Source: Terriglobia bacterium (lineage in GTDB: Bacteria; Acidobacteriota; Terriglobia; 20CM-2-55-15). From it: a stretch of DNA of 64,000 nucleotides. How positions within the stretch are numbered: the first letter of the stretch is position 1; each line of letters starts with the position of its first letter. The position numbers were made by a program, and so were the translations under genes. The notes under the pieces are model-generated. The model did not search any database. It was not told the origin of the DNA and saw only the letters and a program-made list of their open reading frames with translations. Positions 1-64,000 of this stretch are shown in pieces. The stretch is taken from the NCBI GenBank assembly GCA_965198225.1, contig CBDAOY010000008.1, forward strand, positions 768,012 to 832,011. Direction: 5' to 3'.

Positions 1-2
1 GC

Positions 3-161
3 TTGGAAGTCGGCTTACCCGCCCCGCTCTTCGCGACCATCGTGATCGTCTACATCGCCGGAACGGCACAGTGGTACTGGGTAGGAGGAGGCCTGGCCGC
101 CGCCCTGGAGAGGATCTGGGAAGGGCTGAAGACGCAGGATGATGACCTGGATTGGATGTAG
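3..161 (+). CDS. 3' end of an upstream gene (hydrophobic C-terminus, partial)
   Basis: Open frame from the window edge ending in TAG at about 159-161; translation ...PAPLFATIVIVYIAGTAQWYWVGGG... looks like a transmembrane helix. Confidence 0.3.
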   Translation: MEVGLPAPLFATIVIVYIAGTAQWYWVGGGLAAALERIWEGLKTQDDDLDWM

Positions 162-207
162 TGGGGAAGTAGTCAGTTGGCGAGAACACCAGGTTAGCAG
201 AAACCCA

Positions 208-316
208 GACTCCCCTCCTCAGATGAGGAGGGGTGGCGCGAAGCGCCGGGGTGGTGCTGACCAAGAGATTCTGCGCCTGTGGCGCAGCTACGCCTCCTTA
301 TCCAGGGAGGGGAGTC
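208..316. repeat. REP/MITE-like element, family 1 (GACTCCCCTCC...GGAGGGGAGTC termini, internal TGGCGCGAAGCGCCA and CTGCGCC..GGCGCAG hairpins)
   Basis: Same modular sequence recurs at 4732-4777, 7783-8005, 36541-36590 and 44586-44753; intergenic; spurious ORF 139..324 lies inside it. Confidence 0.55.
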
Positions 317-393
317 GTTTTTAACTTCCACACTGCTGACCAACTGACTACCGACTACGGACAACGGCCTACGTCTTCTGTTATCCTGCCCGC

Positions 394-2472
394 GTGATTC
401 GCCGCGTTGCGCTCTTCGTCTCCTGTCTTGTAGATCAGTTTTATCCTCAGGTCGGCTTCGACACCGTCCGGGTGCTGGAACGCGCCGGACTGGAGGTGAT
501 CGTTCCGCCCGACCAGACCTGCTGCGGACAGCCCGCCTGGAACAGCGGATACCATGACGAAGCGCGAGGTGTGCTCGAAGCCGCCGGGCGATGTCTGGCG
601 TCTGCGGACGTGGACGCGGTTGTGGTTCCATCCGGTTCCTGCGCGGCCATGATGCGCGTCTCCTCGGCGGAATTGACCGATAGTCCTCCGGCCGTGTTCC
701 AGAGGACCTACGAATTGTCGGAGTTGCTCGTCCACCAGATGGGGATCGAGGACATCGGCGCGAGGTTCGAGGCGAAGGTCGTCTACCACGATTCCTGCCA
801 TCTGCTCCGCGGCCTCGGTGAGTCCGTCGCGCCACGCCGTTTGCTTGGGGCAGTCAAGGGGCTGGAGCTGCTCGAGATGCCGGAGGCTGAATGCTGCGGG
901 TTTGGCGGCGCGTTTTCAATCAAGATGCCGGCGATCGCGAACGCGATGCGTTCGGACAGGATCGACGCCATTGTTGCCAGCGGAGCAAACGCGGTCGTGT
1001 CGGCCGACATGGGTTGTCTCATGCATCTTAGTGGTGGTCTGAGCGACAAGGGGGGCCGCGGTGCGGACTCTGCATCTCGCGGAGGTCCTGGCCAGATCAT
1101 GAAGTCCTTCACAGACCGAGTCGAAGAAGCGCTGACCAATTCGGGACTTCAGCGTGCCCTAACGTCGGGGACGCGGCTGGCGCGGCAGAACCGCGCCGAG
1201 GCGTTCGAATGGATGCAGGGCGAGGGACTCGAGACGGAGCAGATGCGTGAGGCGGCCCATCGGACCAAGATGGAGATTCTCGGAGACCTGGACCGATGGC
1301 TGGATCGACTCGAGGAGAGCGTCGTCGCCAACGGCGGCGTGGTCCAGCGAGCGGGAACGGCCGCGGAGGCCTGCGACTACATCCTTCGGCTTGCAGACGA
1401 CAACGATGTTCGATCGGTCGTGAAGAGTAAATCGATGGTCACCGAAGAGATCGATCTCAACGAACGGTTCGAGCGCGCCGGTATCGAAGTCCTGGAGACG
1501 GACCTTGGGGAGTACATCATTCAGCTCGCGCAGGAGCGCCCCTCCCACATCGTTGCTCCGGCGATCCACAAGTCCCGTTCCGACGTTGCCGACCTGTACC
1601 ACGAACTGTTTGGCACCGATCGCGACATGACGGCGGCCGAGCTGACAGCGTGGACGCGGCGGCGGCTTCGCCCCCGGTTCCTGGACGCGGACATGGGCGT
1701 ATCCGGTGCGAACTTCGCGATCGCCGACACCGGAACCCTGGTCATCGTCGAAAACGAAGGCAACGCCCGGTTGACGACGAGTGTTCCGCGAATCCATGTA
1801 GCGGTCACAGGCATCGAGAAAGTGATCCGCTCCTGGACCGATTTGCAGACGCTACTGCCGTTGCTGCCGACCAGCGCGACGGGCCAGCGGATTACCAGCT
1901 ACGTTTCGTTCCTGAACGGCCCGCGCCGCCCGGGTGAAACCGAGGGTCCCGAGCAATTCCACCTCATTCTCCTCGACAACGGCCGCCGCGAGATCCACAG
2001 CGACCCGGTCTTCAGGGAAGCGCTCGCTTGCATCCGGTGTGGCGCCTGCCTCAACGCATGTCCCGTTTATAGTCGAATCGGGGGGCACGCCTACGGATGG
2101 GTGTACCAGGGACCGATCGGCGCCGTCATCACTCCCCACCTGAAGGGAATCGAGGCGGCAGGAGAACTGCCCTTCGCATCGTCGCTTTGCGGTGCCTGTA
2201 TGGACGCGTGTCCCGTAAAGATCGACATTCCCAGCCTCCTCATTCATCAACGCGATCGCATCAACCGGGAGGACCGCCCGCACGCACCGTTCGAGCGGTG
2301 GGCCTTCAGGCTGTGGAGCTGGTTTGCCGCCCGGCCGCGAATGTATCGTCGAGGCGCTCGTCTTGGGCGTTGGTTAGTGACTCGGAAAATACCCGCGACA
2401 AGGACGGGTAAGAAAAGTTTCCTGGAACAATGGAACTCGTCAGGAAATTCGAAGCAGCAGCGCGCACACTAG
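394..2472 (+). CDS. Fused LutA-LutB lactate utilization Fe-S oxidoreductase (N-terminal CCG-domain protein, C-terminal 4Fe-4S/DUF162 protein)
   Basis: GTG start; N-terminal CCGQPAWN and ECCGFGGAFS motifs (LutA/GlcF-like); C-terminal CIRCGACLNACPVY and CGACMDACPV ferredoxin motifs (LutB). Confidence 0.8.
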   Translation: MIRRVALFVSCLVDQFYPQVGFDTVRVLERAGLEVIVPPDQTCCGQPAWNSGYHDEARGVLEAAGRCLASADVDAVVVPSGSCAAMMRVSSAELTDSPPAVFQRTYELSELLVHQMGIEDIGARFEAKVVYHDSCHLLRGLGESVAPRRLLGAVKGLELLEMPEAECCGFGGAFSIKMPAIANAMRSDRIDAIVASGANAVVSADMGCLMHLSGGLSDKGGRGADSASRGGPGQIMKSFTDRVEEALTNSGLQRALTSGTRLARQNRAEAFEWMQGEGLETEQMREAAHRTKMEILGDLDRWLDRLEESVVANGGVVQRAGTAAEACDYILRLADDNDVRSVVKSKSMVTEEIDLNERFERAGIEVLETDLGEYIIQLAQERPSHIVAPAIHKSRSDVADLYHELFGTDRDMTAAELTAWTRRRLRPRFLDADMGVSGANFAIADTGTLVIVENEGNARLTTSVPRIHVAVTGIEKVIRSWTDLQTLLPLLPTSATGQRITSYVSFLNGPRRPGETEGPEQFHLILLDNGRREIHSDPVFREALACIRCGACLNACPVYSRIGGHAYGWVYQGPIGAVITPHLKGIEAAGELPFASSLCGACMDACPVKIDIPSLLIHQRDRINREDRPHAPFERWAFRLWSWFAARPRMYRRGARLGRWLVTRKIPATRTGKKSFLEQWNSSGNSKQQRAH

Positions 2473-2921
2473 CCACACCCTGCGTGCAGATGGACCGCGA
2501 TCAACTCGAGTCAGGTCTCGCGGCCTACCTCGGTGAAATGGGTGTTCGGAGCGTCGTGGTCGACTCCGAACGGGTTCGCCTGGAGGCATTCGAGCACGTG
2601 GATTCGCCTCGAGCCGATTGTGGCGTGACCGACGTACTGTGGGGCATCGCATCGACGGGTACCCTTGCGATACCGATGACACCGGACAACCGACGAACAA
2701 CGTCCTTGGTTCCCCCGCTTCATGTCGCTCTGCTCGGAAAGGAGGATCTGATTCCCGATCTCACGATGGCCCTCGATCACCTGTATCAGGGAATGATGAA
2801 AAGGGAGGATCGTCCGTCGAGCGTAGTTTTCGTCACCGGTGCGAGTCGGACCGCCGATATCGAGTTGGACCTGGTCGTCGGGGTGCATGGGCCTCGGGAG
2901 TTACACGTGGTGTTGTTCTAG
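2430..2921 (+). CDS. lutC: LutC-like lactate utilization protein (DUF162/LUD domain)
   Basis: Overlaps the lutAB 3' end; 163 aa; stop TAG lies in the CTAG site that received the IS insertion. Confidence 0.65.
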   Translation: MELVRKFEAAARTLATPCVQMDRDQLESGLAAYLGEMGVRSVVVDSERVRLEAFEHVDSPRADCGVTDVLWGIASTGTLAIPMTPDNRRTTSLVPPLHVALLGKEDLIPDLTMALDHLYQGMMKREDRPSSVVFVTGASRTADIELDLVVGVHGPRELHVVLF

Positions 2922-2963
2922 GGCGTGTTAACACTAATGAGCATGAATGTTTTATAATCACGC

Positions 2964-3371
2964 ATGGAGATCACACAGGAGCAGTATTGTCGCATCGAGC
3001 CGGAACTGCCGCGTCAGCGGGGCAACGTCAGTCTTTCGAACCTGACGGTCTTGAACGCCATTTTGTATGTGGCTGAGCAGGGCTGCAAGTGGCGCGGTCT
3101 GCCCAAGCGCTTTGGCAACTGGCACACCATCTACACCCGGATGAACCGCTGGTCCAAGAACGGCGTGCTCGACGCCGTCTTCGAGAAACTCCAGCGCGAG
3201 CAACTGGTCCGCATCCGGGTCGAAGCCGTTTCGATGGACTCAACCATTGTGAAGGTGCATCCCGACGGCACGGGAGCGTTAAAAAAAACGGTCCGCAAGC
3301 GATCGGCAAATCCCGCGGCGGATGGACCACCAAGATTCATCTGGTTGCCGCGAATGCTCGAACGGCGATAA
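2964..3371 (+). CDS. IS5-family transposase, N-terminal frame (orfA)
   Basis: Sequence ...LTVLNAILYVAEQGCKWRGLPKRFGNWHTIYTRMNRWSKNGV... is typical of the IS427 group; an A8 slippery run at about 3283-3290 fits a programmed frameshift. Confidence 0.8.
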   Translation: MEITQEQYCRIEPELPRQRGNVSLSNLTVLNAILYVAEQGCKWRGLPKRFGNWHTIYTRMNRWSKNGVLDAVFEKLQREQLVRIRVEAVSMDSTIVKVHPDGTGALKKTVRKRSANPAADGPPRFIWLPRMLERR

Positions 3372-3721
3372 CGTTTGCGCTCTCGCCCGGCCAAGCGCAC
3401 GACGCCCCGCAGGGCCGCGATCTGCTCGCCGGCCTGGGGCCATTGCCCGCGCCGCTGCCGCTGCTGATGGACCGTGCCTACCAGGACGACCAGACCCGCC
3501 AATTGGCTCTGGATTTTGGGTGGATTCCCGTCGTGCCGCCCAAGCGCAACCGCCTGGAGCCGTGGGAATACGACCGCGTGCTCTACCGCCGCAGGAACGA
3601 AGTCGAGAGGCTCTTCCGCCGACTCAAGGGTTTCCGGCGTATCTTCTCCCGTTTCGATAAACTCGACGTCATGTTCCTCGCCTTCCTTCACTTCGCGCTC
3701 ATCGTCGAGGCACTACGTTAG
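3089..3721 (+). CDS. IS5-family transposase, C-terminal frame (orfB, DDE domain); expression depends on a frameshift from orfA
   Basis: Sequence ...GWTTKIHLVAANARTAITFALSPGQAHDAPQG...LDFGWIPVVPPKRNRLEPWEYDRVLYRRRNEVERLFRRLKGFRRIFSRFDKL... is DDE-transposase IS427-like. Confidence 0.8.
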   Translation: MARSAQALWQLAHHLHPDEPLVQERRARRRLRETPARATGPHPGRSRFDGLNHCEGASRRHGSVKKNGPQAIGKSRGGWTTKIHLVAANARTAITFALSPGQAHDAPQGRDLLAGLGPLPAPLPLLMDRAYQDDQTRQLALDFGWIPVVPPKRNRLEPWEYDRVLYRRRNEVERLFRRLKGFRRIFSRFDKLDVMFLAFLHFALIVEALR

Positions 3722-3734
3722 TGTTAACACGCCC

Positions 3735-3759
3735 TAGTGACCTGTTACAGGTCACTAGC
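3735..3759. repeat. 25-nt palindrome CTAGTGACCTG-TTA-CAGGTCACTAG (two joined MITE-type termini) containing the stop codons of convergent lutC and the moaD-like gene
   Basis: Perfect 11-bp arms; the same termini flank the 275-bp elements at 14062, 35240 and 51729. Confidence 0.6.
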
Positions 3760-3964
3760 CAATAGCGGGAACGATTTCGACTTCGGCGCCGTCCGGGATT
3801 ACCGCACTCATGTTTCCGGTGTCGCGAGCATCTTCGCCGTCGATATAGATGTTGAGTCCGGGATGGATCCGACCGTCTCTTCCGCAGGCATGGTTCCGGA
3901 AACCGGGATGCCGTCGCTCGATGGCGGCGATCAGTTCCGAAACTGTCGCAACCTCCAGCTCCAT
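3755..3964 (-). CDS. MoaD/ThiS-like ubiquitin-fold sulfur-carrier protein (about 69 aa; C-terminus ...VPAIG)
   Basis: MELEVATVSELIAAIERRHPGF...GEDARDTGNMSAVIPDGAEVEIVPAIG resembles MoaD; start chosen at an internal Met because the longer ORF 3755..4171 overlaps the upstream gene; terminal residue is Gly but not a canonical GG. Confidence 0.45.
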   Translation of the reverse strand: MELEVATVSELIAAIERRHPGFRNHACGRDGRIHPGLNIYIDGEDARDTGNMSAVIPDGAEVEIVPAIG

Positions 3965-4035
3965 CCGGGCCTTGGTGCGGAGATTCTGCCGGAGGGGCAG
4001 GTGAATCCAGACGCTGGAGACTCCCATCGGCTGAG

Positions 4036-4629
4036 CTACTGTGCGACGGGTTGTTCTTTCCGGTTCGGGACGACGCTGTCGTTCTTGAACGGGCTTACTC
4101 CGCGCGTCGAGAACGTCGGTTCCGAGGTGTTTCTGCAGTCGTAGTAGTCCCACCGTTGGGTGTGGTCGCACACGAAGACTTCATCGAACAGCATGGAGCT
4201 GATAGGCAGAGTCACAGTTTTCCGGGTGTTGCGTATCACGAAGACCGGATGGAAGCCTTCCCGCGACAGTCCGTTCCACCGGATCCGGTCGTCATCGCTG
4301 AGCGGCCCGACGGCATCGCTGAGGACCTCGCGGAAGAACCGAAGCTTGAAGCCGTCATGAAGGTGGTTCGTTGCAACAACATAGTCGTTGCCCTGATGGA
4401 AAAGGAGGAGCTTGCTTGTGGCCCGGCGGTAAATGAGCGGAAAGATCGAAAGTACGAGGGTGACGACTGCAACCAGACCCAGACCCATCAGACCCAGGCG
4501 GACCGGTCCAGAGCTGCCAGGAAAGGTCGATGCAACGCCGATCAGAACGGCGATCGCCGAGACGATGGCCAGGGCGCCTGCCAAACGCATGCGGTTGATT
4601 TCGTTCCGTCCGAGCACGACCATGATTGA
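4036..4629 (-). CDS. Hypothetical membrane-anchored protein (two N-terminal TM helices plus a soluble domain)
   Basis: ORF 4036..4785 trimmed to MVVLGRNEINRMRLAG...; the upstream part of the ORF runs through a family-1 hairpin. Confidence 0.35.
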   Translation of the reverse strand, partial: SIMVVLGRNEINRMRLAGALAIVSAIAVLIGVASTFPGSSGPVRLGLMGLGLVAVVTLVLSIFPLIYRRATSKLLLFHQGNDYVVATNHLHDGFKLRFFREVLSDAVGPLSDDDRIRWNGLSREGFHPVFVIRNTRKTVTLPISSMLFDEVFVCDHTQRWDYYDCRNTSEPTFSTRGVSPFKNDSVVPNRKEQPVAQ

Positions 4630-4731
4630 CCCTCCGGCCCAAACTTCAAACCTGTCATTATACCGGGGCTGCAGGCGTGTTGCCAGCAGCCCCGGTAGTG
4701 GCCGGTTGTCACGAGTCAGTTGCCGGTTGTG

Positions 4732-4777
4732 CAGGGAACGACTTCCCTCCTCAGATGAGGAGGGAAGTCGTTCCCTG
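4732..4777. repeat. 46-nt perfect hairpin (family-1 core: CAGGGAACGACTTCCCTCC-TCAGATGA-GGAGGGAAGTCGTTCCCTG)
   Basis: Perfect inverted repeat; the core GACTTCCCTCCTCAGATGAGGAGGGAAGTC matches the termini of family-1 elements. Confidence 0.6.
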
Positions 4778-4887
4778 ACTCTCATGAGATATTCATCCGA
4801 CGCATTGAGAGCCCACGCTTCTCCATTGATCGAGATCGCGAGTGCCGCCGAGCAAGTTCCGGGTGTTTATCGTCTCTTCTACGGTGA

Positions 4888-5140
4888 GTCATCAGTCTTG
4901 GGGAGCAGGAGGCGCTGTGGCAAATGGCCCTGGCGCACGACTTTGTGATTCTGAGCGACGAGGTCTACGAACGGCTGGTGTTTGATGGGCGAGTTGCGCC
5001 TTCGTTCGCGAGGGTGGCGACGGACAGAGAGCACTTGCTTGTCGTCAACAGCTTCTCAAAGACCTACAACATGACCGGTTGGCGGTTAGGCTATGCTTTG
5101 GGTAGCCCAACTTTGATCGCTCTGATGACGAAGGTTGAAG
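4888..5140 (+). pseudogene. Internal fragment of a class I/II PLP-dependent aminotransferase (both ends missing)
   Basis: Frame opens after a stop at about 4885; ...HDFVILSDEVYERLVFDG...LLVVNSFSKTYNMTGWRLGYA... matches the central aminotransferase region including the PLP-lysine motif SFSKT; no N-terminal or C-terminal domains present. Confidence 0.6.
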
Positions 5141-5159
5141 ACCCGGATCGGCGTAAATG

Positions 5160-5518
5160 GTGTCGTTGCAGGCCGGTTTGGCGGCCCCGATTAGACGACG
5201 GTGCAACTGCTGGCCCGAGCCCGCCGCGCTGGCACCCACATCGGCACACTCTGTGACGCCATTCACCGCCGACAAGGGGAAGCTGCGGTCCGCCGCATCC
5301 TGGGTGTGCTCTCCCTGGCCAAGAAGTACGGTGTCTCCGCCGTGGAGGATGCTTCGGCTGCGGCACTGGAACTCCACGTCTACGAGTATCGTTTCGTCCG
5401 CCGCTATCTGGAGCGGCGACCTCCACTCGCCCTGCGTCAGGTCGATCCTCTCATTCGCGAACTGACTCAGTATCGCGATCTCATCAACCTCAAAATCCAG
5501 GAGCAGGAACACTCATGA
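5160..5518 (+). pseudogene. istA: IS21-family transposase IstA, C-terminal remnant only
   Basis: ...ILGVLSLAKKYGVSAVEDASAAALELHVYEYRFVRRYLERR... is the IstA C-terminus; stop overlaps the istB ATG (ATGA); the N-terminal roughly 300 aa and the left IS end are absent. Confidence 0.6.
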
Positions 5519-6270
5519 ATCTGATCGAACTCCAGCGGGCTCTCCGACAACTCCGGCTCGGCGGCATTGCCGAGGTGTTGGAAACACGCCTCCACCAGGC
5601 CCAGACCGAAGCCATGGCGCCGATCGACTTGGTCTCTCGTCTGGTCTCGGATGAACTGGACCGTCGCAGCATCCGGTTGTTGGAACGGCGTCGGAAACAG
5701 GCCCGGTTCCGCGATCCCCAGAAGACGCTCGACTCCTTCGACTTTACTTTCAACAAGAAGATGAATCGTAGTCTGGTCTTCGACCTGGCGACGGGCGCCT
5801 TCATCTCCAGGCACGACGATGCCTTGTTTCTCGGTCCTCCTGGCACCGGCAAGAGTCATCTGGCTCAGGCCATCGGCTTGGCTGCCATTGAGCAGGGCTA
5901 TCGGGTCGTCTACCGTGAAACTCATGCGCTTCTCGACGACATCGCCGAAGCCACCATTGACGGTACCCGAAAGGAGTGCATGGAAGCTTTGGCGACGGTC
6001 CCGCTGCTGATCATCGACGATCTGGGGATGCGGAAGCTTCCTCCCACTGCAGCAGAGGAACTCCTCGAGATCGTGATGCGACGCTATGAACGGACCAGTA
6101 CGTTACTGACATCGAATCGACCCGTCCAAGACTGGGGAAAACTACTGGGTGATAGCGCCGCCGTCACAGCCATGCTGGACCGGCTGCTCCATCACGGCCA
6201 CATCCTCAAATGCGGCCCTCGGAGTTGGAGGACTAAAACGGGCTTGCCGAGTCCAGTCCCAAAGAGGTAG
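5515..6270 (+). CDS. istB: IS21-family helper ATPase IstB
   Basis: Walker A GPPGTGKSH, LLIIDDLG, ...TSNRPVQDWGKLLGD...; full length, 251 aa. Confidence 0.85.
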   Translation: MNLIELQRALRQLRLGGIAEVLETRLHQAQTEAMAPIDLVSRLVSDELDRRSIRLLERRRKQARFRDPQKTLDSFDFTFNKKMNRSLVFDLATGAFISRHDDALFLGPPGTGKSHLAQAIGLAAIEQGYRVVYRETHALLDDIAEATIDGTRKECMEALATVPLLIIDDLGMRKLPPTAAEELLEIVMRRYERTSTLLTSNRPVQDWGKLLGDSAAVTAMLDRLLHHGHILKCGPRSWRTKTGLPSPVPKR

Positions 6271-6289
6271 AACAACACCGTCCCGGGCC

Positions 6290-6345
6290 ATCCCCGTTGG
6301 CCGGTTTTGAAGTGACCATCGTTGGCCGGTTTTGAAGTGACCACT
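6290..6345. repeat. Direct repeats CGTTGGCCGGTTTTGAAGTGACCA x2, likely IstA-binding repeats of the IS21 right end
   Basis: Two 24-nt direct copies 3 nt apart immediately downstream of istB, as expected for multi-repeat IS21 termini. Confidence 0.4.
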
Positions 6346-6612
6346 GAGGCCCGGAGCGATGCGCATCCATAGGTCCGGGTTGTGGCGAAGTGGATCGATT
6401 GAAGGGTTGGCTAAAGAGGGGTCGGAGCCTCTTCCTCGTCCTGCCCGGGTGACAATATAGATACGAATTGGCAGATCCCCAGGGACGAAATGGCAATGGG
6501 CGTAATCCACTGATACAAAAGGGGATGCGAACTCACACGAAAGCTCGGGGAAACAGCCCTGGTGCTGATATCATGGTTCGATATCAACCAATCGGAGGTT
6601 CGCAGCGCAGCC

Positions 6613-7743
6613 ATGATACGAGGCAAATCTTCTGTCGTTCGGATTGTTCTGATCACATTGACCGGTCTGATGCTGACTGCCGCCTGTGCATCCGAGCCAC
6701 CGCAGTCGTCCCTGGAAAAGATCAACCTTCCGTCGGGTTTCAGCATCAGCACTTACGCTGAAGGCGTGCCCAACGCGCGGTCCATGGCGCTCAGTCCCGA
6801 CCAGACGTTGTACGTGGCGACCCGCCGGGCGGGCAACGTCTACGCGGTCCGCGACGACGATGGGGACAACAGGGCGGATAGAGTGTTCACCATCGCTTCG
6901 GGCCTGACGATGCCTAACGGCGTGGAATTCCGGGAGGGTGCGCTCTATGTTGCGGAGGTCAACCGCGTCCTCCGATACGACGGCATCGAGGGCAAGCTGG
7001 AGAACCCACCGTCGCCCGTGGTGCTCAACGACACACTACCCACGGAAACCCACCATGGCTGGAAGTATCTTCGCTTCGGACCGTACGGCAAGCTGTACTT
7101 CAATATCGGAGCTCCCTGCAACATCTGCGAGCCTGGCGATCCCTATGGTTCGATCGTCCGTATGAATCCGGACGGCACCGGTCTCGAAGTGTTCGCGCGG
7201 GGCGTTCGAAACAGCGTCGGCTTCGACTGGCATCCGGAGTCCGGCGATCTCTGGTTCACCGACAACGGCAGGGACAACCTGGGTGACGACGTCCCGCCCG
7301 ACGAATTGAATCGGGCCTCGGAGGCCGGAATGCATTTCGGCTACCCGTACTGTCACGGCCAGGACATCGCCGACCCCGAATTCGGTAGGTCCGGTCTCTG
7401 CGCCGAATACCAGCCCGCGGCCCAGAATCTGGGACCGCATGTCGCGGCCATCGGTATGACTTTCTACACCGGCGACATGTTTCCGGATGAATACAGGAAC
7501 CAGATCTTCATCGCGGAACACGGCTCCTGGAACCGAAGCGTCCCGATCGGCTACCGCCTGACGCTGGTCCGACTTGAAGGGAACAAGGTTGTCAGCTACC
7601 AGCCTTTTGCCGAGGGCTGGCTCGAGGGCGACGAGGACTGGGGTCGCCCGGCCGACGTCCTCGAGATGCCGGACGGCTCACTCCTGCTTTCCGACGATAC
7701 CGTCGGTGCGATCTACCGAATCACCTACGAAGCGGAAAGATAG
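6613..7743 (+). CDS. PQQ-dependent soluble sugar (glucose/sorbosone) dehydrogenase, lipoprotein-type signal
   Basis: ...LTGLMLTAAC signal/lipobox; YVATRRAGNVYAVRDDDGD, GLTMPNGVEF, FTDNGRDNLGDDVPPDELN, HFGYPYCHG are SGDH beta-propeller motifs. Confidence 0.8.
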   Translation: MIRGKSSVVRIVLITLTGLMLTAACASEPPQSSLEKINLPSGFSISTYAEGVPNARSMALSPDQTLYVATRRAGNVYAVRDDDGDNRADRVFTIASGLTMPNGVEFREGALYVAEVNRVLRYDGIEGKLENPPSPVVLNDTLPTETHHGWKYLRFGPYGKLYFNIGAPCNICEPGDPYGSIVRMNPDGTGLEVFARGVRNSVGFDWHPESGDLWFTDNGRDNLGDDVPPDELNRASEAGMHFGYPYCHGQDIADPEFGRSGLCAEYQPAAQNLGPHVAAIGMTFYTGDMFPDEYRNQIFIAEHGSWNRSVPIGYRLTLVRLEGNKVVSYQPFAEGWLEGDEDWGRPADVLEMPDGSLLLSDDTVGAIYRITYEAER

Positions 7744-7782
7744 GCTAGGATCTACCGAATCACCTACGAAGCGGAAAGATAG
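7710..7782. repeat. 34-bp direct duplication of the 3' end of the PQQ-dehydrogenase gene (GATCTACCGAATCACCTACGAAGCGGAAAGATAG x2 separated by GCTAG)
   Basis: Exact copies at 7710-7743 and 7749-7782; the second copy abuts a family-1 element. Confidence 0.6.
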
Positions 7783-8056
7783 GACTCCTAGGCGGCCACC
7801 AAAACTCCCCTCCTCAGACCACCCCGTCTGCGCCCCTGGCGCAGCCACCTCCTTATCAAGGAGGGGAGTCCGGGGTGAGGCGAAGGGCCGGGGTGGTGTT
7901 GATCAATAAAATCCCGCCTAAACTTCTGGCGCATCCAATAGCGTGATCCAACCACCCCGTCTGTGCCTTCGGCACATCCACCCCTCCTTATCCAGAGGGG
8001 AGTCGGCTCTCGTCAAGGACAGTGCCGCCACAACGGCCTACGGATAACGGCCTACG
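7783..8056. repeat. Composite repeat block: family-1 modules (two nested copies) followed by a family-3 GGCCTACG motif
   Basis: GGACTCC...CTCCCCTCCTCAG...CTGCGCCCCTGGCGCAG...GGAGGGGAGTCC, then ...CTGTGCCTTCGGCACA...CCAGAGGGGAGTC, then CAACGGCCTACGGATAACGGCCTACGCC. Confidence 0.5.
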
Positions 8057-8059
8057 CCT

Positions 8060-10128
8060 TCACTCCTCCGGGTACGGGGTCCGGTTTCTGTAAACGATCC
8101 ACAACGTGGACACGAGTGTGACTGCGGCCAGGACGTAGACGACGGGGTCGAGCTGATCCACCGGGAATCCCTGTTCACCGGCCCAGATCGCCAAGGCGTT
8201 GTTTCCAATGTGAAGTACGATTCCGGGAAAGATCGACCCGGTCATCAGCGCGACTGCGGTGATCACGATGCCGAGGAATCCGGTCGTGATGATCCTGAAG
8301 ATCGTCACGTGGAAGAACCCGAAGATGCCGCCGACGACGAGTGCGAGCACCACCGGCCGGAACTTGCGGCGCAGACCGTAGAGTAGAACTCCCCTGAAAC
8401 CGATTTCCTCGCAGATTCCGGGCAGCACCGCCACGAAAAACATCAACTGCCACAGCGGCAGCCCCTCGGCGGCGAAGGCCTCCGACATCTGCTCCATGAC
8501 GCTCTGAGGGACTGGGAATACCGTGCTCGCGAACGCCAACACTGGGATAGCACTGAGCGACATGGCAGGCAGCATCAGCAGGATCACCGGCCAGAGACCG
8601 ACTCGAATCGGTCTGATCGCCAGGGTCTTTCGAGGGTCGAGTCCGTAAACCTTGACGATCAGCAGCGTGGTCCCGATGAACAGCACCAGCTCGTTGAAAA
8701 TGAGCTGAGCGCGCAGAGTGCCCAGCTGCGGCACTCCTATCGCGACACCGAACATCACCGCCCAGAGCACGGCAAACCATCGCCAGACGTTTGCCCGGAA
8801 AGCCGCCGGACCGGTCATCTGTGCCGGGTGCCGCTCCTGTGTGGCCGTGATGAGACGTTCCTCTCCGAGCAGGCCGGCCGAAAAGCGGACGAGCGTGAAG
8901 GCCAGCAGGGAATTGACCAGAAAGGCAACCACGGTCATCGGCCAGTCGGGGTTGCCGGCCAGGACCTCCCTGGCGGCGACACTGACGTTGGCTACCGGGA
9001 CGAGTGCGATAGCGGACCGCAGGTCGACGCCCGGGATCGCGCCGGCGAAGGCCGGCAGCATGCCCACCATATAGACAGGAAAAAAGTATAGCTGGGCCTC
9101 CTTGTACGACTTTGCGTAGGCGGACAGCATCAGGAGGACTCCGGCGACAAGAACGGCAAGCGGAACGTAGAGCAGCATCAAAGCGAGCGCAGAAGACGTC
9201 GATACCCGAAAAACGAAGTCCTCCGGCAGAGGAATGATGTCGAAGCTGGTGTAGACGAGAAGGTTGCCGACCTGGATCAACGTGATCACGAGAGCGACTG
9301 CCATGATGACCAGCTGCTTGGCGGCGATGATGTCGGTCCTGCCGGCGGCCGTCGTGAGGAGGGTTTCCAGCGTGCCACGCTCCTTCTCGCCGGCAATGAT
9401 GTCCATGGCCACGACCGAGCCGCCGGTCAAGGTGAGCAGGAACAGGAAGGCGGTGATGAACCGACCGATCTGGAGACCCGATGTCTCGGCCGCCGAGGCC
9501 ATGCTGGTTTCTTCAATCGCTATGAGTTCGGAGAATCGAATGGGGATTCCCCTGTCTTCGAAAGCGCCTTCGGCCCCATCCCGTCGGCCCAGCGTCAGCA
9601 GTCGCCGCATCCTGTTCGCACCGTCGGCTGCGGATGCCCTGTTGCCGGGAACGAAGATCTGGATCACGGGAACGCCGTCCAGGCGCCGGGCGAGTTCGTG
9701 CGGAAGTTCCCCGTCCTCATCATCCTGTTCGTCCTCGCGCGCCGCCCATTCCTCATCCGCGGCTCCGGAGCTCAGCGCGTTCAGATAGAACTGAATTTCG
9801 CGTTCCCGGAGGCTGAGTTCCGGGTCCGGAACCTGCACCTCGTGACGTTTGAAGTTGTGCAGCTCCGAATCCGGGTCCGATTGCAGGGCCTCCTCGGCAC
9901 GACCGATCAAAAGACGTGCCTCCTCGCTCCAGTCACCGGTGATTGCGTAGTCGTAGACGGTCTCCACGAGTTGCAGGTCCCGGCGTTCCGAAGCGAAGCG
10001 GGTGGCGAACAACATCACGGGCATGACCAGCATGGGAAGGATGATCGAGAGGATGATCGTCCGCCGCGACCGCAGGAGCGTGCGGATTTCCAGCTGCCAG
10101 ATGAGACGAACCGTGTCCCAGTTCAATG
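8060..10128 (-). CDS. ABC-2 family permease fused to a C-terminal CPBP (CAAX/Abi) intramembrane protease domain
   Basis: Multi-TM permease; C-terminus carries CPBP motifs EEIGFRG, FGFFH and HIGNN; TTG start overlapping the ATPase stop (ATTGA); the longer ORF 8060..10213 overlaps the ATPase. Confidence 0.65.
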
Positions 10129-10872
10129 CTGTTGCCCCTTCACGTACTTGACGAAGATGTCTTCCAGATAATGCTCGCCCGTCGCGGAACGCAATCCCTG
10201 CAGCGTGTCGCACGCCAGGATACGACCGTCGTGGATGATCGCGATCCGGTCGCAGAGCTTCTCGGCCTCGCTCATGATGTGTGTCGAGAACAGGACGGTC
10301 TTGCCCTCGTCACGAAGCTCCTTGATCGCCTCGGCCACCTCCAGGGCGTTGAGGACATCGAGGCCAACGGTCGGCTCGTCAAAAATCAGGACCGGAGGGT
10401 CGTGGGCGACGGTCCGGGCAATCGACACCTTCTGTTTCATACCGGAGGAGAGCTTCTCGACGCGAGCGTCGGCGTACTCCGTGATGCCGAAGCGATCGAT
10501 CAGCCCGGAAACACGGGCGGTGACCCCGTCGGCCGGATAGTGGTTCACGCTGGCGAAGAATTCGATCGTCTCGCGTGCGGTGAGTCGTGGGTAGAGCGCG
10601 GTCGTTGCCGAATAGAAACCGAGGCTGCGCCGCACATCGGGGGCCTCGTCGACGACATCGTAGCCCATGATTCGGGCTGTTCCCGATGTCGGAAGAATGA
10701 TCGTCGAAAGCATACGCAGCGTCGTCGTCTTTCCGGCGCCGTTGGCACCGAGGAGGCCGAAGACCTCGCCGGTGCGCGCTTCGAATCCGATGCCGTCGAC
10801 TGCACGGACCTCGCCGCGGGATTCGTCTTGAAAGGTCTTGTGAAGGTCGAAGACCGACACCGGCGCCCTCAT
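10123..10872 (-). CDS. ABC transporter ATP-binding protein (NatA-like)
   Basis: Walker A GLLGANGAGKTTTL, signature LSSGMKQKVSIA, Walker B LIFDEPTVGLD; start MRAPVSV overlaps the upstream permease stop. Confidence 0.85.
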   Translation of the reverse strand: MRAPVSVFDLHKTFQDESRGEVRAVDGIGFEARTGEVFGLLGANGAGKTTTLRMLSTIILPTSGTARIMGYDVVDEAPDVRRSLGFYSATTALYPRLTARETIEFFASVNHYPADGVTARVSGLIDRFGITEYADARVEKLSSGMKQKVSIARTVAHDPPVLIFDEPTVGLDVLNALEVAEAIKELRDEGKTVLFSTHIMSEAEKLCDRIAIIHDGRILACDTLQGLRSATGEHYLEDIFVKYVKGQQH

Positions 10873-12127
10873 CAGGCTCCCTTCCGGAGTACGCGTTCCT
10901 TGAAAAACCGGCTGAAACTCCCGCTGTATCCGCCCATGATGAAGTCCTCGTACTGAATGATCTTGAGAGCGAGCGCGATCGCGATCGCGATCGTGACGAT
11001 CTCCACGGCCAGAGTGATTCCGATCAACCGCCACTGGTACACGCCGGCGATCGCTTCGCGGAACATCAAGGCGATGTTCGCGACGGGGATCGCAGCCAGC
11101 CGGGGAGTGAATTCGATGTCGGGCACCTGCAGGAACATCAGGGGCAGAATCATGAGAATGTAGAAGGGACCGATCATCGACTGGCCTTCCTTGAAGGTCC
11201 TGGCGAAGGAGGCCAGGATCATCATGCCGGCGGCGATGAACAGGGCCATCAGGGCGGCGCCGACGACGATCACCGGAATCGATCCGAGCGGGATGCTCAT
11301 GGTCAGACCCGACACGTCTTCTCCCATCAGAGGCGTCAGGACGGCTTTCATGGAGAACGTCATCGCCGCCACATTCAGCATCCCTGCGGCGAACGACATC
11401 GTGGCGACGTAGAGGTACTTCGAGATGAGGATGCTGCTCCGGTCCGGAGCGACCGTCATCAGCGTCTCCCAGGTCGAGTTCTCGCGCTCACCGGCAGTTG
11501 AATCGATCGCCGGGTAGAGTCCGCCGACCGAGAGCATGATGATGAGGAACATGGGAACGATCAGGCCCAGTATGAACTGACCCATCTCGCGGCCGGTCGC
11601 GACATTCCGATTCTCGATCCAGAATTGCTGGAGTTCTGCCGGTTCGATACCGGCCTGACGGGCGACCCCGAGCAGATACGTCTGCCTGTAGTCGTTCAGG
11701 TGAGATTCGAGTCGGGATCGAGCCAGCAGGCTGCGATCCTTGGCCGCGTCATAGACCAGCGTCACCTGGAAGTTGTCGGCAAACAGCGGGATCGTTTCCT
11801 CGGCCTCGTCGAAGCGGACAATGATGTCCAGGGTACCGTCACGAATCGCCCGCTCATCCCGGATGGCGAGAAGTTCCAGCGTGCTCTCCGCCTCCAGCGT
11901 TTCGCGGAATGCAGCATGTTGGACGGGCAGGTCGGCCAGCGTCACCCGGGACGGCATCTGTTCGGATTGGCCGGCAACGAAAGAGATGCCGGAGTAGGCG
12001 ACCCACAGAAAGGCAGGGTAGAGAAAGATCGGGAGCAGGATGCTGTTGATGATGATGTTCCGCTCGCGAAGAGCGGACCGAAGCTCGCGTTTATATAGCA
12101 AGCCGATGTCGGAGAGACGGCGTTTCA
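10872..12127 (-). CDS. ABC-2 family transporter permease
   Basis: 6-TM ABC-2 topology; GTG start overlapping the DMT gene stop (GTGA); ORF 10872..12539 trimmed. Confidence 0.65.
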
Positions 12128-13045
12128 CCCCGATTCCTCCGTGACCATTATCGATTCGGCCTTCTGGGACCGCACGATAAATATGCCCGCGAGAATGAGC
12201 ACGATGCTGACACCCTGACCGATCACGGGACGTTCCCCCAGCAGCGCCCATGCGGCCAGCAGAGCGACGATCGGAGTCAGGTTGCCGACGACCGCCGTCC
12301 GGGCGACCCCGATGGTCTTGATGGCGTAGGACCAGACGAAGTAGCTGTAGACGATGGCCAGCCAGGCCGACGCGGCAACGCCAAACCAGGCCCAGAGGGG
12401 AACCTCCGACCAGCGTTGTTCCAGTAGCGAGGGAACGGTCAGCGGCAGCAGGACCGCTACTCCGAACACCATCGCGAGCACCGTGATCTCGAGCGTTCCG
12501 TAGCGGCGCAGTAACGAGGTTGCGGCCCCCGTGTACCAACCCCAGCAGAATGCCGCCGCCACGATCATCAGGTCTCCGACCCAGGTCCCTCGAAAAGACA
12601 CCTCATTGCCACCGAAAAGGACGATCGCCGCGACGCCCAGGACCGACAGGACGATTCCACCCAGGACCCGTCGGTTGAAGCGTTCCCGTTTCAACACAAC
12701 CCCGGCCATGTACGCGAATATGGGAGTCAGGGCGAGAAGCAGGCCGACGTTGCCTGCCCGGGTCCGGGCCAGACCGAGGACGAAGAACATCTGGTACCCC
12801 GTGTTGGACATGATACCGAGTCCGATCAGCGCCAGTACGTCCCGCCGGTCGATCCTCAGACTGACGCCGCGCAGTTTGAGGATCGAGACCATCGTCAACG
12901 TCGCGATTGTCATCCGGACGGCATTGAACGCGAGGGGATGGAGGTATTCGTAGAGGACCTTGATGATTGAGAAATTCGTACCCCAGATCACGGCGACGGT
13001 CAGCAGGAGAAATTCCACAAGGTAGATTCGCGTGCTGTCTTTCAA
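12125..13045 (-). CDS. DMT superfamily (EamA-type) transporter
   Basis: 10-TM; duplicated EamA-like halves (...TNFSIIKVLYEYLHPLAFNAVRM... and ...GNLTPIVALLAAWALLGE...). Confidence 0.8.
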   Translation of the reverse strand: MKDSTRIYLVEFLLLTVAVIWGTNFSIIKVLYEYLHPLAFNAVRMTIATLTMVSILKLRGVSLRIDRRDVLALIGLGIMSNTGYQMFFVLGLARTRAGNVGLLLALTPIFAYMAGVVLKRERFNRRVLGGIVLSVLGVAAIVLFGGNEVSFRGTWVGDLMIVAAAFCWGWYTGAATSLLRRYGTLEITVLAMVFGVAVLLPLTVPSLLEQRWSEVPLWAWFGVAASAWLAIVYSYFVWSYAIKTIGVARTAVVGNLTPIVALLAAWALLGERPVIGQGVSIVLILAGIFIVRSQKAESIMVTEESG

Positions 13046-13116
13046 TATGTCCGTTCTCGATCCGTGCGGTCTGGGGAATGTTCCGGCCCGAACTGCAGTT
13101 CGAGTAGTATAAGCCG

Positions 13117-13971
13117 ATGCTGATGAAAGACTTCGGGAATTCCGGCACGCAAGTACCCGTCATCGGACAGGGTACATGGGAAATGGGTGATCGTCCCGCT
13201 GATGCGAAGCGCGAAATCGAGGCCTTGTGCGCGGGGCTGGATATGGGCCTGACCCATATCGACACCGCCGAGATGTATGGCAACGGGCGCTCGGAGCGAC
13301 TGGTCGGTAAGGCGATCGAGGGTCGGCGGGAGGAAGTGTTTCTGGTCAGCAAAGTGTTGCCGTCACACGGCGCCTATGACGATACGATCCGAGCGTGCGA
13401 ATCCAGCCTTCGCCGGCTGGGGACCGCCTACCTGGACCTATACCTGCTGCACTGGTGGACGGGGGGGAATCCGATTGAAGAAACGATGCGCGCAATGGCG
13501 AAGCTGGTCGACGACGGTAAGATACGGTTTGCAGGCGTGAGTAACCTGGAACTCGATGAGATGGACCAAGCCCGAGAGGCTCTCGGCGGGAAACCCCTAG
13601 TCTGCAATCAGGTGCTCTACCACCTGCAATCGCGCGGCATCGAGTTCCGCATGATCGACGAGTGTGCGGACCGTAGTGTGGCAATCGTCGCGTACTCGCC
13701 TCTGGGTCAGGGAGATTTCCCGACGCCGCAGGGCCGGCAGGGCAAGGCTCTCGCGCGAATTGCGGATCGCCACGGTAAGACGCCGCGTCAGGTGGCGCTG
13801 AATTTTCTCACAAGACAACGGAGCGTCTTCGCAATCCCGAAGGCCGCTCGGAGCGATCATGTTCGTGAAAACGCCGGCGCCCTCGGATGGTCCCTGACCA
13901 GGGAAGATCTCGCTCTGCTCGATGAAGCGTTTCCGCCCCCGGCGAAGGAAGTCCCTCTGGAGATGATCTAG
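13117..13971 (+). CDS. Aldo/keto reductase family oxidoreductase
   Basis: ...IGQGTWEMGD..., ...THIDTAEMYGNG..., AKR fold motifs; 284 aa. Confidence 0.85.
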   Translation: MLMKDFGNSGTQVPVIGQGTWEMGDRPADAKREIEALCAGLDMGLTHIDTAEMYGNGRSERLVGKAIEGRREEVFLVSKVLPSHGAYDDTIRACESSLRRLGTAYLDLYLLHWWTGGNPIEETMRAMAKLVDDGKIRFAGVSNLELDEMDQAREALGGKPLVCNQVLYHLQSRGIEFRMIDECADRSVAIVAYSPLGQGDFPTPQGRQGKALARIADRHGKTPRQVALNFLTRQRSVFAIPKAARSDHVRENAGALGWSLTREDLALLDEAFPPPAKEVPLEMI

Positions 13972-14061
13972 CCGTTGCGGGTTTTCGAGGAACGAATTGA
14001 ATCAAGCTCGGGCCAGGAAGGGGCGTTGCTTCGAAGGTGCCGCGGTAGGATCTTTAGAAGG

Positions 14062-14336
14062 CTAGTGACCTGTAACAGTGCTATCGGTACCAGCGTTCGG
14101 CGGAACGGCGTCGGATTCTAGGAGTGACGCCCGAGCCAATGCTGTTTCATTGCGAGGGCGTTACGACACCGAAGACGGCGCCGTTGGGCCGAACCCTTCG
14201 GGCCGATGGGGGTTGCGGGCGATCTCTTTGTCGGAAGCCGTCACCGATGAAAGAGCATCGCTTTCCGTCTCCCTCCTCGACCTCGCCCGCAAGACCCATC
14301 GGCGATGGTGCCGATAGCACTGTTACAGGCCACTAG
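14062..14336. mobile_element. MITE copy A (275 bp; TIR CTAGTGACCTGTAACAGTGCTATCGGTACCA ... TGGTGCCGATAGCACTGTTACAGGCCACTAG; TA duplication in a CTAG target)
   Basis: Near-identical reverse-complement copy at 51729-52003, diverged copy at 35240-35514; intergenic; internal ORFs not credible. Confidence 0.75.
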
Positions 14337-14395
14337 ATGTCGATTCCGAGAAACATCTTCCCCTTATCGGGTCGCTGACTCAAGGGTTCTCTTCG

Positions 14396-15913
14396 TCAAT
14401 TCAATCGAAAGATCGTGCAACACGCCGATCGAAAGGCTTCTTCAGCTTCGGGGTCGGAATTGAGCGCGCGAATCAGATTGCCGTGATCGTTCGTCACGAA
14501 GACAAGCCGAGACTGAAAGTCGTTCCGTATGACTTCCGCCGCTCGATTACCGGTGCGCGTGACGTCGACGTACCTGTCGTACAGTTCGGGGTCCTTCAGG
14601 TACATGAACAGAGGATCGAGCCCCACGATGAAGGTGTTTTCAGGAGCGGCGTAGAATAAGACCGGGAAGTCGTCCCAATCGGCGTTGAACACCCGCTCGC
14701 CGGGCCCGGTGTTTTCCCTGAACCATCCGGCCGCTTCGAGAGCCGGGCGATCGATTCCTTCACCCTGGAGTTCGTCGATCGCAGCACGCCCATTCGACCA
14801 GGCGAAGAAGCCGGCCAGGACCAGTGCCGCCGTCATCGACACCGCCTTACGGTATCCGGCCCAGGGGAAGGGTCTGGCTCCAACAGCGACCGCTGCCAGC
14901 AGAACGGAGAACAACGGCCAGTATTCCGAGAAGCGCCGGTGCTTCAGAAAGAGCACAAAGAAGAGGACCGACACCAGGGCCAGCGCATATCGGGCGGTGC
15001 GATTGTTCTCATCGGAAGCCCTCGCGAAGCCGAGCCCCGCGAGGAAGCATGTCAGCGCGATCCAACTGCTGGACAGCAGGTGGTCGGTCTCGAATGGGTA
15101 CCACTCGTTGCCCACGCGAACCGGAAACCCGCCGATGAGCTTGGAGCTGGCATGCACGATGACGAACCTCGCGTAGTCGAGCATGTAAGGGTGAATCAAC
15201 ATCCCCGCGAGCATCCCGGCGCCGGCGAACCAGATCGGATCAAGATTCCATTTTCCCTCGGCCACGGCCGCTCCGAGCACGGTCAAGGCCACAACGCCGC
15301 CCAGCATCGGGAAGGCCGCGTAGGTCCAGGCAAAGATAAAACCGACGGCGAACAACCCCCAGCGATACCGGCCGAGCGTGAGCCAGCAACCCAGCAGCAA
15401 CAGGATCGCACCCAGCGACTGGGCGCGAAGCAGGGACATCCGGTAGAGAAAAGGCTCCGATGCCGCTCCCAGGAGCACGAACCAGAACCACGGCCACCGC
15501 ACGCCGAATTTGCGGAGGAGGAAAAAGAAGGTTCCCGCCATCGCCGTAGCGAAGACGACGGCGGCGAGTTTCACCATGATCATGGGATCGCCGAGCGCGG
15601 TGAACGGTGCCATGAGGGCATGGAACAGGTAGTGGTGATCTGCGAAGTCGGCCTCCGATAGGATCGTCATCGAGAGGTAATCGAAGCGGAATGGCAGGAA
15701 GAGATGATCCAGCATGAGGGCGGCCATTCGCGCGTGATAGTACCCGTCGAATCCGGCCAGACCCGTCACCGAGAACTGAATCCACCCGAAGAATCCGAAT
15801 GCCAGAGTCAGCGCCAGGGTGTACTGGTAGAAGGGTCTACGGATGAGGACTGCTGCCAGCGCCAGGCTCGGGGGTTCTTCGCCCCGGGTCGATGATGTGG
15901 TTTCCTCGAGCAA
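14396..15913 (-). CDS. Polytopic membrane protein, candidate GT-C-type (PMT/ArnT-like) glycosyltransferase
   Basis: About 11 predicted TM helices plus a C-terminal soluble domain; follows a GT2 polyprenyl-phosphate sugar synthase homologue in the same operon; family assignment is inferred from architecture, no catalytic motif confirmed. Confidence 0.4.
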   Translation of the reverse strand: MLEETTSSTRGEEPPSLALAAVLIRRPFYQYTLALTLAFGFFGWIQFSVTGLAGFDGYYHARMAALMLDHLFLPFRFDYLSMTILSEADFADHHYLFHALMAPFTALGDPMIMVKLAAVVFATAMAGTFFFLLRKFGVRWPWFWFVLLGAASEPFLYRMSLLRAQSLGAILLLLGCWLTLGRYRWGLFAVGFIFAWTYAAFPMLGGVVALTVLGAAVAEGKWNLDPIWFAGAGMLAGMLIHPYMLDYARFVIVHASSKLIGGFPVRVGNEWYPFETDHLLSSSWIALTCFLAGLGFARASDENNRTARYALALVSVLFFVLFLKHRRFSEYWPLFSVLLAAVAVGARPFPWAGYRKAVSMTAALVLAGFFAWSNGRAAIDELQGEGIDRPALEAAGWFRENTGPGERVFNADWDDFPVLFYAAPENTFIVGLDPLFMYLKDPELYDRYVDVTRTGNRAAEVIRNDFQSRLVFVTNDHGNLIRALNSDPEAEEAFRSACCTIFRLN

Positions 15914-16063
15914 TGTGGTAGGTCTTGATCTGTATCAGCTTAGTGGTGGTCCGACTCTGCCGATCATATGAGGGTCAGCGGCTGGCACGGCAGGGAACCA
16001 GCCGGGAGAAGTCCAGCCAGACCCCGGCGTCCGGTCGCGAGATCCTGGATCGGTTGATACGAC

Positions 16064-16837
16064 CTACGGCGTGTCGTGCCGTTCGGCCGGTAGTTCGCCG
16101 CGAGTAGGCACCTCGCCCCACCGGACGCTCCACCAGACCCGCGGCAGCTCGAGCAGCGCGCGAAGGACCACGTCGAGCCGCGCTCCCGATTGCCGGCCGT
16201 GCCGACGGGCGTAGTGGTGGACTCCGATCTCTTCAAACACGTGCCCGCGCAAGCGGAGGCGCGCGAGCAGTTCGGCGTTGAAGAGAGCTCCGGTCGAAGA
16301 AAGGGAGACTCCGGCGATGGCGGACCGCCGGAAGAGCTTGAAGGCGCAATTCATATCCCTGCAATGGACACGCAGGACCACCCCGATCAGGGTCGTGTAG
16401 AGGGAGCCGAGCAGTCCCCGTCCCGTGGCATCCTGGCGGTTCAACCGGTACCCGAGTACGCCATCCGCTTCGCCGAGGACTTCGATGAGCCTGGACAACT
16501 CGGAAACGTTGAACTGGCCGTCGGCATCGGTGAAGAAGACGAACTCGAACCTCGCTGCTTTCATCCCGCTCCAGACAGCGGCGCCATACCCGCGATTCCG
16601 GACGTGTATCACGGTCCGCAACGTTGGATATTCCGATTGCAGCCGTTCGGCTTCGTCCTCGGTACCGTCGGTGCTGCCGTCGCAGACGACGATGATCTCG
16701 TGCGTTTCCGCGCAGGAAACGCCCGTTGCCGCAGCTTCTCGGACGACATCGGCGAGGTTCTCTCGCTCGTTGTGACACGGAAGGACGATGGAAAGTCCGG
16801 ATAGCCTCAACCTTCTCTCCTCATCTGTTCCATCCAC
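16064..16837 (-). CDS. GT2 family glycosyltransferase, polyprenyl-phosphate sugar synthase type (Dpm1/GtrB/Ppm1-like)
   Basis: ...LSIVLPCHNERENL..., ...VVCDGSTDGTEDEA..., ...FFTDADGQF... (DXD); 257 aa. Confidence 0.8.
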   Translation of the reverse strand: MDGTDEERRLRLSGLSIVLPCHNERENLADVVREAAATGVSCAETHEIIVVCDGSTDGTEDEAERLQSEYPTLRTVIHVRNRGYGAAVWSGMKAARFEFVFFTDADGQFNVSELSRLIEVLGEADGVLGYRLNRQDATGRGLLGSLYTTLIGVVLRVHCRDMNCAFKLFRRSAIAGVSLSSTGALFNAELLARLRLRGHVFEEIGVHHYARRHGRQSGARLDVVLRALLELPRVWWSVRWGEVPTRGELPAERHDTP

Positions 16838-17556
16838 CGGCGCTCCTCGAGTGCCGCAACAAGGAAACAGGTCACGGCGACCAACTCCACTCCTTCGTCC
16901 CAGAAGTCGACGTACCAGTTCCCTCGGGTCGCGGCGGGGAACAGGCCGACGTCAAAAAATTGCGACAATGTAAAGAGCGCAACTCCGGCGGCAGCCAGCC
17001 GTCCCGAGCTTCTCCGGAACAACTGCCGGAACTGTCCGGTCCGGATCAACGGTCGGATGAGAAACACGAGCAGGGTCAGAACGACCCCTGCCAGCAACAA
17101 GGTGATAAGCAAGGTCAGCCAGGGTTGGTGCTGGAAAAGGTCCTCGAGAGTATTGTGGACGTTCAACATGTTGTAGTCGACCCTTCCTTCCCGTACCGCC
17201 CTGATCTGCCGGGTCACGTTGCCCCAGTCGGATTCCTCACCCGCGCCCAGGATGCCGAGAACGCCGACGGCCCGCCAGCAGTTGGGGAAGGAGGGTCGCA
17301 GGTCGCGACTGGCAGCCTGAAACGCAAATACGGAGAGGAGGATGTAGCCGACGAACTGTGCCGTTTCGACCGGACCGTTCTCCTGGAGCACAACAAGGAC
17401 GAAGTCCGATTGGGGTTCGACCAGCATCAGCAGTTCGACGATGCTGACGAACAGGATTACCAGGCCGAGAGAAAGCCGAGTCGAAGGGCTCGTCGAGGCT
17501 CGTGAACGCGGTGGGTCCGCCGTAAACGCGCGGCCGAGGAACGTTTCCGCCTTCAC
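16807..17556 (-). CDS. Hypothetical integral membrane protein (operon partner of GT2/GT-C and the pilin genes)
   Basis: Several TM helices; 4-nt overlaps with neighbours on both sides indicate co-transcription. Confidence 0.45.
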   Translation of the reverse strand: MKAETFLGRAFTADPPRSRASTSPSTRLSLGLVILFVSIVELLMLVEPQSDFVLVVLQENGPVETAQFVGYILLSVFAFQAASRDLRPSFPNCWRAVGVLGILGAGEESDWGNVTRQIRAVREGRVDYNMLNVHNTLEDLFQHQPWLTLLITLLLAGVVLTLLVFLIRPLIRTGQFRQLFRRSSGRLAAAGVALFTLSQFFDVGLFPAATRGNWYVDFWDEGVELVAVTCFLVAALEERRWMEQMRREG

Positions 17557-18779
17557 TTCCGGACCTCCCGGAACGTGATGACCCTGGTCCGGATCGACGA
17601 GAGGTAGTTGCTTATCCGAGTCATGTCGAGCGCCAACTCGAAGCTGCCTCCTCCTTCGAAGTCCCCCCCGGCGATCGCCGCGCCATAGAGATTGTGGACC
17701 GACCCCCCTCCGCCAACGTCGAAATTTCCGGAACAGATGATCAGACCGTAGAAGGCGATGTTGGACAGGTCGACATCGCCGTCCGCGATGAGGATGCCGT
17801 AGGCGCTGTTGTTGTTTCCGTTGATGTCCACGGAACGGTCGCTGTACATGAGCGCAGGATTGGCGTCTGTGCCCACGGCAAAGCCAGTGTAGCGGTAAAG
17901 GTCGGATTGGGTGACCGTCGGCGTCGCGAGATCCGTTATCGGCGTGAAAGCGGCGCTGGCGGCGGCGACGTAGCTGGCGACGTCATAGTCGGGGCTGACG
18001 CTTCCGACCATGTCGTTCGGCGCTGCCGGGAAGAACAACTGGGTCGGGGGACTGGGAGTCGGAGGGGACGTATCTGCAGCCCGAACGCCGTCGACAGTCA
18101 CACCGGCAGTCACGTCGATTCCGTTGACCGAGATGTTTCCCTGCAGGGTCACGTCCCCGTTGGTTCGAACCACAGCGTCGATCGTAGGGCTGATGATGAA
18201 TGCCGGAACGATTTCAGCCTCGACCAACTCTCGACGCCCGTTGAGGGTGGCGTAGGCCTGGATCGTCCGGATCGGCACGCCGTTGCCGGTCAGATTTCGG
18301 GTCAGGTTGCCCGTCGTAGCGTCCGGTCCCAGGTAGACGACAGTGGTCGCGTCCAGACCAGCGACACCGTCGATGTCCCGGTTCTTGTTTGCTTCAGTGT
18401 TGTAGAAGATCTTGACCAGGACGTAAGGCGGGGTTCCCCCCAGCGCGGTCGCGACGGAGGTCGAGCCGTATCCACCGTATGCGGGATCCAGACCCAGGAT
18501 GTTGACGGTCGTGTCCGAGCGGATGTACCCGGCCCAGTTGGCCGTCGGTACCGCTGGCAGACTGGGTAGCTGCGACGCGGAACCGTAAAGAAGGCGTGCG
18601 CGCGCCTCCTCGATCCCGGCATCCGCGAAGTAAAACAGTTGGAGATTCCGTTCCAGGACCGAACTCGAGCGAGCATCCTCGAGCAGGTTCATCATCAGCA
18701 GGAGGGTCAGCGCGCTCATCATCGAGAGCAGGATCAGGACCGTGATCAGCGCGACTCCGCGTGCTTTCGATGCTCTCAT
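17553..18779 (-). CDS. PilX/GspK-like large minor pilin (PilX N-terminal domain)
   Basis: N-terminus MRASKARGVALITVLILLSMMSALTLLL is a typical PilX_N/GspK hydrophobic segment; 408 aa. Confidence 0.6.
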   Translation of the reverse strand: MRASKARGVALITVLILLSMMSALTLLLMMNLLEDARSSSVLERNLQLFYFADAGIEEARARLLYGSASQLPSLPAVPTANWAGYIRSDTTVNILGLDPAYGGYGSTSVATALGGTPPYVLVKIFYNTEANKNRDIDGVAGLDATTVVYLGPDATTGNLTRNLTGNGVPIRTIQAYATLNGRRELVEAEIVPAFIISPTIDAVVRTNGDVTLQGNISVNGIDVTAGVTVDGVRAADTSPPTPSPPTQLFFPAAPNDMVGSVSPDYDVASYVAAASAAFTPITDLATPTVTQSDLYRYTGFAVGTDANPALMYSDRSVDINGNNNSAYGILIADGDVDLSNIAFYGLIICSGNFDVGGGGSVHNLYGAAIAGGDFEGGGSFELALDMTRISNYLSSIRTRVITFREVRK

Positions 18780-18841
18780 CGTCCTATCCGCCTCCGTGCG
18801 GATTGTCGATCATCTTGCAGGCGCTCCAGGGCGTCGGTGTC

Positions 18842-19981
18842 TCATCGGCTTGAATTCGAGTTGGAGTTGCCGTTCGAGTTGGAGTTGCCGTTCGAATTGA
18901 AGTTGCCGTTCGAGTTGGAGTTGCTGTTCGAGTTGGAGTTGCTGTTCGAGTTGGAGTTGGAGTTGCTGTTGCTGTTGGAGTTGCCGTTCGAATTGGAGTT
19001 GGAGTTCGTGTTCGAGTTGGAGTTCGTGTTGCCACCACCACCATTGGCGTTGCCGCCATTGCCGTTGCCCCCGGAGGGCGTCGTCATGAAGCCGAGGATC
19101 CCGCTCCGCCGAAGCGTGACGTCGGAGCTGAGGGTCACGTTGATCTGATTACCCGAGACGGGGTGGTTCTGACTCGCGAAGGATGTGACCGAGAGGTTGA
19201 TCCGCGTGATATTGCCGAGGGTGCCGGTCGGAACCGAACTCTGTCCGCTACCGCCGCCGCTACCACCGCTGCCACCGCTACCGCCGTTCCCGTTGGAATT
19301 TGTGTTGCCGTTGGAGTTCGAATTCGTGTTGCCGTTCGAGTTCGTGTTGCCGTTCGAGTTTGAATTCGAGTTGGAGTTGCTGTTCGAGTTGGAGTTGCTG
19401 TTCTGGTTGGAGTTGCTGTTTGAGTTGGAATTGCCGTTCTGCGCTGCCAACGTGATGAAGCCCCATCGGCGGAGGAGTCGAGCGACGGGAGACGCCGTGG
19501 GTGACGGGGGATTGCTGACGAAGCTTCCGGCATCACCGGTCGACACGAAATACGCAAAGAGCAACGCCGAGATATTGGATGCCAGTTGCTGCGACGTCGC
19601 CGTGCCTGTCAGGGCACCGGTCGCGTCCAACGGTTGTGTCGTCCGTGTGATGATGTTGTTGGCGTAGCTGAACGTCACCCGTTCGACCGTTCCGTCATCA
19701 TTCGTGTCGCCCGAAAAGGCGACCGTGGACTGATCGGCCTGGGCGATCGGCGTCACACCGGCGGGAGTGTTGTAGCCGGCGGACAGCAATTCCCGCCCGA
19801 TGCGTTCGGCTGCGAGCCGGGAATTCTGGCCGGCCTCGAGCTGGGACTGCTGGATCTGATAGGTTCTCTGATTCTGGGTGACGAGGAGAAAGACCGCTCC
19901 GAGGACGACCATCAACACAGCCACAACGATCAAGACTTCCAGCAGGGTGAAACCTTTGCTTCCTCTCTGTGCAGCTCTCAT
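18842..19981 (-). CDS. PilW/GspJ-like prepilin-type minor pilin with a long Asn/Ser/Gly-rich repetitive C-terminal tail
   Basis: Class III signal ...SKG|FTLLEVLIVVAVLMVVLGAV; C-terminal (NSNSNG)n, GGSGGSGGSGGGSG and (NSNSNS)n tracts encoded by hexanucleotide repeats. Confidence 0.6.
   Translation of the reverse strand: MRAAQRGSKGFTLLEVLIVVAVLMVVLGAVFLLVTQNQRTYQIQQSQLEAGQNSRLAAERIGRELLSAGYNTPAGVTPIAQADQSTVAFSGDTNDDGTVERVTFSYANNIITRTTQPLDATGALTGTATSQQLASNISALLFAYFVSTGDAGSFVSNPPSPTASPVARLLRRWGFITLAAQNGNSNSNSNSNQNSNSNSNSNSNSNSNSNGNTNSNGNTNSNSNGNTNSNGNGGSGGSGGSGGGSGQSSVPTGTLGNITRINLSVTSFASQNHPVSGNQINVTLSSDVTLRRSGILGFMTTPSGGNGNGGNANGGGGNTNSNSNTNSNSNSNGNSNSNSNSNSNSNSNSNSNSNSNSNGNFNSNGNSNSNGNSNSNSSR
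18850..19032. repeat. Tandem hexanucleotide/18-nt repeat tract 1 (GAGTTG/GAGTTC units) inside the pilW-like gene
   Basis: gttcgagttggagttgccgttcgagttggagttgc... repeated; encodes (NSNSNG)n on the minus strand. Confidence 0.75.
19288..19440. repeat. Tandem hexanucleotide repeat tract 2 inside the pilW-like gene, preceded by a GGTAGCGGC repeat (19237-19290)
   Basis: gttggagttcgaattcgtgttgccgttcgagtt... encodes NSNSNSN; the GGS-coding repeat lies immediately upstream on the coding strand. Confidence 0.75.
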
Positions 19982-20000
19982 AGACAAACTCTCCCTCGTG

Positions 20001-20405
20001 TTACGGGGCCCGATAGGTTCGGGCCGAGAGGTCGATCGGCGATGTTCCACCGATACCGGTGATAACGGTCGTGGTCACCGTGATCTCTTTCATCCCGACG
20101 CCCGGGGAATCGACTGTGACGGTCCAGGATCGGGTGAAGGCAGCTCCTGTCTCGGAAGTTTGCGGAATCCCGTCATCGTCCAGAAAGTCATTTCCGCTCT
20201 GCAAGGAATCATACGATGTGGCCTTCAATTCCTCCATCTTTTGTCGCAGGGCGGAGGTCATCCTCGAGATGTCCTGACTGTTCTTCGTTCCGATGACACT
20301 GGTGCTCATCGCGCCGGCCACCGCGAGGACGCCCGTCATCAGGATGAGCGAGGCAAGCATCAACTCGATGAGGCTGAAGCCTCTCTGGCTACTGGATGCT
20401 GACAT
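20001..20405 (-). CDS. PilV/GspI-like prepilin-type minor pilin
   Basis: N-terminus MSASSSQRG|FSLIELMLASLILMTGVLAV is a prepilin cleavage/methylation motif; 134 aa. Confidence 0.65.
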   Translation of the reverse strand: MSASSSQRGFSLIELMLASLILMTGVLAVAGAMSTSVIGTKNSQDISRMTSALRQKMEELKATSYDSLQSGNDFLDDDGIPQTSETGAAFTRSWTVTVDSPGVGMKEITVTTTVITGIGGTSPIDLSARTYRAP

Positions 20406-20940
20406 GGCTGGTTCCGGACACGGTTACCTGGAGGCTGTTCCCCAGATCGTTCGTCACCGTGACGGTGTAGTTCGCGGTGATGTAATCATTGTTCAGATCC
20501 ACGACGTCGCCCGCGCTGTCGAACGAGATTGCGTGGACTCCTGCCGAGACCGTCGGCGCGTTCGAAGAAATGTCGACGCCGCTTGGAAGCACGATCGGGT
20601 CGCCGAGATCCGCGTAGACGGTGCCAGCCGTCAGGGAAAAGGGAGCCGTCGGGACGACGCGCTGTCGCTTGTAGGAATTGGCGTTCGTCGCCGACGTGGA
20701 GGCATAGAGCAGTATCCGATAGCCGGTGGTGTCCGAGATCGCGTCAAAGTGGCTGCGCTGAACCAGGGCGGCGATGCCGCGGGCCGACCCGTCGAGGACG
20801 TAGTTGGCGTTGATACTGGTCAGGTTCGGCACCGCTATGGCCAACACGATCAGCATGATAGCGATAACCATCGCTACTTCGAGCAAGCTGAAGCCGCGGT
20901 TTGTTCGAGCCAATCCTTTACCTCCTCCAGTTTGCCGCAA
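20389..20940 (-). CDS. FimT/FimU/GspH-like prepilin-type minor pilin
   Basis: ...TNRG|FSLLEVAMVIAIMLIVLAIAV; an internal TTG at about 20910 with an 8-nt GGAGGAGG RBS may be the real start (7-aa leader). Confidence 0.65.
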   Translation of the reverse strand: MRQTGGGKGLARTNRGFSLLEVAMVIAIMLIVLAIAVPNLTSINANYVLDGSARGIAALVQRSHFDAISDTTGYRILLYASTSATNANSYKRQRVVPTAPFSLTAGTVYADLGDPIVLPSGVDISSNAPTVSAGVHAISFDSAGDVVDLNNDYITANYTVTVTNDLGNSLQVTVSGTSHVSIQ

Positions 20941-21005
20941 TCAAACGCGCAAACGGAGCATCTGGGCCCGAGGGGGCCGTCAAACATCAATCCATCGAGT
21001 GGAAT

Positions 21006-21021
21006 GGCAGTTTCGGTTCCA
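21006..21021 (-). promoter_or_regulatory. Candidate sigma-54 (-24/-12) promoter for the minor-pilin operon
   Basis: Minus-strand TGGAACCGAAACTGCC has GG-N10-GC spacing (consensus TGGCAC-N5-TTGCW), about 70-100 nt upstream of the fimT-like start. Confidence 0.25.
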
Positions 21022-21383
21022 AAACTCGACCACTCATGGTGTGAGATGTCCGGTTCCCCTAGGGGCCGGCGCAAGAGCCCCCTTTTTTAAGGATAGAACA
21101 ACGCGATTATACGAACGGGACGGAACGACTGTAAAGCGGATATTGGAGTAGGATAGCGTCCTAGACACAACGACTTGTCGTTCTTGCGCGCTTTTGACTC
21201 AGAACTTTGTCGCTAGGAGAGTGCCCCGGCACGGACGGCTTCGCGGCATTGCCAGCGCGGATCGAACGGCTACTCTTGTCAGCGCCGAACCAGACGCTCG
21301 GCCTCTGCGGGGTCGGCGAGGCAGTCAGAGCGTTGACAGCCTGAGGGTGGTCGCATCCGATGGGGCCGTCTATCGCACCCGAC

Positions 21384-22376
21384 TCAGGGGAGACGCTCAA
21401 CAAGTCGGGAGTGGAGATCCGCCAGGACCACCTCGGCGGCGCCCTGGATCGAGACATCCAACTGCGCGGAGACGGCTGTCGCTTCGAGATTGATTTCCGC
21501 GCACCCGAAGGTGGAGATCCGCGTGAGACATCCCTTTGCTTCGAGATTGATTTCCGCAGCAAAGGCTCCGCGTGCCTTTGCGGTACTGCTGAGCGATGCT
21601 GCAGGGTAGACGACCGACGAGGTCCCAACGGTCAGGAATACGTCGCAGACCAGGGCCCCGGTCGCCTGCTCGAGCGTTTCCGAGGCGATTCCTTCACCGA
21701 ACCAGACGACACCGGGTCGGATGGGGCCATCACAGTGCGGGCATGTCGGCGGCAGCTTCTCGAACGTCGTCGTTTCGTCGAGCCACTTCGGTGGCGAGGA
21801 CGGGCAATCGTTCCAGCAAGAGACCTCCCAGATCGATCCGTGGAAGCGAACCACGTTGCTCGTGCCGGCTCGCTCGTGGAGGCCGTCGATGTTCTGAGTG
21901 ATCAGGGTGAACTCGGGATAGCGATGGCTCCAATCCGCGATGACTTCGTGGGCCCGGTTGGGCCTGCAGGCCGCGATCTTTTCCCTGCGCCACTGATACC
22001 ATTCCCATACGAGTTGCGGGTTCTCTGCGAATGCCTGGGGTGTGGCGAGGCTTTCCGGACGGTAGGACTTCCACAGGCCTTCCTGGCCACGAAAAGTGGG
22101 GACGCCGCTGGCTGCCGACACGCCCGCACCGGTCAACACGGTGAGGCTTCGCGCACCGTCCAGGGCGTCGACGATCCGATCGAGTGGGTCCTCCACTGCG
22201 GAGGATTGTAGAATGGGGACATCGTTCCGCAAGGATTTGTTGAGGGCAAAAAACAATAGGGGCGGACCGGCTCCGTGCTCGATCGATCTTGGTGGTTTAA
22301 AGCGCCTGCCGTTGAACACCGCAATCTGCGACACAGTCGGCGGAGACCTACTTCCGGATAGCGACGATAGTCGCAT
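21384..22376 (-). CDS. cobB: NAD-dependent protein deacylase, sirtuin (CobB/Sir2 family)
   Basis: ...LTGAGVSAASGVPTFRG..., ...QNIDGLHERAG..., Zn ribbon CWNDC...CPHCDG; the start could also be the GTG near 22199; the C-terminal region carries a 20-bp direct repeat (21482/21539) and a hairpin (21560-21582). Confidence 0.75.
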   Translation of the reverse strand: MRLSSLSGSRSPPTVSQIAVFNGRRFKPPRSIEHGAGPPLLFFALNKSLRNDVPILQSSAVEDPLDRIVDALDGARSLTVLTGAGVSAASGVPTFRGQEGLWKSYRPESLATPQAFAENPQLVWEWYQWRREKIAACRPNRAHEVIADWSHRYPEFTLITQNIDGLHERAGTSNVVRFHGSIWEVSCWNDCPSSPPKWLDETTTFEKLPPTCPHCDGPIRPGVVWFGEGIASETLEQATGALVCDVFLTVGTSSVVYPAASLSSTAKARGAFAAEINLEAKGCLTRISTFGCAEINLEATAVSAQLDVSIQGAAEVVLADLHSRLVERLP

Positions 22377-22570
22377 CCGATCGAGCTGAAGGCTGAACGC
22401 TGATCGCCCACCTGCCCGGATTTTGTGGACAGGAGCTCGTGTCCGATTGATTATTAAGCCGAACGACTTAAACGGGACGAATGCCACCGGGGTCTATCCG
22501 GTAAGCGAGCTCTCGGAAGCTCGCGGTCGCACGATGGTTCGGAAGACACTCAGTTCTGGATGAATCGCCA

Positions 22571-23806
22571 ATGAAGAACGCGAAACTGCACGCCTTCAAC
22601 AGACTCGCATTTGGGCCGCGGCAGGAAGATCTCGATCGCGATCTGGTCGATCTTCAGGAACACGTCGAGGTCCAGCTCCACCCGGCCGACATCGCCGACC
22701 AGGCGATAGAGCAGCGGCTGGCGACCCTGGAAACGCTCGGCATGTCGCCCCTGGAGTTCCTGAGGAAGTATCCCGGGCGCCGGGACTGGCGGATCGGTTT
22801 GCAGCAGCTGACGGCCGCAAAGCTGCTGCGCGCCGTCCAAAGCGAATGCCAGCTCCGGGAAGTGATGGTCGACTTCTGGTTCAATCACTTCAACGTATTC
22901 GCGGGTAAAGGTGCATGCCGGCTCCTGGTTTCTTCCTACGAGAGAGACGCCATCCGCCCGTACGTCTTCGGAAAGTTTCGCGAACTGGTGTCGGCGACGG
23001 CGCGCCACCCTGCGATGCTGTTCTACCTGGACAACTGGCTGAGCGCGTCGCCCGACGCCGAGCCGCGTGGGCGTCGTCGTGGGCTCAACGAGAACTATGC
23101 CCGGGAGTTGATGGAACTGCACACGCTCGGCGTCGATGGTGGCTACACGCAGGAAGACGTCGTCGCCGTGGCGCGCGCCTTCACCGGCTGGACGATAGAG
23201 GCCCCCCGGCGCCCGAGCTTCATGTTTGCCCCACCGCTGCATGACGACGGTGCCAAGACCGTCCTTGGCAGGGCGATAGACGGCGGCGGGATGCGGGATG
23301 GCGAACAGGTGATCGATGTGCTCTGTGGTCACCCGTCTGCGGCGCGGTTTGTCGCGACCAAATTGATTCGGCGTTTCGTCTCCGACGATCCCCCTGCGGC
23401 GCTGGTGGAGAGTGTGGCGCGGACGTTTACCCGGACGGATGGCGACATCCGGGAGATGCTCCGCGTGGTGATCCATTCGCGGGAGTTCGCCGAATCGGAA
23501 CAGCAGAAGGTCAAGACGCCGTTCGAGTTCGTCATCAGCGCCGTGCGTGCGCTCGGAGCCGAGGTGAGCAATCCCGGTATTCTCGCGCGGTTCCTGCAGC
23601 GGATGGGTCAGCCGCTCTACATGGCCATACCGCCGACCGGCTACTCCGACGAGGCGGCCGATTGGATGAGCTCCGGCACGCTGATGTTGCGTCTCAACTT
23701 CGTGGCGCAGATCGCTGCGGGGCGATCGCGGGGAATTCAGCTCGACGGGCGCGAGCCGGAGCAGATCGTCAGGAATCTGGGGACGCCGGAGTTTCAGCGG
23801 CGCTAG
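22571..23806 (+). CDS. DUF1800 family protein
   Basis: ...WFNHFNVFAGKGACRLLVSSYERDAIRPYVFGKFRELVSATARHPAMLFYLDNWLS... is the diagnostic DUF1800 block; pairs with a DUF1501 gene. Confidence 0.7.
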   Translation: MKNAKLHAFNRLAFGPRQEDLDRDLVDLQEHVEVQLHPADIADQAIEQRLATLETLGMSPLEFLRKYPGRRDWRIGLQQLTAAKLLRAVQSECQLREVMVDFWFNHFNVFAGKGACRLLVSSYERDAIRPYVFGKFRELVSATARHPAMLFYLDNWLSASPDAEPRGRRRGLNENYARELMELHTLGVDGGYTQEDVVAVARAFTGWTIEAPRRPSFMFAPPLHDDGAKTVLGRAIDGGGMRDGEQVIDVLCGHPSAARFVATKLIRRFVSDDPPAALVESVARTFTRTDGDIREMLRVVIHSREFAESEQQKVKTPFEFVISAVRALGAEVSNPGILARFLQRMGQPLYMAIPPTGYSDEAADWMSSGTLMLRLNFVAQIAAGRSRGIQLDGREPEQIVRNLGTPEFQRR

Positions 23807-24077
23807 CAGCCCGTGGCAGAACTCTGCAGGGCCGCGTTACGGCCAAACGGGGACCGGATTCTAGGAGGCGAGGACGAAACAATGCTCATTCATTGGGAGG
23901 AGTCGGCGACAACGAAGACGGCCCCATTTCGCCGTAACCCGAAGGGCGCAGGGGGGGGCGGGCCGCAGGCTTTGTCGCTCGTCGGTCACGATGAATGATC
24001 ATCGCTCCGCTCCTCTCTTCGCGCCTGCAACCCGAAGACCCCTGCGCGCGACCCTCCAGAGTTCTGCCACGGGCTGC
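23806..24077. mobile_element. MITE copy D: same roughly 210-bp core as copies A/B/C but different 30-bp termini (GCAGCCCGTGGCAGAACTCTGCAGGGCCGC ... inverted), with TA duplication
   Basis: Core blocks cggattctaggag, aatgct..ttcattg.gagg, cgaca.cgaagacggc, ctttgtcg and gtcac.gatgaa.ga.catcgct are shared with 14062-14336; flanked by TA/TA; sits between the DUF1800 and DUF1501 genes. Confidence 0.55.
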
Positions 24078-24122
24078 TATAGGGATGTTATTTCTGATTC
24101 AGGACGCCAGTTGGGTGAGGGA

Positions 24123-25346
24123 ATGGGCTTGACCAAGGAGTTTCGCATGGATCGCAGGAGTTTCCTGAAAGGTACCGGTGCATCGATCGTCACGCTCGGG
24201 TTTGCCCCTCGACTGGTGTGGGGCCAGGCGGCACGGCCCAAGGTGGTCGTGTCGGTGTTCCAGAGAGGTGCCGTGGACGGGTTGAATATGGTCGTCCCGT
24301 TCGCCGAGCAAACCTACTACGACAGCAGACCCAACATCGCGATCCCGATGCCTTCGCGTGAAGGGGAGGGGAAGGCTCTGGATCTGGACGGTTTCTTCGC
24401 CTTCCACCCTGCGATGGCTCCCCTGAAGCCCCTCTTCGAGGAGGAACGGCTCGCCGTGGTTCATGCCGCCGGTTCGCACGACCCCACGCGATCGCACTTC
24501 GACGCCCAGGACTACATGGAGTCGGCGACTCCTGGTGTGAAGAGCACCCGCGACGGCTGGATGAACCGCTACCTTCAGAGTGCTGCCGGTGACGCCAGTC
24601 CCCTTCGGGGTATGTCGATCGGCCGCAGCCTGCCCCGCACGCTCGCCGGGCGCTCGGCGACATTCTCTCTGGGTTCACTGGCGGAAGCCCGCCTGAACGG
24701 GCCCGCGCGTCTGTATAGGGAACTCTTCCAGGGTGAGCGGGAAGACATCGTTTCTCAGGCGTCGGTCGAGCTGTTCGAGACCCTGGACTTTCTCGAAGGC
24801 AAGCGTCTGGAAGACTACTCCCCCTCGGTCGACTATCCCAACGGACGGTTCCCTGCCGCCATGCGCGATGTGGCGCAGTTGATCAAGACCGACGTCGGGC
24901 TGGAAACGGCGTTCGTCGAGATTGGCGGGTGGGATCATCATGCCAACGAGGGTGGGACACGCGGCCAGATTGCGAATCGACTCCGCGAGTTCTCGGGTGG
25001 ACTGCGCGCTTTCTACGACGATCTCGGCGATCGGGTCGAAGACGTGGTCGTGGTCACGATGTCGGAATTCGGCCGGACCGTACGCGAGAACGGCAACCGC
25101 GGGACCGACCACGGCCACGCCAACGCCATGCTCGTCCTGGGGGGACCGGTGCGCGGCGGCAAGGTCTACGGTAAATGGCCCGGGCTCGAAACCGAGAAAC
25201 TCCATGAAGGGCGGGATCTGGCCGTAACCACCGACTTCAGGAACGTCCTGGCCGAAGTCTTGGCCGAGCATCTCGGAGCGGGCGACCTGGATGGTGTATT
25301 TCCGGACTTCGAGATTGCGAAACCGTTCGGTCTCATCCAGGCCTAG
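24123..25346 (+). CDS. DUF1501 family protein (Tat-signal, sulfatase/phosphatase-like fold)
   Basis: MDRRSFLKGTGASIVTLGFA twin-arginine motif; the listed ORF start at 23991 runs through the MITE, so it is trimmed to MGLTKEF (24123) or MDRRSF (24147). Confidence 0.7.
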   Translation: MGLTKEFRMDRRSFLKGTGASIVTLGFAPRLVWGQAARPKVVVSVFQRGAVDGLNMVVPFAEQTYYDSRPNIAIPMPSREGEGKALDLDGFFAFHPAMAPLKPLFEEERLAVVHAAGSHDPTRSHFDAQDYMESATPGVKSTRDGWMNRYLQSAAGDASPLRGMSIGRSLPRTLAGRSATFSLGSLAEARLNGPARLYRELFQGEREDIVSQASVELFETLDFLEGKRLEDYSPSVDYPNGRFPAAMRDVAQLIKTDVGLETAFVEIGGWDHHANEGGTRGQIANRLREFSGGLRAFYDDLGDRVEDVVVVTMSEFGRTVRENGNRGTDHGHANAMLVLGGPVRGGKVYGKWPGLETEKLHEGRDLAVTTDFRNVLAEVLAEHLGAGDLDGVFPDFEIAKPFGLIQA

Positions 25347-25400
25347 GCGTTCTGGGGCTTTCGTCCCCCGAAAGCTTGCCTTGGCGATTGTAGGCGGATC

Positions 25401-25964
25401 TCAGCGGCGAATTTTGCCGGTGATCACTTTGATCGTCTGAAGTTCGCTGTCGATGATCCGAAGCAGACGGATGTCGACGATGTCTGGAGACCGCACGACC
25501 CGGCGGAGTTTTGGCCGAAGGCTACTGACGAGTCGCGAAATGAGCGTCAGTTTGCGGAAAAGCGGCATCGCCTCCAGGTTCTCGGGCCGCAGCCGGGGGT
25601 TTGGCGCAAACTCCACCAGGTACGACGCCACTTTGTCGATTCTGTCTTCCAGATCTTCGGCCGTCTCTTTCGCCTCGTCGATCGCCCACGTCGCGCCTTC
25701 TGGCGCGTAACGATAAGACAGAATGTCGCGGGCCGACGCGTAAAAATCGTTGATGCTGGACACGAATGCCTCTATGTCCCCCCGTTCGTCCAGGCGGCCG
25801 ATGGTCCATGGCGCAGGCAACCCTTCCTCGATCCCCTCCCAATGAGTCCGGATCACCTCGTCCAGGCTCAACTCCCGCAGGAGGTCGTCCGGGCGCTGCC
25901 CGTAGGCCGGGATCGCGCAGGCAATCGCAAGGGTGATGAAGGCTGTCCGTGTTCGGGAAGTCAT
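25401..25964 (-). CDS. Hypothetical secreted protein (signal peptide)
   Basis: MTSRTRTAFITLAIACAIPAYGQ signal; no recognisable domain. Confidence 0.45.
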   Translation of the reverse strand: MTSRTRTAFITLAIACAIPAYGQRPDDLLRELSLDEVIRTHWEGIEEGLPAPWTIGRLDERGDIEAFVSSINDFYASARDILSYRYAPEGATWAIDEAKETAEDLEDRIDKVASYLVEFAPNPRLRPENLEAMPLFRKLTLISRLVSSLRPKLRRVVRSPDIVDIRLLRIIDSELQTIKVITGKIRR

Positions 25965-26061
25965 GGCCGTCTCAAGGGTACTATGACGAATTCAGTGTAT
26001 CCAAGACCGTTCGCACCCTCCGTAATTCACAACACGAACCTGCGTATAATCTGTGAAATGA

Positions 26062-26179
26062 ATTCGGGGACGGAGACCGAATTCAGGTGAGGATTGAGAT
26101 CAGGGACGGAGACCGAACTCTTGGGAACCGAAAATCAACGGTTTGATAGTCCGGATAATTCGGTCTCCGTCCCCGAATT
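26062..26179. repeat. 118-bp element bounded by a perfect 23-bp inverted repeat AATTCGGGGACGGAGACCGAATT, with a third internal GGGACGGAGACCGAAC copy
   Basis: Perfect terminal IRs; an internal AACCG-aaaatca-CGGTT hairpin; about 27 nt upstream of the PCD RBS/ATG. Confidence 0.5.
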
Positions 26180-26206
26180 TAGCGAAGAACAGGAGGAGTG
26201 AAGAGA

Positions 26207-26526
26207 TGGGTCTTTCCGACAAAACCTGCATCCCATGCCGGGGAGGAATTCCGCCGCTTACTGCGGACGAGATCACCCCTCTGGCCGCCGAGGTGGCGAC
26301 ATGGTCGGTTGTCGATGATCACCACATCGAGAGGAAATTCGAATTCCCCGACTTCAGCGCCGCGCTGGAGTTCGTGAACAGCGTTGGAGGGATCGCTGAA
26401 GCAGAAGGGCACCATCCCGACATCTACCTGGCATGGGGCAAGGTTGGCGTGACGATCTGGACGCACAAGATCGACGGACTTACCGAGAGCGATTTTATCC
26501 TCGCGGCCAAGATCGACAAGATCTGA
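26207..26526 (+). CDS. phhB: Pterin-4a-carbinolamine dehydratase (PCD/DCoH)
   Basis: ...FEFPDFSAALEFVNSVGGIAEAEGHHPDIYLAWGKV... with the diagnostic EGHHPD motif; AGGAGG RBS; ORF 26143 trimmed to Met at 26207. Confidence 0.8.
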
Positions 26527-26634
26527 CCGGCCGGTTCAGCGCGCGCTTGAGGCCGGCCGTGATTGGCTGACAGGGTAGGTGATCCCTGCTAACATTTCGT
26601 CGAATTCATCCACGAGAAGTTGTAGGAGGTAGAC

Positions 26635-27615
26635 GTGAACGAAAAGAGGTCCGGCGCGTCCCGCCGGGAATTCATCCGGGGCACCGGTATCGTCGCCGGA
26701 GGTCTGGCCTCTGGCGCGATCGTTTCCGGCCCGACCCTGGCGGAAACGGCGAAGCCAACGCAGGCGAGCGGCGGCACGCCGGGCGCTCGGTTTGCGAACT
26801 TGATCGCTCGGGGTGAACCGTTGATGGCGCCGGGGGCCTTCGAGGTACTCACGGCTCGTCTGATCGAAACGCTAGGGTTCGAAGCGGCCGTGGTCGGTGG
26901 AAGCGCCGTTTCGGCCAACGGCTACGGCGTTCCGGATCACGGTCTGGTCTCGGTGACAGAGTTGATCGAGTTCTCCGGCCGGATTGCGCAGTCAGTCGAC
27001 ATACCGGTCATGGCCGATGCGGACGATTGCGGCGGCAGCGCGATCGCCGTGTACCGGGCCATCCAGGGCTTCGAGCGTGCCGGTCTGGCAGCGGTCATGA
27101 TCGAGGATCACGTTCAGGCTAAACATCTCGGTCAGGGTGGCCGGCTTGTCACGACCGACGAGATGGTCAACAAGATTCGAGCAGCGGTGGATGCCCGCAG
27201 GGACCAGAACCTCACGATCGTGGCGCGGGGCGATGCAACGTCGATCGGCGTGTCCAAAGAGGAAGCCCTCGACCGTGGGGCGGCCTACGCCGAGGCCGGG
27301 GCCGACATACTCTTCTTTGCCGGCCTGCCGCAGGACGAGATGCCGGGGGTTGCCGATCAGATGGGGAAACCCTTGATGACGACTGTCAACAACACGCCGA
27401 TTCCCGAACTGCGACGAAACCGGGTCAGTCTGGCCGTCTACGCCGGTCAGGCCGTCAACGCGGCGATGGGGGCTGCCTATGAGGCCCTGAAACAGTTGAA
27501 GGAGACCGGGCAGGTATCGGGTTTGCCGTCTGTGCCGCGCGACATCCGTTCCACACTGACGCGGACTCAGGAGAGCATCGAGCGGGGCCGACGGTACGGG
27601 CTCGCGGGCGAGTGA
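26635..27615 (+). CDS. Isocitrate lyase/PEP mutase superfamily protein (PrpB/carboxyvinyl-carboxyphosphonate phosphorylmutase-like) with a predicted Tat signal
   Basis: SRREFIRGTGIVAGGLASGA Tat-like N-terminus; ...PGAFEVLTARLIE..., ...VMADADDCGG..., ...AAVMIEDH... are ICL/PEPM fold motifs. Confidence 0.65.
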   Translation: MNEKRSGASRREFIRGTGIVAGGLASGAIVSGPTLAETAKPTQASGGTPGARFANLIARGEPLMAPGAFEVLTARLIETLGFEAAVVGGSAVSANGYGVPDHGLVSVTELIEFSGRIAQSVDIPVMADADDCGGSAIAVYRAIQGFERAGLAAVMIEDHVQAKHLGQGGRLVTTDEMVNKIRAAVDARRDQNLTIVARGDATSIGVSKEEALDRGAAYAEAGADILFFAGLPQDEMPGVADQMGKPLMTTVNNTPIPELRRNRVSLAVYAGQAVNAAMGAAYEALKQLKETGQVSGLPSVPRDIRSTLTRTQESIERGRRYGLAGE

Positions 27616-27665
27616 TCCTGCTCGGCAACGGCCAAGGAACGATCTCGTTCGACAACGGCGGATGA

Positions 27666-28712
27666 ATGGAGAGCAGACCCAGAGGGCGAGGGGCGGCGGA
27701 GAATCCCGGGAATCGCTTCGAGACCATCTCCTACGAACGGGACGATTGGTCTGAGGACGATCCGGCTCCGACCACGCGCTTCCTGAGAGACCGGACCCGT
27801 TCGGTAATCAGTCGCAACGAGAGCCCCGACGTCGGCTTCGACGCCAGCGTCAACCCGTATCGGGGATGTGAGCATGGCTGTATTTATTGTTTCGCTCGAC
27901 CGAATCATGAATATTTAGGTTTTTCGGCGGGGCTGGACTTCGAAACCCGGATCATGGTCAAGGACGACGCCCCGGATCTGCTCGCGAATGAACTCTCCGG
28001 TCGCGCGTGGCGTCCACAGGTCGTTGCGATGAGTGGTGTGACCGATCCCTACCAGCCGATCGAACGGCGGCTTGGCTTGACCCAGCGGTGTCTGGAGGTT
28101 CTGGCTGAGTTTCGAAACCCGACCGTCATAATTACTAAGAGTGATCTGGTCGTTCGAGACCGGGATGTCCTCGGGCACATGGCGGACTGGGACGGCTGTG
28201 CGGTCTTCGTTTCCGTCACGACCCTGGATGCGACTCTCGGTCGGCGTCTCGAACCTCGGGCGGCGCATCCGGGGCGACGGCTGGCGGCACTCCGGCAACT
28301 GAGCGAGTCTGGCATCCCGACGGGAGTCCTGGCCGCGCCGATCATACCCGGCCTGACGGACCATGAATTGCCCGCCATTCTGGATGCGGCGAAACGCTCG
28401 GGGGCGCGCTTCGCGGGCTTCATCCCGTTGCGCCTGCCCTACGGCGTCGGTGCCTTGTTCGAGAGCTGGCTCGAGGACAACTTTCCAGCGCGTAAGAACA
28501 AGGTCATGCATCGAATCCTGGAAATGCGCGGCGGGCGTCTGAATGACCCGAATTACAACACCCGCATGCGCGGCGAGGGAGCACACGCCGTTCAGATGAA
28601 GAAAATGTTCGACATCGCTTGCCGGAAGGTCGGGTTAAACGAGACCGAGCCAAAGCTTTCGGCCGAAGAGTTCCGGCCTCCGGCGTCGGCACAGCGGTCT
28701 CTGTTTGGTTGA
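27666..28712 (+). CDS. Radical SAM protein, SplB-like (COG1533 DNA repair photolyase family)
   Basis: CEHGCIYC (CxxxCxxC) cluster after NPYRGCEHG; family-typical ...AVFVSVTTLD... and ...IIPGLTDHEL... blocks. Confidence 0.7.
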   Translation: MESRPRGRGAAENPGNRFETISYERDDWSEDDPAPTTRFLRDRTRSVISRNESPDVGFDASVNPYRGCEHGCIYCFARPNHEYLGFSAGLDFETRIMVKDDAPDLLANELSGRAWRPQVVAMSGVTDPYQPIERRLGLTQRCLEVLAEFRNPTVIITKSDLVVRDRDVLGHMADWDGCAVFVSVTTLDATLGRRLEPRAAHPGRRLAALRQLSESGIPTGVLAAPIIPGLTDHELPAILDAAKRSGARFAGFIPLRLPYGVGALFESWLEDNFPARKNKVMHRILEMRGGRLNDPNYNTRMRGEGAHAVQMKKMFDIACRKVGLNETEPKLSAEEFRPPASAQRSLFG

Positions 28713-28855
28713 ATGAGAGGCGATCAGCTCGATCGGATGGGACTATCGGCGCGCTTCCGAAGTAAGCTGATAGCTGAAGGCTGAGAGCACGCTTGATCCT
28801 CACGATTGGAGAACAAGCTCCCGGACCGAGGATCAAGCGTTTAAGGAGAAGCAAG

Positions 28856-30034
28856 ATGAGGAGTATCGGTCGCCGGTTCGGCCTGTTGTTTTTCGCCGCG
28901 TGGTTCCTGGTATTGCCGGTTGCTGCGCAAGAGGCGATTCCTCTCGATCTTCGTCTGGGGGTCGAGCATGTCGATGCGATGGCGCGCGACGAATTCGAGC
29001 AGGACGACGTCGGCAGCGTGGCGATCGGAATCGTTGATGGTGCGGATCTGATCTGGACTAAGAGCTACGGTTACGCCGACATGGAGTTGGAAAGCCTGGC
29101 GGACCGGAACACGGTCTACCGGGTCGGCTCGATAACCAAGCAGTTCACCGCGCTGATGTTGCTCCAGCTCGCCGATGCAGGCATCGTCCGGCTTTCCGAC
29201 CCGGTCGAGATCTACTTTCCCGAGATCAACCGCGTGCAGGACCGCATCCCCGATGCCCCCCCGATCACGCTCGTCCAGCTGGCCACCATGACGTCCGGGC
29301 TGGCCCGCGAGCCCGACGATCTGGCCACCTACCTGAGAGGACCGGTTTCGGAGTGGGAGCAAGTCCTGATCGCCGCTCTCGGCGAGACCCACTATTCACA
29401 CGAGCCCGACACGCGCTACATGTATTCGAACATCGGGTATGGATCGCTGGGCGCCACGCTGGGAAGGGCGGCTGGAAACGTGTTTACCGACTACATCCAC
29501 GAACGGATACTTGAGCCCCTCGGGATGGCGCATTCCGCCTTCGAACCGAACGACGCAATTAAGCCTCACCTGTCGAAGGGCTACAGCGTGAGCCGCGAAG
29601 GCACAGTGGACTCGGAGACTCCTGCCAGGGAACACGCTGGGCGCGGCTACAAGGTGCCGAACGGTGCGCTCTACACGAGTGTGGTCGATCTCGCTCGTTT
29701 CGTATCATTCGAACTCGGTCGTGGGCCCGCAGAAGTGCTGCCGCCGGAGGTCTTGGCCGAGAACTTCGAACGGGTCAATTCAGCCGACGGCGACCTCGAG
29801 TCCGGCTACGGCGTCGGCTTCCAGTTGAGCCGTCGTGACGACCTGATATTCCACGGCCATGGTGGGGGGGTGTCCGGTTATCGTGCCGCCGCGCACGTCC
29901 ATCTGCGAACTGGGATCGGAGTCATCGTCCTGCGGAACGTCAGCGGTGGCGCCTTCGACGTGGGAGGCCTCTGTCTGGACGCTCTCGAAGTCCTCGTTCG
30001 CGCACGACTGGCTTCCTCTGAAGACCCGCACTAG
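28856..30034 (+). CDS. Serine hydrolase, beta-lactamase/PBP4-fold family, secreted
   Basis: Signal MRSIGRRFGLLFFAAWFLVLPVAAQ; S-x-x-K motif SITKQF; YMYSNIGY (YxN); stop TAG lies in the CTAG end of the downstream element. Confidence 0.75.
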   Translation: MRSIGRRFGLLFFAAWFLVLPVAAQEAIPLDLRLGVEHVDAMARDEFEQDDVGSVAIGIVDGADLIWTKSYGYADMELESLADRNTVYRVGSITKQFTALMLLQLADAGIVRLSDPVEIYFPEINRVQDRIPDAPPITLVQLATMTSGLAREPDDLATYLRGPVSEWEQVLIAALGETHYSHEPDTRYMYSNIGYGSLGATLGRAAGNVFTDYIHERILEPLGMAHSAFEPNDAIKPHLSKGYSVSREGTVDSETPAREHAGRGYKVPNGALYTSVVDLARFVSFELGRGPAEVLPPEVLAENFERVNSADGDLESGYGVGFQLSRRDDLIFHGHGGGVSGYRAAAHVHLRTGIGVIVLRNVSGGAFDVGGLCLDALEVLVRARLASSEDPH

Positions 30035-30194
30035 CAGGCTGCTGAAAAAACTCCGTTTTTCGGCAGTCTGTGTCGCGGCACCGGACGTGCCGCCATTTTC
30101 GATGGCTGTATGCCATTGAAAATGTGAGGCACCTGAGAATCAACCTTCTCAGGTGACGTTGCTGAAAAAGCCACTGAAGGCTTTTTCAGCATCC
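30033..30194. repeat. About 162-bp inverted-repeat element CTAGCAGGCTGCTGAAAAA ... TTTTTCAGCATCCTGCTAG enclosing several hairpins; a further 12-bp IR hairpin follows at 30198-30270
   Basis: 19-bp imperfect terminal IRs starting with CTAG; internal hairpins CCTGAGAA/TTCTCAGG, CGGCAC/GTGCCG and GCTGAAAAAGCC/GGCTTTTTCAGC; ORFs 29940..30143 and 30031..30252 inside it judged spurious. Confidence 0.45.
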
Positions 30195-30499
30195 TGCTAG
30201 TGTCCTGAGTCGGGAACAATATCGCTATCGCAGACGAGTGTTGCTCGAGCAAATTTCGGACTCAGGACACTGTTACATGCCACCAGACGAGCCCCCGCTT
30301 TCGGAACCTTCCGAGGCGGCGACTCCTGACTACCCGTCCAGGGGCCCCTCCCTACCGAGGAGGGTCGCACCCCCCTGATGAATTCCTGTATTTCCTGCAT
30401 GGAGACGCGCAATTTTTACGTCTTATTAAGTGAGACGGCCATATGGAGACGTACGCAAGAAATTCGCGCGAGGGATTAAATCACTGATTCTATTTTTCT

Positions 30500-30530
30500 T
30501 GACAGCAAGCGTGTCAACGATAGTATAGTG
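30500..30530 (+). promoter_or_regulatory. Sigma-70-like promoter (TTGACA-16 nt-TAGTAT) inside an AT-rich island, with a TTGACAgcaagcgTGTCAA palindrome over the -35 box
   Basis: tcTTGACAgcaagcgtgtcaacgaTAGTATagtg, about 190 nt upstream of the EAL-HDOD gene; the surrounding 30370-30560 is markedly AT-rich and holds GGAGACG direct repeats. Confidence 0.4.
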
Positions 30531-30715
30531 TTTATAGTTTTTTCACTAATGGTTGGATAACGCCTGCCGAAATGTAACAGTAAACGTTCGAGGGGAGGCC
30601 GGAGACGAGGTCGCGCAAAAGCGAAGGCGTCCCCGGTCGGATCCAATAAAGTGGATGGCGGTTCGTCGTCGCCTTCGAAGAGCTTTTTCCGAACCGCACC
30701 CTAGGGAAACGACCT

Positions 30716-31912
30716 ATGGAGAAGACATTTGTAAGTAGACACCCCATCTACGAATCGCACGTCAACTTGCTCGCATACGAGTTGCAGTCTCAGAACAGAG
30801 TCGCGAATGGGAACGGACCGATCGACTCCGAAACGATCAAAGCGGACCTGAGCACGTTCTCCGATGTCGGCCTCGACCACATCGCGGGCGACCATCTGGC
30901 GTTCCTGAACGTTTCGCGGGAGGCCGTCCTCGGGGGGCATTGCGCTGCGCTGTCAAAGCAACGAGTCGTGCTGGAAGTTCTGTCTGACGTGGTGTTCGAC
31001 GAATCGCTTCGCGATGGACTCGAAAACCTGGCGGCCGATGGGTACAAAATCGCTATTCCGGACCCTCTCGTCGGAGATGAAGCCGTTAATCTAACCAGCG
31101 TGGCTGACATCGTCCGCGTCGATGTCAGCGAGATGGACGAGACTGGTCTCAGCGAGCATCTGGAGCTGCTTTCGAAGTTGAGCGTGACGCTGCTGGCGGA
31201 GAAGATCGAGACCTACGAAAAGTTCGAGCTCTGCAAGAAGTTCAATTTCGATTACTTCCAGGGTTATTTTTTCTGTGCGCCAAAGTCGGAACATCACGAC
31301 ATTCCTGTCAACCGGCTCGCCGCAGTCCGGGTTCTAGCTCAGCTGCAGGACCCCGACATCAGTATCAACAAGCTCGAGCAGACGATCAGCACCGATCTCT
31401 CTCTCAGCTACAAGCTCCTCCGGTACGCCAATTCGGCCTACATCGGACTGAATCGGGAGGTGGAGTCGATCAGCCACGCGGCGAAGATGGTGGGTATCGC
31501 GCGGATCCGCCTGTGGGCCAGCCTCCTTGCGTTCGCGAAGATGGAAGACAAGCCACGCGAGTTGATGATCACCGCGATCGTCCGCGCGGCGATGTGCGAA
31601 CGCCTGGCGGCATCGGCAAAGGAAGAGCCAAAGGAAATGTTCTTCACGGTCGGGCTGCTGTCGGTGCTCGAAGCGTTGCTCGATTGCTCGATGGAGGAGG
31701 CACTGGAGAAGCTTCCGCTGGTCCGGGAGATCCGAAGCGCGCTGCTCCGGGGCGAGGGCGCGGCCGGTGAAGCACTCGCCTGCGCGCTGGCGTATGAAAG
31801 AAGTCAGTGGGATGCAGTGCAATACAAGGATCTGGGTTCCATGACCATCCGGGGCCACTACCTCGATTCGCTCGGATGGGCCCGGCGGATTAGTGAAGGT
31901 TTGATGATCTGA
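30716..31912 (+). CDS. EAL-like plus HDOD domain signalling protein (COG3434 type, c-di-GMP related)
   Basis: N-terminal EAL-fold region (...LEVLSDVVFDE..., ...YKIAIPDPLVGDE..., ...FDYFQGYFF...) and C-terminal HDOD region (...LSYKLLRYANSA..., ...HAAKMVGIARIRLWA...). Confidence 0.65.
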   Translation: MEKTFVSRHPIYESHVNLLAYELQSQNRVANGNGPIDSETIKADLSTFSDVGLDHIAGDHLAFLNVSREAVLGGHCAALSKQRVVLEVLSDVVFDESLRDGLENLAADGYKIAIPDPLVGDEAVNLTSVADIVRVDVSEMDETGLSEHLELLSKLSVTLLAEKIETYEKFELCKKFNFDYFQGYFFCAPKSEHHDIPVNRLAAVRVLAQLQDPDISINKLEQTISTDLSLSYKLLRYANSAYIGLNREVESISHAAKMVGIARIRLWASLLAFAKMEDKPRELMITAIVRAAMCERLAASAKEEPKEMFFTVGLLSVLEALLDCSMEEALEKLPLVREIRSALLRGEGAAGEALACALAYERSQWDAVQYKDLGSMTIRGHYLDSLGWARRISEGLMI

Positions 31913-31953
31913 GTTGAGCTGATAGCTGAACGCTGACGGCTGATCGCTTACCC

Positions 31954-31990
31954 AAAAAGGCGACGACTCCTCGAGTCGTCGCCTTTTTGG
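31954..31990. terminator. Bidirectional rho-independent terminator (AAAAA-GGCGACGACTC-ctc-GAGTCGTCGCC-TTTTT) between the convergent EAL-HDOD and amidase genes; followed by a solo MITE terminus GTTACAGGCCAC-TA-TA at about 31992-32008
   Basis: 11-bp GC-rich stem, A-run upstream and T-run downstream. Confidence 0.65.
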
Positions 31991-32000
31991 TTACAGGCCA

Positions 32001-33425
32001 CTATAGCGGCGGACGACGGCGGTGCCAGTCGGTCTGGGACTCGTAGGCATGACTGACCTTGAACAGCGTGAACTCATCGAACGGCCGACCGTAGAACTGG
32101 ATCGTAATCGGTAATACCGGAGGGCCCGAAGCAAAGCCGCAGGGGATCGTGATCGCCGGCAGTCCCGTCATGTTCCCGATGAACGTGTTGCCTCGGCGAA
32201 ACCGGGGAGTCGACGCTCCAGGGCGGACGTCGCTCCGCGCCTCCTCGGCCGATCGGAGCCTGCCCGCCACGCTCGTGTTGCCCGGCACGGCCATGACGTC
32301 ACACGTTTCAAAGACCCGCTTCATGTCCTCTTGCAGTATGGTTCTCACGCGCAGAGCCTTGATGTAGTCGGTTGCGGTGTAGAACTTCCCGGTTTCGAGG
32401 CGCTCTCGTACCAGGGGGTCGAACAGGTGGGGCGACTCTCTTAGACGTCTCTCGTGAAAACATGCTGCTTCGGCCATAGCGACGGTCCAGCCGGCCGATC
32501 CGGCGAGGTTCGCGTTCGGGACTTCAACGTCCACTATCCGCGCTCCCATCTCGGTGAGCGAACGAATTGCTTCCCGAACCGCGCCGTCGACTTCATCGGA
32601 CGCTCCCTCGAAGAAGTAGTTCGTCGGAACGCCGATCCTCAGCCCTCGAATGTCGCCGTCCAGGGCACGATCATAGTCGGGGACAGCCTCATCGATCGTG
32701 CTGGGGTCCGCAGCGTCGAAGCCGGCCATGACCTGCAGCATGTGTGCGGCGTCGGCGACTGTCTTGGTCATCGGTCCGGCATGATCCAGCGTCCAGCTCA
32801 GCGTTGTCACGCCGTGGCGGCTGACGCGACCGTAGGTCTGTTTCAACCCTACAATTCCGTTCGCAGCCGCGGGTCCCCGGATGGACCCTCCCGTGTCGGT
32901 GCCGATCGACAACGGAACCATGTAGGCAGCCAGCGCAGCGCCCGAACCGCTGGAGGATCCGGCCGGCGAGTAGTCCAGATCCCAGGGATTGTGCACGGGT
33001 CCGAAGCCGGATAGGACGCCGCTGCCCATCGCGAACTCCAGCAGGTTCAGCTTCCCGATCAGGATGGCGCCGGCACGGTTCAGGCGATCGGTGATCGTGG
33101 ACTCGTAGTCGGGAACCCAGTTGGCCGTGACTTTTGATCCGTTCGTCGTGAGGATGTTTCTGGTCGCCAGGATGTCTTTGGGTGCGTAAGGGATGCCGTG
33201 CAGCGGGCCGCGGTAGCTTCCACCCTGTATCTCGCGCTCTGCCTCGCGTGCTCTCCGTAGAGCGTGCTCGCGCGTGAGGGTGATGAAGGCGTTGACCTGC
33301 GGATTGAGTCGCTCCGCGCGGTCGAGGAACGCTGTGACGACTTCAACCGGGGACACCTCCCGTGAACGTACGAGGTCTGCGAGTTCCACACCACTCTTGA
33401 AAACAAGATCCTCGGCCTGCATCAT
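32001..33425 (-). CDS. Amidase-signature family amidase (GatA/AtzE-like)
   Basis: AS motif GSSSGSGAALAA, the catalytic Ser-cisSer-Lys region, and the APKDIL block; 474 aa. Confidence 0.8.
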   Translation of the reverse strand: MMQAEDLVFKSGVELADLVRSREVSPVEVVTAFLDRAERLNPQVNAFITLTREHALRRAREAEREIQGGSYRGPLHGIPYAPKDILATRNILTTNGSKVTANWVPDYESTITDRLNRAGAILIGKLNLLEFAMGSGVLSGFGPVHNPWDLDYSPAGSSSGSGAALAAYMVPLSIGTDTGGSIRGPAAANGIVGLKQTYGRVSRHGVTTLSWTLDHAGPMTKTVADAAHMLQVMAGFDAADPSTIDEAVPDYDRALDGDIRGLRIGVPTNYFFEGASDEVDGAVREAIRSLTEMGARIVDVEVPNANLAGSAGWTVAMAEAACFHERRLRESPHLFDPLVRERLETGKFYTATDYIKALRVRTILQEDMKRVFETCDVMAVPGNTSVAGRLRSAEEARSDVRPGASTPRFRRGNTFIGNMTGLPAITIPCGFASGPPVLPITIQFYGRPFDEFTLFKVSHAYESQTDWHRRRPPL

Positions 33426-33721
33426 GGCCTGCCTCGGGCTAGAAAGATTGGCGCGGGTTCGACCAGGTCGTCTATCTCGAGGTCGCGGACGATCTGGAAC
33501 TGTTCGAGGCTGCTCTCCAGAGCCGCAGTGACAACGCGAAGCCGCTCATCATCGAAGTCCTGATCGAGCAGAGATGCTGACGCCTTCAGGATCTCCGGCG
33601 ACAGAGTTTCCTGCGCCTCTGCAGCCAGCTCCAGCGCCGCGGGTCCCGTGATTCCCGCCAGAGCCAGAACCCGGATTAACTGGCGGCGTGTGACTTGTTT
33701 CTCTTCGGTCGTATGATCCAT
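33422..33721 (-). CDS. Small GatC/AtzG-like protein translationally coupled to the amidase (possible small subunit)
   Basis: 99 aa, helical; C-terminal ...RDLEIDDLVEPAPIF... resembles the GatC C-terminal motif; stop overlaps the amidase ATG (ATGA). Confidence 0.35.
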   Translation of the reverse strand: MDHTTEEKQVTRRQLIRVLALAGITGPAALELAAEAQETLSPEILKASASLLDQDFDDERLRVVTAALESSLEQFQIVRDLEIDDLVEPAPIFLARGRP

Positions 33722-33793
33722 GTTTGCCTCCGATGTCGGATTCTACACCGATTCGAACGGTTGACATGTTGACCCTGGGCGGGTCGAAGGCGG

Positions 33794-35239
33794 TCAGGCC
33801 GGCTGGTTTCCGGCGGCCCAATACGCTGACTTAAATTTTTCGAATCGCTCTCGGAGCGCGGAATCCGAGACCGTCCCCGGCGTCGTCGCTTCAAGCAGAA
33901 TGCGTTCCATCGCGCCCTCGGTCGAAGTCCCCAGGGCGCGGAAAGCGCAGCGCGCTGCCCCGCGAAGGGTTGCCAGACCCGCAGCGTGGGGAATGCGTAT
34001 CCGTTGCGGGATCACGCTCGCGAGCAGGGAAGCGAGAGCGGGCTCCATGAACCCGTTGCCGGACAGAACCGCGGTGTCGGAGCAAAGTCCCGACACGCGG
34101 TCAACCTGCTCGACATAAACTGCGAGATGAAACGCGAGGCCTTCAACGACGGCCCGTCGTAGATCCCGTATGTCATGCTCCCCCGTAAGTTCGTGCCATT
34201 CGGCGCGGAGTCGGCTGTCCCAGAAAGGCGACCGTTCGCCGCGCAGGAATGGAATGAACAGCGGGGGGGCCGGTGCCGCGCCCTCGCTGAACTCCAATCC
34301 TGCGAGAACCTGTCGACCCCAGTCGAGAACGTTCCCGCCGTTGTTGCTGGCACATCCCAGAAGGAAGTGTGTCTGGTCGAACCGATAGCAGAAGGTTCCG
34401 GCGTCGGGATCGACGACAGGTTCCCAGACGAGTTTTCGAACGCTGGCCGTGGTACCGCAAGTCACAGCGATGTGTGTGGCGTTCCCGCACCCGGATCCGA
34501 TGTTGGCCAGGAAACCGTCGCCGCCGCCTGCGACCACGGGCAGATCCGGGGGCAATCCGAGGCGGTCGGCTGCCTCTGGCTTCAGGTGTCCTGCGATCTC
34601 GGCCGGGTCGACAAGGCGAGGCAAAGCGGCGGGCGTCAAATGAAGTAGTTCGAGTACCTCCGAGTCCCATTCTCCAGACTCCAGGTTGAGCAGTCCTGAC
34701 GCCGATGCGCTGGAAGTGTCCTCGACCTTCTGCCCTGTCAGCTCCTCGAGAACGCTGCTCTTCAATGAACCGAAACAGTGGCCGCCTGCGAACATCGCCG
34801 GAGCCCTCGAGCGCAGCCACGCGAGCTTGAACACCGGAAACATGGGATGGAATCGAACCCCGGTTCTGGACAGGAACTGTTTCCCCAGGGCCTCTTCGAC
34901 TTGACCGACAGCCTCACCACCCTGGCGGTCCAGCCACGTGAATACCTCCGATTTTGTGCGCCCATGATCGTCGCGGACGAGCAGCGTGTGCATCATCGAT
35001 GACAGGACTATGGCTTCGGGGGGCGGGAAGCCTTCGATTGACGATCGGATCGAACGAGTGAGGGCTTTGCCGGCGATTTCAGGAGAGAGTGTGGCCGAGC
35101 CTTTTCCGTCTTCGGAAAACCTCCAGCCGATTTCGCTGACCCGGAGCGGGGTGAGGCTTCGATCGATCAGCGCCGCCGACGCTCCGCCGGAGGCCAGATC
35201 CACTGCGAGGACGGTGGGGTTGGACTCCGGTCTAGACAC
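33794..35239 (-). CDS. FGGY-family carbohydrate kinase (gluconokinase/xylulokinase-like)
   Basis: N-terminal ...VLAVDLASGGASAAL... and C-terminal ...VVAGGGDGFLANIGSGCG... are FGGY blocks; GTG start directly abuts the MITE B terminus. Confidence 0.6.
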   Translation of the reverse strand: MSRPESNPTVLAVDLASGGASAALIDRSLTPLRVSEIGWRFSEDGKGSATLSPEIAGKALTRSIRSSIEGFPPPEAIVLSSMMHTLLVRDDHGRTKSEVFTWLDRQGGEAVGQVEEALGKQFLSRTGVRFHPMFPVFKLAWLRSRAPAMFAGGHCFGSLKSSVLEELTGQKVEDTSSASASGLLNLESGEWDSEVLELLHLTPAALPRLVDPAEIAGHLKPEAADRLGLPPDLPVVAGGGDGFLANIGSGCGNATHIAVTCGTTASVRKLVWEPVVDPDAGTFCYRFDQTHFLLGCASNNGGNVLDWGRQVLAGLEFSEGAAPAPPLFIPFLRGERSPFWDSRLRAEWHELTGEHDIRDLRRAVVEGLAFHLAVYVEQVDRVSGLCSDTAVLSGNGFMEPALASLLASVIPQRIRIPHAAGLATLRGAARCAFRALGTSTEGAMERILLEATTPGTVSDSALRERFEKFKSAYWAAGNQPA

Positions 35240-35514
35240 CTAGTGGCCTGTAACGGAGATATCGGCACCATCGCCGATGGGTCTTGCCAGTCGAGGTCGA
35301 GGAGAGAGGAGGAATTGATGCGGTTTCATCATGACGACGAACGACAAAGAGATCGACGGCAACCCCCATCGGCCCGGAGGGTTGCGGCGGAACGGCACCG
35401 TCTTCGTTGTCGCTCCTCCTCGCAATGTAGGCGCATTACCTCGTCGTCGACTCCTAGAATCCGGTGCCGTTCCACCGCAACGCTGGTACCGATATCTCCG
35501 TTACAGGCCACTAG
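35240..35514. mobile_element. MITE copy B (diverged; CTAGTGGCCTGTAACGGAGATATCGGCACCA ... TGGTACCGATATCTCCGTTACAGGCCACTAG) inserted exactly between the gnd stop and the FGGY-kinase start
   Basis: Same termini and core as 14062-14336 and 51729-52003; the gnd TAG stop lies in the right CTAG, the kinase GTG is 1 nt from the left CTAG. Confidence 0.7.
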
Positions 35515-36419
35515 TCTCCGGGGGCCACATCATGGCCCCCGAACTGCTGACGGAGCGCAGCGACGAGCTTGTTAGAGAAAGCGTCCGGGTCCCGGGACTG
35601 CAGGCGCGCAATCAGCGAAAGCGTGATGATGGGGGCGGCCACGTCGAGTTCGACCGCTTCGGCTACGGTCCATCGTCCTTCTCCGGAGTCCTCCACATGG
35701 GCTCCGACGGAGGAAAGTCCCGAATCCTGCCGGAGAGCCCGTTCTGCAAGTTCGAGAAGCCAGGAGCGTATGACGCTACCCTGATTCCAGATTTCGGCGA
35801 CCTGGGACAGGTCCAGGTCAAATTCCGCCTTTTCGCGCAGGATCGCGAAACCCTCGGCGTACGCCTGCATCATCCCGTACTCGATTCCGTTGTGGATCAT
35901 CTTCACGAAGTGTCCTGCTCCAGCGGGTCCGACTCGACCCCACCCTCCGTCCGGGGCGGGTGCAAGCGTCTCGAACACCGGGCGTAGACGATCTACCACC
36001 TCCTCAGTCCCCCCGATCATCAGACAGAAGCCGTCGCTCCGACCCCAGATCCCTCCACTGGTTCCGACGTCCAGGAAGGAGACAGCGTGCGCCCCCAACC
36101 GGCCGTGACGACGGAGCGTGTCTTTATAGTTAGAGTTGCCGCCATCGACGACGATTGCGTCGTTTCCCAGGGCCGGAAGGAGCTCTTCAATTACGGCGTC
36201 GACGGCGCTGCCGGCCGGCAGCATCAGCCACACCACCCTCGGCTCGTGTGTCTTTTGGAGGACATCCGACAACGACTCGGCGGCTTCAAATCCGTCCGGC
36301 TCGAGCCCGCGTGCCATTTCCGGATCCCGATCGTAACCGATGACACGATGGCCGCCCGCCTGGAGTCGGCGCGCAATGTTGGCGCCCATCCGACCCAGGC
36401 CGACGATGCCAATTTCCAT
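35511..36419 (-). CDS. gnd: 6-phosphogluconate dehydrogenase (decarboxylating), short-chain Gnd/YqeC type
   Basis: MEIGIVGLGRMGANIARRL Rossmann motif; ...GGNSNYKDT..., ...GTSGGIWG..., ...HFVKMIHNGIEYGMMQAYAEGF... match 6PGDH. Confidence 0.8.
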   Translation of the reverse strand: MEIGIVGLGRMGANIARRLQAGGHRVIGYDRDPEMARGLEPDGFEAAESLSDVLQKTHEPRVVWLMLPAGSAVDAVIEELLPALGNDAIVVDGGNSNYKDTLRRHGRLGAHAVSFLDVGTSGGIWGRSDGFCLMIGGTEEVVDRLRPVFETLAPAPDGGWGRVGPAGAGHFVKMIHNGIEYGMMQAYAEGFAILREKAEFDLDLSQVAEIWNQGSVIRSWLLELAERALRQDSGLSSVGAHVEDSGEGRWTVAEAVELDVAAPIITLSLIARLQSRDPDAFSNKLVAALRQQFGGHDVAPGD

Positions 36420-36540
36420 AGAGTCCTCCGCACCCGAGGTGACCAGCCATGATAGAACAGAATGCGGTCGATGCGGAGATTGAGCCGGCCCCGCCGGGCC
36501 GGCTTAGGGACAAGTGACGAGTGACAAGTGAGAGTGCCCT

Positions 36541-36590
36541 GACTCCCCTCTTCGGATGAGGAGGGGTGCGGGGGTGGAGCGCACTCTAAC
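36541..36590. repeat. Family-1 hairpin fragment (GACTCCCCTCTTCGGATGAGGAGGGGTG) within GAGTGC...GCACTC, upstream of the SMR gene
   Basis: Matches the termini of family-1 elements; GTGACAAGTGA direct repeats just upstream. Confidence 0.45.
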
Positions 36591-36609
36591 AAAACGAAAG
36601 GATCCCAAT

Positions 36610-36930
36610 ATGGCATGGCTTCTCATTCTGATTGCTGGCACCTTTGAGGTGGTTTGGGCGATAGGGCTCAAGTACACGGACGGCTTCACGCGGCTCTGGC
36701 CCAGTGTGGTGACGGCCGCGGCCATTGTCCTGAGCATGCTTTTTCTGGCCCAGGCTGCGCGCCTGCTTCCGATCGGTACCGCTTACGCGGTCTGGACCGG
36801 GATCGGCGCAGCCGGAACGGCCGTCTTGGGAATCATCCTCTTCGGGGAGTCCCGCGACATCGCGCGCCTGGGCTCGATCCTCGTCATCATTGCCGGGATC
36901 GTCAGCCTCAGCCTCACCTCAGGGGATTAA
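36610..36930 (+). CDS. sugE: SMR family small multidrug/guanidinium exporter (SugE/Gdx-like)
   Basis: [23 protein letters not shown]... with the conserved Glu in TM1; 4 TM; 106 aa. Confidence 0.8.
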
Positions 36931-39485
36931 GGATCCGTTTTACAGCTCTGGGAGAAGGACCGGACCGCTGCCTCAACGACGGCCGTCATCTCCACATAGT
37001 CGTCGCCCACGACATCAATAGCCCGCCCGAACTGCAACCGGAGGTGCCCGGATCGTGGCCAGGAGTCGTGAAGGGAAAGGATGTCGAACATGCCCTCAAT
37101 GTAAGTGGGGACAACCGGTACCCGAAGTCGGAGAGCCATCAGTCCCACTCCGGGGCGGAACGGTTGGAGGCGGCCATCGGGTGTGCGCTTTCCCTCCGGG
37201 AAGAGAAGGGGGCAATAACCCCTTTCTACGAGTTCTCCCGTGTAGCGGAGCGTATCGCGCACCTGTCCCAGATCCTGCGAAAGGGGATAGGCGTTGATCA
37301 GGGAGCAGGCCAGGTAGTATTGAACGTGCATGGACAACGTCTGGAATCGGCCCTGCTGGCCTGCGGGGGGGAAGAAGTGTTCTTGACGCATCGCAGGAGC
37401 CAGGCGTCTTCTCCAGTGACCGGGCAACGCGGCGAGGATAGCCACTGTGTCGAGGTGACTGGTGTGATTTGCGGCGAAGATGACCGGTCCGTCCAGGTCC
37501 GCCAGGTTGTCGAGACCGTCGACTCGCAAGGTGATGTAGTGGTTGAACAGGGGTAGGATCAAGAGTCTCCGCACGGCGCTGCGCGGAAGCGCGACCATCC
37601 GTGATCGGGCCCAGCGCGGCCCTTCGATTCGTGAGCGACCAGCAGCTGGTCCGCTTGACGGCGGTAGGGAAGCAGTAGTGCCTTGGGGGGTGGTTGGGCG
37701 TTTGGCCCGCTCCACCCAGGCCGTCAGGTCGTCGATCGTCGAGAGCCTCGAGAACTCCATCTCGTCCAACTCGAGACCGTATCGTTCTTCGATCCAGGCC
37801 AGGAGGTCGATCCTTTCCAGCGACGACAGGCCCAGATCTTCCGCCAGCCGCCCTCGGCCCGAGACGTCTCTCATTGATCGACCAGTGACATGCTGGAGGT
37901 AGTCGTCGAGCCCGGCGTCCTGGGCCGCGACCTGGCGATCGGAGGACGAGGCGGACAGCCGCTCGCCGACTTTCCGGCGTTGAATTTTCAGCGTTGATGA
38001 GGTGCGCGGAAAGTCTTCGTCGGGCCAGATCGACCACCGTTGGACCCTCTGGTGCGCTTCGAGCCGGCTATTGACGCGGTCCACCAGAGACCCCGGCTCC
38101 GTGTCTGGATCGGACAGAATGAGAACGGCGTGAATCTTCTCGCTGCCTGCCTCAACGACGGGCAGGACGACGCAGTCGCGGACAGCGGCCTCCTGCCTGA
38201 TCGAGGCCTCGACGTCTTCCGGGTAGACGTTCATGCCGTCCGGGGTCACGATAACGTCCTTCTTGCGCCCCTTGTAGACGAGCCGGCCTTCGTTGTCCAA
38301 TTCCCCGAGGTCCCCTGTGTGGAGCCAGCCCTGCGCGTCGGCGACGGGTGTGGTCGAAGAACCGCTCTCCAGGTACTCGCTGACAACACTGCGGCCCCGA
38401 ACCAGAATCTCTCCGTCCTCGTCGATCCGGACTTCCTGGCTTCCGATCACCTTGCCGAGCGTGCCCCGTCGGGCATGGAAGGGATGGTTGACCGACACGA
38501 CGGGGCTGGTCTCGGTCAGGCCGTATCCCTGCACGACCAGGAAACCGACCCTCGACCAAAATGCTTCGGTCTCGGCAGCCAACGCCGCCCCGCCCACGAC
38601 GAAGGACCAGAATTTCATACCGAATTCGCGGTGCACCGACCGGTGGCGCCACCAGCGGCGCGCGACGCCGACCGGCCCCGCGGGCTTTGTCCGTGTGCTC
38701 GGGTGACGTCGCTCGAGGTCCGCCCTCAGGCTGTCGAGAATCCGCGGGACACAGACCAGGACCGAGACGCGTTCTCGACGTATCGCGCGCCGAATCGCCG
38801 CTGGGTGAAGGCCATTCACGAACACGGTTGCCCCACCTAGCAGCACGGGGATAAAAACACCCATGGATTGTCCGAACATGTGGCTCAGAGGCAACAGGTT
38901 CAGGAAGCGAATGGGCTGGAAGGGCTGTGCCCATGTCCTGTAGCGATCAATTTCGACCCGGATCGGATTCAGATTGGCGCATATGTTCCGGTGTCGGTGG
39001 ACGACTCCCTTGGGCTCGGCGGTCGTGCCCGAGGTGTAGATGATCTCCACGATGTCGTCCCCGGTGACCGTTGTCGGATCGAATGAAGAGACCTCGGGAA
39101 GCTGGTTCACATGATCCAGGACGATCTGCTCTGTCGGGAGAGCGAGCTGTTTCTCCCGGTCATGCACCAGGAGCCCGGCATCAGCCTGGGCGAGAATTCT
39201 GGACACGAATTCCGGTGAGGAACCGGGGTCGAGCGGAACGACCTGAACGCCGCGTGCGAGGCAGGCCCAGAAGACTGCGACCCATTCCGGACAGGCTTGA
39301 GCCCAGAGCAGAACGCGATCTCCTTTGCCAATCCCCCTGGAGTCGAGGTGGGAGACGACCCCCGTTATTCGACTTTGAAGGTCGCGATAGGACCATTTCC
39401 ACGTCCGGAATCCGTTCGAGAAGCGGAAGGCTTCGCGAGCGCCCAGAGACGCGATGCGGGGCAGGAGATCCAGCAGCGTTTCCAT
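36927..39485 (-). CDS. Tri-domain acyl-activating enzyme: AMP-binding acyl-(ACP/CoA) synthetase, then a phosphopantetheine-type carrier domain, then a PlsC-type lysophospholipid acyltransferase (Aas-like)
   Basis: AMP-binding blocks (...[14 protein letters not shown]..., ...[21 protein letters not shown]...); carrier-like [20 protein letters not shown]; acyltransferase H(X)4D motif ANHTSHLD and PEGKRT; 852 aa. Confidence 0.7.
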
Positions 39486-39704
39486 GGTTCACACAGCCGA
39501 TCGTCTGAGGAATAAATCCTTGACCTCGAATTCATCCTACCTTACAAAGAAGATACGGGCACAACGGCGTCCCCGAGGCGGGAATTCTCCGAGCGAGAAG
39601 CGTTCGCGCCGCCGACAACGAAGTCAAACGAGACAAAGGCGTCCAATGGTGAGGATACCCCTCTTCATTGGACTTTTTTGTGCCATCAAGGAGATGTCGT
39701 TCTT

Positions 39705-41102
39705 ATGAAACTCAGGACCCTGTCGGTCGCGAGTATTATTCCGTTGCTCTTCGGGCCAGCCGCCGCCGCGGCGGCGCCGCAAGAAGCCGCATCTGTAGCT
39801 GTGAACTCCGGGGATACAGCCTGGATCATGGTTTGCTCCGCCCTCGTACTGCTCATGACGATTCCGGGCCTGGCGCTTTTCTACGGCGGCCTGGTCCACA
39901 CGAAAAACGTTCTGGCCACTTTGATGCAGAGCTTCATCATTGCAGCACTCATCAGCGTTCAGTGGGTTGTGATTGGCTACAGTCTGGCCTTCTCTCCGGG
40001 TGCACTCATCGGTGGGTTGGATTGGATCGGGCTCCAGGGTGTCGGTCTGGAACCCGGGATGTATTCCGACACGATTCCGCACCAGGCCTTCATGGTGTTC
40101 CAGTTGATGTTTGCCATCATCACCCCGGCACTGATGACCGGAGCCTTTGCCGAGCGGATGAAGTTCAGCACGTTCCTGGTGTTCACGCTCCTCTGGGCAA
40201 CCTTCATTTACGACCCCTTGGCTCACTGGGTCTGGGGCTCGGGCGGATGGCTTGGCGAGCTGGGAGCGCTGGATTTTGCCGGCGGAACCGTCGTGCACAT
40301 CAGTTCGGGCATCTCCGCGCTTGTCGCTGCGCTCATGATCGGACGCCGGATCAATTACGGTCACATGACACCGCCCCACAACCTTCCGTTCACCGTGCTC
40401 GGTGCATCGCTCCTGTGGGTTGGCTGGTTCGGCTTCAACGCCGGATCATCGCTTGCGGCGGATGGCCTGGCGGTCAGCGCTTTTGTCGTGACCAACACCG
40501 CGGGTGCGTCCGGTGTGCTGGGGTGGATGGGCGCGGAGTGGTTCACCAAGGGGAAGCCGACTATGCTGGGCGCCGCGACCGGTGCGGTTGCGGGCCTGGT
40601 GGCGATCACTCCCGCGGCGGGCTTCGTCGGGCCGGTGTCGGCCATCGCGATCGGTTTCATCGCGGGCAAGCTGTGCTACTGGGCCTGCGAGCTGAAAGCC
40701 CGACTCGGTTATGACGACGCGCTCGACGTCGTGGGCGTCCATGGCGTCGGCGGAGTGTGGGGCGCCCTGGCGACCGGTGTGTTCGCATCGACTGCCGTGA
40801 ACCCGGATGGCGCAAATGGACTGCTCTACGGAAATCCCGGTCTGGTATGGACCCAGTTCATCGCCGTCGTCGCCACGGTGGCCTTCGCTGGAATCGGAAC
40901 CTTCCTGATCCTCAGCTTGCTGAAGGTCGTGATGGGGCTGCGTGTCACTGCCGAGGAGGAGCAACTGGGCCTGGACATGAGCCAGCACAGCGAGAATGCC
41001 TACGCGTTCGAACCGACCGGGTATGGGGAATCAGCGCCGGAGTGGGCCCTGGAGGAAACGGGGAAGGGTGTGCCCGCGGAGGGATCGGTGTTGGAGTCGT
41101 AG
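39705..41102 (+). CDS. amt: Ammonium transporter (Amt/MEP family)
   Basis: Signal peptide, 11 TM; ...DTAWIMVCSALVLLMTIPGLALFYGGLV..., ...DFAGGTVVHISSG... signatures; ORF 39678 trimmed to ATG 39705. Confidence 0.85.
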   Translation: MKLRTLSVASIIPLLFGPAAAAAAPQEAASVAVNSGDTAWIMVCSALVLLMTIPGLALFYGGLVHTKNVLATLMQSFIIAALISVQWVVIGYSLAFSPGALIGGLDWIGLQGVGLEPGMYSDTIPHQAFMVFQLMFAIITPALMTGAFAERMKFSTFLVFTLLWATFIYDPLAHWVWGSGGWLGELGALDFAGGTVVHISSGISALVAALMIGRRINYGHMTPPHNLPFTVLGASLLWVGWFGFNAGSSLAADGLAVSAFVVTNTAGASGVLGWMGAEWFTKGKPTMLGAATGAVAGLVAITPAAGFVGPVSAIAIGFIAGKLCYWACELKARLGYDDALDVVGVHGVGGVWGALATGVFASTAVNPDGANGLLYGNPGLVWTQFIAVVATVAFAGIGTFLILSLLKVVMGLRVTAEEEQLGLDMSQHSENAYAFEPTGYGESAPEWALEETGKGVPAEGSVLES

Positions 41103-41273
41103 GCCGTAGGCCGTTGCGCGTAGGCCGATGGGCCAACCGAACAGGTCGTCTCCATCCGACTGCAGCTCACATTGTCACACCGCGGACCGTCAGTGCGGGA
41201 CACCATCGACCGTTATGCGTCCCTAACGGCCTACGGCCTACGTTCTTCATCCGCGGCCTACGTTCTTCACGAA
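41100..41273. repeat. Family-3 element: GTAGGCCGTAGGCCGTT... ...AACGGCCTACGGCCTACG inverted termini around a roughly 110-bp core
   Basis: Related copy at 42585-42735; fragments at 350-375 and 8030-8056; overlaps the amt stop and the oadB-like stop. Confidence 0.5.
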
Positions 41274-42412
41274 ATTCCCAGCCCGCTGACCACCGACAGC
41301 ATGATCGCCGCGGCCATGATGGAGCCGACTTGACCCCCGGTGTTGGCTCCCATGGCGTGCATCAGCAGGTAGTTTTTCCGGTTGTATTTCTGACCTTCGA
41401 CCTGAGCGACACGCGCAGCCATCGGGAACGCCGAGATGCCGGCGGCGCCGATCAGGGGATTGACCTTACCTCCGGTCGCGAGACACATCAGCTTGCCGAA
41501 CAGGACCCCCATCGCCGTGTCCAGGATGATGGCGATGAACCCGAGGGCGAAGATGCCCAGCGTCTGGATCTGTAGAAACTGTTCAGCCTGCATCGTCGCA
41601 CCTATCGTCAAGCCCAACAGGAGCGTCACGATGTTTGCGATCTCGTTCGCCGAGGTCTGGGCCAGACGGTCGACGACGCCCGCTTCCTTCATCAGGTTGC
41701 CGAGCATCAACATGCCCATCAGGGGCGCTCCGACGGGCGCGATCAATGCGGTGAAGACTGTCACGACGATGGGAAAACAGATCTTGGCCCTCTTCGAGAC
41801 CGACTTCTGTCCGCTGCTTCCCATCATTACCTGTTTTTCCTTCTTCGTCGTCAGGAGCCGCATCACAGGCGGCTGGATCAGGGGAACCAGCGACATGTAG
41901 GAGTAGGCGGCGACGGAGACGGATCCGAGCAGGTGGGGCGCATAAGTCGACGTGACGTAGATCGCGGTAGGGCCGTCGCAGGCCCCGATGATCCCGATGG
42001 CAAGCGCTTCGAGTTTTGTGAAACCGATCAACAACGCCAGCAGCAAGGTCAGGAAGATCCCGAACTGCCCGGCCGCGCCGAGAAGCAGGATTTTCGGGTT
42101 GGCCAGCAGGGGTTCAAAGTCGGTCATCGCGCCGATCCCGACGAAAATGAATATGGGAAAGAGCTCCGTGAGGATACCTGCATCATAAAGCGTCCGGAGA
42201 AACCCGTCCGGCCCCATCACCTCGGCAAGAGGGATGTTCGTCAGGATTGCGCCGAACCCGATGGGAACGAGCAGCAGCGGCTCGAATCCCCGACCGATGC
42301 CCAGGTACAGCAGACCGCAGCCGATGAGCATCATGAGGAGATGTCCGGCCGTGAAGTTGGTGAAGCCGAGAAGGAGGGTCTCCAAACCGGCACGTAGCGA
42401 CTCTGTCAGCAC
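41267..42412 (-). CDS. Na+-translocating decarboxylase beta subunit (OadB/MmdB/GcdB family)
   Basis: 9-10 TM; family-typical ...ILTNIPLAEVMGPDGFL..., ...FIFVGIGAMTDFEPLL..., ...NPLIGAAGISAFPMAARVA...; GTG start. Confidence 0.8.
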   Translation of the reverse strand: MLTESLRAGLETLLLGFTNFTAGHLLMMLIGCGLLYLGIGRGFEPLLLVPIGFGAILTNIPLAEVMGPDGFLRTLYDAGILTELFPIFIFVGIGAMTDFEPLLANPKILLLGAAGQFGIFLTLLLALLIGFTKLEALAIGIIGACDGPTAIYVTSTYAPHLLGSVSVAAYSYMSLVPLIQPPVMRLLTTKKEKQVMMGSSGQKSVSKRAKICFPIVVTVFTALIAPVGAPLMGMLMLGNLMKEAGVVDRLAQTSANEIANIVTLLLGLTIGATMQAEQFLQIQTLGIFALGFIAIILDTAMGVLFGKLMCLATGGKVNPLIGAAGISAFPMAARVAQVEGQKYNRKNYLLMHAMGANTGGQVGSIMAAAIMLSVVSGLGIS

Positions 42413-42428
42413 GTTGTTTCGGTCCCGC

Positions 42429-42572
42429 CTATTTCGTCTGTTGGTTGTCTTTGGTTTCCACGGGGAAGGCCTTCTTCAGGGCCGATATGAGCAGGCTCAG
42501 AATCCACAGGCTGAGCAGCGTGCCACCCATCCCGATCACGGTCATGGTTATGCCGAATGTCAGGTTGTCCAT
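42429..42572 (-). CDS. Small single-TM protein, likely decarboxylase gamma subunit (OadG-like)
   Basis: MDNLTFGITMTVIGMGGTLLSLWILSLLISALKKAFPVETKDNQQTK (47 aa), located between the biotin-carrier and beta-subunit genes; not in the ORF track. Confidence 0.4.
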   Translation of the reverse strand: MDNLTFGITMTVIGMGGTLLSLWILSLLISALKKAFPVETKDNQQTK

Positions 42573-42584
42573 GGGGTAGAAGAA

Positions 42585-42768
42585 GTAGGCCGTAGGCCGT
42601 TATCCGTTGTCCGTTCAGTGCCCGACAAGGTTTCCTCAGTCCGACAGCCGTTCAAGCCTGAGGTATGCGAACTGTCATTGCTGGCGGATGTCAACGGTCA
42701 TGCTCCCCTAACGGCCTACGGACAACGGCCTACGGATTGGGAGCATCGGCCTTCAGCCGATGCTCCCA
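42585..42768. repeat. Family-3 element (GTAGGCCGTAGGCCGTTATCCGTTGTCCGTT ... AACGGCCTACGGACAACGGCCTACGG) plus an adjacent 14-bp-stem hairpin over the biotin-carrier stop
   Basis: Inverted termini about 100 nt apart; hairpin TTGGGAGCATCGGC-cttca-GCCGATGCTCCCAA at 42736-42768. Confidence 0.5.
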
Positions 42769-42968
42769 ATCACCTCATCCGCCTCCACCATCTGGCCCGC
42801 CGAAACCTTGATCTCTTCGATGGTGCCCGATTCCGGGGCGACGACCGGGATCTCCATCTTCATCGCTTCCATCACGATGACGGTGTCGTCTTCTTCGACC
42901 TGGTCGCCGACGCTGGCCTGAATCTCGAGTATCTTGCCCACCATCGGTGCTGTGATTGGAATTGCCAT
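42756..42968 (-). CDS. Biotin carboxyl carrier (biotinyl domain) subunit
   Basis: ...VIVMEAMKMEIPVVAPESG... with the biotinyl-lysine motif EAMKM; about 70 aa. Confidence 0.7.
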
Positions 42969-42975
42969 GAATCCC

Positions 42976-44529
42976 TCAAACCGGCATGACGCCGTGTTTC
43001 TTTTCGGGTCTGGATTCGACCTTGTTCGTGAGCATCTCCAGCGACTGGATGAGGCGGATGCGCGTATCCTCGGCCGCGATCGCTGCATGCGCGTAGCTTT
43101 TCTTGACTGCGTCGAACGGGCCGCTGAACCGCTCATTGAATTCCTCGAGCTTCTCCCGTCGGACCTTTTCCGGCTCGTCGGACTCTTCGATCTCCCGTTT
43201 GTACAGGACGCCGACGGCCCCGGCGCCCCCCATCACGGCCAACTCGACGCCCGGCCAGACGAACACCTGGTCCGCACCCATTTCCCGGGTACACATGGCC
43301 TGCTTCGCCCCGCCGTACCCCTTCCGCAGGTAGACGGTGATCTTCGGCACGGTCGATTCCGCATAGGCATAGAGCATCTTGGCACCGTGCCGAATGATTC
43401 CCAGCTGTTCCTGCTTCGTACCGGGCAGGTATCCGGGCACATCGACGAGCGTAATGATCGGAATATTGAAGGCGTCGCAAAGTCGAATGAAGCGAGACGC
43501 CTTGTCGGAACAGTCGACGTCGAGGCTTCCCGCGAGGAACATCGGCTGGTTTGCGATGAACCCGACCGAGCGTCCGTCGAGCCTCGCGACGCCGGTGACG
43601 ATGTTCCGGGCCCATTTCGCTTTCACTTCTGTGAAACGCGAACCGTCGGCGAGCTTCTTGATGACCTTGCGGATGTCATAGGGCTTCCGCGCCACCTCGG
43701 GAACGAGCGAGTTCATGTCGGCGATCCGGCGCAGGGGGTCGTCGTTGGACTCCACTCTGACCGGCACCTGCCCGTTGTTGGGCGGAAAGTAGTCGAGAAG
43801 GGTCTTGATCGTCTCGATGCACTCTTCGTCGTCCGAAGCGACCAGGTCCGCTACACCGGAGACCTGGGAGTGGATCTTCGAACCTCCGAGTTGTTCCATG
43901 CTGACTTCCTCTCCGGTCACCTCCTTGATGACCGAAGGTCCCGTGATGAACATCTGGCTGGATCCCTTCACCATGACGATCAGGTCCGTCAGAGCCGGAG
44001 AGTACGCAGCGACGCCGATGCAGGGACCCATGATGGCTGAGATCTGGGGCACGACGCCGGAGGTTATGGTGTTCTCGTAGAACATCTTTCCGATTGAACG
44101 CGTAACATCGAGACCTTCTTGAATCCTCGCGCCGGCAGAGTCATACAGGCCGACGACGGGCACGCCCACCTTCCTTGCTGTCGCGATGGTGTAGGCGATC
44201 TTTTCGGCGTGGACACTTCCCACCGTTCCGGCAAAACTCGTGAAATCCTGCGCGAACAGATAAGTCAGCCGGCCGTTGACCTTGCCGAAGCCGGTGATCA
44301 CACCATCACCGGGCTTCTTCCGTTCGGCCATCCCGAAATCGGTGGCCGGACTTTCTGCCAGGAGGAACTCTTCGACGAAGGTGCCGTCGTCGAAGAGTTG
44401 CGCGATCCGTTCCCTGGCAGTCAGCTTGCCCTGCTCGTGCTGGCGCTGGACGCTCTTTTCGTTTCCGCGAACTGTCTGCGCTTCCAGCGCATCGAGTTTG
44501 GCCTTCAGTTCATCGCGTGGCTTCGACAT
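42976..44529 (-). CDS. Acyl-CoA carboxyltransferase subunit (methylmalonyl-CoA decarboxylase alpha / propionyl-CoA carboxylase beta family)
   Basis: ...GKLTARERIAQLFDDGTF..., two carboxyltransferase half-domains, ...MGGSKIHSQVSGVADL...; ORF trimmed to MSKPRDEL. Confidence 0.8.
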   Translation of the reverse strand: MSKPRDELKAKLDALEAQTVRGNEKSVQRQHEQGKLTARERIAQLFDDGTFVEEFLLAESPATDFGMAERKKPGDGVITGFGKVNGRLTYLFAQDFTSFAGTVGSVHAEKIAYTIATARKVGVPVVGLYDSAGARIQEGLDVTRSIGKMFYENTITSGVVPQISAIMGPCIGVAAYSPALTDLIVMVKGSSQMFITGPSVIKEVTGEEVSMEQLGGSKIHSQVSGVADLVASDDEECIETIKTLLDYFPPNNGQVPVRVESNDDPLRRIADMNSLVPEVARKPYDIRKVIKKLADGSRFTEVKAKWARNIVTGVARLDGRSVGFIANQPMFLAGSLDVDCSDKASRFIRLCDAFNIPIITLVDVPGYLPGTKQEQLGIIRHGAKMLYAYAESTVPKITVYLRKGYGGAKQAMCTREMGADQVFVWPGVELAVMGGAGAVGVLYKREIEESDEPEKVRREKLEEFNERFSGPFDAVKKSYAHAAIAAEDTRIRLIQSLEMLTNKVESRPEKKHGVMPV

Positions 44530-44585
44530 GAGCCAACAAAGGTAAAACGTAGGTGGTGTGCGGGGCAAGCCTCTGTTTCAGAAAC

Positions 44586-44753
44586 GGACTCCCCTCCTCG
44601 GATCAGGAGGGGTGGCGCGAAGCGCCAGGGTGGTGTCGACCGGGAAGAAAACCACCCCGTTGGCGCCCTTGGCGCATCCACCCGGGCAATCGAACCACCC
44701 CGTCTGCGCCTTCGGCGCATCCACGCCTCCTTATCTATCCAAGGAGGGGAGTC
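44586..44753. repeat. Family-1 REP/MITE-like element (full modular copy)
   Basis: GGACTCCCCTCCTCGGATCAGGAGGGGTGGCGCGAAGCGCCAGGGTGGTG ... ACCACCCCGTCTGCGCCTTCGGCGCATCCAC...CTCCTTATCTATCCAAGGAGGGGAGTC. Confidence 0.6.
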
Positions 44754-44765
44754 GGGGGGGGATTA

Positions 44766-45629
44766 CTAATCGGTGGAATAGGCGACTTCCGCTCGCCTCA
44801 TCTTGAAGGCGGCGGCGGTCAGGACCAGCAGAGTCATCACGAAGAGACCGGGAACCGAGATCCAGGGGGAGGTGGGCTCGGTGATGACGGCCAGCGGGCC
44901 GAACGGCAACGGGACGGGGCAGATCGACTGCAGGTAGTGGATCACGCTGATCTTCTGCAGCGCGGCCGGCAGGAAGATGTTCCCCGATTCCCATCCGAGC
45001 GTCAGGACCGCCGGAATGATCGGGTTGCGGAAGAGGATTCCCATCAGCAGGAACACGGCGCCGTAACCGGCACAGGCCAGGAACGCCACCCCCGCATAGG
45101 TCAGGGCATGTTCGATCCCGGGTCCGTTGACGAAATGCGCTTCCATCGCGCGGGGCCCGGAGGCCATGAACATCAGGACGTAGCTGGCGAGGGCGCTCGC
45201 GACGAACAGGACGGACACGTTGAGCAGGCCGCGCAGGTACTTCCCGGTCATGATGACCTCACGTCGGACGGGTGCCAGCAAGTAGTAATGCAGCGTCTTC
45301 TCGAGCACTTCGCCCCGGAAGAGTTGGGTGAACACGCTGACGCAGCCGAAGAAAATGGCCAGCCGGAGGATATAGGATTGGAAGATGGCGGCGAAGACCA
45401 TGCTCAATTCGCCGACGTCTTCGTCCCCCGACTCGGCGCCGGCCACGACAGCGATGAGCAGCAGGAACACCGGACCCCCAGCGAGCAGGAATGCTGCGAT
45501 CCACCGCCGTCCCGCGAAACTTTTCCGCGCCTCGAACCGCGCGACCGCCAGGGTCTGCCGGGTCCAGAGGTTCCAGGGGAGCGCTTTGAGCCGGTCGAGG
45601 TAGGCGTTTGCTGTTTCGGTTGAACTCAC
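44766..45629 (-). CDS. ABC-2 family transporter permease
   Basis: 6 TM, ABC-2 topology; translationally coupled to the upstream ATPase. Confidence 0.6.
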
Positions 45630-46579
45630 GTCTGCGCTCCGTTGGTTCCCACGAGATAGTTGTAGACCGAATGAACGTCCTCGTCGGTCGGCGTCACCCC
45701 TTCGACGTTCAGCTCATCCTCGAGGACGACACGATTCAGGAGCAGGTAGAAGTCGTCCACGTTGCGGGTCCTGACGACGACGCCCCGGCCGTCGTCACTG
45801 ATCCTGGCCTCGACGACATGATCGTCGTCGAAGACCTTTGCGGCGATGACGGCGGGTCGGTCACAACGTACGAGGATGCTGATCGGATGTTCGTCCATCT
45901 CGTGCCGGACGCCCTGGATCTCCCCTTCGGCGACGACATAGCCGTGGCTCATCATCACGATCTGGTCGGAGATCATGTCCACTTCGTGCAGGATGTGGCT
46001 GGATACGATTACGTGCAGATCCCGGGCGGCAAGGTCCTGGAACAGCGCGGTAAACTCCGCGCGGGCCATCGGATCCAGACCGTTCAGGGGCTCATCCAGG
46101 ATAAGGACGGAAGGGTGGTGCGCGATGCCGGTCGCGAGCTTGATCCGCTGCCGCATCCCCTTGCTGTAAGAGGCGACGCGTCGATGAGCTGCATCGGTCA
46201 GGCCGACCTGCTCGATCGCGTCCCATGCCATGTCCTTGGTCTCCTGCGCTCCGCGACCGTGGAGCAGCAGCAGAGAATGGACAAGATCGAATCCGGTCAG
46301 TCCCTTCGGGAACGAATCGAACTGGGTACAGTAGCCGATCAGCCTGTAGAAACTCTCGGGCCCCGAAGGCGTCTGGCCGTGAACGCTGACGGATCCCTGC
46401 GTGGGTTGCAGCAACCCCGACACGAGATTCATCAAGGTCGTCTTGCCGGAGCCGTTCGGACCGACGAGGCTCGTGATCCCGGGCTTGATGGTCAGGTTGA
46501 TCTTGTTGACGCCGAGGACTTCGCCGTAGAACTTCGAGACGTTCGAGAAGACGATCTCCCGGCCCAATTCGGTACTCAT
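45626..46579 (-). CDS. ABC transporter ATP-binding protein
   Basis: Walker [13 protein letters not shown], signature [12 protein letters not shown], Walker [12 protein letters not shown]. Confidence 0.85.
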
Positions 46580-47445
46580 CGCACGACCTCATACGCGCGC
46601 ACCTTGCGTGAGAGCAGGAACAGGCTCACCGCCCACGCGATCGCCAGAGAAAGCCAGGCGCTCCACAACGGGAGCGGATAGTCCCGCGCGGCGACGACGC
46701 CCACAAACAGCCAGTGCCAGATCGCGTTCATGACCACGGGCAGCATCATCATCATGCCCCAGTCGGTGCGGAGAATCTCGTTGAACGCGCCGCCGAAGCC
46801 GGCCGCGACGAAGAAGACGCCGAACATCATGCCTGCCGCCACCGGTCTCCATCGCACCCAGGCCGACAGCGCCAGCGCGAGGAGCGAGATCGTCAGGATC
46901 CAGACCCAGGCTCCGGTGACGATCGCTCCGGCGACCCGGAGGTTCGCGAAGAACCACGCCGAGCCTTCGAGGCTGGACTGCATCAGGAACAGAATCATTC
47001 CGGGCACCCAGGTGATCAGCGAAAGCAGGAGGCCCAGGACCGCGAACTTCCCGAAGACGTACTCGCTTCGTGAGAACGGCCGGCTCAGGTAGAGGGGCAG
47101 CGCTCCGTTCGTGAGGTCGGGAGAAACCAGACTCGGGCCGACGTTGGCGGCCATGAAGAATGCCAGTGTGGACTGGATGCCCATGAGAACGGCGAAGAAC
47201 TCGGCGTTGATGGAGAGGATCTCCTCCACAGGGAGCTGGAACGCATTCAGGACGTCCAGGTTGTGCCGCAGGTAGATGATGAAGCCGCCGACCAGCATGG
47301 GGACATAGCAGAGGACGAAGTAGATGAGGGTCAGCCGCGAGGCAAACACCTGCCCGAACGCGTATCGGGTGAGCACCCAGAAACGCCATTTCGGTTGCGT
47401 CAGCGTGCCTTCGTATTCTTTGTATGTCTGCTTATAGACGGCCAT
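46576..47445 (-). CDS. ABC-2-like integral membrane permease
   Basis: 6-7 TM; stop overlaps the downstream ATPase start. Confidence 0.55.
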
Positions 47446-48364
47446 TCGGTATGTCCATCGCTTTCAGGAAGATGTCCTGCAGGGAGTCTCGTTTATAGTC
47501 AAGCTTGCGGATCTGGACGCCCGTGTCGGCCGCCATCCGGTAGAGGTCGCGAACCTCGACTTCCTGAGGCAGGATCATCTTGACCTTGCGCGTGCCGTTG
47601 ACGGCCAGCTCGCAGCCCCGGCCTTCGGCGAGCCGGAGGAACGCAGCCGTGTTGCCCTTTGTTTCCACGTTCAGGAACTTCCTGTTGCTTCGCCGTTCTT
47701 CCTCGAGGTTGCAGTAAGTGACGATCTCTCCTTCCTTGAGGATCAGGACCTCGTCGCAGCACTCTTCAACGTCGCGTAACAGATGAGAAGACAAGAGTAA
47801 TTGGGTGTGTCCGCTGTCGCGGATGTTCCGTATGATCTCGAGCATCCGGGCCCTGGCATTGGCGTCGAGGCCGTTTGTCGGCTCGTCCAGAATCAGCATC
47901 CGCGGACCGTGCACGGTCGCCACGGCCAATTTGGCCATCTGCTTCATGCCGAGTGAATAGGTGCCGACGGGCCGGTAGCGCGCCTCGCCCAGGCCGAGGA
48001 AGAACAACGTTTCATGTGCGCGTTCGAGAGCTTCGTTCTTGGGCAAACCGGACAGTTCTCCCATCAGCCGAACGAGGCGGATGGCGCTCATACCGGCGAT
48101 GAACGCGTCGTTTTCCGGCATGTAGCCGATGTGGTGACGGACCTGGCGGACGTCGGTGCGGATGTCCATGCCGAGTATCCGGGCCGTGCCGCCGGAGGGC
48201 TCGTGGAACCCGAGCAGCGTCTGCATCAACGTGCTCTTGCCGGCACCGTTCGGGCCGAGCAGTCCGATCGCGCGTCCCGACATGGCCGCCTGGAGTTCCT
48301 TCAGGATCGGTCGTCCGCCGAAGGTCACCGACAAGCGGTCGAGTTCGATGTTTGGCGTTGCCAT
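47432..48364 (-). CDS. ABC transporter ATP-binding protein
   Basis: Walker [15 protein letters not shown], signature [12 protein letters not shown], Walker [12 protein letters not shown]; start trimmed to [13 protein letters not shown]. Confidence 0.8.
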
Positions 48365-48483
48365 CGGTAGCTTCGTCTCGCGGGGACGGTCATAGACCGC
48401 CCCCTCTTCTGTCAACCGTGCTTCTTCAGTCTCTAACATCATGCACTCACTGACAACCGACTACTGTCAACCGGCAATTTGGA

Positions 48484-51111
48484 TTACTGTTCGCTCCCCT
48501 GAACCTGCCGCAAAGTCTCCAGCAAACCGGTGAAGCCGCCCAGGGTGACCAGGTTGAATGCCAGTTCGCCCTGATTCGATGCTACGATCCGATCGTCTTC
48601 GGCCGCGACACACACCAGCGTCGGCGGTGTGTTCTCCACGGTTTCGCGGATGGCGGCGAGCTGGTCGTCGTCGAGCACATCGTCCGGCAACGGGACATAC
48701 TCGGCGACGCTCGAGATCATCGGCGTCATGTTCTGGTACAGGATGGCCGAGCAGTAGTTGGCGCCCCCTGCGGGCAGCAGGCTCTGGAACCCGGCGGAGC
48801 TCCCCAGCGTGTAGCGGCTCTGGTTGTACTGCAGCGCCTGCGTCACGAGGGCGCGACTGCCCGCCACGATCATGTAACCGCCCGAGTAGGTGTAGTGGAT
48901 CTCTGCGCCGTTCTCGAGCGCCGTAACGGTGTGGTAGATCTGTCCGCCGACCGATTCGGCGGTGATCGTCACGCCCTGCTTGCCTTCCGTTGCAGCAACC
49001 CGGCTCAGCTCGGCTCCGAGCCGCTCAATCGTGTTCTGCAATCGCGCCGAGTCGTAGACCTCGATTACGATCTTCCAGGACGGCGTCGGGAGCATCGGAC
49101 CGTCGATCGTCATCGCGAACTCGCCACCGAGCGGGGATGCGAGGTCGTACTGGATGTCGATCCCGTGTTCCTGCTGGAAGGTGATGATCTCGTTCCACGC
49201 CTCAGGGTCTATCGAGGAAACCGTGTCGAACAGCTCTCCGATGATCGACGCAGGATCCTTGGTCAGCCCCGCGGCGACTCCGAAGGTGTCCGGGGAGATG
49301 AAATCCAGTCCCCCCATCGGTGCAGCCTGCCCGATCCAGGACGCGACTCCGGTTCTCGACTGGTCGAAGCTCATGATCGCGCGGGTGGCGCTGCTCGCGC
49401 CGAGGACCTTGTAGTCCACGACGAGGTCGTTCAGGTCGTTGAGGCCGATTCCCCGGGGCACGTCGTCGATCTCTCCGCTGAGGAGTTGATCGAAGTCGAC
49501 GGCGAATAACCAGTCGGTGCCGTCGGCGTACGCCGCAGCGAGCGAGCCGTAGAACTCCGTGCCGGAAAAAGAACCATCCGGGTTGACGGCCGCGATGACG
49601 GCGGCTGGAGACGGCGAGAAGGCGAGCAGCCCGCCTTCCACATAGGCGATCGCCTCGGCGGTTCCGGCGTGCGCACCAAGATCAGCGGCGGCGGTCACGA
49701 TCCGGAGACCGTCCGGTTCGAGCGACGCGGCCAGCGCCGCGCGCAGCAAGATCACGACCTGTTCGGCGTCGGTGATCTCGGCCAGCAGGACGGGCTCCGG
49801 GTTATTGTTGCCGCCTGCCATGGCCACGACCACTTCGCTCCCGACGAGACTCGACAGCGCCCGAACCTGTTCGATCATCTGTTCGATCGACAGATGCCCG
49901 GACTCGGCGGCCTCCTGTGCAGATTCATTCCACCATTGCTGGATCACCGGATTCTCGTCGATCCGGCTGCGGAAGACGTCGTACGCACCCGTCAGCGTGC
50001 GTGCAACGTTCGGGAAGGAGGCGTACATCACCGTGTCGCCGGGCACACGTCCCAGCAAGGTCGACGAGTAGCGGAGCCCCTGAGAGGCGATTGCATCTCT
50101 CAATTCGTCGCGGGCGCTGGAGAACTCTCGCAGCAGGGCAATGTGGAGAGCCACCTCCTGGCTCCAGGCAATCTCCTGCTCGATAGGCACTTCAGTCAGG
50201 GTCTGGCTCGAGTTGAACTGCTCGCCCGGGAACAGTGCCGTAGCCGTCGCCCCGTGCTCGACGTTGACTTCGCCTTCTATTACTGAAACCCGGGCCCCCT
50301 TTGTTCCTTCACTGACGGCAAACACCGTGCCGACGACCGAGACGTCCACGTCATCGGTCGAGACGTAGAGATGCCCGTCACGTTGTTCCGCAGCGCGGAC
50401 GATAACGCTTCCACGGTCCAGTTGGATGCGGACGCCGTCGCTGGCAGCCGCCAACGTCATCTGCGATCGTTCCCGCATCTCGATCCGAGTGCCATCGGCG
50501 AGTTCGACGATCGCTCCCGAGTCGGTAGCGGTACGGACGGGTTCTCCTGCAGTGATCTCCGCTCCGGCCGAAATCGGCGTCAATTCCTGACCGGCCAGGA
50601 GGAACAGCTGTCCGCGGACAGTCTGGGCGGACGCGTGAACCTCGACGGGGAACAGCATCATGCGGACCAGATCGGCCTGCTGGATCCCGACGGCGAGCAT
50701 GAGTGCCGCGGCCACACCGATGGCCGCCCACTGCCAGGTGAGCAATCCGCCTCGGCTCTCTCTTCGAGCGCCGGAGGTGCTCGGCGCCGAAGAACGTGCC
50801 GCCGTCAACGCCTTCCGGCAAACGACGCACTCGTGGCTGTGGTCTTCCAGCAGCAGTGTTCTTGCCCGGCTCAACTGCCCCGCCAGATAGGCGGGGATCA
50901 ACGACTGGTAATCGGCACATCCTCGGATCGCTTCGGTTTCCGAACCTGCAAGGACCGGCTCGGGCCGGGATTGTTCAACCGCTTCTTCGGATATGCGTGC
51001 CCAAACGCGGGCAGCCGCCGCTTCGATGTCGGCGGGATCGGGACGAAGTTTCCGAACTTCGTCGACCGCACTTTTGAGCGCATGGGCGGGCTTCTGACGT
51101 TTGGACTTCAT
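48484..51111 (-). CDS. Anti-sigma factor: N-terminal zinc-finger (zf-HC2 type), one TM helix, FecR-like periplasmic domain, and a roughly 550-aa C-terminal domain of unknown function
   Basis: HSHECVVCRKAL (H-x3-C-x2-C); TM WQWAAIGVAAALMLAVGI; FecR-like ...GAIVELADGTRIEMRERSQMTL...; ATGA overlap with the sigma-factor gene. Confidence 0.6.
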   Translation of the reverse strand: MKSKRQKPAHALKSAVDEVRKLRPDPADIEAAAARVWARISEEAVEQSRPEPVLAGSETEAIRGCADYQSLIPAYLAGQLSRARTLLLEDHSHECVVCRKALTAARSSAPSTSGARRESRGGLLTWQWAAIGVAAALMLAVGIQQADLVRMMLFPVEVHASAQTVRGQLFLLAGQELTPISAGAEITAGEPVRTATDSGAIVELADGTRIEMRERSQMTLAAASDGVRIQLDRGSVIVRAAEQRDGHLYVSTDDVDVSVVGTVFAVSEGTKGARVSVIEGEVNVEHGATATALFPGEQFNSSQTLTEVPIEQEIAWSQEVALHIALLREFSSARDELRDAIASQGLRYSSTLLGRVPGDTVMYASFPNVARTLTGAYDVFRSRIDENPVIQQWWNESAQEAAESGHLSIEQMIEQVRALSSLVGSEVVVAMAGGNNNPEPVLLAEITDAEQVVILLRAALAASLEPDGLRIVTAAADLGAHAGTAEAIAYVEGGLLAFSPSPAAVIAAVNPDGSFSGTEFYGSLAAAYADGTDWLFAVDFDQLLSGEIDDVPRGIGLNDLNDLVVDYKVLGASSATRAIMSFDQSRTGVASWIGQAAPMGGLDFISPDTFGVAAGLTKDPASIIGELFDTVSSIDPEAWNEIITFQQEHGIDIQYDLASPLGGEFAMTIDGPMLPTPSWKIVIEVYDSARLQNTIERLGAELSRVAATEGKQGVTITAESVGGQIYHTVTALENGAEIHYTYSGGYMIVAGSRALVTQALQYNQSRYTLGSSAGFQSLLPAGGANYCSAILYQNMTPMISSVAEYVPLPDDVLDDDQLAAIRETVENTPPTLVCVAAEDDRIVASNQGELAFNLVTLGGFTGLLETLRQVQGSEQ

Positions 51112-51698
51112 GACTGACCTCCTACGAACGAGCGGAGCGATTTTCGGAGACTACTCCGCGCGCGAAACAGGGTGACCGCGATAGAGCCGGTCGAGGTGCC
51201 GAGCATTCCGGCGATGTCTCCATTGCTGTAGCCCTCGATGTGCCGCAGCACGAAAACTTCGGCGGCCCTCGGGTTCAAGTTCGAAAGAGCGCCGCGAAGT
51301 TTTTCGCCCAGTTCCGTACTCTTGTGCTGCCGGTACGGATCCGGCCAGGACTCTTTGATCCAGGGCTCCATCTCCGTGATCGAGACGCTGCGGTTCCGCT
51401 TCCGAACGAGATCGAGCGAAACGTTCACCGCGGCGCGGCGCAGGTACGGAGGCCAACCGCTTTTCAGATCCGGCGACGATTCCCTTCGGGCGAGCCGCAA
51501 AAAAAGCGTCTGCAGCACGTCCTCAGCATCGTTACCGTTGCCGGTGACCCGGTAGGCAGTCCGATAGACCAGGTCGTAATGGTCCATGAACACCTTCTCG
51601 AGGTCTTTGGACACCGGCTTCTGTTGTTGTTCGGGTTTCACACCAACTGATACGGTCATTTTCTCGTCTCCACACCATCTAACGACCTTGGTGTTCAA
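51108..51698 (-). CDS. ECF (sigma-70 family group IV) RNA polymerase sigma factor
   Basis: Region 2 (...DHYDLVYRTAYRVTGNGNDAEDVLQTLFLRL...) and region 4 (...EVFVLRHIEGYSNGDIAGMLGTSTGSIAVTLFRAR...); the true start may be MTVSV at about 51659. Confidence 0.8.
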   Translation of the reverse strand: MNTKVVRWCGDEKMTVSVGVKPEQQQKPVSKDLEKVFMDHYDLVYRTAYRVTGNGNDAEDVLQTLFLRLARRESSPDLKSGWPPYLRRAAVNVSLDLVRKRNRSVSITEMEPWIKESWPDPYRQHKSTELGEKLRGALSNLNPRAAEVFVLRHIEGYSNGDIAGMLGTSTGSIAVTLFRARSSLRKSLRSFVGGQS

Positions 51699-51728
51699 CG
51701 ATTAACAAGAAAATGCGCCATCTCCGGC

Positions 51729-52003
51729 CTAGTGGCCTGTAACAGTGCTATCGGTACCATCGCCGATGGGTCTTGCGGGCGAGGTCGAGGAGGGAGACGG
51801 AAAGCGATGCTCTTTCATCGGTGACGGCTTCCGACAAAGAGATCGCCCGCAACCCCCATCGGCCCGAAGGGTTCGGCGGAACGGCGCCGTCTTCGGTGTC
51901 GTAACGCCCTCGCAATGAAACAGCATTGGCTCGGGCGTCACTCCTAGAATCCGACGCCGTTCCGCCGAACGCTGGTACCGATAGCACTGTTACAGGTCAC
52001 TAG
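51729..52003. mobile_element. MITE copy C (reverse-complement, near-identical to copy A)
   Basis: CTAGTGGCCTGTAACAGTGCTATCGGTACCA...TGGTACCGATAGCACTGTTACAGGTCACTAG; spurious ORFs 51729..51941 and 51748..51987 mirror those in copy A. Confidence 0.75.
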
Positions 52004-52163
52004 TTCGTAGGAAGTATCAAGGTCATGCGTTTCCGCATGCAACCAGATTACGCCGGGCCGGTCGGGAAAGTTCAAGTTATTTGTATAGAGGGTTTTCGAC
52101 GACAGGGCTACACTTGTCCCCTCACCCTGTCCTTGCCTGAGCCGGGTCGAGCGGGAGGAACCA

Positions 52164-53048
52164 ATGGCAGGCCGCGTTCGAATCTTGGTGTCGAGACATG
52201 CCGCCTTCTACACCCCTTTGATCGTCACGATCGCGGGAGGCTTTCTCCGAGAGGAGGGTCTGGCTTCGACTTACGCCGTAAAGCCCGTGGATCGGGGCAC
52301 TTTCGACATTCTCGCAGCGGGCGAAGTCGATGTCGTACAAGCCGCGGTGTCCTCAAACTGGGCGCGGATGGAGAAGGGAGTCCCCGATCTCCCGGCACAT
52401 TTCGCCCAGATCAACCGTCGTGACGGGTTCTGGATCGCTGCCCGTGAGGCAGGATCGTTTGACTGGAAGGATCTGGAGGGGAAGAACCTGCTGGCCGATC
52501 ACGGCCCCCAGCCGATGGCCATGCTGCGGTACGCAGGGTCAGGGCAGGGGGTGGATTGGGACAAAGTGACCCTCGTCGACGCCGGCGGACCGGGCGACAT
52601 CGATGCCGCGTTCAGAGCAGGACAGGGCGATTTCGTCCACCAGCAGGGGCCGGCGCCCCAGCAACTGGAAGACGATGGGGTGGGCTACGTCGTCGCGTCG
52701 GTGGGGCAGGCCATGCCGCCCGTCGCCTTCAGCAGCCTGATGGCATCCCATGATTTCCTGAAGACCGCAATCGCAAAGGCTTTCATGCGGGCCTACCGAA
52801 GGGCGCTGGCCTGGCTCCAGAAGGCCACGGCGAGCACCATAGCGGCTCGGGAAGCGGCATACTTTCCCGATGTCCCGGCGCCGGTCCTCACTCGCGCGAT
52901 CGCGGCCTACAAAGAAATCGGTTGCTGGTCTGAGGATCCCGCAATCCCGGAGCCGGAGTACAATCGATCCCTGGATGTCTTCCTGGCTGCCGGCGCCATT
53001 ACGAAACGACATGCTTTCGGGGAAGTCGTCGTCCCCCCGCCTGGCTAG
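52164..53048 (+). CDS. NMT1/THI5-like (ABC substrate-binding-fold) protein without an obvious signal peptide
   Basis: Type II periplasmic-binding fold; N-terminus MAGRVRILVSRHAAFYTPLIV lacks a signal peptide. Confidence 0.55.
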   Translation: MAGRVRILVSRHAAFYTPLIVTIAGGFLREEGLASTYAVKPVDRGTFDILAAGEVDVVQAAVSSNWARMEKGVPDLPAHFAQINRRDGFWIAAREAGSFDWKDLEGKNLLADHGPQPMAMLRYAGSGQGVDWDKVTLVDAGGPGDIDAAFRAGQGDFVHQQGPAPQQLEDDGVGYVVASVGQAMPPVAFSSLMASHDFLKTAIAKAFMRAYRRALAWLQKATASTIAAREAAYFPDVPAPVLTRAIAAYKEIGCWSEDPAIPEPEYNRSLDVFLAAGAITKRHAFGEVVVPPPG

Positions 53049-53128
53049 GGTCTCAAGTAATAAATGAGACTAGTGCCTGCAAATACTGATACTACATTAT
53101 TTAAATCGAACACGGTGGAGTTGTCGAA

Positions 53129-54496
53129 GTGCCGATCGAATCATTGAACCCATACAGCGGTAAAACGATCAAGACGTATGAAGAGTACGCCCCGGATCGG
53201 GTAGACGAGATGCTTCGAGCAGCCGAGTCTGCCCACCGGAGTTGGCGTCAGAGCAGCTTCGACCAGCGTGGGGAGCCCATGAGGCGGGCCGGGGCGATCC
53301 TTCGGGACCGGAAGGAAGAATACGCCCGGCTGATTGCCTGCGAGATGGGCAAGCCTCTGGCCCAAGGCCGCGCCGAAGCGGACAAATGCGCCTGGGGGTG
53401 CGACTACTATGCCGAGAACGCGGCCGCTTTCCTCGAACCCGAAGAAGTGGCGACCGATGCGGTCCGAAGCAGGGTCGAGTTTGAGCCCCTGGGTGTCGTC
53501 CTGGCAGTGATGCCGTGGAATTTCCCGTTCTGGCAGGTGTTCCGGTTTGCGGCGCCTGCGATCATGGCTGGAAACGCAGCCGTCCTGAAGCATGCCTCGA
53601 GCGTTCCCGGCAGCGCGGTCGCGATCGAGGATGTGATGCGTGATGCCGGGTTCCCCGACGGGCTGTTCCAGACGCTCCTGATCGGCTCCGCGGCCGTCGA
53701 TCGCGTTATCGAGAACCCGATCATAAAAGCCGTCACGCTGACCGGCAGCACGCCGGCGGGAAAGGCCGTGGCTGCGAAAGCCGGTTCGGAGTTGAAAAAG
53801 ACGGTCCTGGAGTTGGGTGGAAGCGATCCGTATCTCATCCTCGACGAGTCCAGCCTGGAGGAGACGGCCGAAAACTGCAGCGCAGCCCGTTTGGTCAACG
53901 GCGGCCAGAGCTGCGTCGCAGCGAAACGTTTCATCGTTCTCGATTCGCTCCGGGAACGATTCGAAGCGTTGATGGTCGAGAAAATGAAGGGGTACATGAT
54001 GGGCGATCCTTTGGAGGACGGCGTTCAGATCGGTCCGCAGGCGCGCCATGATCTGCGTGACCAGCTTCACGACCAGGTCCGCCGCAGTGTCGATCTCGGG
54101 GCACGGGTGCTTCTGGGGGGCAAGGTGCCGCAGGTGGCCGGGGCGTTCTACCCGCCGACAGTGTTGGCGGGTGTCACGAAGGGCATGCCCGCCTACGACG
54201 AGGAGATGTTCGGTCCCGTCGCATCGGTGATTTCCGTCAAGGATGAGGACGAAGCGGTCCGCGTCGCAAACGACACCGTGTACGGTCTTGGCGCTGCCGT
54301 CTATACCAGCGATGAGGCCCAGGCCGAGCGAGTCGCTTCGAGAATCGAAGCCGGCTGCTGCTTCATCAACGGTTTCGTCCGCTCCGATCCGCGCCTGCCC
54401 TTCGGTGGGATCAAGCAATGCGGCTACGGCCGCGAGCTCGCCGCTTACGGCATCCGAGAGTTCGTCAACATCAAGACCATTTACCGGGTCAAATAG
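53129..54496 (+). CDS. NAD(P)-dependent aldehyde dehydrogenase (succinate-semialdehyde dehydrogenase-like)
   Basis: ...FEPLGVVLAVMPWNFPFWQV..., ...ELGGSDPYLIL..., catalytic Cys in ...GQSCVAAKRF...; GTG start. Confidence 0.8.
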   Translation: MPIESLNPYSGKTIKTYEEYAPDRVDEMLRAAESAHRSWRQSSFDQRGEPMRRAGAILRDRKEEYARLIACEMGKPLAQGRAEADKCAWGCDYYAENAAAFLEPEEVATDAVRSRVEFEPLGVVLAVMPWNFPFWQVFRFAAPAIMAGNAAVLKHASSVPGSAVAIEDVMRDAGFPDGLFQTLLIGSAAVDRVIENPIIKAVTLTGSTPAGKAVAAKAGSELKKTVLELGGSDPYLILDESSLEETAENCSAARLVNGGQSCVAAKRFIVLDSLRERFEALMVEKMKGYMMGDPLEDGVQIGPQARHDLRDQLHDQVRRSVDLGARVLLGGKVPQVAGAFYPPTVLAGVTKGMPAYDEEMFGPVASVISVKDEDEAVRVANDTVYGLGAAVYTSDEAQAERVASRIEAGCCFINGFVRSDPRLPFGGIKQCGYGRELAAYGIREFVNIKTIYRVK

Positions 54497-54508
54497 GGCC
54501 TTTGACGC

Positions 54509-54650
54509 GTTTGAAATTGGAGATTGCAGATTCGAGATTTGAGATTAGTTGCGGAGCCGGTCCCGGGAGCAGTCGGCCGTCTTGGTCCTGCCTTTACGTC
54601 TTTCAATGTCCGATTTCGAATCTCGAATGATGAAATCTCGAATAGCTGTT
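54509..54650. repeat. Low-GC inverted-repeat block (ATTGGAGATTGCAGATTCGAGATTTGAGATT ... TTCGAATCTCGAATGATGAAATCTCGAAT), related to the tandem repeat at 61562-62072
   Basis: Shares the ATTGGAGATTG...AGATTT block with the 220-bp repeat unit; intergenic. Confidence 0.35.
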
Positions 54651-54739
54651 TTCTTGCTCCCCGTTTACCGGAGTTTCAGTCCAAATACTTCATGTACACG
54701 ATGTAGGGTCCCTGGCCGATACTTTGGAGGGAATCAGGC

Positions 54740-56140
54740 ATGAAGCTCGAAAGGCGTACGATTCAAGGTAAATCGACCCATCCGGCAGGCAGAATCAGCG
54801 TCGTAGTCCTGCTGATCCTGGTGTCGGCCGTGCCGGCCGCGGCCCAACGGACGGAGCTCGAGCCCGGCTGGAACCTGTTTTCGCCGCAGGATGACGTCGA
54901 GATGGGTCGCCAGGTCGCGCGGGAAGCGGAAGAGCAGCTGGCGATTATCGACGACCGGGAGCTGGAGCGATACCTGGAGAGGCTGGGGCAGCAGCTGGCG
55001 GCCCAGGCGCCTGGTGAGAAGTATCCGTACCGGTTCAAGCTCGTCAACGACAAGACCGTCAACGCGTTTGCGCTCCCGGGTGGGTTCATTTACGTTCACC
55101 GGGGGATCGTCGAATTGGCGTCCCGCGAGGCCGAACTGGCCGGCGTGGTCGCCCACGAAATCGGTCATGTCGCGCTCCGGCACGGGACGAACCAGGCCTC
55201 GAAAGCCTACATCACACAGGCGCCCCTGGCGATCCTGGGTAGCGTGTTCGGCGGCGGCGGCGGTGTCGGGTCGATCCTGACACAGCTTGGCATCGGTTTC
55301 ACCGCGAATTCCATCTTCCTGAAGTTCTCCCGCGACGCGGAACGGCAGGCCGATCTCCTCGGCGCCCAGATCCTGTTCGACGCGGGCTACGATCCGACGG
55401 GGATGTCCGAGTTCTTCGAGAAGATGGAAGCTGAGCATGGAAACGGGGCCGAGTTCTTCAGCAGCCATCCCAACCCCGGCAACCGTCTCGAGAATGTCGG
55501 TAAAGAGATCCAGAAACTTGGGGACTCGCCGGGCCGGTACCGCGACAACTTTTCCGACTTTCGGAGAGTCAAGGCCCGTCTCGCCGACATTCCCGAGCCC
55601 GACCCCCGCGAACGTCGGAACCGGACGAGGGAGCGTACATCCAGGGACCGCCCCGACCGGCCTTCCGGCCGCTACGACCGCTATCAGGACCGAGATCTGA
55701 GTTTCAGCTACCCGGACAACTGGAGGGTCTATGAAGACCGAAACTCCCTCACCATCGCTCCCGACGGAGGGTTCATCTCCGGCCAAGGAGGTGGTCTCGC
55801 CTACGGAGTCGTGGTTTCGACTTTCGACCCGCGGCGCGACCGGCGCGGCCGCATAACGCTCGAAGAAGCAACCGATCAGTTGATTGAGGACTTGAGGATG
55901 TCCAACCCCGGCATACGCGTCGGCGCAGGCTACAGGCGCGGGCGACTGAGCGGCCGCGGAGCGCTGTCGGTCGTCATGATCGGGGATTCCCCTCTCGGTG
56001 GGTACGAACGCGACTGGATCGTAACGACATTTGCACCCGACGGTACGTTCTTCTACTTCATCGCCGTTGCGCCCGAGCCCGAATTCCGTACGTACGAGAG
56101 GACCTTCGAGGCGATCTTCGAATCGATACGATTCCGTTGA
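54740..56140 (+). CDS. M48-family zinc metalloprotease, secreted/periplasmic, with a C-terminal extension
   Basis: Signal peptide; HEXXH in ...VVAHEIGHVALRHG...; downstream EAEHGNGAEFFSSHPNPGNR is the third zinc ligand region. Confidence 0.75.
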   Translation: MKLERRTIQGKSTHPAGRISVVVLLILVSAVPAAAQRTELEPGWNLFSPQDDVEMGRQVAREAEEQLAIIDDRELERYLERLGQQLAAQAPGEKYPYRFKLVNDKTVNAFALPGGFIYVHRGIVELASREAELAGVVAHEIGHVALRHGTNQASKAYITQAPLAILGSVFGGGGGVGSILTQLGIGFTANSIFLKFSRDAERQADLLGAQILFDAGYDPTGMSEFFEKMEAEHGNGAEFFSSHPNPGNRLENVGKEIQKLGDSPGRYRDNFSDFRRVKARLADIPEPDPRERRNRTRERTSRDRPDRPSGRYDRYQDRDLSFSYPDNWRVYEDRNSLTIAPDGGFISGQGGGLAYGVVVSTFDPRRDRRGRITLEEATDQLIEDLRMSNPGIRVGAGYRRGRLSGRGALSVVMIGDSPLGGYERDWIVTTFAPDGTFFYFIAVAPEPEFRTYERTFEAIFESIRFR

Positions 56141-56169
56141 GACCGTGACAAGTGTCACGCCACGGGCTG

Positions 56170-56712
56170 CTAAAGCTTCTTGAACGTCCCGAACACAACA
56201 TCCCAAACGGGGGACGTCACGCCGTAACAATTCCTCTCATCGATGAAATGATGGTAGAAATGGCGCCTTCGGTGCCAATCGACCCCTTGTGAACGAGAGC
56301 TGACGTGTACGCTGTAGTGGACCCACTCGTAGTAGAGGAATCCCGCCCAGAGGCCCATCATCACGCCGGCAGCCGACAAGAGGCTGGCGGTCCACGCGTG
56401 CACGATGGCCAGGATCAGGGCAGAAATCGGAATGCTGAACAGCGGCCGCACCAGGATCTTGTTCGGATTCCTCGGATCGGCGTGATGGGCCAGATGAAAC
56501 TGGTAGACGAGTTTGCGCAGGCTCGGGTTGGAAGGGCTCCAGTGAAAGACGAATCGGTGGAGGCCGTACTCCAGAAGAGTCCAGATCACTAAGCCCGCTG
56601 GTCCCAGCCAGAGATAGTCGACGAAAGACCGCTGCCCCTCGACCTGAGTCGCAGAGTAAACAAGGATCGCCGCAGCCGAAGGATAGAACCAGAACGAGCA
56701 GAAGCGCACCAT
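56170..56712 (-). CDS. Fatty acid hydroxylase / sterol desaturase superfamily membrane protein
   Basis: Histidine boxes ...HRFVFHW..., ...HLAHHADPRN..., ...HHFIDERNCYG... Confidence 0.6.
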   Translation of the reverse strand: MVRFCSFWFYPSAAAILVYSATQVEGQRSFVDYLWLGPAGLVIWTLLEYGLHRFVFHWSPSNPSLRKLVYQFHLAHHADPRNPNKILVRPLFSIPISALILAIVHAWTASLLSAAGVMMGLWAGFLYYEWVHYSVHVSSRSQGVDWHRRRHFYHHFIDERNCYGVTSPVWDVVFGTFKKL

Positions 56713-56919
56713 TTCCTCAGATTATAGCTATCCGCATAGCCCACCGCGAACCGCCAGCCACTAGCCCGGATTATTCATGAATTGTCTACTGCAGCGGCGG
56801 ATACACTCGCAGATACGGCGTTGCGCTAACGGGCCGGCCTCGGCATTTGATCCAGACACCCCGTCCTCGCGCGCCTTGTCTCTGCCGCGTCTCCACCGCT
56901 TCGCGACGACAACCACGAA

Positions 56920-58044
56920 TTAGACCGGACAAAGCGCGCGACTCAGGTCTTCAATCAGGTCGTCGGGGTGTTCGAGTCCGATCGAGAGACGGATCAGGTC
57001 GTCGGGCGATGTGGCATCGGCGCCCTCACTCGTCGCCCTGTGTTCGATCAGGCTCTCGATGCCACCCAGAGATGTTGCCCGGATGAACAGGCGCGAACGA
57101 CCCACGATCGCGAGAGCGGCTTCCCTGCCGTCCCGAACCCGGAACGACAGCATCGCTCCGAATTCCGACATCTGGGCGGCGGCAAGCTCGTGGCCGGGGT
57201 GAGACTCCAGGCCCGGATAGTGGACCTCCGCGACGTTGGGATGCGACTCCAGCATTCGTGCGACCCTCAGCGCGTTCGCGCTTTGCAGAGGCATGCGGCA
57301 AGCGAGGGTCCGGATGCCACGCAGCACAAGCCAGGAGTTGAAGGGCGAGATGACGGCACCGAGAATGTGTCGGGCGCGCTCTATTGCCGAATGGAGTTCG
57401 TCGGCTTTCCGGAAGACGAGACAACCGCCAGCCACGTCGCTGTGTCCCCCGAAGTATTTCGTCGCGGAATGCAGGACGATGTCGGCTCCGACTTCGATCG
57501 GGCGCTGCAGGACGGGCGTCGCGAAGGTGTTGTCGACCAGTACGCGGGCACCCACCCTTCGGGCCGCGACCACGGCCTGCTCGAGATCGACGATCCTCAT
57601 TAACGGGTTTGACGGCGTCTCGACCCAGACCAGCTTCGTGTTGGCCCGGAGCGCCCGGCCGAGCCCATCCGCGTCGTCCATCGCTACGAAGTCGGATTCG
57701 ATGCCCCACTTCGAACAGAACTCCCGCGCGGCCACCGCGAACCCGTAGTACACGTCGTCGGGCATCACAACGTGGTCCCCGGGCTTGAGCACCTGGAGGA
57801 CTCCAACCCCGGCGGCCATGCCGGAAGCGAATGCCAGTGCCGTCGCTCCTCCCTCGAGGTCGGCGACCGCCTCCTCGAGGAAGACCTGATTCGGGTTCGA
57901 TTCCCGGATGTAGGTGTGGTCACTGAGGGGTTCCCCCTCCGCGTTGCGGCCGAAAGTTGTCGACAGGTGGATCGGCGGCACGATGTCCCCGCCCACCGGA
58001 TCCACAGGGGGACCGGCGTGGACGACACGAGTTGCGAATTTCAT
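56920..58044 (-). CDS. Cystathionine gamma-synthase/gamma-lyase family PLP enzyme (trans-sulfuration)
   Basis: ...VVHAGPPVDPVGGDIVPPIHLSTTF...; the PLP-lysine in ...LHSATKYFGGHSDVAGG... Confidence 0.8.
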   Translation of the reverse strand: MKFATRVVHAGPPVDPVGGDIVPPIHLSTTFGRNAEGEPLSDHTYIRESNPNQVFLEEAVADLEGGATALAFASGMAAGVGVLQVLKPGDHVVMPDDVYYGFAVAAREFCSKWGIESDFVAMDDADGLGRALRANTKLVWVETPSNPLMRIVDLEQAVVAARRVGARVLVDNTFATPVLQRPIEVGADIVLHSATKYFGGHSDVAGGCLVFRKADELHSAIERARHILGAVISPFNSWLVLRGIRTLACRMPLQSANALRVARMLESHPNVAEVHYPGLESHPGHELAAAQMSEFGAMLSFRVRDGREAALAIVGRSRLFIRATSLGGIESLIEHRATSEGADATSPDDLIRLSIGLEHPDDLIEDLSRALCPV

Positions 58045-58119
58045 ATCCTCTTTTCCTGCGTTCCTATCTGGTTACTGAGGAGTTCCGGCTAAAAGGCGAC
58101 AACCATCAGCCTCCGCCAT

Positions 58120-58821
58120 CTATCCGAGTTCCTCGACGCGTGGATCTTTGAGCTTCAGGATCACCGACACGGCGACGACGGCGTACAGCACGCAGGCGAT
58201 GATCAGCGGCCAGAGCAGCCAGGGAAACACGACGAACAGCTCCATCGAAACGTAGGCCTGGATGTAGCACAACGGTGCCATTCCCGCCAGCGTGCCCAGC
58301 ATCACCGCTGCCGTCGAGATGCTCGTCAGGCCGGCCGCGTAGGAAACGATGTCAGACGAAGTCAGCGGGTTCACGCGCAACAAGGTGATTGCCAGCAGAC
58401 CACGCCGCTGCAACAGTTCCTCATAGCGGTCCAATTCTCTCTTCGCGAAGAAGTCCCGGCTCCAAGCCTTGCCGACGAGGGTGCGCATCAGCAGACAGGA
58501 GATTCCCGCTCCGATGGTGTTGCCGATCAGGGAGAATGTTCCGCCCCAGAAACCTCCGAAGATGACCCCTCCCGGCAAGTAGAGGATGGTTCCGGGTATG
58601 GGCGCAACGACGACTTCGACGACGACAAAAAGGACGTACGCAAGCGGGGCGAGTGGACCCCATGCCTCGAAGGAGAGACGCAGGGCAACGAGTTTGGCCT
58701 CTGCGTCGACGTCTGGGTTCATCAGAGTGCCGATGATTCCACCGCTCCAGTAGGACCATGTGACCCACCCGGCCACCAGGCCCAGGCCGACGGCCGCCAG
58801 CAATCGGTGTCGCCTGCGCAT
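58120..58821 (-). CDS. DedA/TVP38/TMEM64 family membrane protein
   Basis: ...PIPGTILYLPGGVIFG... and ...LLRVNPLTSSDIVSYAAGLT... are SNARE-associated/DedA motifs. Confidence 0.7.
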   Translation of the reverse strand: MRRRHRLLAAVGLGLVAGWVTWSYWSGGIIGTLMNPDVDAEAKLVALRLSFEAWGPLAPLAYVLFVVVEVVVAPIPGTILYLPGGVIFGGFWGGTFSLIGNTIGAGISCLLMRTLVGKAWSRDFFAKRELDRYEELLQRRGLLAITLLRVNPLTSSDIVSYAAGLTSISTAAVMLGTLAGMAPLCYIQAYVSMELFVVFPWLLWPLIIACVLYAVVAVSVILKLKDPRVEELG

Positions 58822-59118
58822 GGAGATTCATTGTAGTGAAAGTGGTGTCCCGGCGGTGGTTTTTCAGCGCGACGGCTACCCGAAAATTCATGACACACCT
58901 AACCTTATGGAAAAACGAAACGTCTACGTGAGGTTGGGGTGGTTCGCGGCGAAGCCGGCCCGATCGTGCCGAGAAAGTCACGAAACCAAGCTGGATGAAA
59001 CACACCCTATTCCGGCCCCGCCAAATCAGTGGTTTAGCGGTCTTACGAGGCCGGTACATCTTTTTACAGGATCGATACAGCCTCGAAGATTCTCTGCGGC
59101 TCGACACGGCTATATTCG

Positions 59119-60762
59119 ATGGCGATGTCCTCGAAAACGAAGCTGATCTCCCTGGCGGTTGTCGCCGTCATGGTTCCGACAACGATACTGTCCGTTATCC
59201 AGTATCAGTCCCTCCAGGATCTTCAGAGCGCCACGAAACTGGCTGCGCAGCAGAGCCTCCGGCAGGTGTTGAACGGCGTTTCGGGCCGGGCAGAAGAGGA
59301 GTTAGTCTGGGTGGCGGAAAAGGCCGTCGCGGCCATCGACATCAAGGAAGTCAAGCGCGACAACATCCGCCTGATCGAGAGCCACTTCGAAGACGCGATC
59401 CGGGCGAATCTCGAGATCGAAGCACTCTGGCTTTCTTATGAGCCGGATTGTGAGGATGAAGAGTTCGTCGTCATGACAACAGCAAAGGGGTCGCTCCGGC
59501 AAACCTACCCGTGGCTGGCGCGAAACGAGTTCGTCCGGGACACTCGGCAGCTGTTTGAAACGACGAAGGCCAATGCTTATCCGGAAGGACGTGTGAGTCG
59601 GGAATTCTTCTTCGCGCACCTGTCTGAATGCGAGGGAGAATCATGCCGGAAAGGCCGGGACTTTCAGACGATCGTCTTTTATCCGCTCGTCTCTTCCGGC
59701 CAGTCTCTCGGTTTTGCCGCCGTATCGATCGAGTCGTCCTTCGTCACTGAAGTGTTGTTCGACAAGACGCTGCCGGGTGAGCTGGACGAGGAGCTCTCCT
59801 TCGCGATCTTCGACGAAAACCGGACGGAGCTCTACTCCACTCCGGACGCCTTGAAGAACTACGAGGTCGCCCTCTCGTTCGAGCCGGTCTTCCCGAAGTG
59901 GCGACTCGAAGCGGGCTTTCGCAATACCACGATCGACGCGATCGCCAGTGAAAACTTCGAAAAGAGCCTCGCCCTTTCATTGTTCGTCCTGTCGCTGCTG
60001 ATTCTCGGCATAGTTCTGACGCTCCGAGCCACCGCTCGCGAAATGCGCCTGGCGGAAGCCAAATCGACCTTCGTCTCGAATGTTTCCCACGAGCTGAAGA
60101 CACCCCTGGCCCTGATCCGGCTCTTTGCCGAGACGCTGGAACTGGGACGGGTTCGATCCTCAGACAAGGCCAGGGAGTATTACAGGATCATCAGCAACGA
60201 GAGCCGGAGGCTGACCCAACTGATCAACAACATTCTGGATTTCTCCAGAATCGAGGCCGGGCGGAAGGAATACCAGTTCGAAACCACCAATGTGGCGGAC
60301 GTCGTGCGGGAAGTCATCGAGACCTACCAGCACCCACTCGAGAACGCCGGGTTCGAGATCGTGACCGACATCGAACCCGACTTGCCGGCAGTCCGGATCG
60401 ACCGCGACGCAATTTCCCAGGCCGTCCTGAACCTGGTGAACAACGCGGTGAAGTATTCCGACGAAGTCAAACACATCGACATCCGCGTGCGATCCAGAGG
60501 TCCCTGCGTCGCCGTCGAAGTGGTGGACAAGGGCATCGGGATACCAGGCGCCGAGCAGGAGAAGATTTTCGAAAAGTTCTACCGCATCAGCACCGGCCTG
60601 GTTCACGACCGCAAGGGGAGCGGGCTGGGTCTTGCGCTGGTTAGACACATTGTCAAGGCTCACAGCGGTGAGATTGTAGTCGACAGCACCCCGGGACACG
60701 GAAGTCGGTTCACGGTCCTGATCCCGATGAACCTGGACTCAGGACTCGGGCAGGAAGCGTAA
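59119..60762 (+). CDS. Sensor histidine kinase (periplasmic sensing domain, HisKA, HATPase_c)
   Basis: H-box [21 protein letters not shown]; N, G1 and G2 boxes (...[10 protein letters not shown]..., ...DKGIGIP..., ...GSGLGLALV...). Confidence 0.8.
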
Positions 60763-60770
60763 GGAAGGCC

Positions 60771-61451
60771 ATGCAGAAAGTTCTCGTCGTCGAAGATGAA
60801 CCGGACATGAGTCTGGGTTTGAAGGACAACCTGGAATTCGAGGGGTACGATGTCGCCGTCGCAAGCGACGGCCAGGAAGGGCTGGACCTGGCACAGGCAA
60901 GCCGTCCCGACTTGATTCTTCTGGACGTGATGCTGCCGAAGATGAGCGGCCTGGACGTCTGCCGCAGCTTGCGCAGCCTGGGGGCCGACATGCCGATCAT
61001 CATGCTGACGGCGCGCAGCCAGGAGGTCGACACGGTCGTCGGCCTGGAGGTCGGCGCGGACGACTACGTCACCAAACCTTTCAGCATCAAGGAACTGCTC
61101 GCCCGGGTTCGGGCCCAACTGCGTCGGGCCTCAAAGCAGGTCATCGAAGTCGATACTTATACATTTGGTGACGTCGAGCTTTTCTTCAAGAAACACCAGG
61201 CCCGGAAAGCCGGCCAACCGATCGACCTCTCTCCACGTGAATTCGACATGCTCAAATACTTCATCCGACACGCGGGCAACGCGATCAGTAGAGACGAGTT
61301 GCTCAACCATGTCTGGGGGTATACGAGCTTTCCTCTCACGCGCACGGTCGACAATCATGTCGCCAGGCTGCGTCAGAAACTGGAAAACACTCCTTCCGAG
61401 CCCAAACACATCATCACGGTCCACCGCGTGGGCTACAAGTTCGTCGAGTAG
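60771..61451 (+). CDS. OmpR/PhoB-family response regulator
   Basis: REC domain (...[17 protein letters not shown]...) plus a winged-helix C-terminus (...[11 protein letters not shown]). Confidence 0.85.
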
Positions 61452-61561
61452 GCCGTCAAGCTGGAGGTGCCGCGAGAGAGCCACTGTGAGGGGGACAGGG
61501 GTATAGCCCTGTCCCCGGGTTTTGACTACGCAGAAAAGTGGCGGAACGAACGGTACAGGCG

Positions 61562-62072
61562 GGTGTAGGTGCGCTCTATGAGCGCACGTGTTTCGATTTG
61601 AAGAGTGTGCGGTCATAGACCGCACCTACACGTATCGCAAATTGCGATATTTGAAAGAATCCACATTGCAGGTTGCTCATTGGAGATTGTTTTCATTTCA
61701 GATTTCCGACCAATAAGAAATCGAGCAATTTGCAATCTCCAAATTTCCACTGCGGAATCGTCCAGTGACCAATCTGCAATGGCTGTCGGACGAGGTCCCC
61801 AGCCACCTCACTCGATCGAGTAGAGTGTGCGGTCATAGACCGCACCGACACCTATCGCAATTGCGAGATTTGAAAAGAATCCACATTGCAGGTTGCTCAT
61901 TGGAGATTGTTTCATTTCAGATTTCCGACCAATAAGAAATCGAGCAATTTGCAATCTCCAGATTTCCAATGCGGAATCGTCCAATGACCAATCTGCAATA
62001 GCTGTCGGACGAGGTCCCCAGCCATCTCCCTCGATCGAGTAGAGTGTGCGGTCATAGACCGCACCTACACGT
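61562..62072. repeat. Tandem repeat: two roughly 220-bp low-GC units, each bounded by the hairpin GAGTGTGCGGTC-ATA-GACCGCAC(C)TACAC(G) (three hairpin copies at 61603, 61823, 62042) and preceded by a variant hairpin at 61562
   Basis: Unit period 220/219 bp with about 95% identity between units; GC content well below the window average. Confidence 0.75.
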
Positions 62073-62102
62073 CATGCAGCGATACAGGCCGGGATTGCCG
62101 GG

Positions 62103-64000
62103 TTACTTGGGGTCCTGGTTCCACCAATACTGTTCCGGTAATTTCTTCTCTTCCGGCCAGATCTGATCCAGCGTGTCTCCCTCGAAGATTTCGCCGTTCT
62201 TCATGACGTAGCGGATCGAATTCGTGTTCCGGATGTCCTCGAGCGGGTTGCGATCCAGGACGACGAGGTCGGCGAGTTTTCCGGCCTCCAACGAACCGAC
62301 GTCCTGCCGGTAGCCGATAGCCTCGGCGCCGAATATCGTTGCGACCCGCAGCGCGTCGTGGTTAGGCATCCCTCCCGACTGCATCGACCACAACTCCCAG
62401 TGATAGCCGATGCCTTGCATCTGGCCGTGGCTGCCCACTCCGGCCCGTCCTCCGGCCGCGACGATGTCGGCGACCCCTTTCGCGATCCCTTTATGGCCGT
62501 ACTCTTCTGGAAGGAACCACTGGCCCCGTCTCCGAACCATGCTGTCGAGCAGTTCGTGAGGGATGAAGCGACGGAGTTTCATGTCGCCGTGCACATCGGT
62601 TGTCTCGAAGAAATGGTTCTCCGTCCACGGAGCGCCGTAGGCAACCAGAGTCGTCGGGGTGTAGAAGGTCCTGGTGCCAGCGACGAATCGGGCCACATCG
62701 TTGTAGAGCGGCTGGATCGGCAGGCTGTGCTCCAGACCCGTGAAACCGTCCGACATTTGCGATAGGTCGAGCTTCATGTCGAGGCCGCCCTCCGTGGTGG
62801 GCATGATGCCGAACTCGCGGGCTGCCATGATCACCCACTGACGGACGATGCGGTCGCCCGACATGTACGCCTTGATCGTCGGCGTCCGGTAGGCCTCCTT
62901 GTAGCGCATGATGAAGTCGCGGGTCGCTTCTTTGTCGTCGAGCCCGGAACGCGAGAAGACGCCGGGGCCGGTCGCGAAAACCCGCGGCCCGAGGATTTCT
63001 CCGGTTTCGACAAGGTCGCTGTAGGAGAAGACATCGGTCGTCGACGTCTGAGGGTCCCGGGTGGTCGTCACTCCGTAGGCGAGGTTGGCCAGGTACTGCC
63101 ACACCTGTGTCTGGTGTACGCCACGCGGCGCCCACATGTGGGCGTGGGTGTCGACGAGTCCAGGGATGATGAACTTTCCGCTGACCTCGATCTCTTCCGT
63201 TCCCGCCGGTACTGGAAGGGTTCCACGGGCGCCGACCCCGACGATTCGGTTTGCCGTGACGAGGATTTCCCCATCTTTGATGACTTGATCGTCGCGCATC
63301 GTGATGATGCTGGCGCCGCGGAGCACGACGCTCCCGGAAGGCCGCGCCCGGGTAGCTTCGATCACCGCGACCGAGACTTCCGGAAACGCAGAATCCGGCC
63401 GGCGCCGGTAGAATGTGTCTCCGAGAGCCCAGGTCAACCACTCCCCGTCCTTGCTCCAGCCAAGATAATCGCCACCCTCTGCGGAGAGTTTGGTGACCGG
63501 CACGTTAGCCGAGTCCTCTCCGGCGATACTGATCCGTATGGTCTCCTTGCCTGCGGAGGGAACCGAGATCAGGTAGTGCTTATTCTGCAGGCTGACGAAC
63601 GCCCTCATTCCGTCCGGAGAGATGTGAATCTGCTCGGCCGTCGGCTTGTTCGGTCCGGCTCCGGTTCCACTGATCCGGAAGTGTGTTTTTCGGTCCAGCC
63701 CGTCCAGTCGCAGAGAGCCCAGACCGCTGTTGGACGTGAAGTAGACGCGCTCAGGGTCGCTCGTGAAATGCGGAAAACGACCTCCCTGAGTTCCCGCGAT
63801 CAGGGTGGAATCGCCTCCCGAGGAGGGAATCCAGCGCAGGTCCAATCCGCTGCCGCGTGGAATGCCGCCGATTTCTCCAGCCCCGGAGCCGTCGTCGTAG
63901 GGTAGGTCCGGCTCCTGTTGTTGGAGATCGGAAAAGAGCTGACCCGCCGTCGAGCCGGAAATGAACACGATCTTTTCGCCGTCGGGCGAGTAAACCGGGT
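62103..64000 (-). CDS. Amidohydrolase-family (metal-dependent hydrolase) protein with an N-terminal TolB-like beta-propeller region; N-terminus lies outside the window
   Basis: ...GLVDTHAHMWAPRG... metal-binding motif and other amidohydrolase blocks; upstream half has beta-propeller-like repeats; the open frame continues to the window edge. Confidence 0.6.
   Translation of the reverse strand, partial: PVYSPDGEKIVFISGSTAGQLFSDLQQQEPDLPYDDGSGAGEIGGIPRGSGLDLRWIPSSGGDSTLIAGTQGGRFPHFTSDPERVYFTSNSGLGSLRLDGLDRKTHFRISGTGAGPNKPTAEQIHISPDGMRAFVSLQNKHYLISVPSAGKETIRISIAGEDSANVPVTKLSAEGGDYLGWSKDGEWLTWALGDTFYRRRPDSAFPEVSVAVIEATRARPSGSVVLRGASIITMRDDQVIKDGEILVTANRIVGVGARGTLPVPAGTEEIEVSGKFIIPGLVDTHAHMWAPRGVHQTQVWQYLANLAYGVTTTRDPQTSTTDVFSYSDLVETGEILGPRVFATGPGVFSRSGLDDKEATRDFIMRYKEAYRTPTIKAYMSGDRIVRQWVIMAAREFGIMPTTEGGLDMKLDLSQMSDGFTGLEHSLPIQPLYNDVARFVAGTRTFYTPTTLVAYGAPWTENHFFETTDVHGDMKLRRFIPHELLDSMVRRRGQWFLPEEYGHKGIAKGVADIVAAGGRAGVGSHGQMQGIGYHWELWSMQSGGMPNHDALRVATIFGAEAIGYRQDVGSLEAGKLADLVVLDRNPLEDIRNTNSIRYVMKNGEIFEGDTLDQIWPEEKKLPEQYWWNQDPK

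What the first reader, a model, noticed from the sequence alone, without database searches (positions are those of the whole stretch)
35240..35514. Mobile elements in this window repeatedly sit on TAG stop codons and start codons of tightly packed operons
MITE B separates the gnd stop (inside its right CTAG) from the GTG start of the FGGY kinase (1 nt from its left CTAG). The bla-like gene stop lies in the CTAG of the 30033 element. The DUF1800 stop lies at the TA flank of element D. The lutC and moaD-like stops lie in the 3735 palindrome. Inference: in a 65% GC genome, TA dinucleotides and CTAG are depleted everywhere except stop codons. TA-targeting elements are therefore funnelled to gene ends. 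Once inserted they could decouple translational coupling or add terminators and promoters inside operons, for example splitting gntK from gnd.
Basis: inference. Interest (0 to 1): 0.5.

Follow-up and report, generated by a model that had tools for sequence, protein, structure and literature searches.

The report
IS630-type MITE on TAG stop codons
A 271-bp non-coding jumping element of the IS630 family sits exactly in the TAG stop codon of a sugar-metabolism gene; the family inserts at CTAG and rebuilds it on both sides, so about half of its copies in many bacteria lie on stop codons without changing the protein.

Summary
Window 35240-35514 is a 269-bp MITE with 34-nt inverted ends and a TA duplication inside 5'-CTAG-3'. 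It separates the TAG stop of a 6-phosphogluconate dehydrogenase gene from the GTG start of an FGGY kinase gene. Before insertion the two codons abutted (TAG|GTG). Full-length 1.1-kb relatives with the same ends encode IS630-family transposases. Those transposase genes borrow their own stop codon from the target TAG, as in IS870.

In the window, 5 of 7 independent insertion sites lie on stop codons. Across 67 independent insertions from many phyla, the target is CTAG in 52. In 31-33 the junction TAG is the stop codon of a real gene. For unoccupied CTAGs the figure is 15-23% (OR 3.2-4.7, p<=6e-5).

CTAG is the limiting target, not TA. CTAG is not confined to stop codons. The elements begin with G and end with C, so they regenerate CTAG and keep the stop. 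Selection against insertions in coding and 5' regions does the rest.

I found no promoter or terminator signal. Intact pheS|pheT, mreC|mreD and hemA|hemC pairs carry such insertions in other genomes.

This is a new member of a known kind and of moderate interest.

The parts
35240..35514 (+). MITE B. Body is 35243-35511 (269 bp), with TA duplications at 35241-42 and 35512-13. The 34-nt inverted ends are 35240-35273 and 35481-35514. Both junctions read CTAG.
   Evidence: (I11). It is about 98% identical to a copy in another Terriglobia genome (L033). As RNA it folds at -167.7 kcal/mol, z = -11.
35511..36419 (-). 6-phosphogluconate dehydrogenase, short type (gnd). Its stop TAG is 35513..35511: the last C of the MITE plus the TA duplication.
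   Evidence: Pfam NAD_binding_2 + 6PGD. NF007161 scores 440 bits against a cutoff of 271, and TIGR00872 scores 384 against 297.
33794..35239 (-). FGGY-family sugar kinase (gluconokinase-like). Its GTG start at 35239..35237 directly abuts the left CTAG. It is the only start codon between the in-frame TAG and the conserved LAVD motif.
   Evidence: Pfam FGGY_N + FGGY_C. The best NCBIfam match is gntK_FGGY, covering residues 11-437, but it is below the cutoff. Sequence.
14062..14336 (-). Second copy of the same MITE family. It is 99% identical to the 51729 copy and lies in a CTAG between convergent genes, not on a stop codon (the nearest stops are 91 and 60 bp away).
   Evidence: (I1, I12).
51729..52003 (+). 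Third copy. It lies in a CTAG between the divergent ECF sigma-factor and NMT1-like genes, not on a stop codon.
23804..24079 (+). Element D, a related MITE subfamily with the same core and diverged ends (GCAGCCCGTGGCAG). The left TA plus its first G form the DUF1800 stop (23804-06). The right flank reads TA|TAG.
   Evidence: (I13).
2919..3736 (+). IS5-family insertion sequence. Body is 2921-3734, with a 20-nt perfect inverted repeat that includes CTAG and a two-frame transposase (2964-3371 and 3089-3721). Its left junction carries the stop of the LUD-domain (lutC-like) gene at 2919-21.
   Evidence: I1; NF033580, 140 and 107 bits.
3735..3757 (.). 19-nt 'nano' palindrome GTGACCTGTTACAGGTCAC (3737-3755) flanked by TA. 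It consists of just the two tips of the MITE family's ends. Its right junction, cta 3755-57, is the stop of the ThiS/MoaD-like gene 3755-4030 (-).
   Evidence: (I3).
30032..30199 (+). 164-bp MITE of another type, with ends GCAGGCTGCTGAAAAA. It lies in the CTAG that holds the stop of the beta-lactamase-family gene (28793-30034).
   Evidence: I1 of the second region.
30200..30283 (+). Degenerate 84-bp member of the main family (GTGTCCTGAGTC...CTGTTACATGCCAC). It directly follows the previous element and shares its TA.
   Evidence: I2.
31990..32003 (+). Solo right tip GTTACAGGCCAC plus TA, next to a hairpin at 31949-31993. The amidase gene (32001-33425, -) stops at cta 32001-03, using the C of the tip.

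Best explanation
Window 35240-35514 is a non-autonomous derivative (MITE) of an IS630-family insertion sequence.

**How it inserts.** A transposase supplied in trans recognises the GTGGCCTGTAAC ends. It cuts and pastes the element into the TA of 5'-CTAG-3' and duplicates the TA. In the autonomous relatives, the transposase reading frame runs through the right end (...VTGH) and takes its stop codon from the target TA plus the following G, as in IS870.

**Why it ends up on stop codons.**
- The element starts with G and ends with C, so both junctions read CTAG again.
- A host TAG stop that used the target CTAG, on either strand, therefore survives unchanged and the host protein is untouched.
- CTAG is rare in coding sequence, and insertions there or in 5' control regions are removed by selection.
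- The surviving copies pile up at gene ends, and about half sit exactly on a stop codon.
- Each regenerated CTAG can be hit again, which gives stacked elements.

**What it did here.** It split an abutting gnd TAG | GTG kinase junction by 271 nt of strongly self-pairing RNA and removed the kinase's native Shine-Dalgarno sequence.

**Shown versus inferred.**
- Shown: the element's identity, its target, the stop-codon association and the preserved reading frames.
- Inferred: that selection rather than insertion preference shapes the distribution.
- Inferred: that the insertion weakens translational coupling without blocking transcription.
For: **Anatomy.**

**Autonomous relatives.**
- Elements of 1095-1112 bp share the same 12-16-nt tips and about 85% identity with the window MITE over 26 nt.
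- They encode a 355-aa IS630-family transposase: NF033545, 246 bits against a cutoff of 100.
- In 5 of the 6 I listed as full length, a transposase-length ORF (304-361 codons) ends ...VTGH and then takes its TAG from the target. L052 does not.

**Target.**
- The target is CTAG in 52 of 67 insertions, with no wider motif.
- All 67 insertions have unrelated flanks.

**Stop-codon association.**
- 31/67 are on the stop codon of a called gene. Unoccupied CTAGs split 38 stop, 118 intergenic and 91 coding. OR 4.7, p=5e-7 against all sites; OR 2.7, p=0.0016 against non-coding sites.
- In a test that needs no gene caller, 33/67 against 57/247, p=6e-5.
- 19 of 20 sampled junction ORFs have Pfam domains, several running to the C-terminus: T2SSE, PheS, SelB.

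**Bias towards 3' ends.**

**Stacked elements.** Seen at 2919-3757 and 30032-30283, and in L040 and L083.

**The gnd/kinase junction.**
- The uninterrupted relative L113 has TAGTG with AAGGAG upstream.
- The MITE RNA folds at -167.7 kcal/mol, z = -11.

**Literature.** IS870 and its CTAG target are described in PMC13630536 and PMC6471742.
Against: - No empty-site allele of this species was found. The only other assembly (L195) is 99.99% identical and carries the MITE.
- No autonomous copy lies in the window.
- The gene calls in the 8-kb loci come from a crude codon-usage caller trained on the window.
- In the window alone the enrichment is not significant (p=0.06-0.16).
- Element D does not reconstruct to a clean CTAG.
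- After removing divergent and edge regions, a roughly 2-fold excess at stop codons remains (p=0.04). Tight convergent gene ends are strongly over-used (11/33 against 1/35). Neutrality plus availability does not obviously explain either result.
Confidence: 0.8

Rival explanations
1. Availability only. The elements hit CTAG at random, and stop codons are hit simply in proportion to their share of CTAGs. There is no selection filter and no preference.
For: - The target is CTAG, with no extended motif.
- In the window alone, occupied and unoccupied CTAGs do not differ significantly by class (p=0.06-0.16).
Against: - None of 67 insertions is in called coding sequence, although 91 of 247 unoccupied CTAGs are.
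- Stop codons are over-used 2.7- to 4.7-fold.
- Divergent regions are under-used (4/60 against 67/393).
Confidence: 0.07
2. Active targeting of gene ends. The transposase or a host factor prefers CTAGs at the 3' ends of genes, for example through local DNA structure, converging transcription or stalled replication, beyond what selection produces.
For: - A roughly 2-fold excess at stop codons remains after divergent and edge regions are excluded (31/56 against 38/101, p=0.04).
- Tight convergent gene ends are hit 11/33 against 1/35, p=0.001.
Against: - There is no sequence preference outside CTAG.
- Half of the copies are not on stop codons, including two of the three full copies in the window.
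- Tight convergent ends are also the places with the least regulatory DNA, so selection predicts the same bias.
Confidence: 0.1
3. Domesticated regulatory module. The copies at gene junctions are kept because the hairpin RNA does something useful, such as stabilising transcripts, serving as a processing site, insulating, attenuating or carrying a promoter.
For: - The RNA fold is extremely stable.
- Copies lie inside operons of housekeeping genes.
- Correia and REP elements are known to act this way (own knowledge; Delihas review PMC2229807).
Against: - There is no Rfam match.
- There is no sigma-70-like promoter or convincing terminator.
- There is no orientation bias relative to the upstream gene (5:5, 1:3 and 4:1 in the three size classes).
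- Across phyla only the ends are conserved, while the cores differ in length and sequence.
- The 35240 copy is about 98% identical to a copy elsewhere, so it is recent.
Confidence: 0.05

Closest known systems
IS630 family, in particular IS870 of Agrobacterium vitis (Fournier et al. 1993, as cited in PMC13630536 and PMC6471742)
   Same: - It duplicates TA inside 5'-CTAG-3'.
- The transposase ORF has no stop codon of its own and uses the target TAG. This is seen here in 5 of the 6 elements I listed as full length (L024, L036, L045, L048, L062, L075; not L052).
- The transposase passes the NCBIfam IS630 model.
   Different: - The window holds only non-coding 269-bp derivatives, in an acidobacterial (Terriglobia-like) genome.
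- The end sequence GTGGCCTGTAAC is shared across Acidobacteriota, Proteobacteria and Nitrospirota.
- The point of interest is the use of host-gene TAG stops, not the stop of the element's own gene.
RUP of Streptococcus pneumoniae (an IS630-Spn1-derived MITE) and other bacterial MITEs such as Correia/NEMIS elements
   Same: - They are small non-coding elements whose inverted ends match an IS.
- They insert at TA, have many copies, form hairpin RNA when co-transcribed, and are mostly intergenic (PMC2229807).
   Different: - Their ends and cores have different sequences.
- RUP and Correia elements are described as targeting TA, not CTAG.
- Correia elements carry IHF sites, promoters and RNase III sites. 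None of these is shown here.
Pneumococcal BOX repeats that carry host stop codons (Croucher et al. 2011, PMC3049150)
   Same: In 36 genes, including folE, mtlD, dnaJ and glgP, the extreme 3' end and the stop codon lie inside the repeat, with no evident truncation. The outcome is the same as here.
   Different: - BOX is modular (boxA, boxB, boxC), sits in a low-GC genome and has no CTAG logic.
- There the repeat supplies the stop codon. Here the pre-existing stop is regenerated.
IS5-family elements and their MITEs that use CTAG (e.g. MITEPsy1, PMC3189936)
   Same: The target is CTAG or YTAA. The window's IS5-family element (2920-3734) and the 164-bp MITE at 30034 also sit in CTAG on stop codons.
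   Different: They use a different transposase family, and MITEPsy1 is reported to make a 4-bp duplication. Here a 2-bp and a 4-bp duplication cannot be told apart.
REP/BIME elements
   Same: They are palindromic and lie at the 3' ends of genes and inside operons.
   Different: REPs are 20-40 nt, have no target duplication and are moved by RAYT tyrosine transposases. This element has 34-nt inverted ends, a TA duplication and an IS630 partner.

Membership tests
IS630-family-derived MITE | Terminal inverted repeats that match those of an autonomous IS630-family element | tested here: met
   The 12-nt tip GTGGCCTGTAAC is identical, and about 22 of 26 nt are shared with L062/L052. The L062 ORF is an IS630 transposase: NF033545, 246 bits against a cutoff of 100, with Pfam DDE_3 and HTH domains.
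IS630-family-derived MITE | TA target-site duplication | tested here: met
   TA lies on both sides of all three window copies and of 61 paired elements elsewhere.
IS630-family-derived MITE | Preference for 5'-CTAG-3' | tested here: met
   C at -1 in 60/67, G at +1 in 57/67, full CTAG in 52/67.
IS630-family-derived MITE | Small size, with no transposase gene | tested here: met
   The body is 269 bp. The longest internal frames are 86 codons or fewer and are remnants of the outward-reading end frame.
IS630-family-derived MITE | Multiple dispersed copies with unrelated flanks | tested here: met
   The window holds three full copies, one related subfamily copy and remnants. The 67 insertions share no flank similarity.
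IS630-family-derived MITE | A cognate autonomous element in the same genome | not testable with these tools
   None lies in the window.
IS630-family-derived MITE | Evidence of mobility (an empty site or a polymorphism) | tested here: inconclusive
   The only other assembly of this organism (L195, 99.99% identical) has the insertion. A distant relative (L113, gnd 63% identical) has an uninterrupted TAGTG junction. Near-identical copies in another species-level genome imply recent activity.
IS870-like IS630 elements (stop codon supplied by the target) | The transposase ORF reads through the right end and terminates at the target TAG | tested here: met
   The L062 ORF 6401-7468 ends ...PVTGH, and its TAG is the duplicated TA plus the flanking G. 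The same holds for L024, L036, L045, L048 and L075. This applies to the autonomous relatives, not to the window MITE itself.
Intrinsic (Rho-independent) terminator | A G+C-rich hairpin followed by a run of U | tested here: not met
   Only three weak 5-8-bp stems lie inside the element. There is no U run after the 34-bp end stem, which is followed by ...GGCCACUAGGUGUCUAGACC.
REP/BIME | A 20-40-nt imperfect palindrome without a target duplication, linked to a RAYT transposase | tested here: not met
   The element is 269 bp with 34-nt inverted ends, has a TA duplication and has an IS630 partner.
Known structured RNA family (Rfam) | A match at the gathering score | tested here: not met
   There were 0 matches in the whole window.

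The most novel reading that the evidence does not exclude
When one of these elements lands in a tight stop|start junction, its long end-to-end hairpin may hold the upstream stop codon (5' base of the stem) next to the downstream start codon (3' base of the stem). Terminating ribosomes could then re-initiate across the base of the hairpin. This would be a bacterial counterpart of ribosome shunting and would keep translational coupling despite 160-560 nt of insert.

It would explain two observations. Tight junctions, including pheS|pheT, mreC|mreD and hemA|hemC, are hit as often as other stop-codon CTAGs (8/33 against 7/35). The downstream genes also stay intact.

Nothing here tests the idea. 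Independent initiation from the weak AGG in the element's tip, 7 nt before the start codon, is a simpler alternative.
Probability: 0.06. Interest if true: 0.8.

Novelty: new member of a known kind. Interest (0 to 1): 0.4.

Why it matters
**For annotation.**
- In high-GC soil bacteria, a TAG stop codon preceded by C is a predictable landing site for IS630-type and IS5-type elements.
- In this window about half of such stop codons are occupied.
- Gene ends, short 'intergenic' gaps inside operons and apparent small ORFs there should be read with this in mind.

**For biology.**
- It gives a simple, testable rule for how a transposon family spreads through dense genomes at little cost: a CTAG target, G...C ends, and therefore preserved stop codons.
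- It provides natural experiments in which tightly coupled gene pairs, some essential, have been pulled apart by a stable hairpin.
- It suggests that CTAG-targeting elements could add to selection against C-TAG stop codons and against CTAG in general.

The ingredients are already known: the CTAG target, IS870's borrowed stop codon, and repeats that overlap stop codons. This is therefore an extension of known behaviour, not a new mechanism.

Tried and rejected
- **Gene calling.** A first gene caller based on GC3 missed gnd and other genes. I replaced it with a codon-usage log-odds caller and cross-checked the result with a test that needs no caller.
- **Known RNA families.** An Rfam scan of the window found nothing.
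- **Promoters and terminators.** The scan of 34900-35900 found no promoter-like site and only weak terminator-like stems.
- **Empty site, by exact protein.** Exact-protein look-ups for gnd and the kinase found nothing. The look-up through the neighbouring 852-aa protein found only a 99.99% identical contig that carries the MITE.
- **Empty site, by metagenome scan.** A scan with gnd found no relative closer than 63% identity. Only one locus (L113) had the kinase downstream.
- **Wider target motif.** None was found beyond CTAG.
- **Orientation bias** relative to the upstream gene: none was found, with small numbers.
- **Mini-ORF in the MITE.** A 30-codon ORF ends at the TAG before the kinase GTG. 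The corresponding outward frame is open in other copies, but many have no ATG in it. I did not pursue this as a mechanism.
- **Possible extra element at 21059-21213.** The region holds three CTAGs but no inverted repeat, so it is ordinary intergenic DNA.
- **Excision footprint for the 19-nt palindromes.** I considered this unlikely, because Tc1/IS630-type footprints are a few nucleotides long (own knowledge). It remains unresolved.
- **Literature.** Full-text searches found no paper that links CTAG targeting to host stop codons. The IS870 paper itself is not held in the library.

Full report
**What is at the coordinates.**
- Window 35240-35514 is bounded by CTAG on both sides. It has 34-nt terminal inverted repeats (35240-35273 and 35481-35514, 94% complementary).
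- Read as TA + G...C + TA, the body is 269 bp (35243-35511), flanked by a duplicated TA.
- On the minus strand, the ORF 35511-36419 is a short-type 6-phosphogluconate dehydrogenase. Pfam finds NAD_binding_2 + 6PGD. NF007161 scores 440 bits against a cutoff of 271. Its TAG stop is 35513..35511, which is the last C of the element plus the TA.
- The ORF 33794-35239 is an FGGY-family kinase. Its best NCBIfam match is gluconokinase, but below the cutoff. Its GTG at 35239..35237 directly abuts the left CTAG.
- That GTG is the only start codon between the in-frame TAG and the conserved N-terminal LAVD motif, so the start assignment is firm (profile coordinates).
- Removing the element and one TA gives ...GGAGAC TAG GTG TCT...: the stop and start codons abut, with GGAG upstream.
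- The nearest uninterrupted relative I could find is L113, a metagenome contig whose gnd is 63% identical. There the same gene pair has an overlapping TAGTG preceded by AAGGAG.

**What kind of element it is.**
- The window holds two more full copies, at 14062-14336 and 51729-52003, which are 99% identical to each other.
- It also holds a related subfamily copy at 23804-24079, with the same core and diverged ends.
They come from Acidobacteriota, Gamma- and Betaproteobacteria, Nitrospirota and others.
- In those loci I paired ends into 61 elements with TA on both sides, plus six 18-19-nt 'nano' palindromes.
- Most are MITEs of about 162, 172 or 269 bp. I listed six elements of 1000-1112 bp as full length (L024, L036, L045, L048, L062, L075).
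- The L062 element (6354-7465) encodes a 355-aa protein that passes the NCBIfam IS630 transposase model (246 bits against a cutoff of 100) and has Pfam DDE_3 and HTH domains.
- Its ends share the 12-nt tip and about 22 of 26 nt with the window MITE.
- In these elements the long ORF (304-361 codons) reads through the right end as ...VTGH and stops at a TAG made of the duplicated TA plus the flanking G. L052, which has the same length and tips, has no such ORF. This behaviour is described for IS870 (Fournier et al. 1993, as cited in PMC13630536 and PMC6471742).
- The window element is therefore a MITE of an IS870-like branch of the IS630 family.
- The 35240 copy is about 98% identical to a copy in a different Terriglobia genome (L033), so the subfamily was active recently.

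**The other examples in the window.**
- By my own tally, there are seven independent insertion sites, and five are on stop codons.
- *Site 1 (2918-3758).* A LUD-domain (lutC-like) gene stops at 2919-21. That stop is followed by an 815-bp IS5-family element (2920-3734) with a 20-nt perfect inverted repeat that includes CTAG and a two-frame transposase. Next comes a 19-nt palindrome made of only the two MITE tips (3737-3755). Then comes the stop (cta 3755-57) of a ThiS/MoaD-like gene on the other strand. Reconstructed, the two convergent genes shared a single CTAG for their stop codons, and two elements entered it one after the other.
- *Site 2 (30031-30283).* The stop of the beta-lactamase-family gene (30032-34) lies in the CTAG at the left end of a 164-bp MITE of another type. 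That MITE is followed directly by a degenerate 84-bp member of the main family, and the two share a TA.
- *Site 3.* The DUF1800 stop (23804-06) is the TA plus the first G of element D.
- *Site 4.* The amidase stop (cta 32001-03) uses the C of a solo MITE tip.
- *Site 5.* The gnd/kinase site described above.
- The copies at 14062 (between convergent genes) and 51729 (between divergent genes) are in plain intergenic CTAGs.
- Counting original sites, 5 of 9 stop-codon CTAGs are occupied, against 2 of 11 intergenic and 0 of 5 coding CTAGs. This is suggestive but not significant on its own (p=0.06-0.16).

**Is it more than chance?**
- Across the 67 insertions, all with unrelated flanks, the reconstructed target is CTAG in 52. 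C precedes the TA in 60 and G follows it in 57. No other position is informative.
- With a codon-usage gene caller, the junction TAG is the stop codon of a called gene in 31 of 67, and on both sides in 3.
- The 247 unoccupied CTAGs in the same 538 kb split into 38 stop-codon, 118 intergenic and 91 coding sites. This gives OR 4.7 (p=5e-7) against all sites and OR 2.7 (p=0.0016) against non-coding sites.
- A test that needs no gene caller asks whether the junction stop closes an open frame of at least 80 codons with a positive coding score. It gives 33/67 against 57/247 (p=6e-5).
- Of 20 junction ORFs checked with Pfam, 19 have domains, often running to the C-terminus: a T2SSE ATPase, LpxC, MreC, HemA, PheS, SelB, a His-biosynthesis family protein (HisA/HisF type) and a XerC/D-type integrase. 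The stop codons therefore belong to real, intact genes.

**Why stop codons.**
- The window has 1144 TA dinucleotides, 863 of them in coding sequence. The specificity is for CTAG.
- CTAG is depleted, 34 against 86 expected. Most unoccupied CTAGs are nonetheless not stop codons.
- Two further points explain the pattern.
  - The elements begin with G and end with C, so both junctions read CTAG again. A TAG stop that used the target, on either strand, is kept exactly. This can be read directly from the sequence at every site above.
  - No insertion lies in called coding sequence. Divergent (5'/5') regions are under-used and convergent regions are over-used: 24 convergent, 32 tandem and 4 divergent, against a census of 77, 249 and 67. 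That is the usual signature of selection against disruptive insertions.
- Regenerated CTAGs are re-used, which explains the stacked elements in the window and in L040 and L083.
- A residue remains. With divergent and edge regions removed, stop codons are still about 2-fold over-used (p=0.04). Tight convergent gene ends are hit 11/33 against 1/35. I cannot tell whether this reflects stronger neutrality of such sites or a real insertion preference.

**Consequences for the operon.**
- Shown by sequence: the kinase lost its native GGAG and its abutment to the gnd stop codon.
- In the gnd-to-kinase direction, the inserted RNA folds into one long hairpin (-167.7 kcal/mol, z = -11). The base of that hairpin includes both CTAGs and the GUG.
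- Not shown: any promoter or terminator. The scan found no sigma-70-like promoter and only weak 5-8-bp stems. Rfam found nothing. Orientation relative to the upstream gene shows no bias.
- Other insertions of the family lie between pheS and pheT (L092, TAG|ATG abutting), mreC and mreD (L009), and hemA and hemC (L041), with both partners intact.
- Tight stop|start junctions are hit as often as availability predicts (8/33 against 7/35).
- This argues that the elements do not block transcription and that downstream translation remains sufficient. By what route is unknown.
- I rate 'weakened coupling, transcription read-through' as the likeliest outcome. This is inference only.

**Comparison with what is known.**
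- The CTAG target of IS630-type elements and IS870's borrowed stop codon are established.
- IS5-derived MITEs that duplicate CTAG are known (PMC3189936).
- IS630-derived MITEs such as RUP, and hairpin-forming co-transcribed MITEs such as Correia elements, are known (PMC2229807).
- In the pneumococcus, 36 genes have their stop codon inside a BOX repeat without evident truncation (PMC3049150).
- In the searchable library I found no paper that states that host TAG stops are the main landing site of CTAG-targeting elements, or that quantifies it. This is an absence in that library only.
- I file the element as a new member of a known kind. The stop-codon rule is a useful, moderately novel generalisation.

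**Limits.**
- The gene calls outside the window are crude.
- The loci were chosen because they contain an element, and the scan was truncated.
- No empty site from the same species was found.
- Element D does not reconstruct cleanly: removing it gives CGC TAT AGG, in frame with DUF1501. A G-to-T change at 24080 or an extra TA must be assumed.

Noticed in passing
window 3737-3755; L001 6506-6524; L011 6587-6605; L080 969-987; L035 6254-6271; L096 781-798: The same 18-19-nt palindrome, TA-GTGGCCTGT|TACAGGCCAC-TA, made of only the two MITE tips, recurs with the same junction in unrelated genomes. Five of the six copies are on stop codons. It could be a minimal transposable unit or a stereotyped hairpin-deletion product. 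It seems too long to be a Tc1/IS630-type excision footprint.
   Followed up: partly
L092 6746-7304; L009 5070-5241; L041 2785-2994: Insertions of the same family split classic operons exactly at the upstream TAG: pheS|pheT (reconstructed TAG|ATG abutting), mreC|mreD and hemA|hemC. Both partner genes are intact in each case.
   Followed up: yes
window 2919-3757 and 30032-30283; L040 2320/2323; L083 3819/3822: Different elements are stacked head to tail and share a single TA. The CTAG regenerated by one insertion is used again by the next, so occupied sites grow.
   Followed up: partly
window 23804-24079 and flank 24080-24082: Element D has a core 70-80% identical to the 269-bp family but ends that differ at 7 of 20 positions. 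Its right flank reads TA|TAG, so the simple reconstruction gives no stop codon and an in-frame DUF1800-DUF1501 fusion.
   Followed up: partly
L062 6401-7468 (also L024, L036, L045, L048, L075): The autonomous IS630-family relatives have no stop codon of their own. The transposase ends ...VTGH and stops at the target TA plus the flanking G, as reported for IS870. In L062 the element also sits where two convergent host genes shared one CTAG for their stop codons.
   Followed up: yes
window 208-320, 4740-4794, 7798-8000, 36536-36595, 44582-44743: A separate family of G+C-rich, REP-like palindromic intergenic repeats (GACTCCCCTCCTCAGATGAGGAGGGG... with companion modules) is present. These have no TA or CTAG ends.
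   Followed up: no
window 61602-62070: A 219-bp unit is repeated 2.1 times in tandem (94% match) in a 53% G+C stretch between a response-regulator gene and the next gene.
   Followed up: no
window 18855-19441: Arrays of 6-nt and 18-nt repeats (GAGTTG and related units) lie inside the ORF 18842-20050 (-). This looks like a repetitive low-complexity protein segment.
   Followed up: no
window 3755-4030 (-): The ThiS/MoaD-like ORF ends ...VPAIG with a single glycine rather than the usual Gly-Gly C-terminus. The reconstructed pre-insertion sequence gives the same ending.
   Followed up: no
window 35240-35330 (-): A 30-codon ORF inside the MITE (MMKPHQ...ISVTGH) ends at the TAG that abuts the kinase GTG. 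The same outward-reading frame is open in other copies, and many of those have no ATG in it.
   Followed up: partly

What the first reader, a model, noticed from the sequence alone, without database searches (positions are those of the whole stretch)
61562..62072. Low-GC 220-bp tandem repeat bounded by identical hairpins, directly downstream of the two-component system; related block at 54509-54650
Two roughly 95%-identical 220-bp units, each starting with the hairpin GTGCGGTC-ATA-GACCGCAC, plus a third hairpin copy closing the array. GC content is far below the window average. There are no ORFs, CRISPR-like spacers or IS termini. Candidate explanations: tandem sRNA genes, a transcription-factor binding array, or a satellite-like element. 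The region at 54509-54650 shares the ATTGGAGATTG...AGATTT block.
Basis: seen in the sequence. Interest (0 to 1): 0.5.

Follow-up and report, generated by a model that had tools for sequence, protein, structure and literature searches.

The report
REP hairpin cluster with companion repeat
The 220-bp tandem repeat is a cluster of REP elements (small GTAG-tagged palindromes, here widespread in soil Acidobacteria) in which one REP plus an AT-rich 190-bp companion repeat has been duplicated; this is ordinary mobile junk DNA, not tied to the neighbouring two-component system.

Summary
In detail: 61602-62070 is a 219-bp tandem repeat, 2.1 copies, 94% identical, at 48% GC in a 61% GC window. The same 651-bp gap is present in three independent contigs.

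The hairpins are GTAG-type REPs. There are four, not three. The extra, inverted one at 61565-87 forms a canonical inverted REP doublet (REPIN-like) with the second hairpin.

The same 23-mer occurs more than 400 times in 190 stretches from at least 9 Terriglobia assemblies and from soil metagenomes. It occurs mostly as inverted doublets 19-27 nt apart, with compensatory stem variants and a bias towards gene 3' ends.

The AT-rich ~190-bp core is a second dispersed repeat, with 5 more copies in one related MAG and one at the orthologous site of a close relative. It usually abuts a REP end.

In close relatives the orthologous gap is empty (10 bp), holds only a terminator-like hairpin (90 bp), or holds REP-core-REP once (375 bp). 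The array is therefore a recent insertion plus a duplication, probably by unequal exchange between directly repeated REPs.

No RAYT transposase was found in about 1 Mb of sampled sequence, so the mobilising enzyme remains inferred. There is no Rfam, promoter, terminator, plasmid or phage match.

Verdict: a new member of a known kind, of low-to-moderate interest.

The parts
61470..61546 (+). 'T' module: a ~75-nt dispersed, terminator-like hairpin (stem GGGGACAGGG/CCCTGTCCCC at 61491-61516, followed by GGGTTTTG) just downstream of the response-regulator stop codon.
   Evidence: Inverted repeat I13. ssDNA fold z = -4.1. Copies at 85-92% identity in L007, L015 and L033. It is the only insert at the orthologous site in L198/L199.
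61562..61632 (.). Inverted REP doublet (REPIN-like; an 'HH dimer'): a C-type REP, a 19-nt spacer, then a G-type REP, with the GTAG tags facing outward.
   Evidence: 25-nt arms, 92% complementary. Folds as one long hairpin, ssDNA z = -8.2. The whole 70-nt doublet recurs at 90-94% identity in many tiles of MAG CBDAPB01.
61565..61587 (+). REP 1 (C-type): GTAG + GTGCGCTC-TAT-GAGCGCAC.
61607..61629 (-). REP 2 (G-type): GTAG + GTGCGGTC-TAT-GACCGCAC, read on the minus strand.
61633..61821 (+). Core copy 1. It contains the palindrome TATCGCAA-A-TTGCGATA, a long AT-rich imperfect hairpin (61664-61781) built of ATTnnAG heptads, and a GC-richer tail (GGTCCCCAGCC...CTCGATCGAG).
   Evidence: Inverted repeats I4 and I18. 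RNA fold z = -5.6 on the plus strand and -3.6 on the minus strand. Dispersed copies at 92-95% identity in L041, L007, L031 and L029, a rearranged partial copy in L005, and an orthologous-site copy in L197.
61827..61849 (-). REP 3 (G-type). Its tag is degraded to GTCG.
   Evidence: One mismatch to the consensus. Fold.
61852..62040 (+). Core copy 2 (long hairpin at 61884-61999). It is 94.8% identical to copy 1.
62046..62068 (-). REP 4 (G-type). It closes the array.
61602..62070 (.). The tandem repeat as a whole: (REP + core) x 2 plus a closing REP, period 219-220.
54509..54650 (.). A separate heptad-rich inverted repeat (ATTGGAG ATTGCAG ATTCGAG ATTTGAG ... AATCTCGAAT) in the gap between the aldehyde dehydrogenase and M48 peptidase genes. 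It is not a copy of the unit.
   Evidence: It is polymorphic for presence: absent in L199, left arm only in L197, present in L200.

Best explanation
The locus is a BIME-like cluster of GTAG-type repetitive extragenic palindromes (REPs). It sits in a permissive gap between two convergent genes.

From left to right it contains a dispersed terminator-like hairpin (T), a canonical inverted REP doublet (REPIN-like), and two tandem copies of an AT-rich ~190-bp companion repeat followed by a REP.

Shown here:
- The hairpins have the defining REP anatomy.
- They belong to a large family spread through Terriglobia genomes.
- The core is a second dispersed repeat that usually abuts a REP end.
- The whole block is an insertion, with copy-number variation, at this exact site among close relatives.

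Inferred:
- REPs and doublets are spread as single-stranded hairpins by a RAYT-type HUH tyrosine transposase that recognises the hairpin plus GTAG.
- An ancestral doublet-core-REP arrangement, in which two G-type REPs are direct repeats of about 30-39 nt, became (core-REP) x 2 by unequal sister-strand exchange or replication slippage.
- The core hitch-hikes with REPs.
- Any cellular effect is generic to REPs (3'-end hairpins that can stall exonucleases or transcription) and has nothing to do with the two-component system.
For: REP anatomy: each hairpin is an 8-bp stem with a 3-nt loop. On one side only it carries GTAG. The tag is one-sided in 101 of 108 strict hairpins, and loop orientation (TAT or ATA) is tied to the tag side.

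Stem pairing is preserved. At the two stem positions left free (N) in the collection scan, 114 of 119 matches (incl. window and L001-L004 copies of this locus) are complementary at both positions. There are two main compensatory types, GGTC/GACC (74) and GCTC/GAGC (35). Other compensatory variants are seen.

Dispersal: at least 71 stretches in GTDB genomes, almost all Terriglobia or Solibacteraceae MAGs, and at least 120 in soil metagenomes. In total 412 REPs were counted in 190 stretches. There are 121 inverted doublets with tags outward, with a modal spacer of 19-27 nt, often pairing a C-type with a G-type REP.

Position bias: 40 clusters lie between convergent genes, 53 between tandem genes and only 10 between divergent genes.

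A second inverted REP pair lies 8.6 kb beyond the window end.

The core recurs at 92-95% identity at 5 non-orthologous loci of MAG CBDAPB01 (one of them a rearranged partial copy) and at the orthologous site in L197. All 5 dispersed copies lie between convergent, functionally unrelated genes. In 4 of 7 copies the core starts 0-2 nt after a REP end. L007 carries the same T + doublet + core + REP composite at a different locus.

Orthologous-site series:
- Empty 10-bp gap in L200 and L202.
- T only, 90 bp, in L198 and L199.
- REP-core-REP once, 375 bp, in L197 and L203.
- 651 bp here.

Against: No RAYT/Y1_Tnp gene was found in the window or in about 1 Mb of REP-bearing sequence. The search used phmmer with E. 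coli RayT and a HuH...Y..NP motif search. No transposase-like family recurs next to the REPs. The mobilising enzyme is therefore unproven.

REP density in the window is low: one cluster in 64 kb.

Direct (head-to-tail) REP arrangements, as in this array, are the rare configuration both in the literature and here: 18 direct pairs against 121 inverted.

The two units are as diverged from each other (94.8%) as from the orthologous single unit in L197 (94.8-95.3%). A local duplication therefore cannot be told apart from two separate insertions, or from loss of a unit in L197.

The origin and any function of the core are unknown.
Confidence: 0.8

Rival explanations
1. The core + REP unit is itself a non-autonomous single-strand transposon, similar to the palindrome-associated elements derived from IS200/IS605. 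It would insert immediately 3' of the CTAC(AC) tail of an existing REP. On this reading the two units arrived by two insertions rather than by local duplication.
For: In 4 of 7 copies the core begins 0-2 nt after ...CCTACAC. There are no terminal inverted repeats or obvious target duplications. Each unit ends in a subterminal hairpin + CTAC. The composites recur at unrelated loci. The two units are no closer to each other than to the copy in L197.
Against: The left-end palindrome (TATCGCAA/TTGCGATA) is unrelated to the right-end REP hairpin, whereas IS200/IS605 ends carry similar hairpins. L041 and L029 have cores that do not abut a REP. No transposase was found. Only about 8 copies are known.
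Confidence: 0.15
2. Each unit is a small-RNA gene, or a structured 3'-UTR RNA element whose long AT-rich hairpin is functional.
For: The core folds significantly better than shuffles, and better on the plus strand (z = -5.6) than on the minus strand (z = -3.6). G-T wobble pairs are legal only on the plus strand. Every copy lies downstream of a gene in the sense orientation.
Against: There is no promoter-like or terminator-like site and no Rfam match. Substitutions in L041 and L007 break stem pairs without compensation. The element is absent from the orthologous site in near relatives. It was not found in JGI metagenomes. Hairpin-forming ability is expected of any inverted-repeat mobile element.
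Confidence: 0.05
3. The array is a set of binding sites for the adjacent OmpR-type response regulator or for a nucleoid protein.
For: The array is AT-rich and has phased heptads and a perfect 8-1-8 palindrome (TATCGCAAATTGCGATA). It lies directly downstream of the kinase and regulator genes. E. coli BIME-1 elements carry an IHF site between REPs; this last point is from prior knowledge and was not tested here.
Against: The site is empty in relatives that keep the same kinase, regulator and downstream gene. Other copies flank unrelated genes and none flanks a two-component system. The array lies between two gene 3' ends, where there is no promoter to regulate.
Confidence: 0.03

Closest known systems
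GTAG-type REPs and their inverted doublets (REPINs), as in Pseudomonas fluorescens SBW25 and E. coli (Bertels & Rainey 2011, PMC3116915; Di Nocera et al. 2013, PMC3733652)
   Same: A 23-nt element made of an unpaired GTAG tag and a short GC-rich palindrome. Compensatory stem sub-families. Predominant inverted doublets with tags outward and a conserved ~20-nt spacer, which fold into one long hairpin. Extragenic location with a bias towards 3' ends. Sharing among related species.
   Different: The host phylum is Acidobacteriota (class Terriglobia). Di Nocera's 2013 survey listed GTAG REPs in Proteobacteria, Cyanobacteria, Chloroflexi and the PVC group, and for Acidobacteria reported only RAYT-like genes flanked by long inverted repeats. 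No cognate RAYT was found here. The window copy is followed by two head-to-tail REPs.
BIMEs (bacterial interspersed mosaic elements) of E. coli and large REP clusters in other species
   Same: A mosaic of two REP sub-types with other conserved motifs between them. Clusters are built by tandem reiteration of a REP together with adjoining DNA. They lie between convergent genes.
   Different: The inter-REP module here is about 190 nt, AT-rich, itself a long hairpin and itself dispersed. E. coli inter-REP motifs are tens of nucleotides. REP orientation within the repeated part is direct rather than alternating.
R-family intergenic repeats of P. fluorescens (R0, R2, R6, R178 and others; Silby et al. 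2009, PMC2718517)
   Same: Families of 50-350-bp intergenic repeats in a ~60% GC soil bacterium. Several consist of inverted REP-like arms flanking a variable core and fold as hairpins.
   Different: There the core GC content is near the genome average. Here it is 20 points lower. There is no sequence relationship.
MITEs (TIR-bounded miniature transposons)
   Same: Small, non-coding and dispersed, with hairpin-forming potential and presence/absence polymorphism.
   Different: The core has no terminal inverted repeats of its own and no evident target-site duplication. A genuine MITE family with ~30-nt TIRs is present elsewhere in the window and looks quite different.

Membership tests
GTAG-type REP | Short (20-40 nt) imperfect palindrome able to form a stem-loop. 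| tested here: met
   8-bp stem, 3-nt loop. ssDNA fold -9.3 kcal/mol, z about -4 for each copy.
GTAG-type REP | Unpaired GTAG tetranucleotide at one end only. | tested here: met
   GTAG or CTAC is on exactly one side in 101 of 108 strict hairpins, and the side correlates with loop orientation. Three of the four window copies carry GTAG; one carries GTCG. Caveat: the scan pattern required one tagged copy per stretch.
GTAG-type REP | Many dispersed copies, mostly extragenic and biased to gene 3' ends. | tested here: met
   412 copies in 190 stretches. 40 convergent, 53 tandem, 10 divergent and 10 apparently intragenic clusters, using heuristic gene calls. Roughly 0.5 clusters per 8 kb in MAG CBDAPB01. 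Whole-genome counts were not obtainable.
GTAG-type REP | Stem sub-families related by compensatory changes. | tested here: met
   114 of 119 matches (incl. window and L001-L004 copies of this locus) pair at both unconstrained stem positions. GGTC/GACC occurs 74 times and GCTC/GAGC 35 times.
REPIN-RAYT system | Two REPs in inverted orientation with a short conserved spacer act as the replicating unit. | tested here: met
   121 inverted doublets with a modal gap of 19-27 nt. The whole window doublet is 90-94% identical to many copies elsewhere.
REPIN-RAYT system | A cognate single-copy RAYT (Y1 HUH transposase, Pfam Y1_Tnp) gene flanked by the same REPs. | tested here: inconclusive
   None was found in the window or in about 1.05 Mb of REP-bearing stretches.
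REPIN-RAYT system | RAYT binds and cleaves single-stranded REP DNA in a GTAG-dependent way. | not testable with these tools
   This needs biochemistry.
BIME / REP cluster | Cluster of REPs of at least two sub-types interspersed with other conserved motifs. | tested here: met
   C-type and G-type REPs together with the T and core modules, each of which is independently dispersed.
MITE | Terminal inverted repeats at both ends of the element and a target-site duplication. | tested here: not met
   The core's left end (TATCGCAAATTGCG) and right end (CTCGATCGAGTAGAGT) are not inverted copies of each other. The only flanking direct repeat is 13 nt at 85% identity and is offset from the ends (D5).
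Known RNA family (Rfam) | Match to a curated covariance model. | tested here: not met
   No hits at gathering score in the window. Only chance-level hits with E >= 0.14 in 61440-62110.
CRISPR array | Short identical repeats separated by unique spacers of similar length. | tested here: not met
   The ~197-nt 'spacers' are 95% identical to each other and are dispersed elsewhere.

The most novel reading that the evidence does not exclude
The AT-rich core + REP is a previously undescribed cargo-carrying derivative of a REP/REPIN. It would be a ~220-nt non-autonomous single-strand element that uses one REP hairpin as its right end and integrates precisely at the CTAC tail of resident REPs, building head-to-tail arrays. 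This would make REP ends both the substrate and the target of the same (still unidentified) Acidobacterial HUH transposase.
Probability: 0.15. Interest if true: 0.5.

Novelty: new member of a known kind. Interest (0 to 1): 0.28.

Why it matters
The result explains a conspicuous low-GC repeat as ordinary REP/BIME-type mobile DNA and removes any implied link to the two-component system.

It documents a well-behaved GTAG REP/REPIN family shared by many uncultured soil Terriglobia. The 2013 catalogue of GTAG REPs did not list that phylum.

The family offers three practical uses:
- A marker for strain typing.
- A known cause of assembly breaks in these MAGs.
- A natural series (empty site, T only, one unit, two units) for studying how REP clusters grow.

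If the core + REP unit proves to insert at REP ends, it would bear on how REP arrays and BIMEs are built.

Tried and rejected
- Rfam at gathering score over the whole window, and at E <= 10 over 61440-62110: nothing meaningful.
- Sigma-70 promoter and intrinsic-terminator scans of 61300-62300: 0 sites each.
- blastn of the whole 651-bp gap against PLSDB plasmids and INPHARED phages: no match, so it is not a known plasmid or phage att or IS end. There was also no match to the IS elements present in strain variants L002 and L200.
- Exact-pattern scan of JGI metagenomes for the core (TTGCGATATTTNAAAGAATCCACATTG): 0 hits. The core was also absent from the 120 REP-bearing metagenome stretches.
- RAYT search: a HuH/Y..NP regular expression and phmmer with E. 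coli RayT (taken from NC_000913.3) against all six-frame ORFs of the window and 190 stretches. Nothing below E = 2.6.
- Genes lying between REPs 400-2500 nt apart: ordinary genes.
- Clustering of REP-adjacent proteins: only large housekeeping paralogue families.
- Covariation in the long AT-rich hairpin: the few substitutions are disruptive, not compensatory.
- Diversity-generating retroelement (template/variable repeat) idea: differences between the units are not adenine-specific, and nothing is coding. I did not look for a reverse transcriptase beyond the Pfam scan of eight neighbouring genes, which found none.
- Homology between the unit and 54509-54650: only short heptad-level similarity.

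Full report

Yes. Tandem Repeats Finder reports 61602-62070 with period 219, 2.1 copies, 94% matches and score 852. The repeat finder shows 161-nt and 39-nt direct families at 219/220-nt spacing.

The repeat fills most of a 651-bp gap between two convergent genes. One is an OmpR-type response regulator (60771-61451, plus strand), which follows its histidine kinase. The other is a large Tricorn/amidohydrolase-type protein that ends at 62103 on the minus strand.

GC content is 48% across the array and 40% in its central hairpin, against 61% for the window.

Three contigs from other samples carry the same 651-bp gap, two of them identical and one with a single mismatch. The structure is therefore not an assembly artefact.

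There is also a fourth, inverted copy at 61563-61587 with a compensatory stem change. None of 100 shuffles gave any match.

**2. What the hairpins are**

Read on the strand where the loop is TAT, each hairpin is GTAG followed by GTGCG(G/C)TC-TAT-GA(G/C)CGCAC. An unpaired GTAG tag plus a short GC-rich palindrome is the defining anatomy of GTAG-type REPs (PMC3733652).

I scanned one genome per GTDB species with GTAGGTGCGNNCTATGNNCGCAC. Almost all came from Terriglobia or Solibacteraceae MAGs, covering at least 9 assemblies. The same pattern returned 120 stretches from JGI soil metagenomes, again truncated.

At the two stem positions left as N in the pattern, 114 of 119 matches (this count includes the window's own copies and those in L001-L004, which are contigs of the same locus) are complementary at both. 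They fall into two compensatory types: GGTC/GACC (74) and GCTC/GAGC (35).

Among strict hairpins, the tag is on exactly one side in 101 of 108, and the side is tied to loop orientation.

Allowing up to 3 substitutions gives 412 REPs in 190 stretches. The dominant arrangement is an inverted pair with tags outward: 121 pairs, with a modal spacer of 19-27 nt. These often combine a C-type with a G-type REP. This is the 'HH dimer with conserved spacer', or REPIN, architecture.

Window positions 61562-61632 form exactly such a doublet. It folds as a single long hairpin (ssDNA z = -8.2). As a whole it is 90-94% identical to many copies in MAG CBDAPB01.

With heuristic gene calls, REP clusters lie between convergent genes (40) or tandem genes (53) far more often than between divergent genes (10). 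This is as described for REPs generally.

Another inverted REP pair lies 8.6 kb beyond the window end.

**3. What lies between the hairpins**

The ~190-nt AT-rich core has three parts:
- A perfect palindrome, TATCGCAA-A-TTGCGATA.
- A long imperfect hairpin (61664-61781) built of ATTnnAG heptads.
- A GC-richer tail.

It is a second dispersed repeat. Copies at 92-95% identity occur in CBDAPB01 tiles L041, L007, L031 and L029 (the last two 3'-truncated), plus a rearranged partial copy in L005 (76-96% over its two matching blocks). There is also one at the orthologous site in L197.

All five dispersed copies lie between convergent genes. Their neighbours are functionally unrelated: Nramp, OpuAC, radical SAM, OmpA, CO-dehydrogenase flavoprotein, glycosyltransferase, HD and NYN proteins.

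In four of seven copies the core starts 0-2 nt after the CCTACAC end of a REP. L007 carries the same composite (T + doublet + core + REP) at a non-orthologous locus.

The core was not found in JGI metagenomes, so it appears to be restricted to this lineage.

The core folds better than shuffled sequence, and somewhat better on the plus strand. However, the few substitutions among copies disrupt the stems rather than compensate. One-nucleotide indels exclude coding. There is no promoter, terminator or Rfam match.

The upstream T module (61470-61546) is also a dispersed, terminator-like hairpin.

**4. Comparative evidence at this exact site**

I used homologues of the neighbouring kinase to fetch the orthologous locus from relatives (sequences).

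| Kinase identity to window | Contigs | Gap length | Content |
|---|---|---|---|
| 92% | L200, L202 | 10 bp | Empty |
| 93% | L198, L199 | 90 bp | T hairpin only |
| 96% | L197, L203 | 375 bp | REP-core-REP, one unit |
| 100% | window, L001-L003 | 651 bp | T + doublet + (core + REP) x 2 |

L203 comes from the same sample as the window.

The block is therefore a recent insertion with copy-number variation, not a conserved feature of the two-component operon.

The three units (window unit 1, window unit 2 and L197) are about equally diverged from one another, at 94.8-95.3%. Hence a local duplication, two separate insertions, or loss of a unit in L197 cannot be told apart.

**5. Mechanism**

*Shown:* REP identity by anatomy, dispersal, compensatory stems, doublet organisation, 3'-end bias, modular mosaicism, and insertion and copy-number polymorphism.

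*Inferred from established knowledge of REP/RAYT systems (PMC3116915; PMC3733652):*
- REPs and doublets are mobilised as single-stranded hairpins by a RAYT.
- The 219-bp period (core + REP) arose by unequal exchange or slippage between the two directly repeated G-type REPs that flank a core. These share the 39-nt sequence AGAGTGTGCGGTCATAGACCGCACC....
- Any cellular effect is the generic REP one, namely 3' hairpins.

The weak point is the transposase. No Y1/HUH ORF was found in the window or in about 1 Mb of REP-bearing DNA. No transposase-like family recurs beside REPs. Because both scans were truncated and RAYTs are single-copy, this result is inconclusive rather than negative.

**6. The block at 54509-54650**

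It shares the 11-mer ATTGGAGATTG and the heptad style with the core. It is not a copy of the unit. Its fold is unremarkable (z = -0.13).

It is also polymorphic for presence among relatives: absent in L199, half present in L197, present in L200. It is a separate small intergenic inverted repeat.

**7. Comparison with known systems, and verdict**

[quoted passage not shown] It also resembles the REP-armed R-family repeats of P. fluorescens.

What is new is modest:
- The host clade. Di Nocera's 2013 survey did not list GTAG REPs in Acidobacteria.
- The AT-rich companion repeat that tends to abut REP ends.

I rate it a new member of a known kind, interest about 0.28. There is a minority reading (about 15%) that core + REP is a REP-end-targeting, cargo-carrying element.

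Noticed in passing
window 14062-14337 (-), 35240-35514 (+), 51729-52003 (+); related subfamily at 23798-24079: A MITE-like family of ~275 bp with ~30-nt terminal inverted repeats (CTAGTGGCCTGTAACAGTGCTATCGGCACC ... GGTACCGATAGCACTGTTACAGGTCACTAG). All copies lie in intergenic gaps. The 14-kb and 51-kb copies are 97-99% identical to copies in MAG CBDAPB01 tiles L031, L034 and L039; the 35-kb copy only 82-83%. The family is unrelated to the REPs.
   Followed up: partly
window 61470-61546; L007 4238-4307; L015 1474-1549; L033 5378-5425: A dispersed ~75-nt terminator-like hairpin ('T': GGGGACAGGG-loop-CCCTGTCCCC followed by GGGTTTTG). It sits just after gene stop codons and is often followed by a REP. 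It is the sole insert at the orthologous site in L198/L199.
   Followed up: partly
window 54509-54650: A heptad-periodic inverted repeat (ATTGGAG ATTGCAG ATTCGAG ATTTGAG ...) between the aldehyde dehydrogenase and M48 peptidase genes. Among close relatives it is present, half present or absent. No structural or family assignment was made.
   Followed up: partly
L066 1020-1110; L129 2860-2990: Other Terriglobia carry intergenic inverted arrays of a 9-mer (TACGC[A/G]GAT repeated, then its reverse complement). This is a different periodic hairpin-forming repeat and is unexplained.
   Followed up: no
L001 19756-19940 (8.6 kb beyond the window end): A second inverted REP pair, one arm degraded, with a 134-nt GC-rich spacer, between a DUF507 gene and an SDF transporter gene. 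The ~35 nt upstream of its intact REP resembles the GC-rich tail of the core.
   Followed up: partly
L002 2769-5904; L200 3457-4790 (the region orthologous to window ~56750-56900): Strain and species variants carry IS insertions between the fatty-acid hydroxylase and Cys/Met-metabolism genes: Transposase_mut + DDE_Tnp_1 in L002 and an IS3-type HTH_Tnp_1/rve in L200. The window has no such insertion there.
   Followed up: no
window 18855-19441: Dense 6/18/36/42-nt tandem repeats (GAGTTG / GTTCGA units) inside a long minus-strand ORF (18842-20050). This is probably a low-complexity repeat protein.
   Followed up: no
window 6295-6354: A perfect 25-nt x 2 tandem repeat (CGTTGGCCGGTTTTGAAGTGACCAT) in the gap between ORFs ending at 6270 and starting at 6562.
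   Followed up: no
window 41098-41242 and 42585-42736: Several short 7/14-nt tandem repeats containing GTAGGCC / ACGGCCT (CGTAGGC, GTAGGCC, AACGGCCTACGGAC). They do not match the REP described here.
   Followed up: no
L203 3001-5333: In one 96%-related contig from the same sample as the window, the kinase is called as a truncated 436-aa product. The next gene is called as a 346-aa fusion of HATPase and response-regulator domains. This suggests a frameshift or sequencing error.
   Followed up: no
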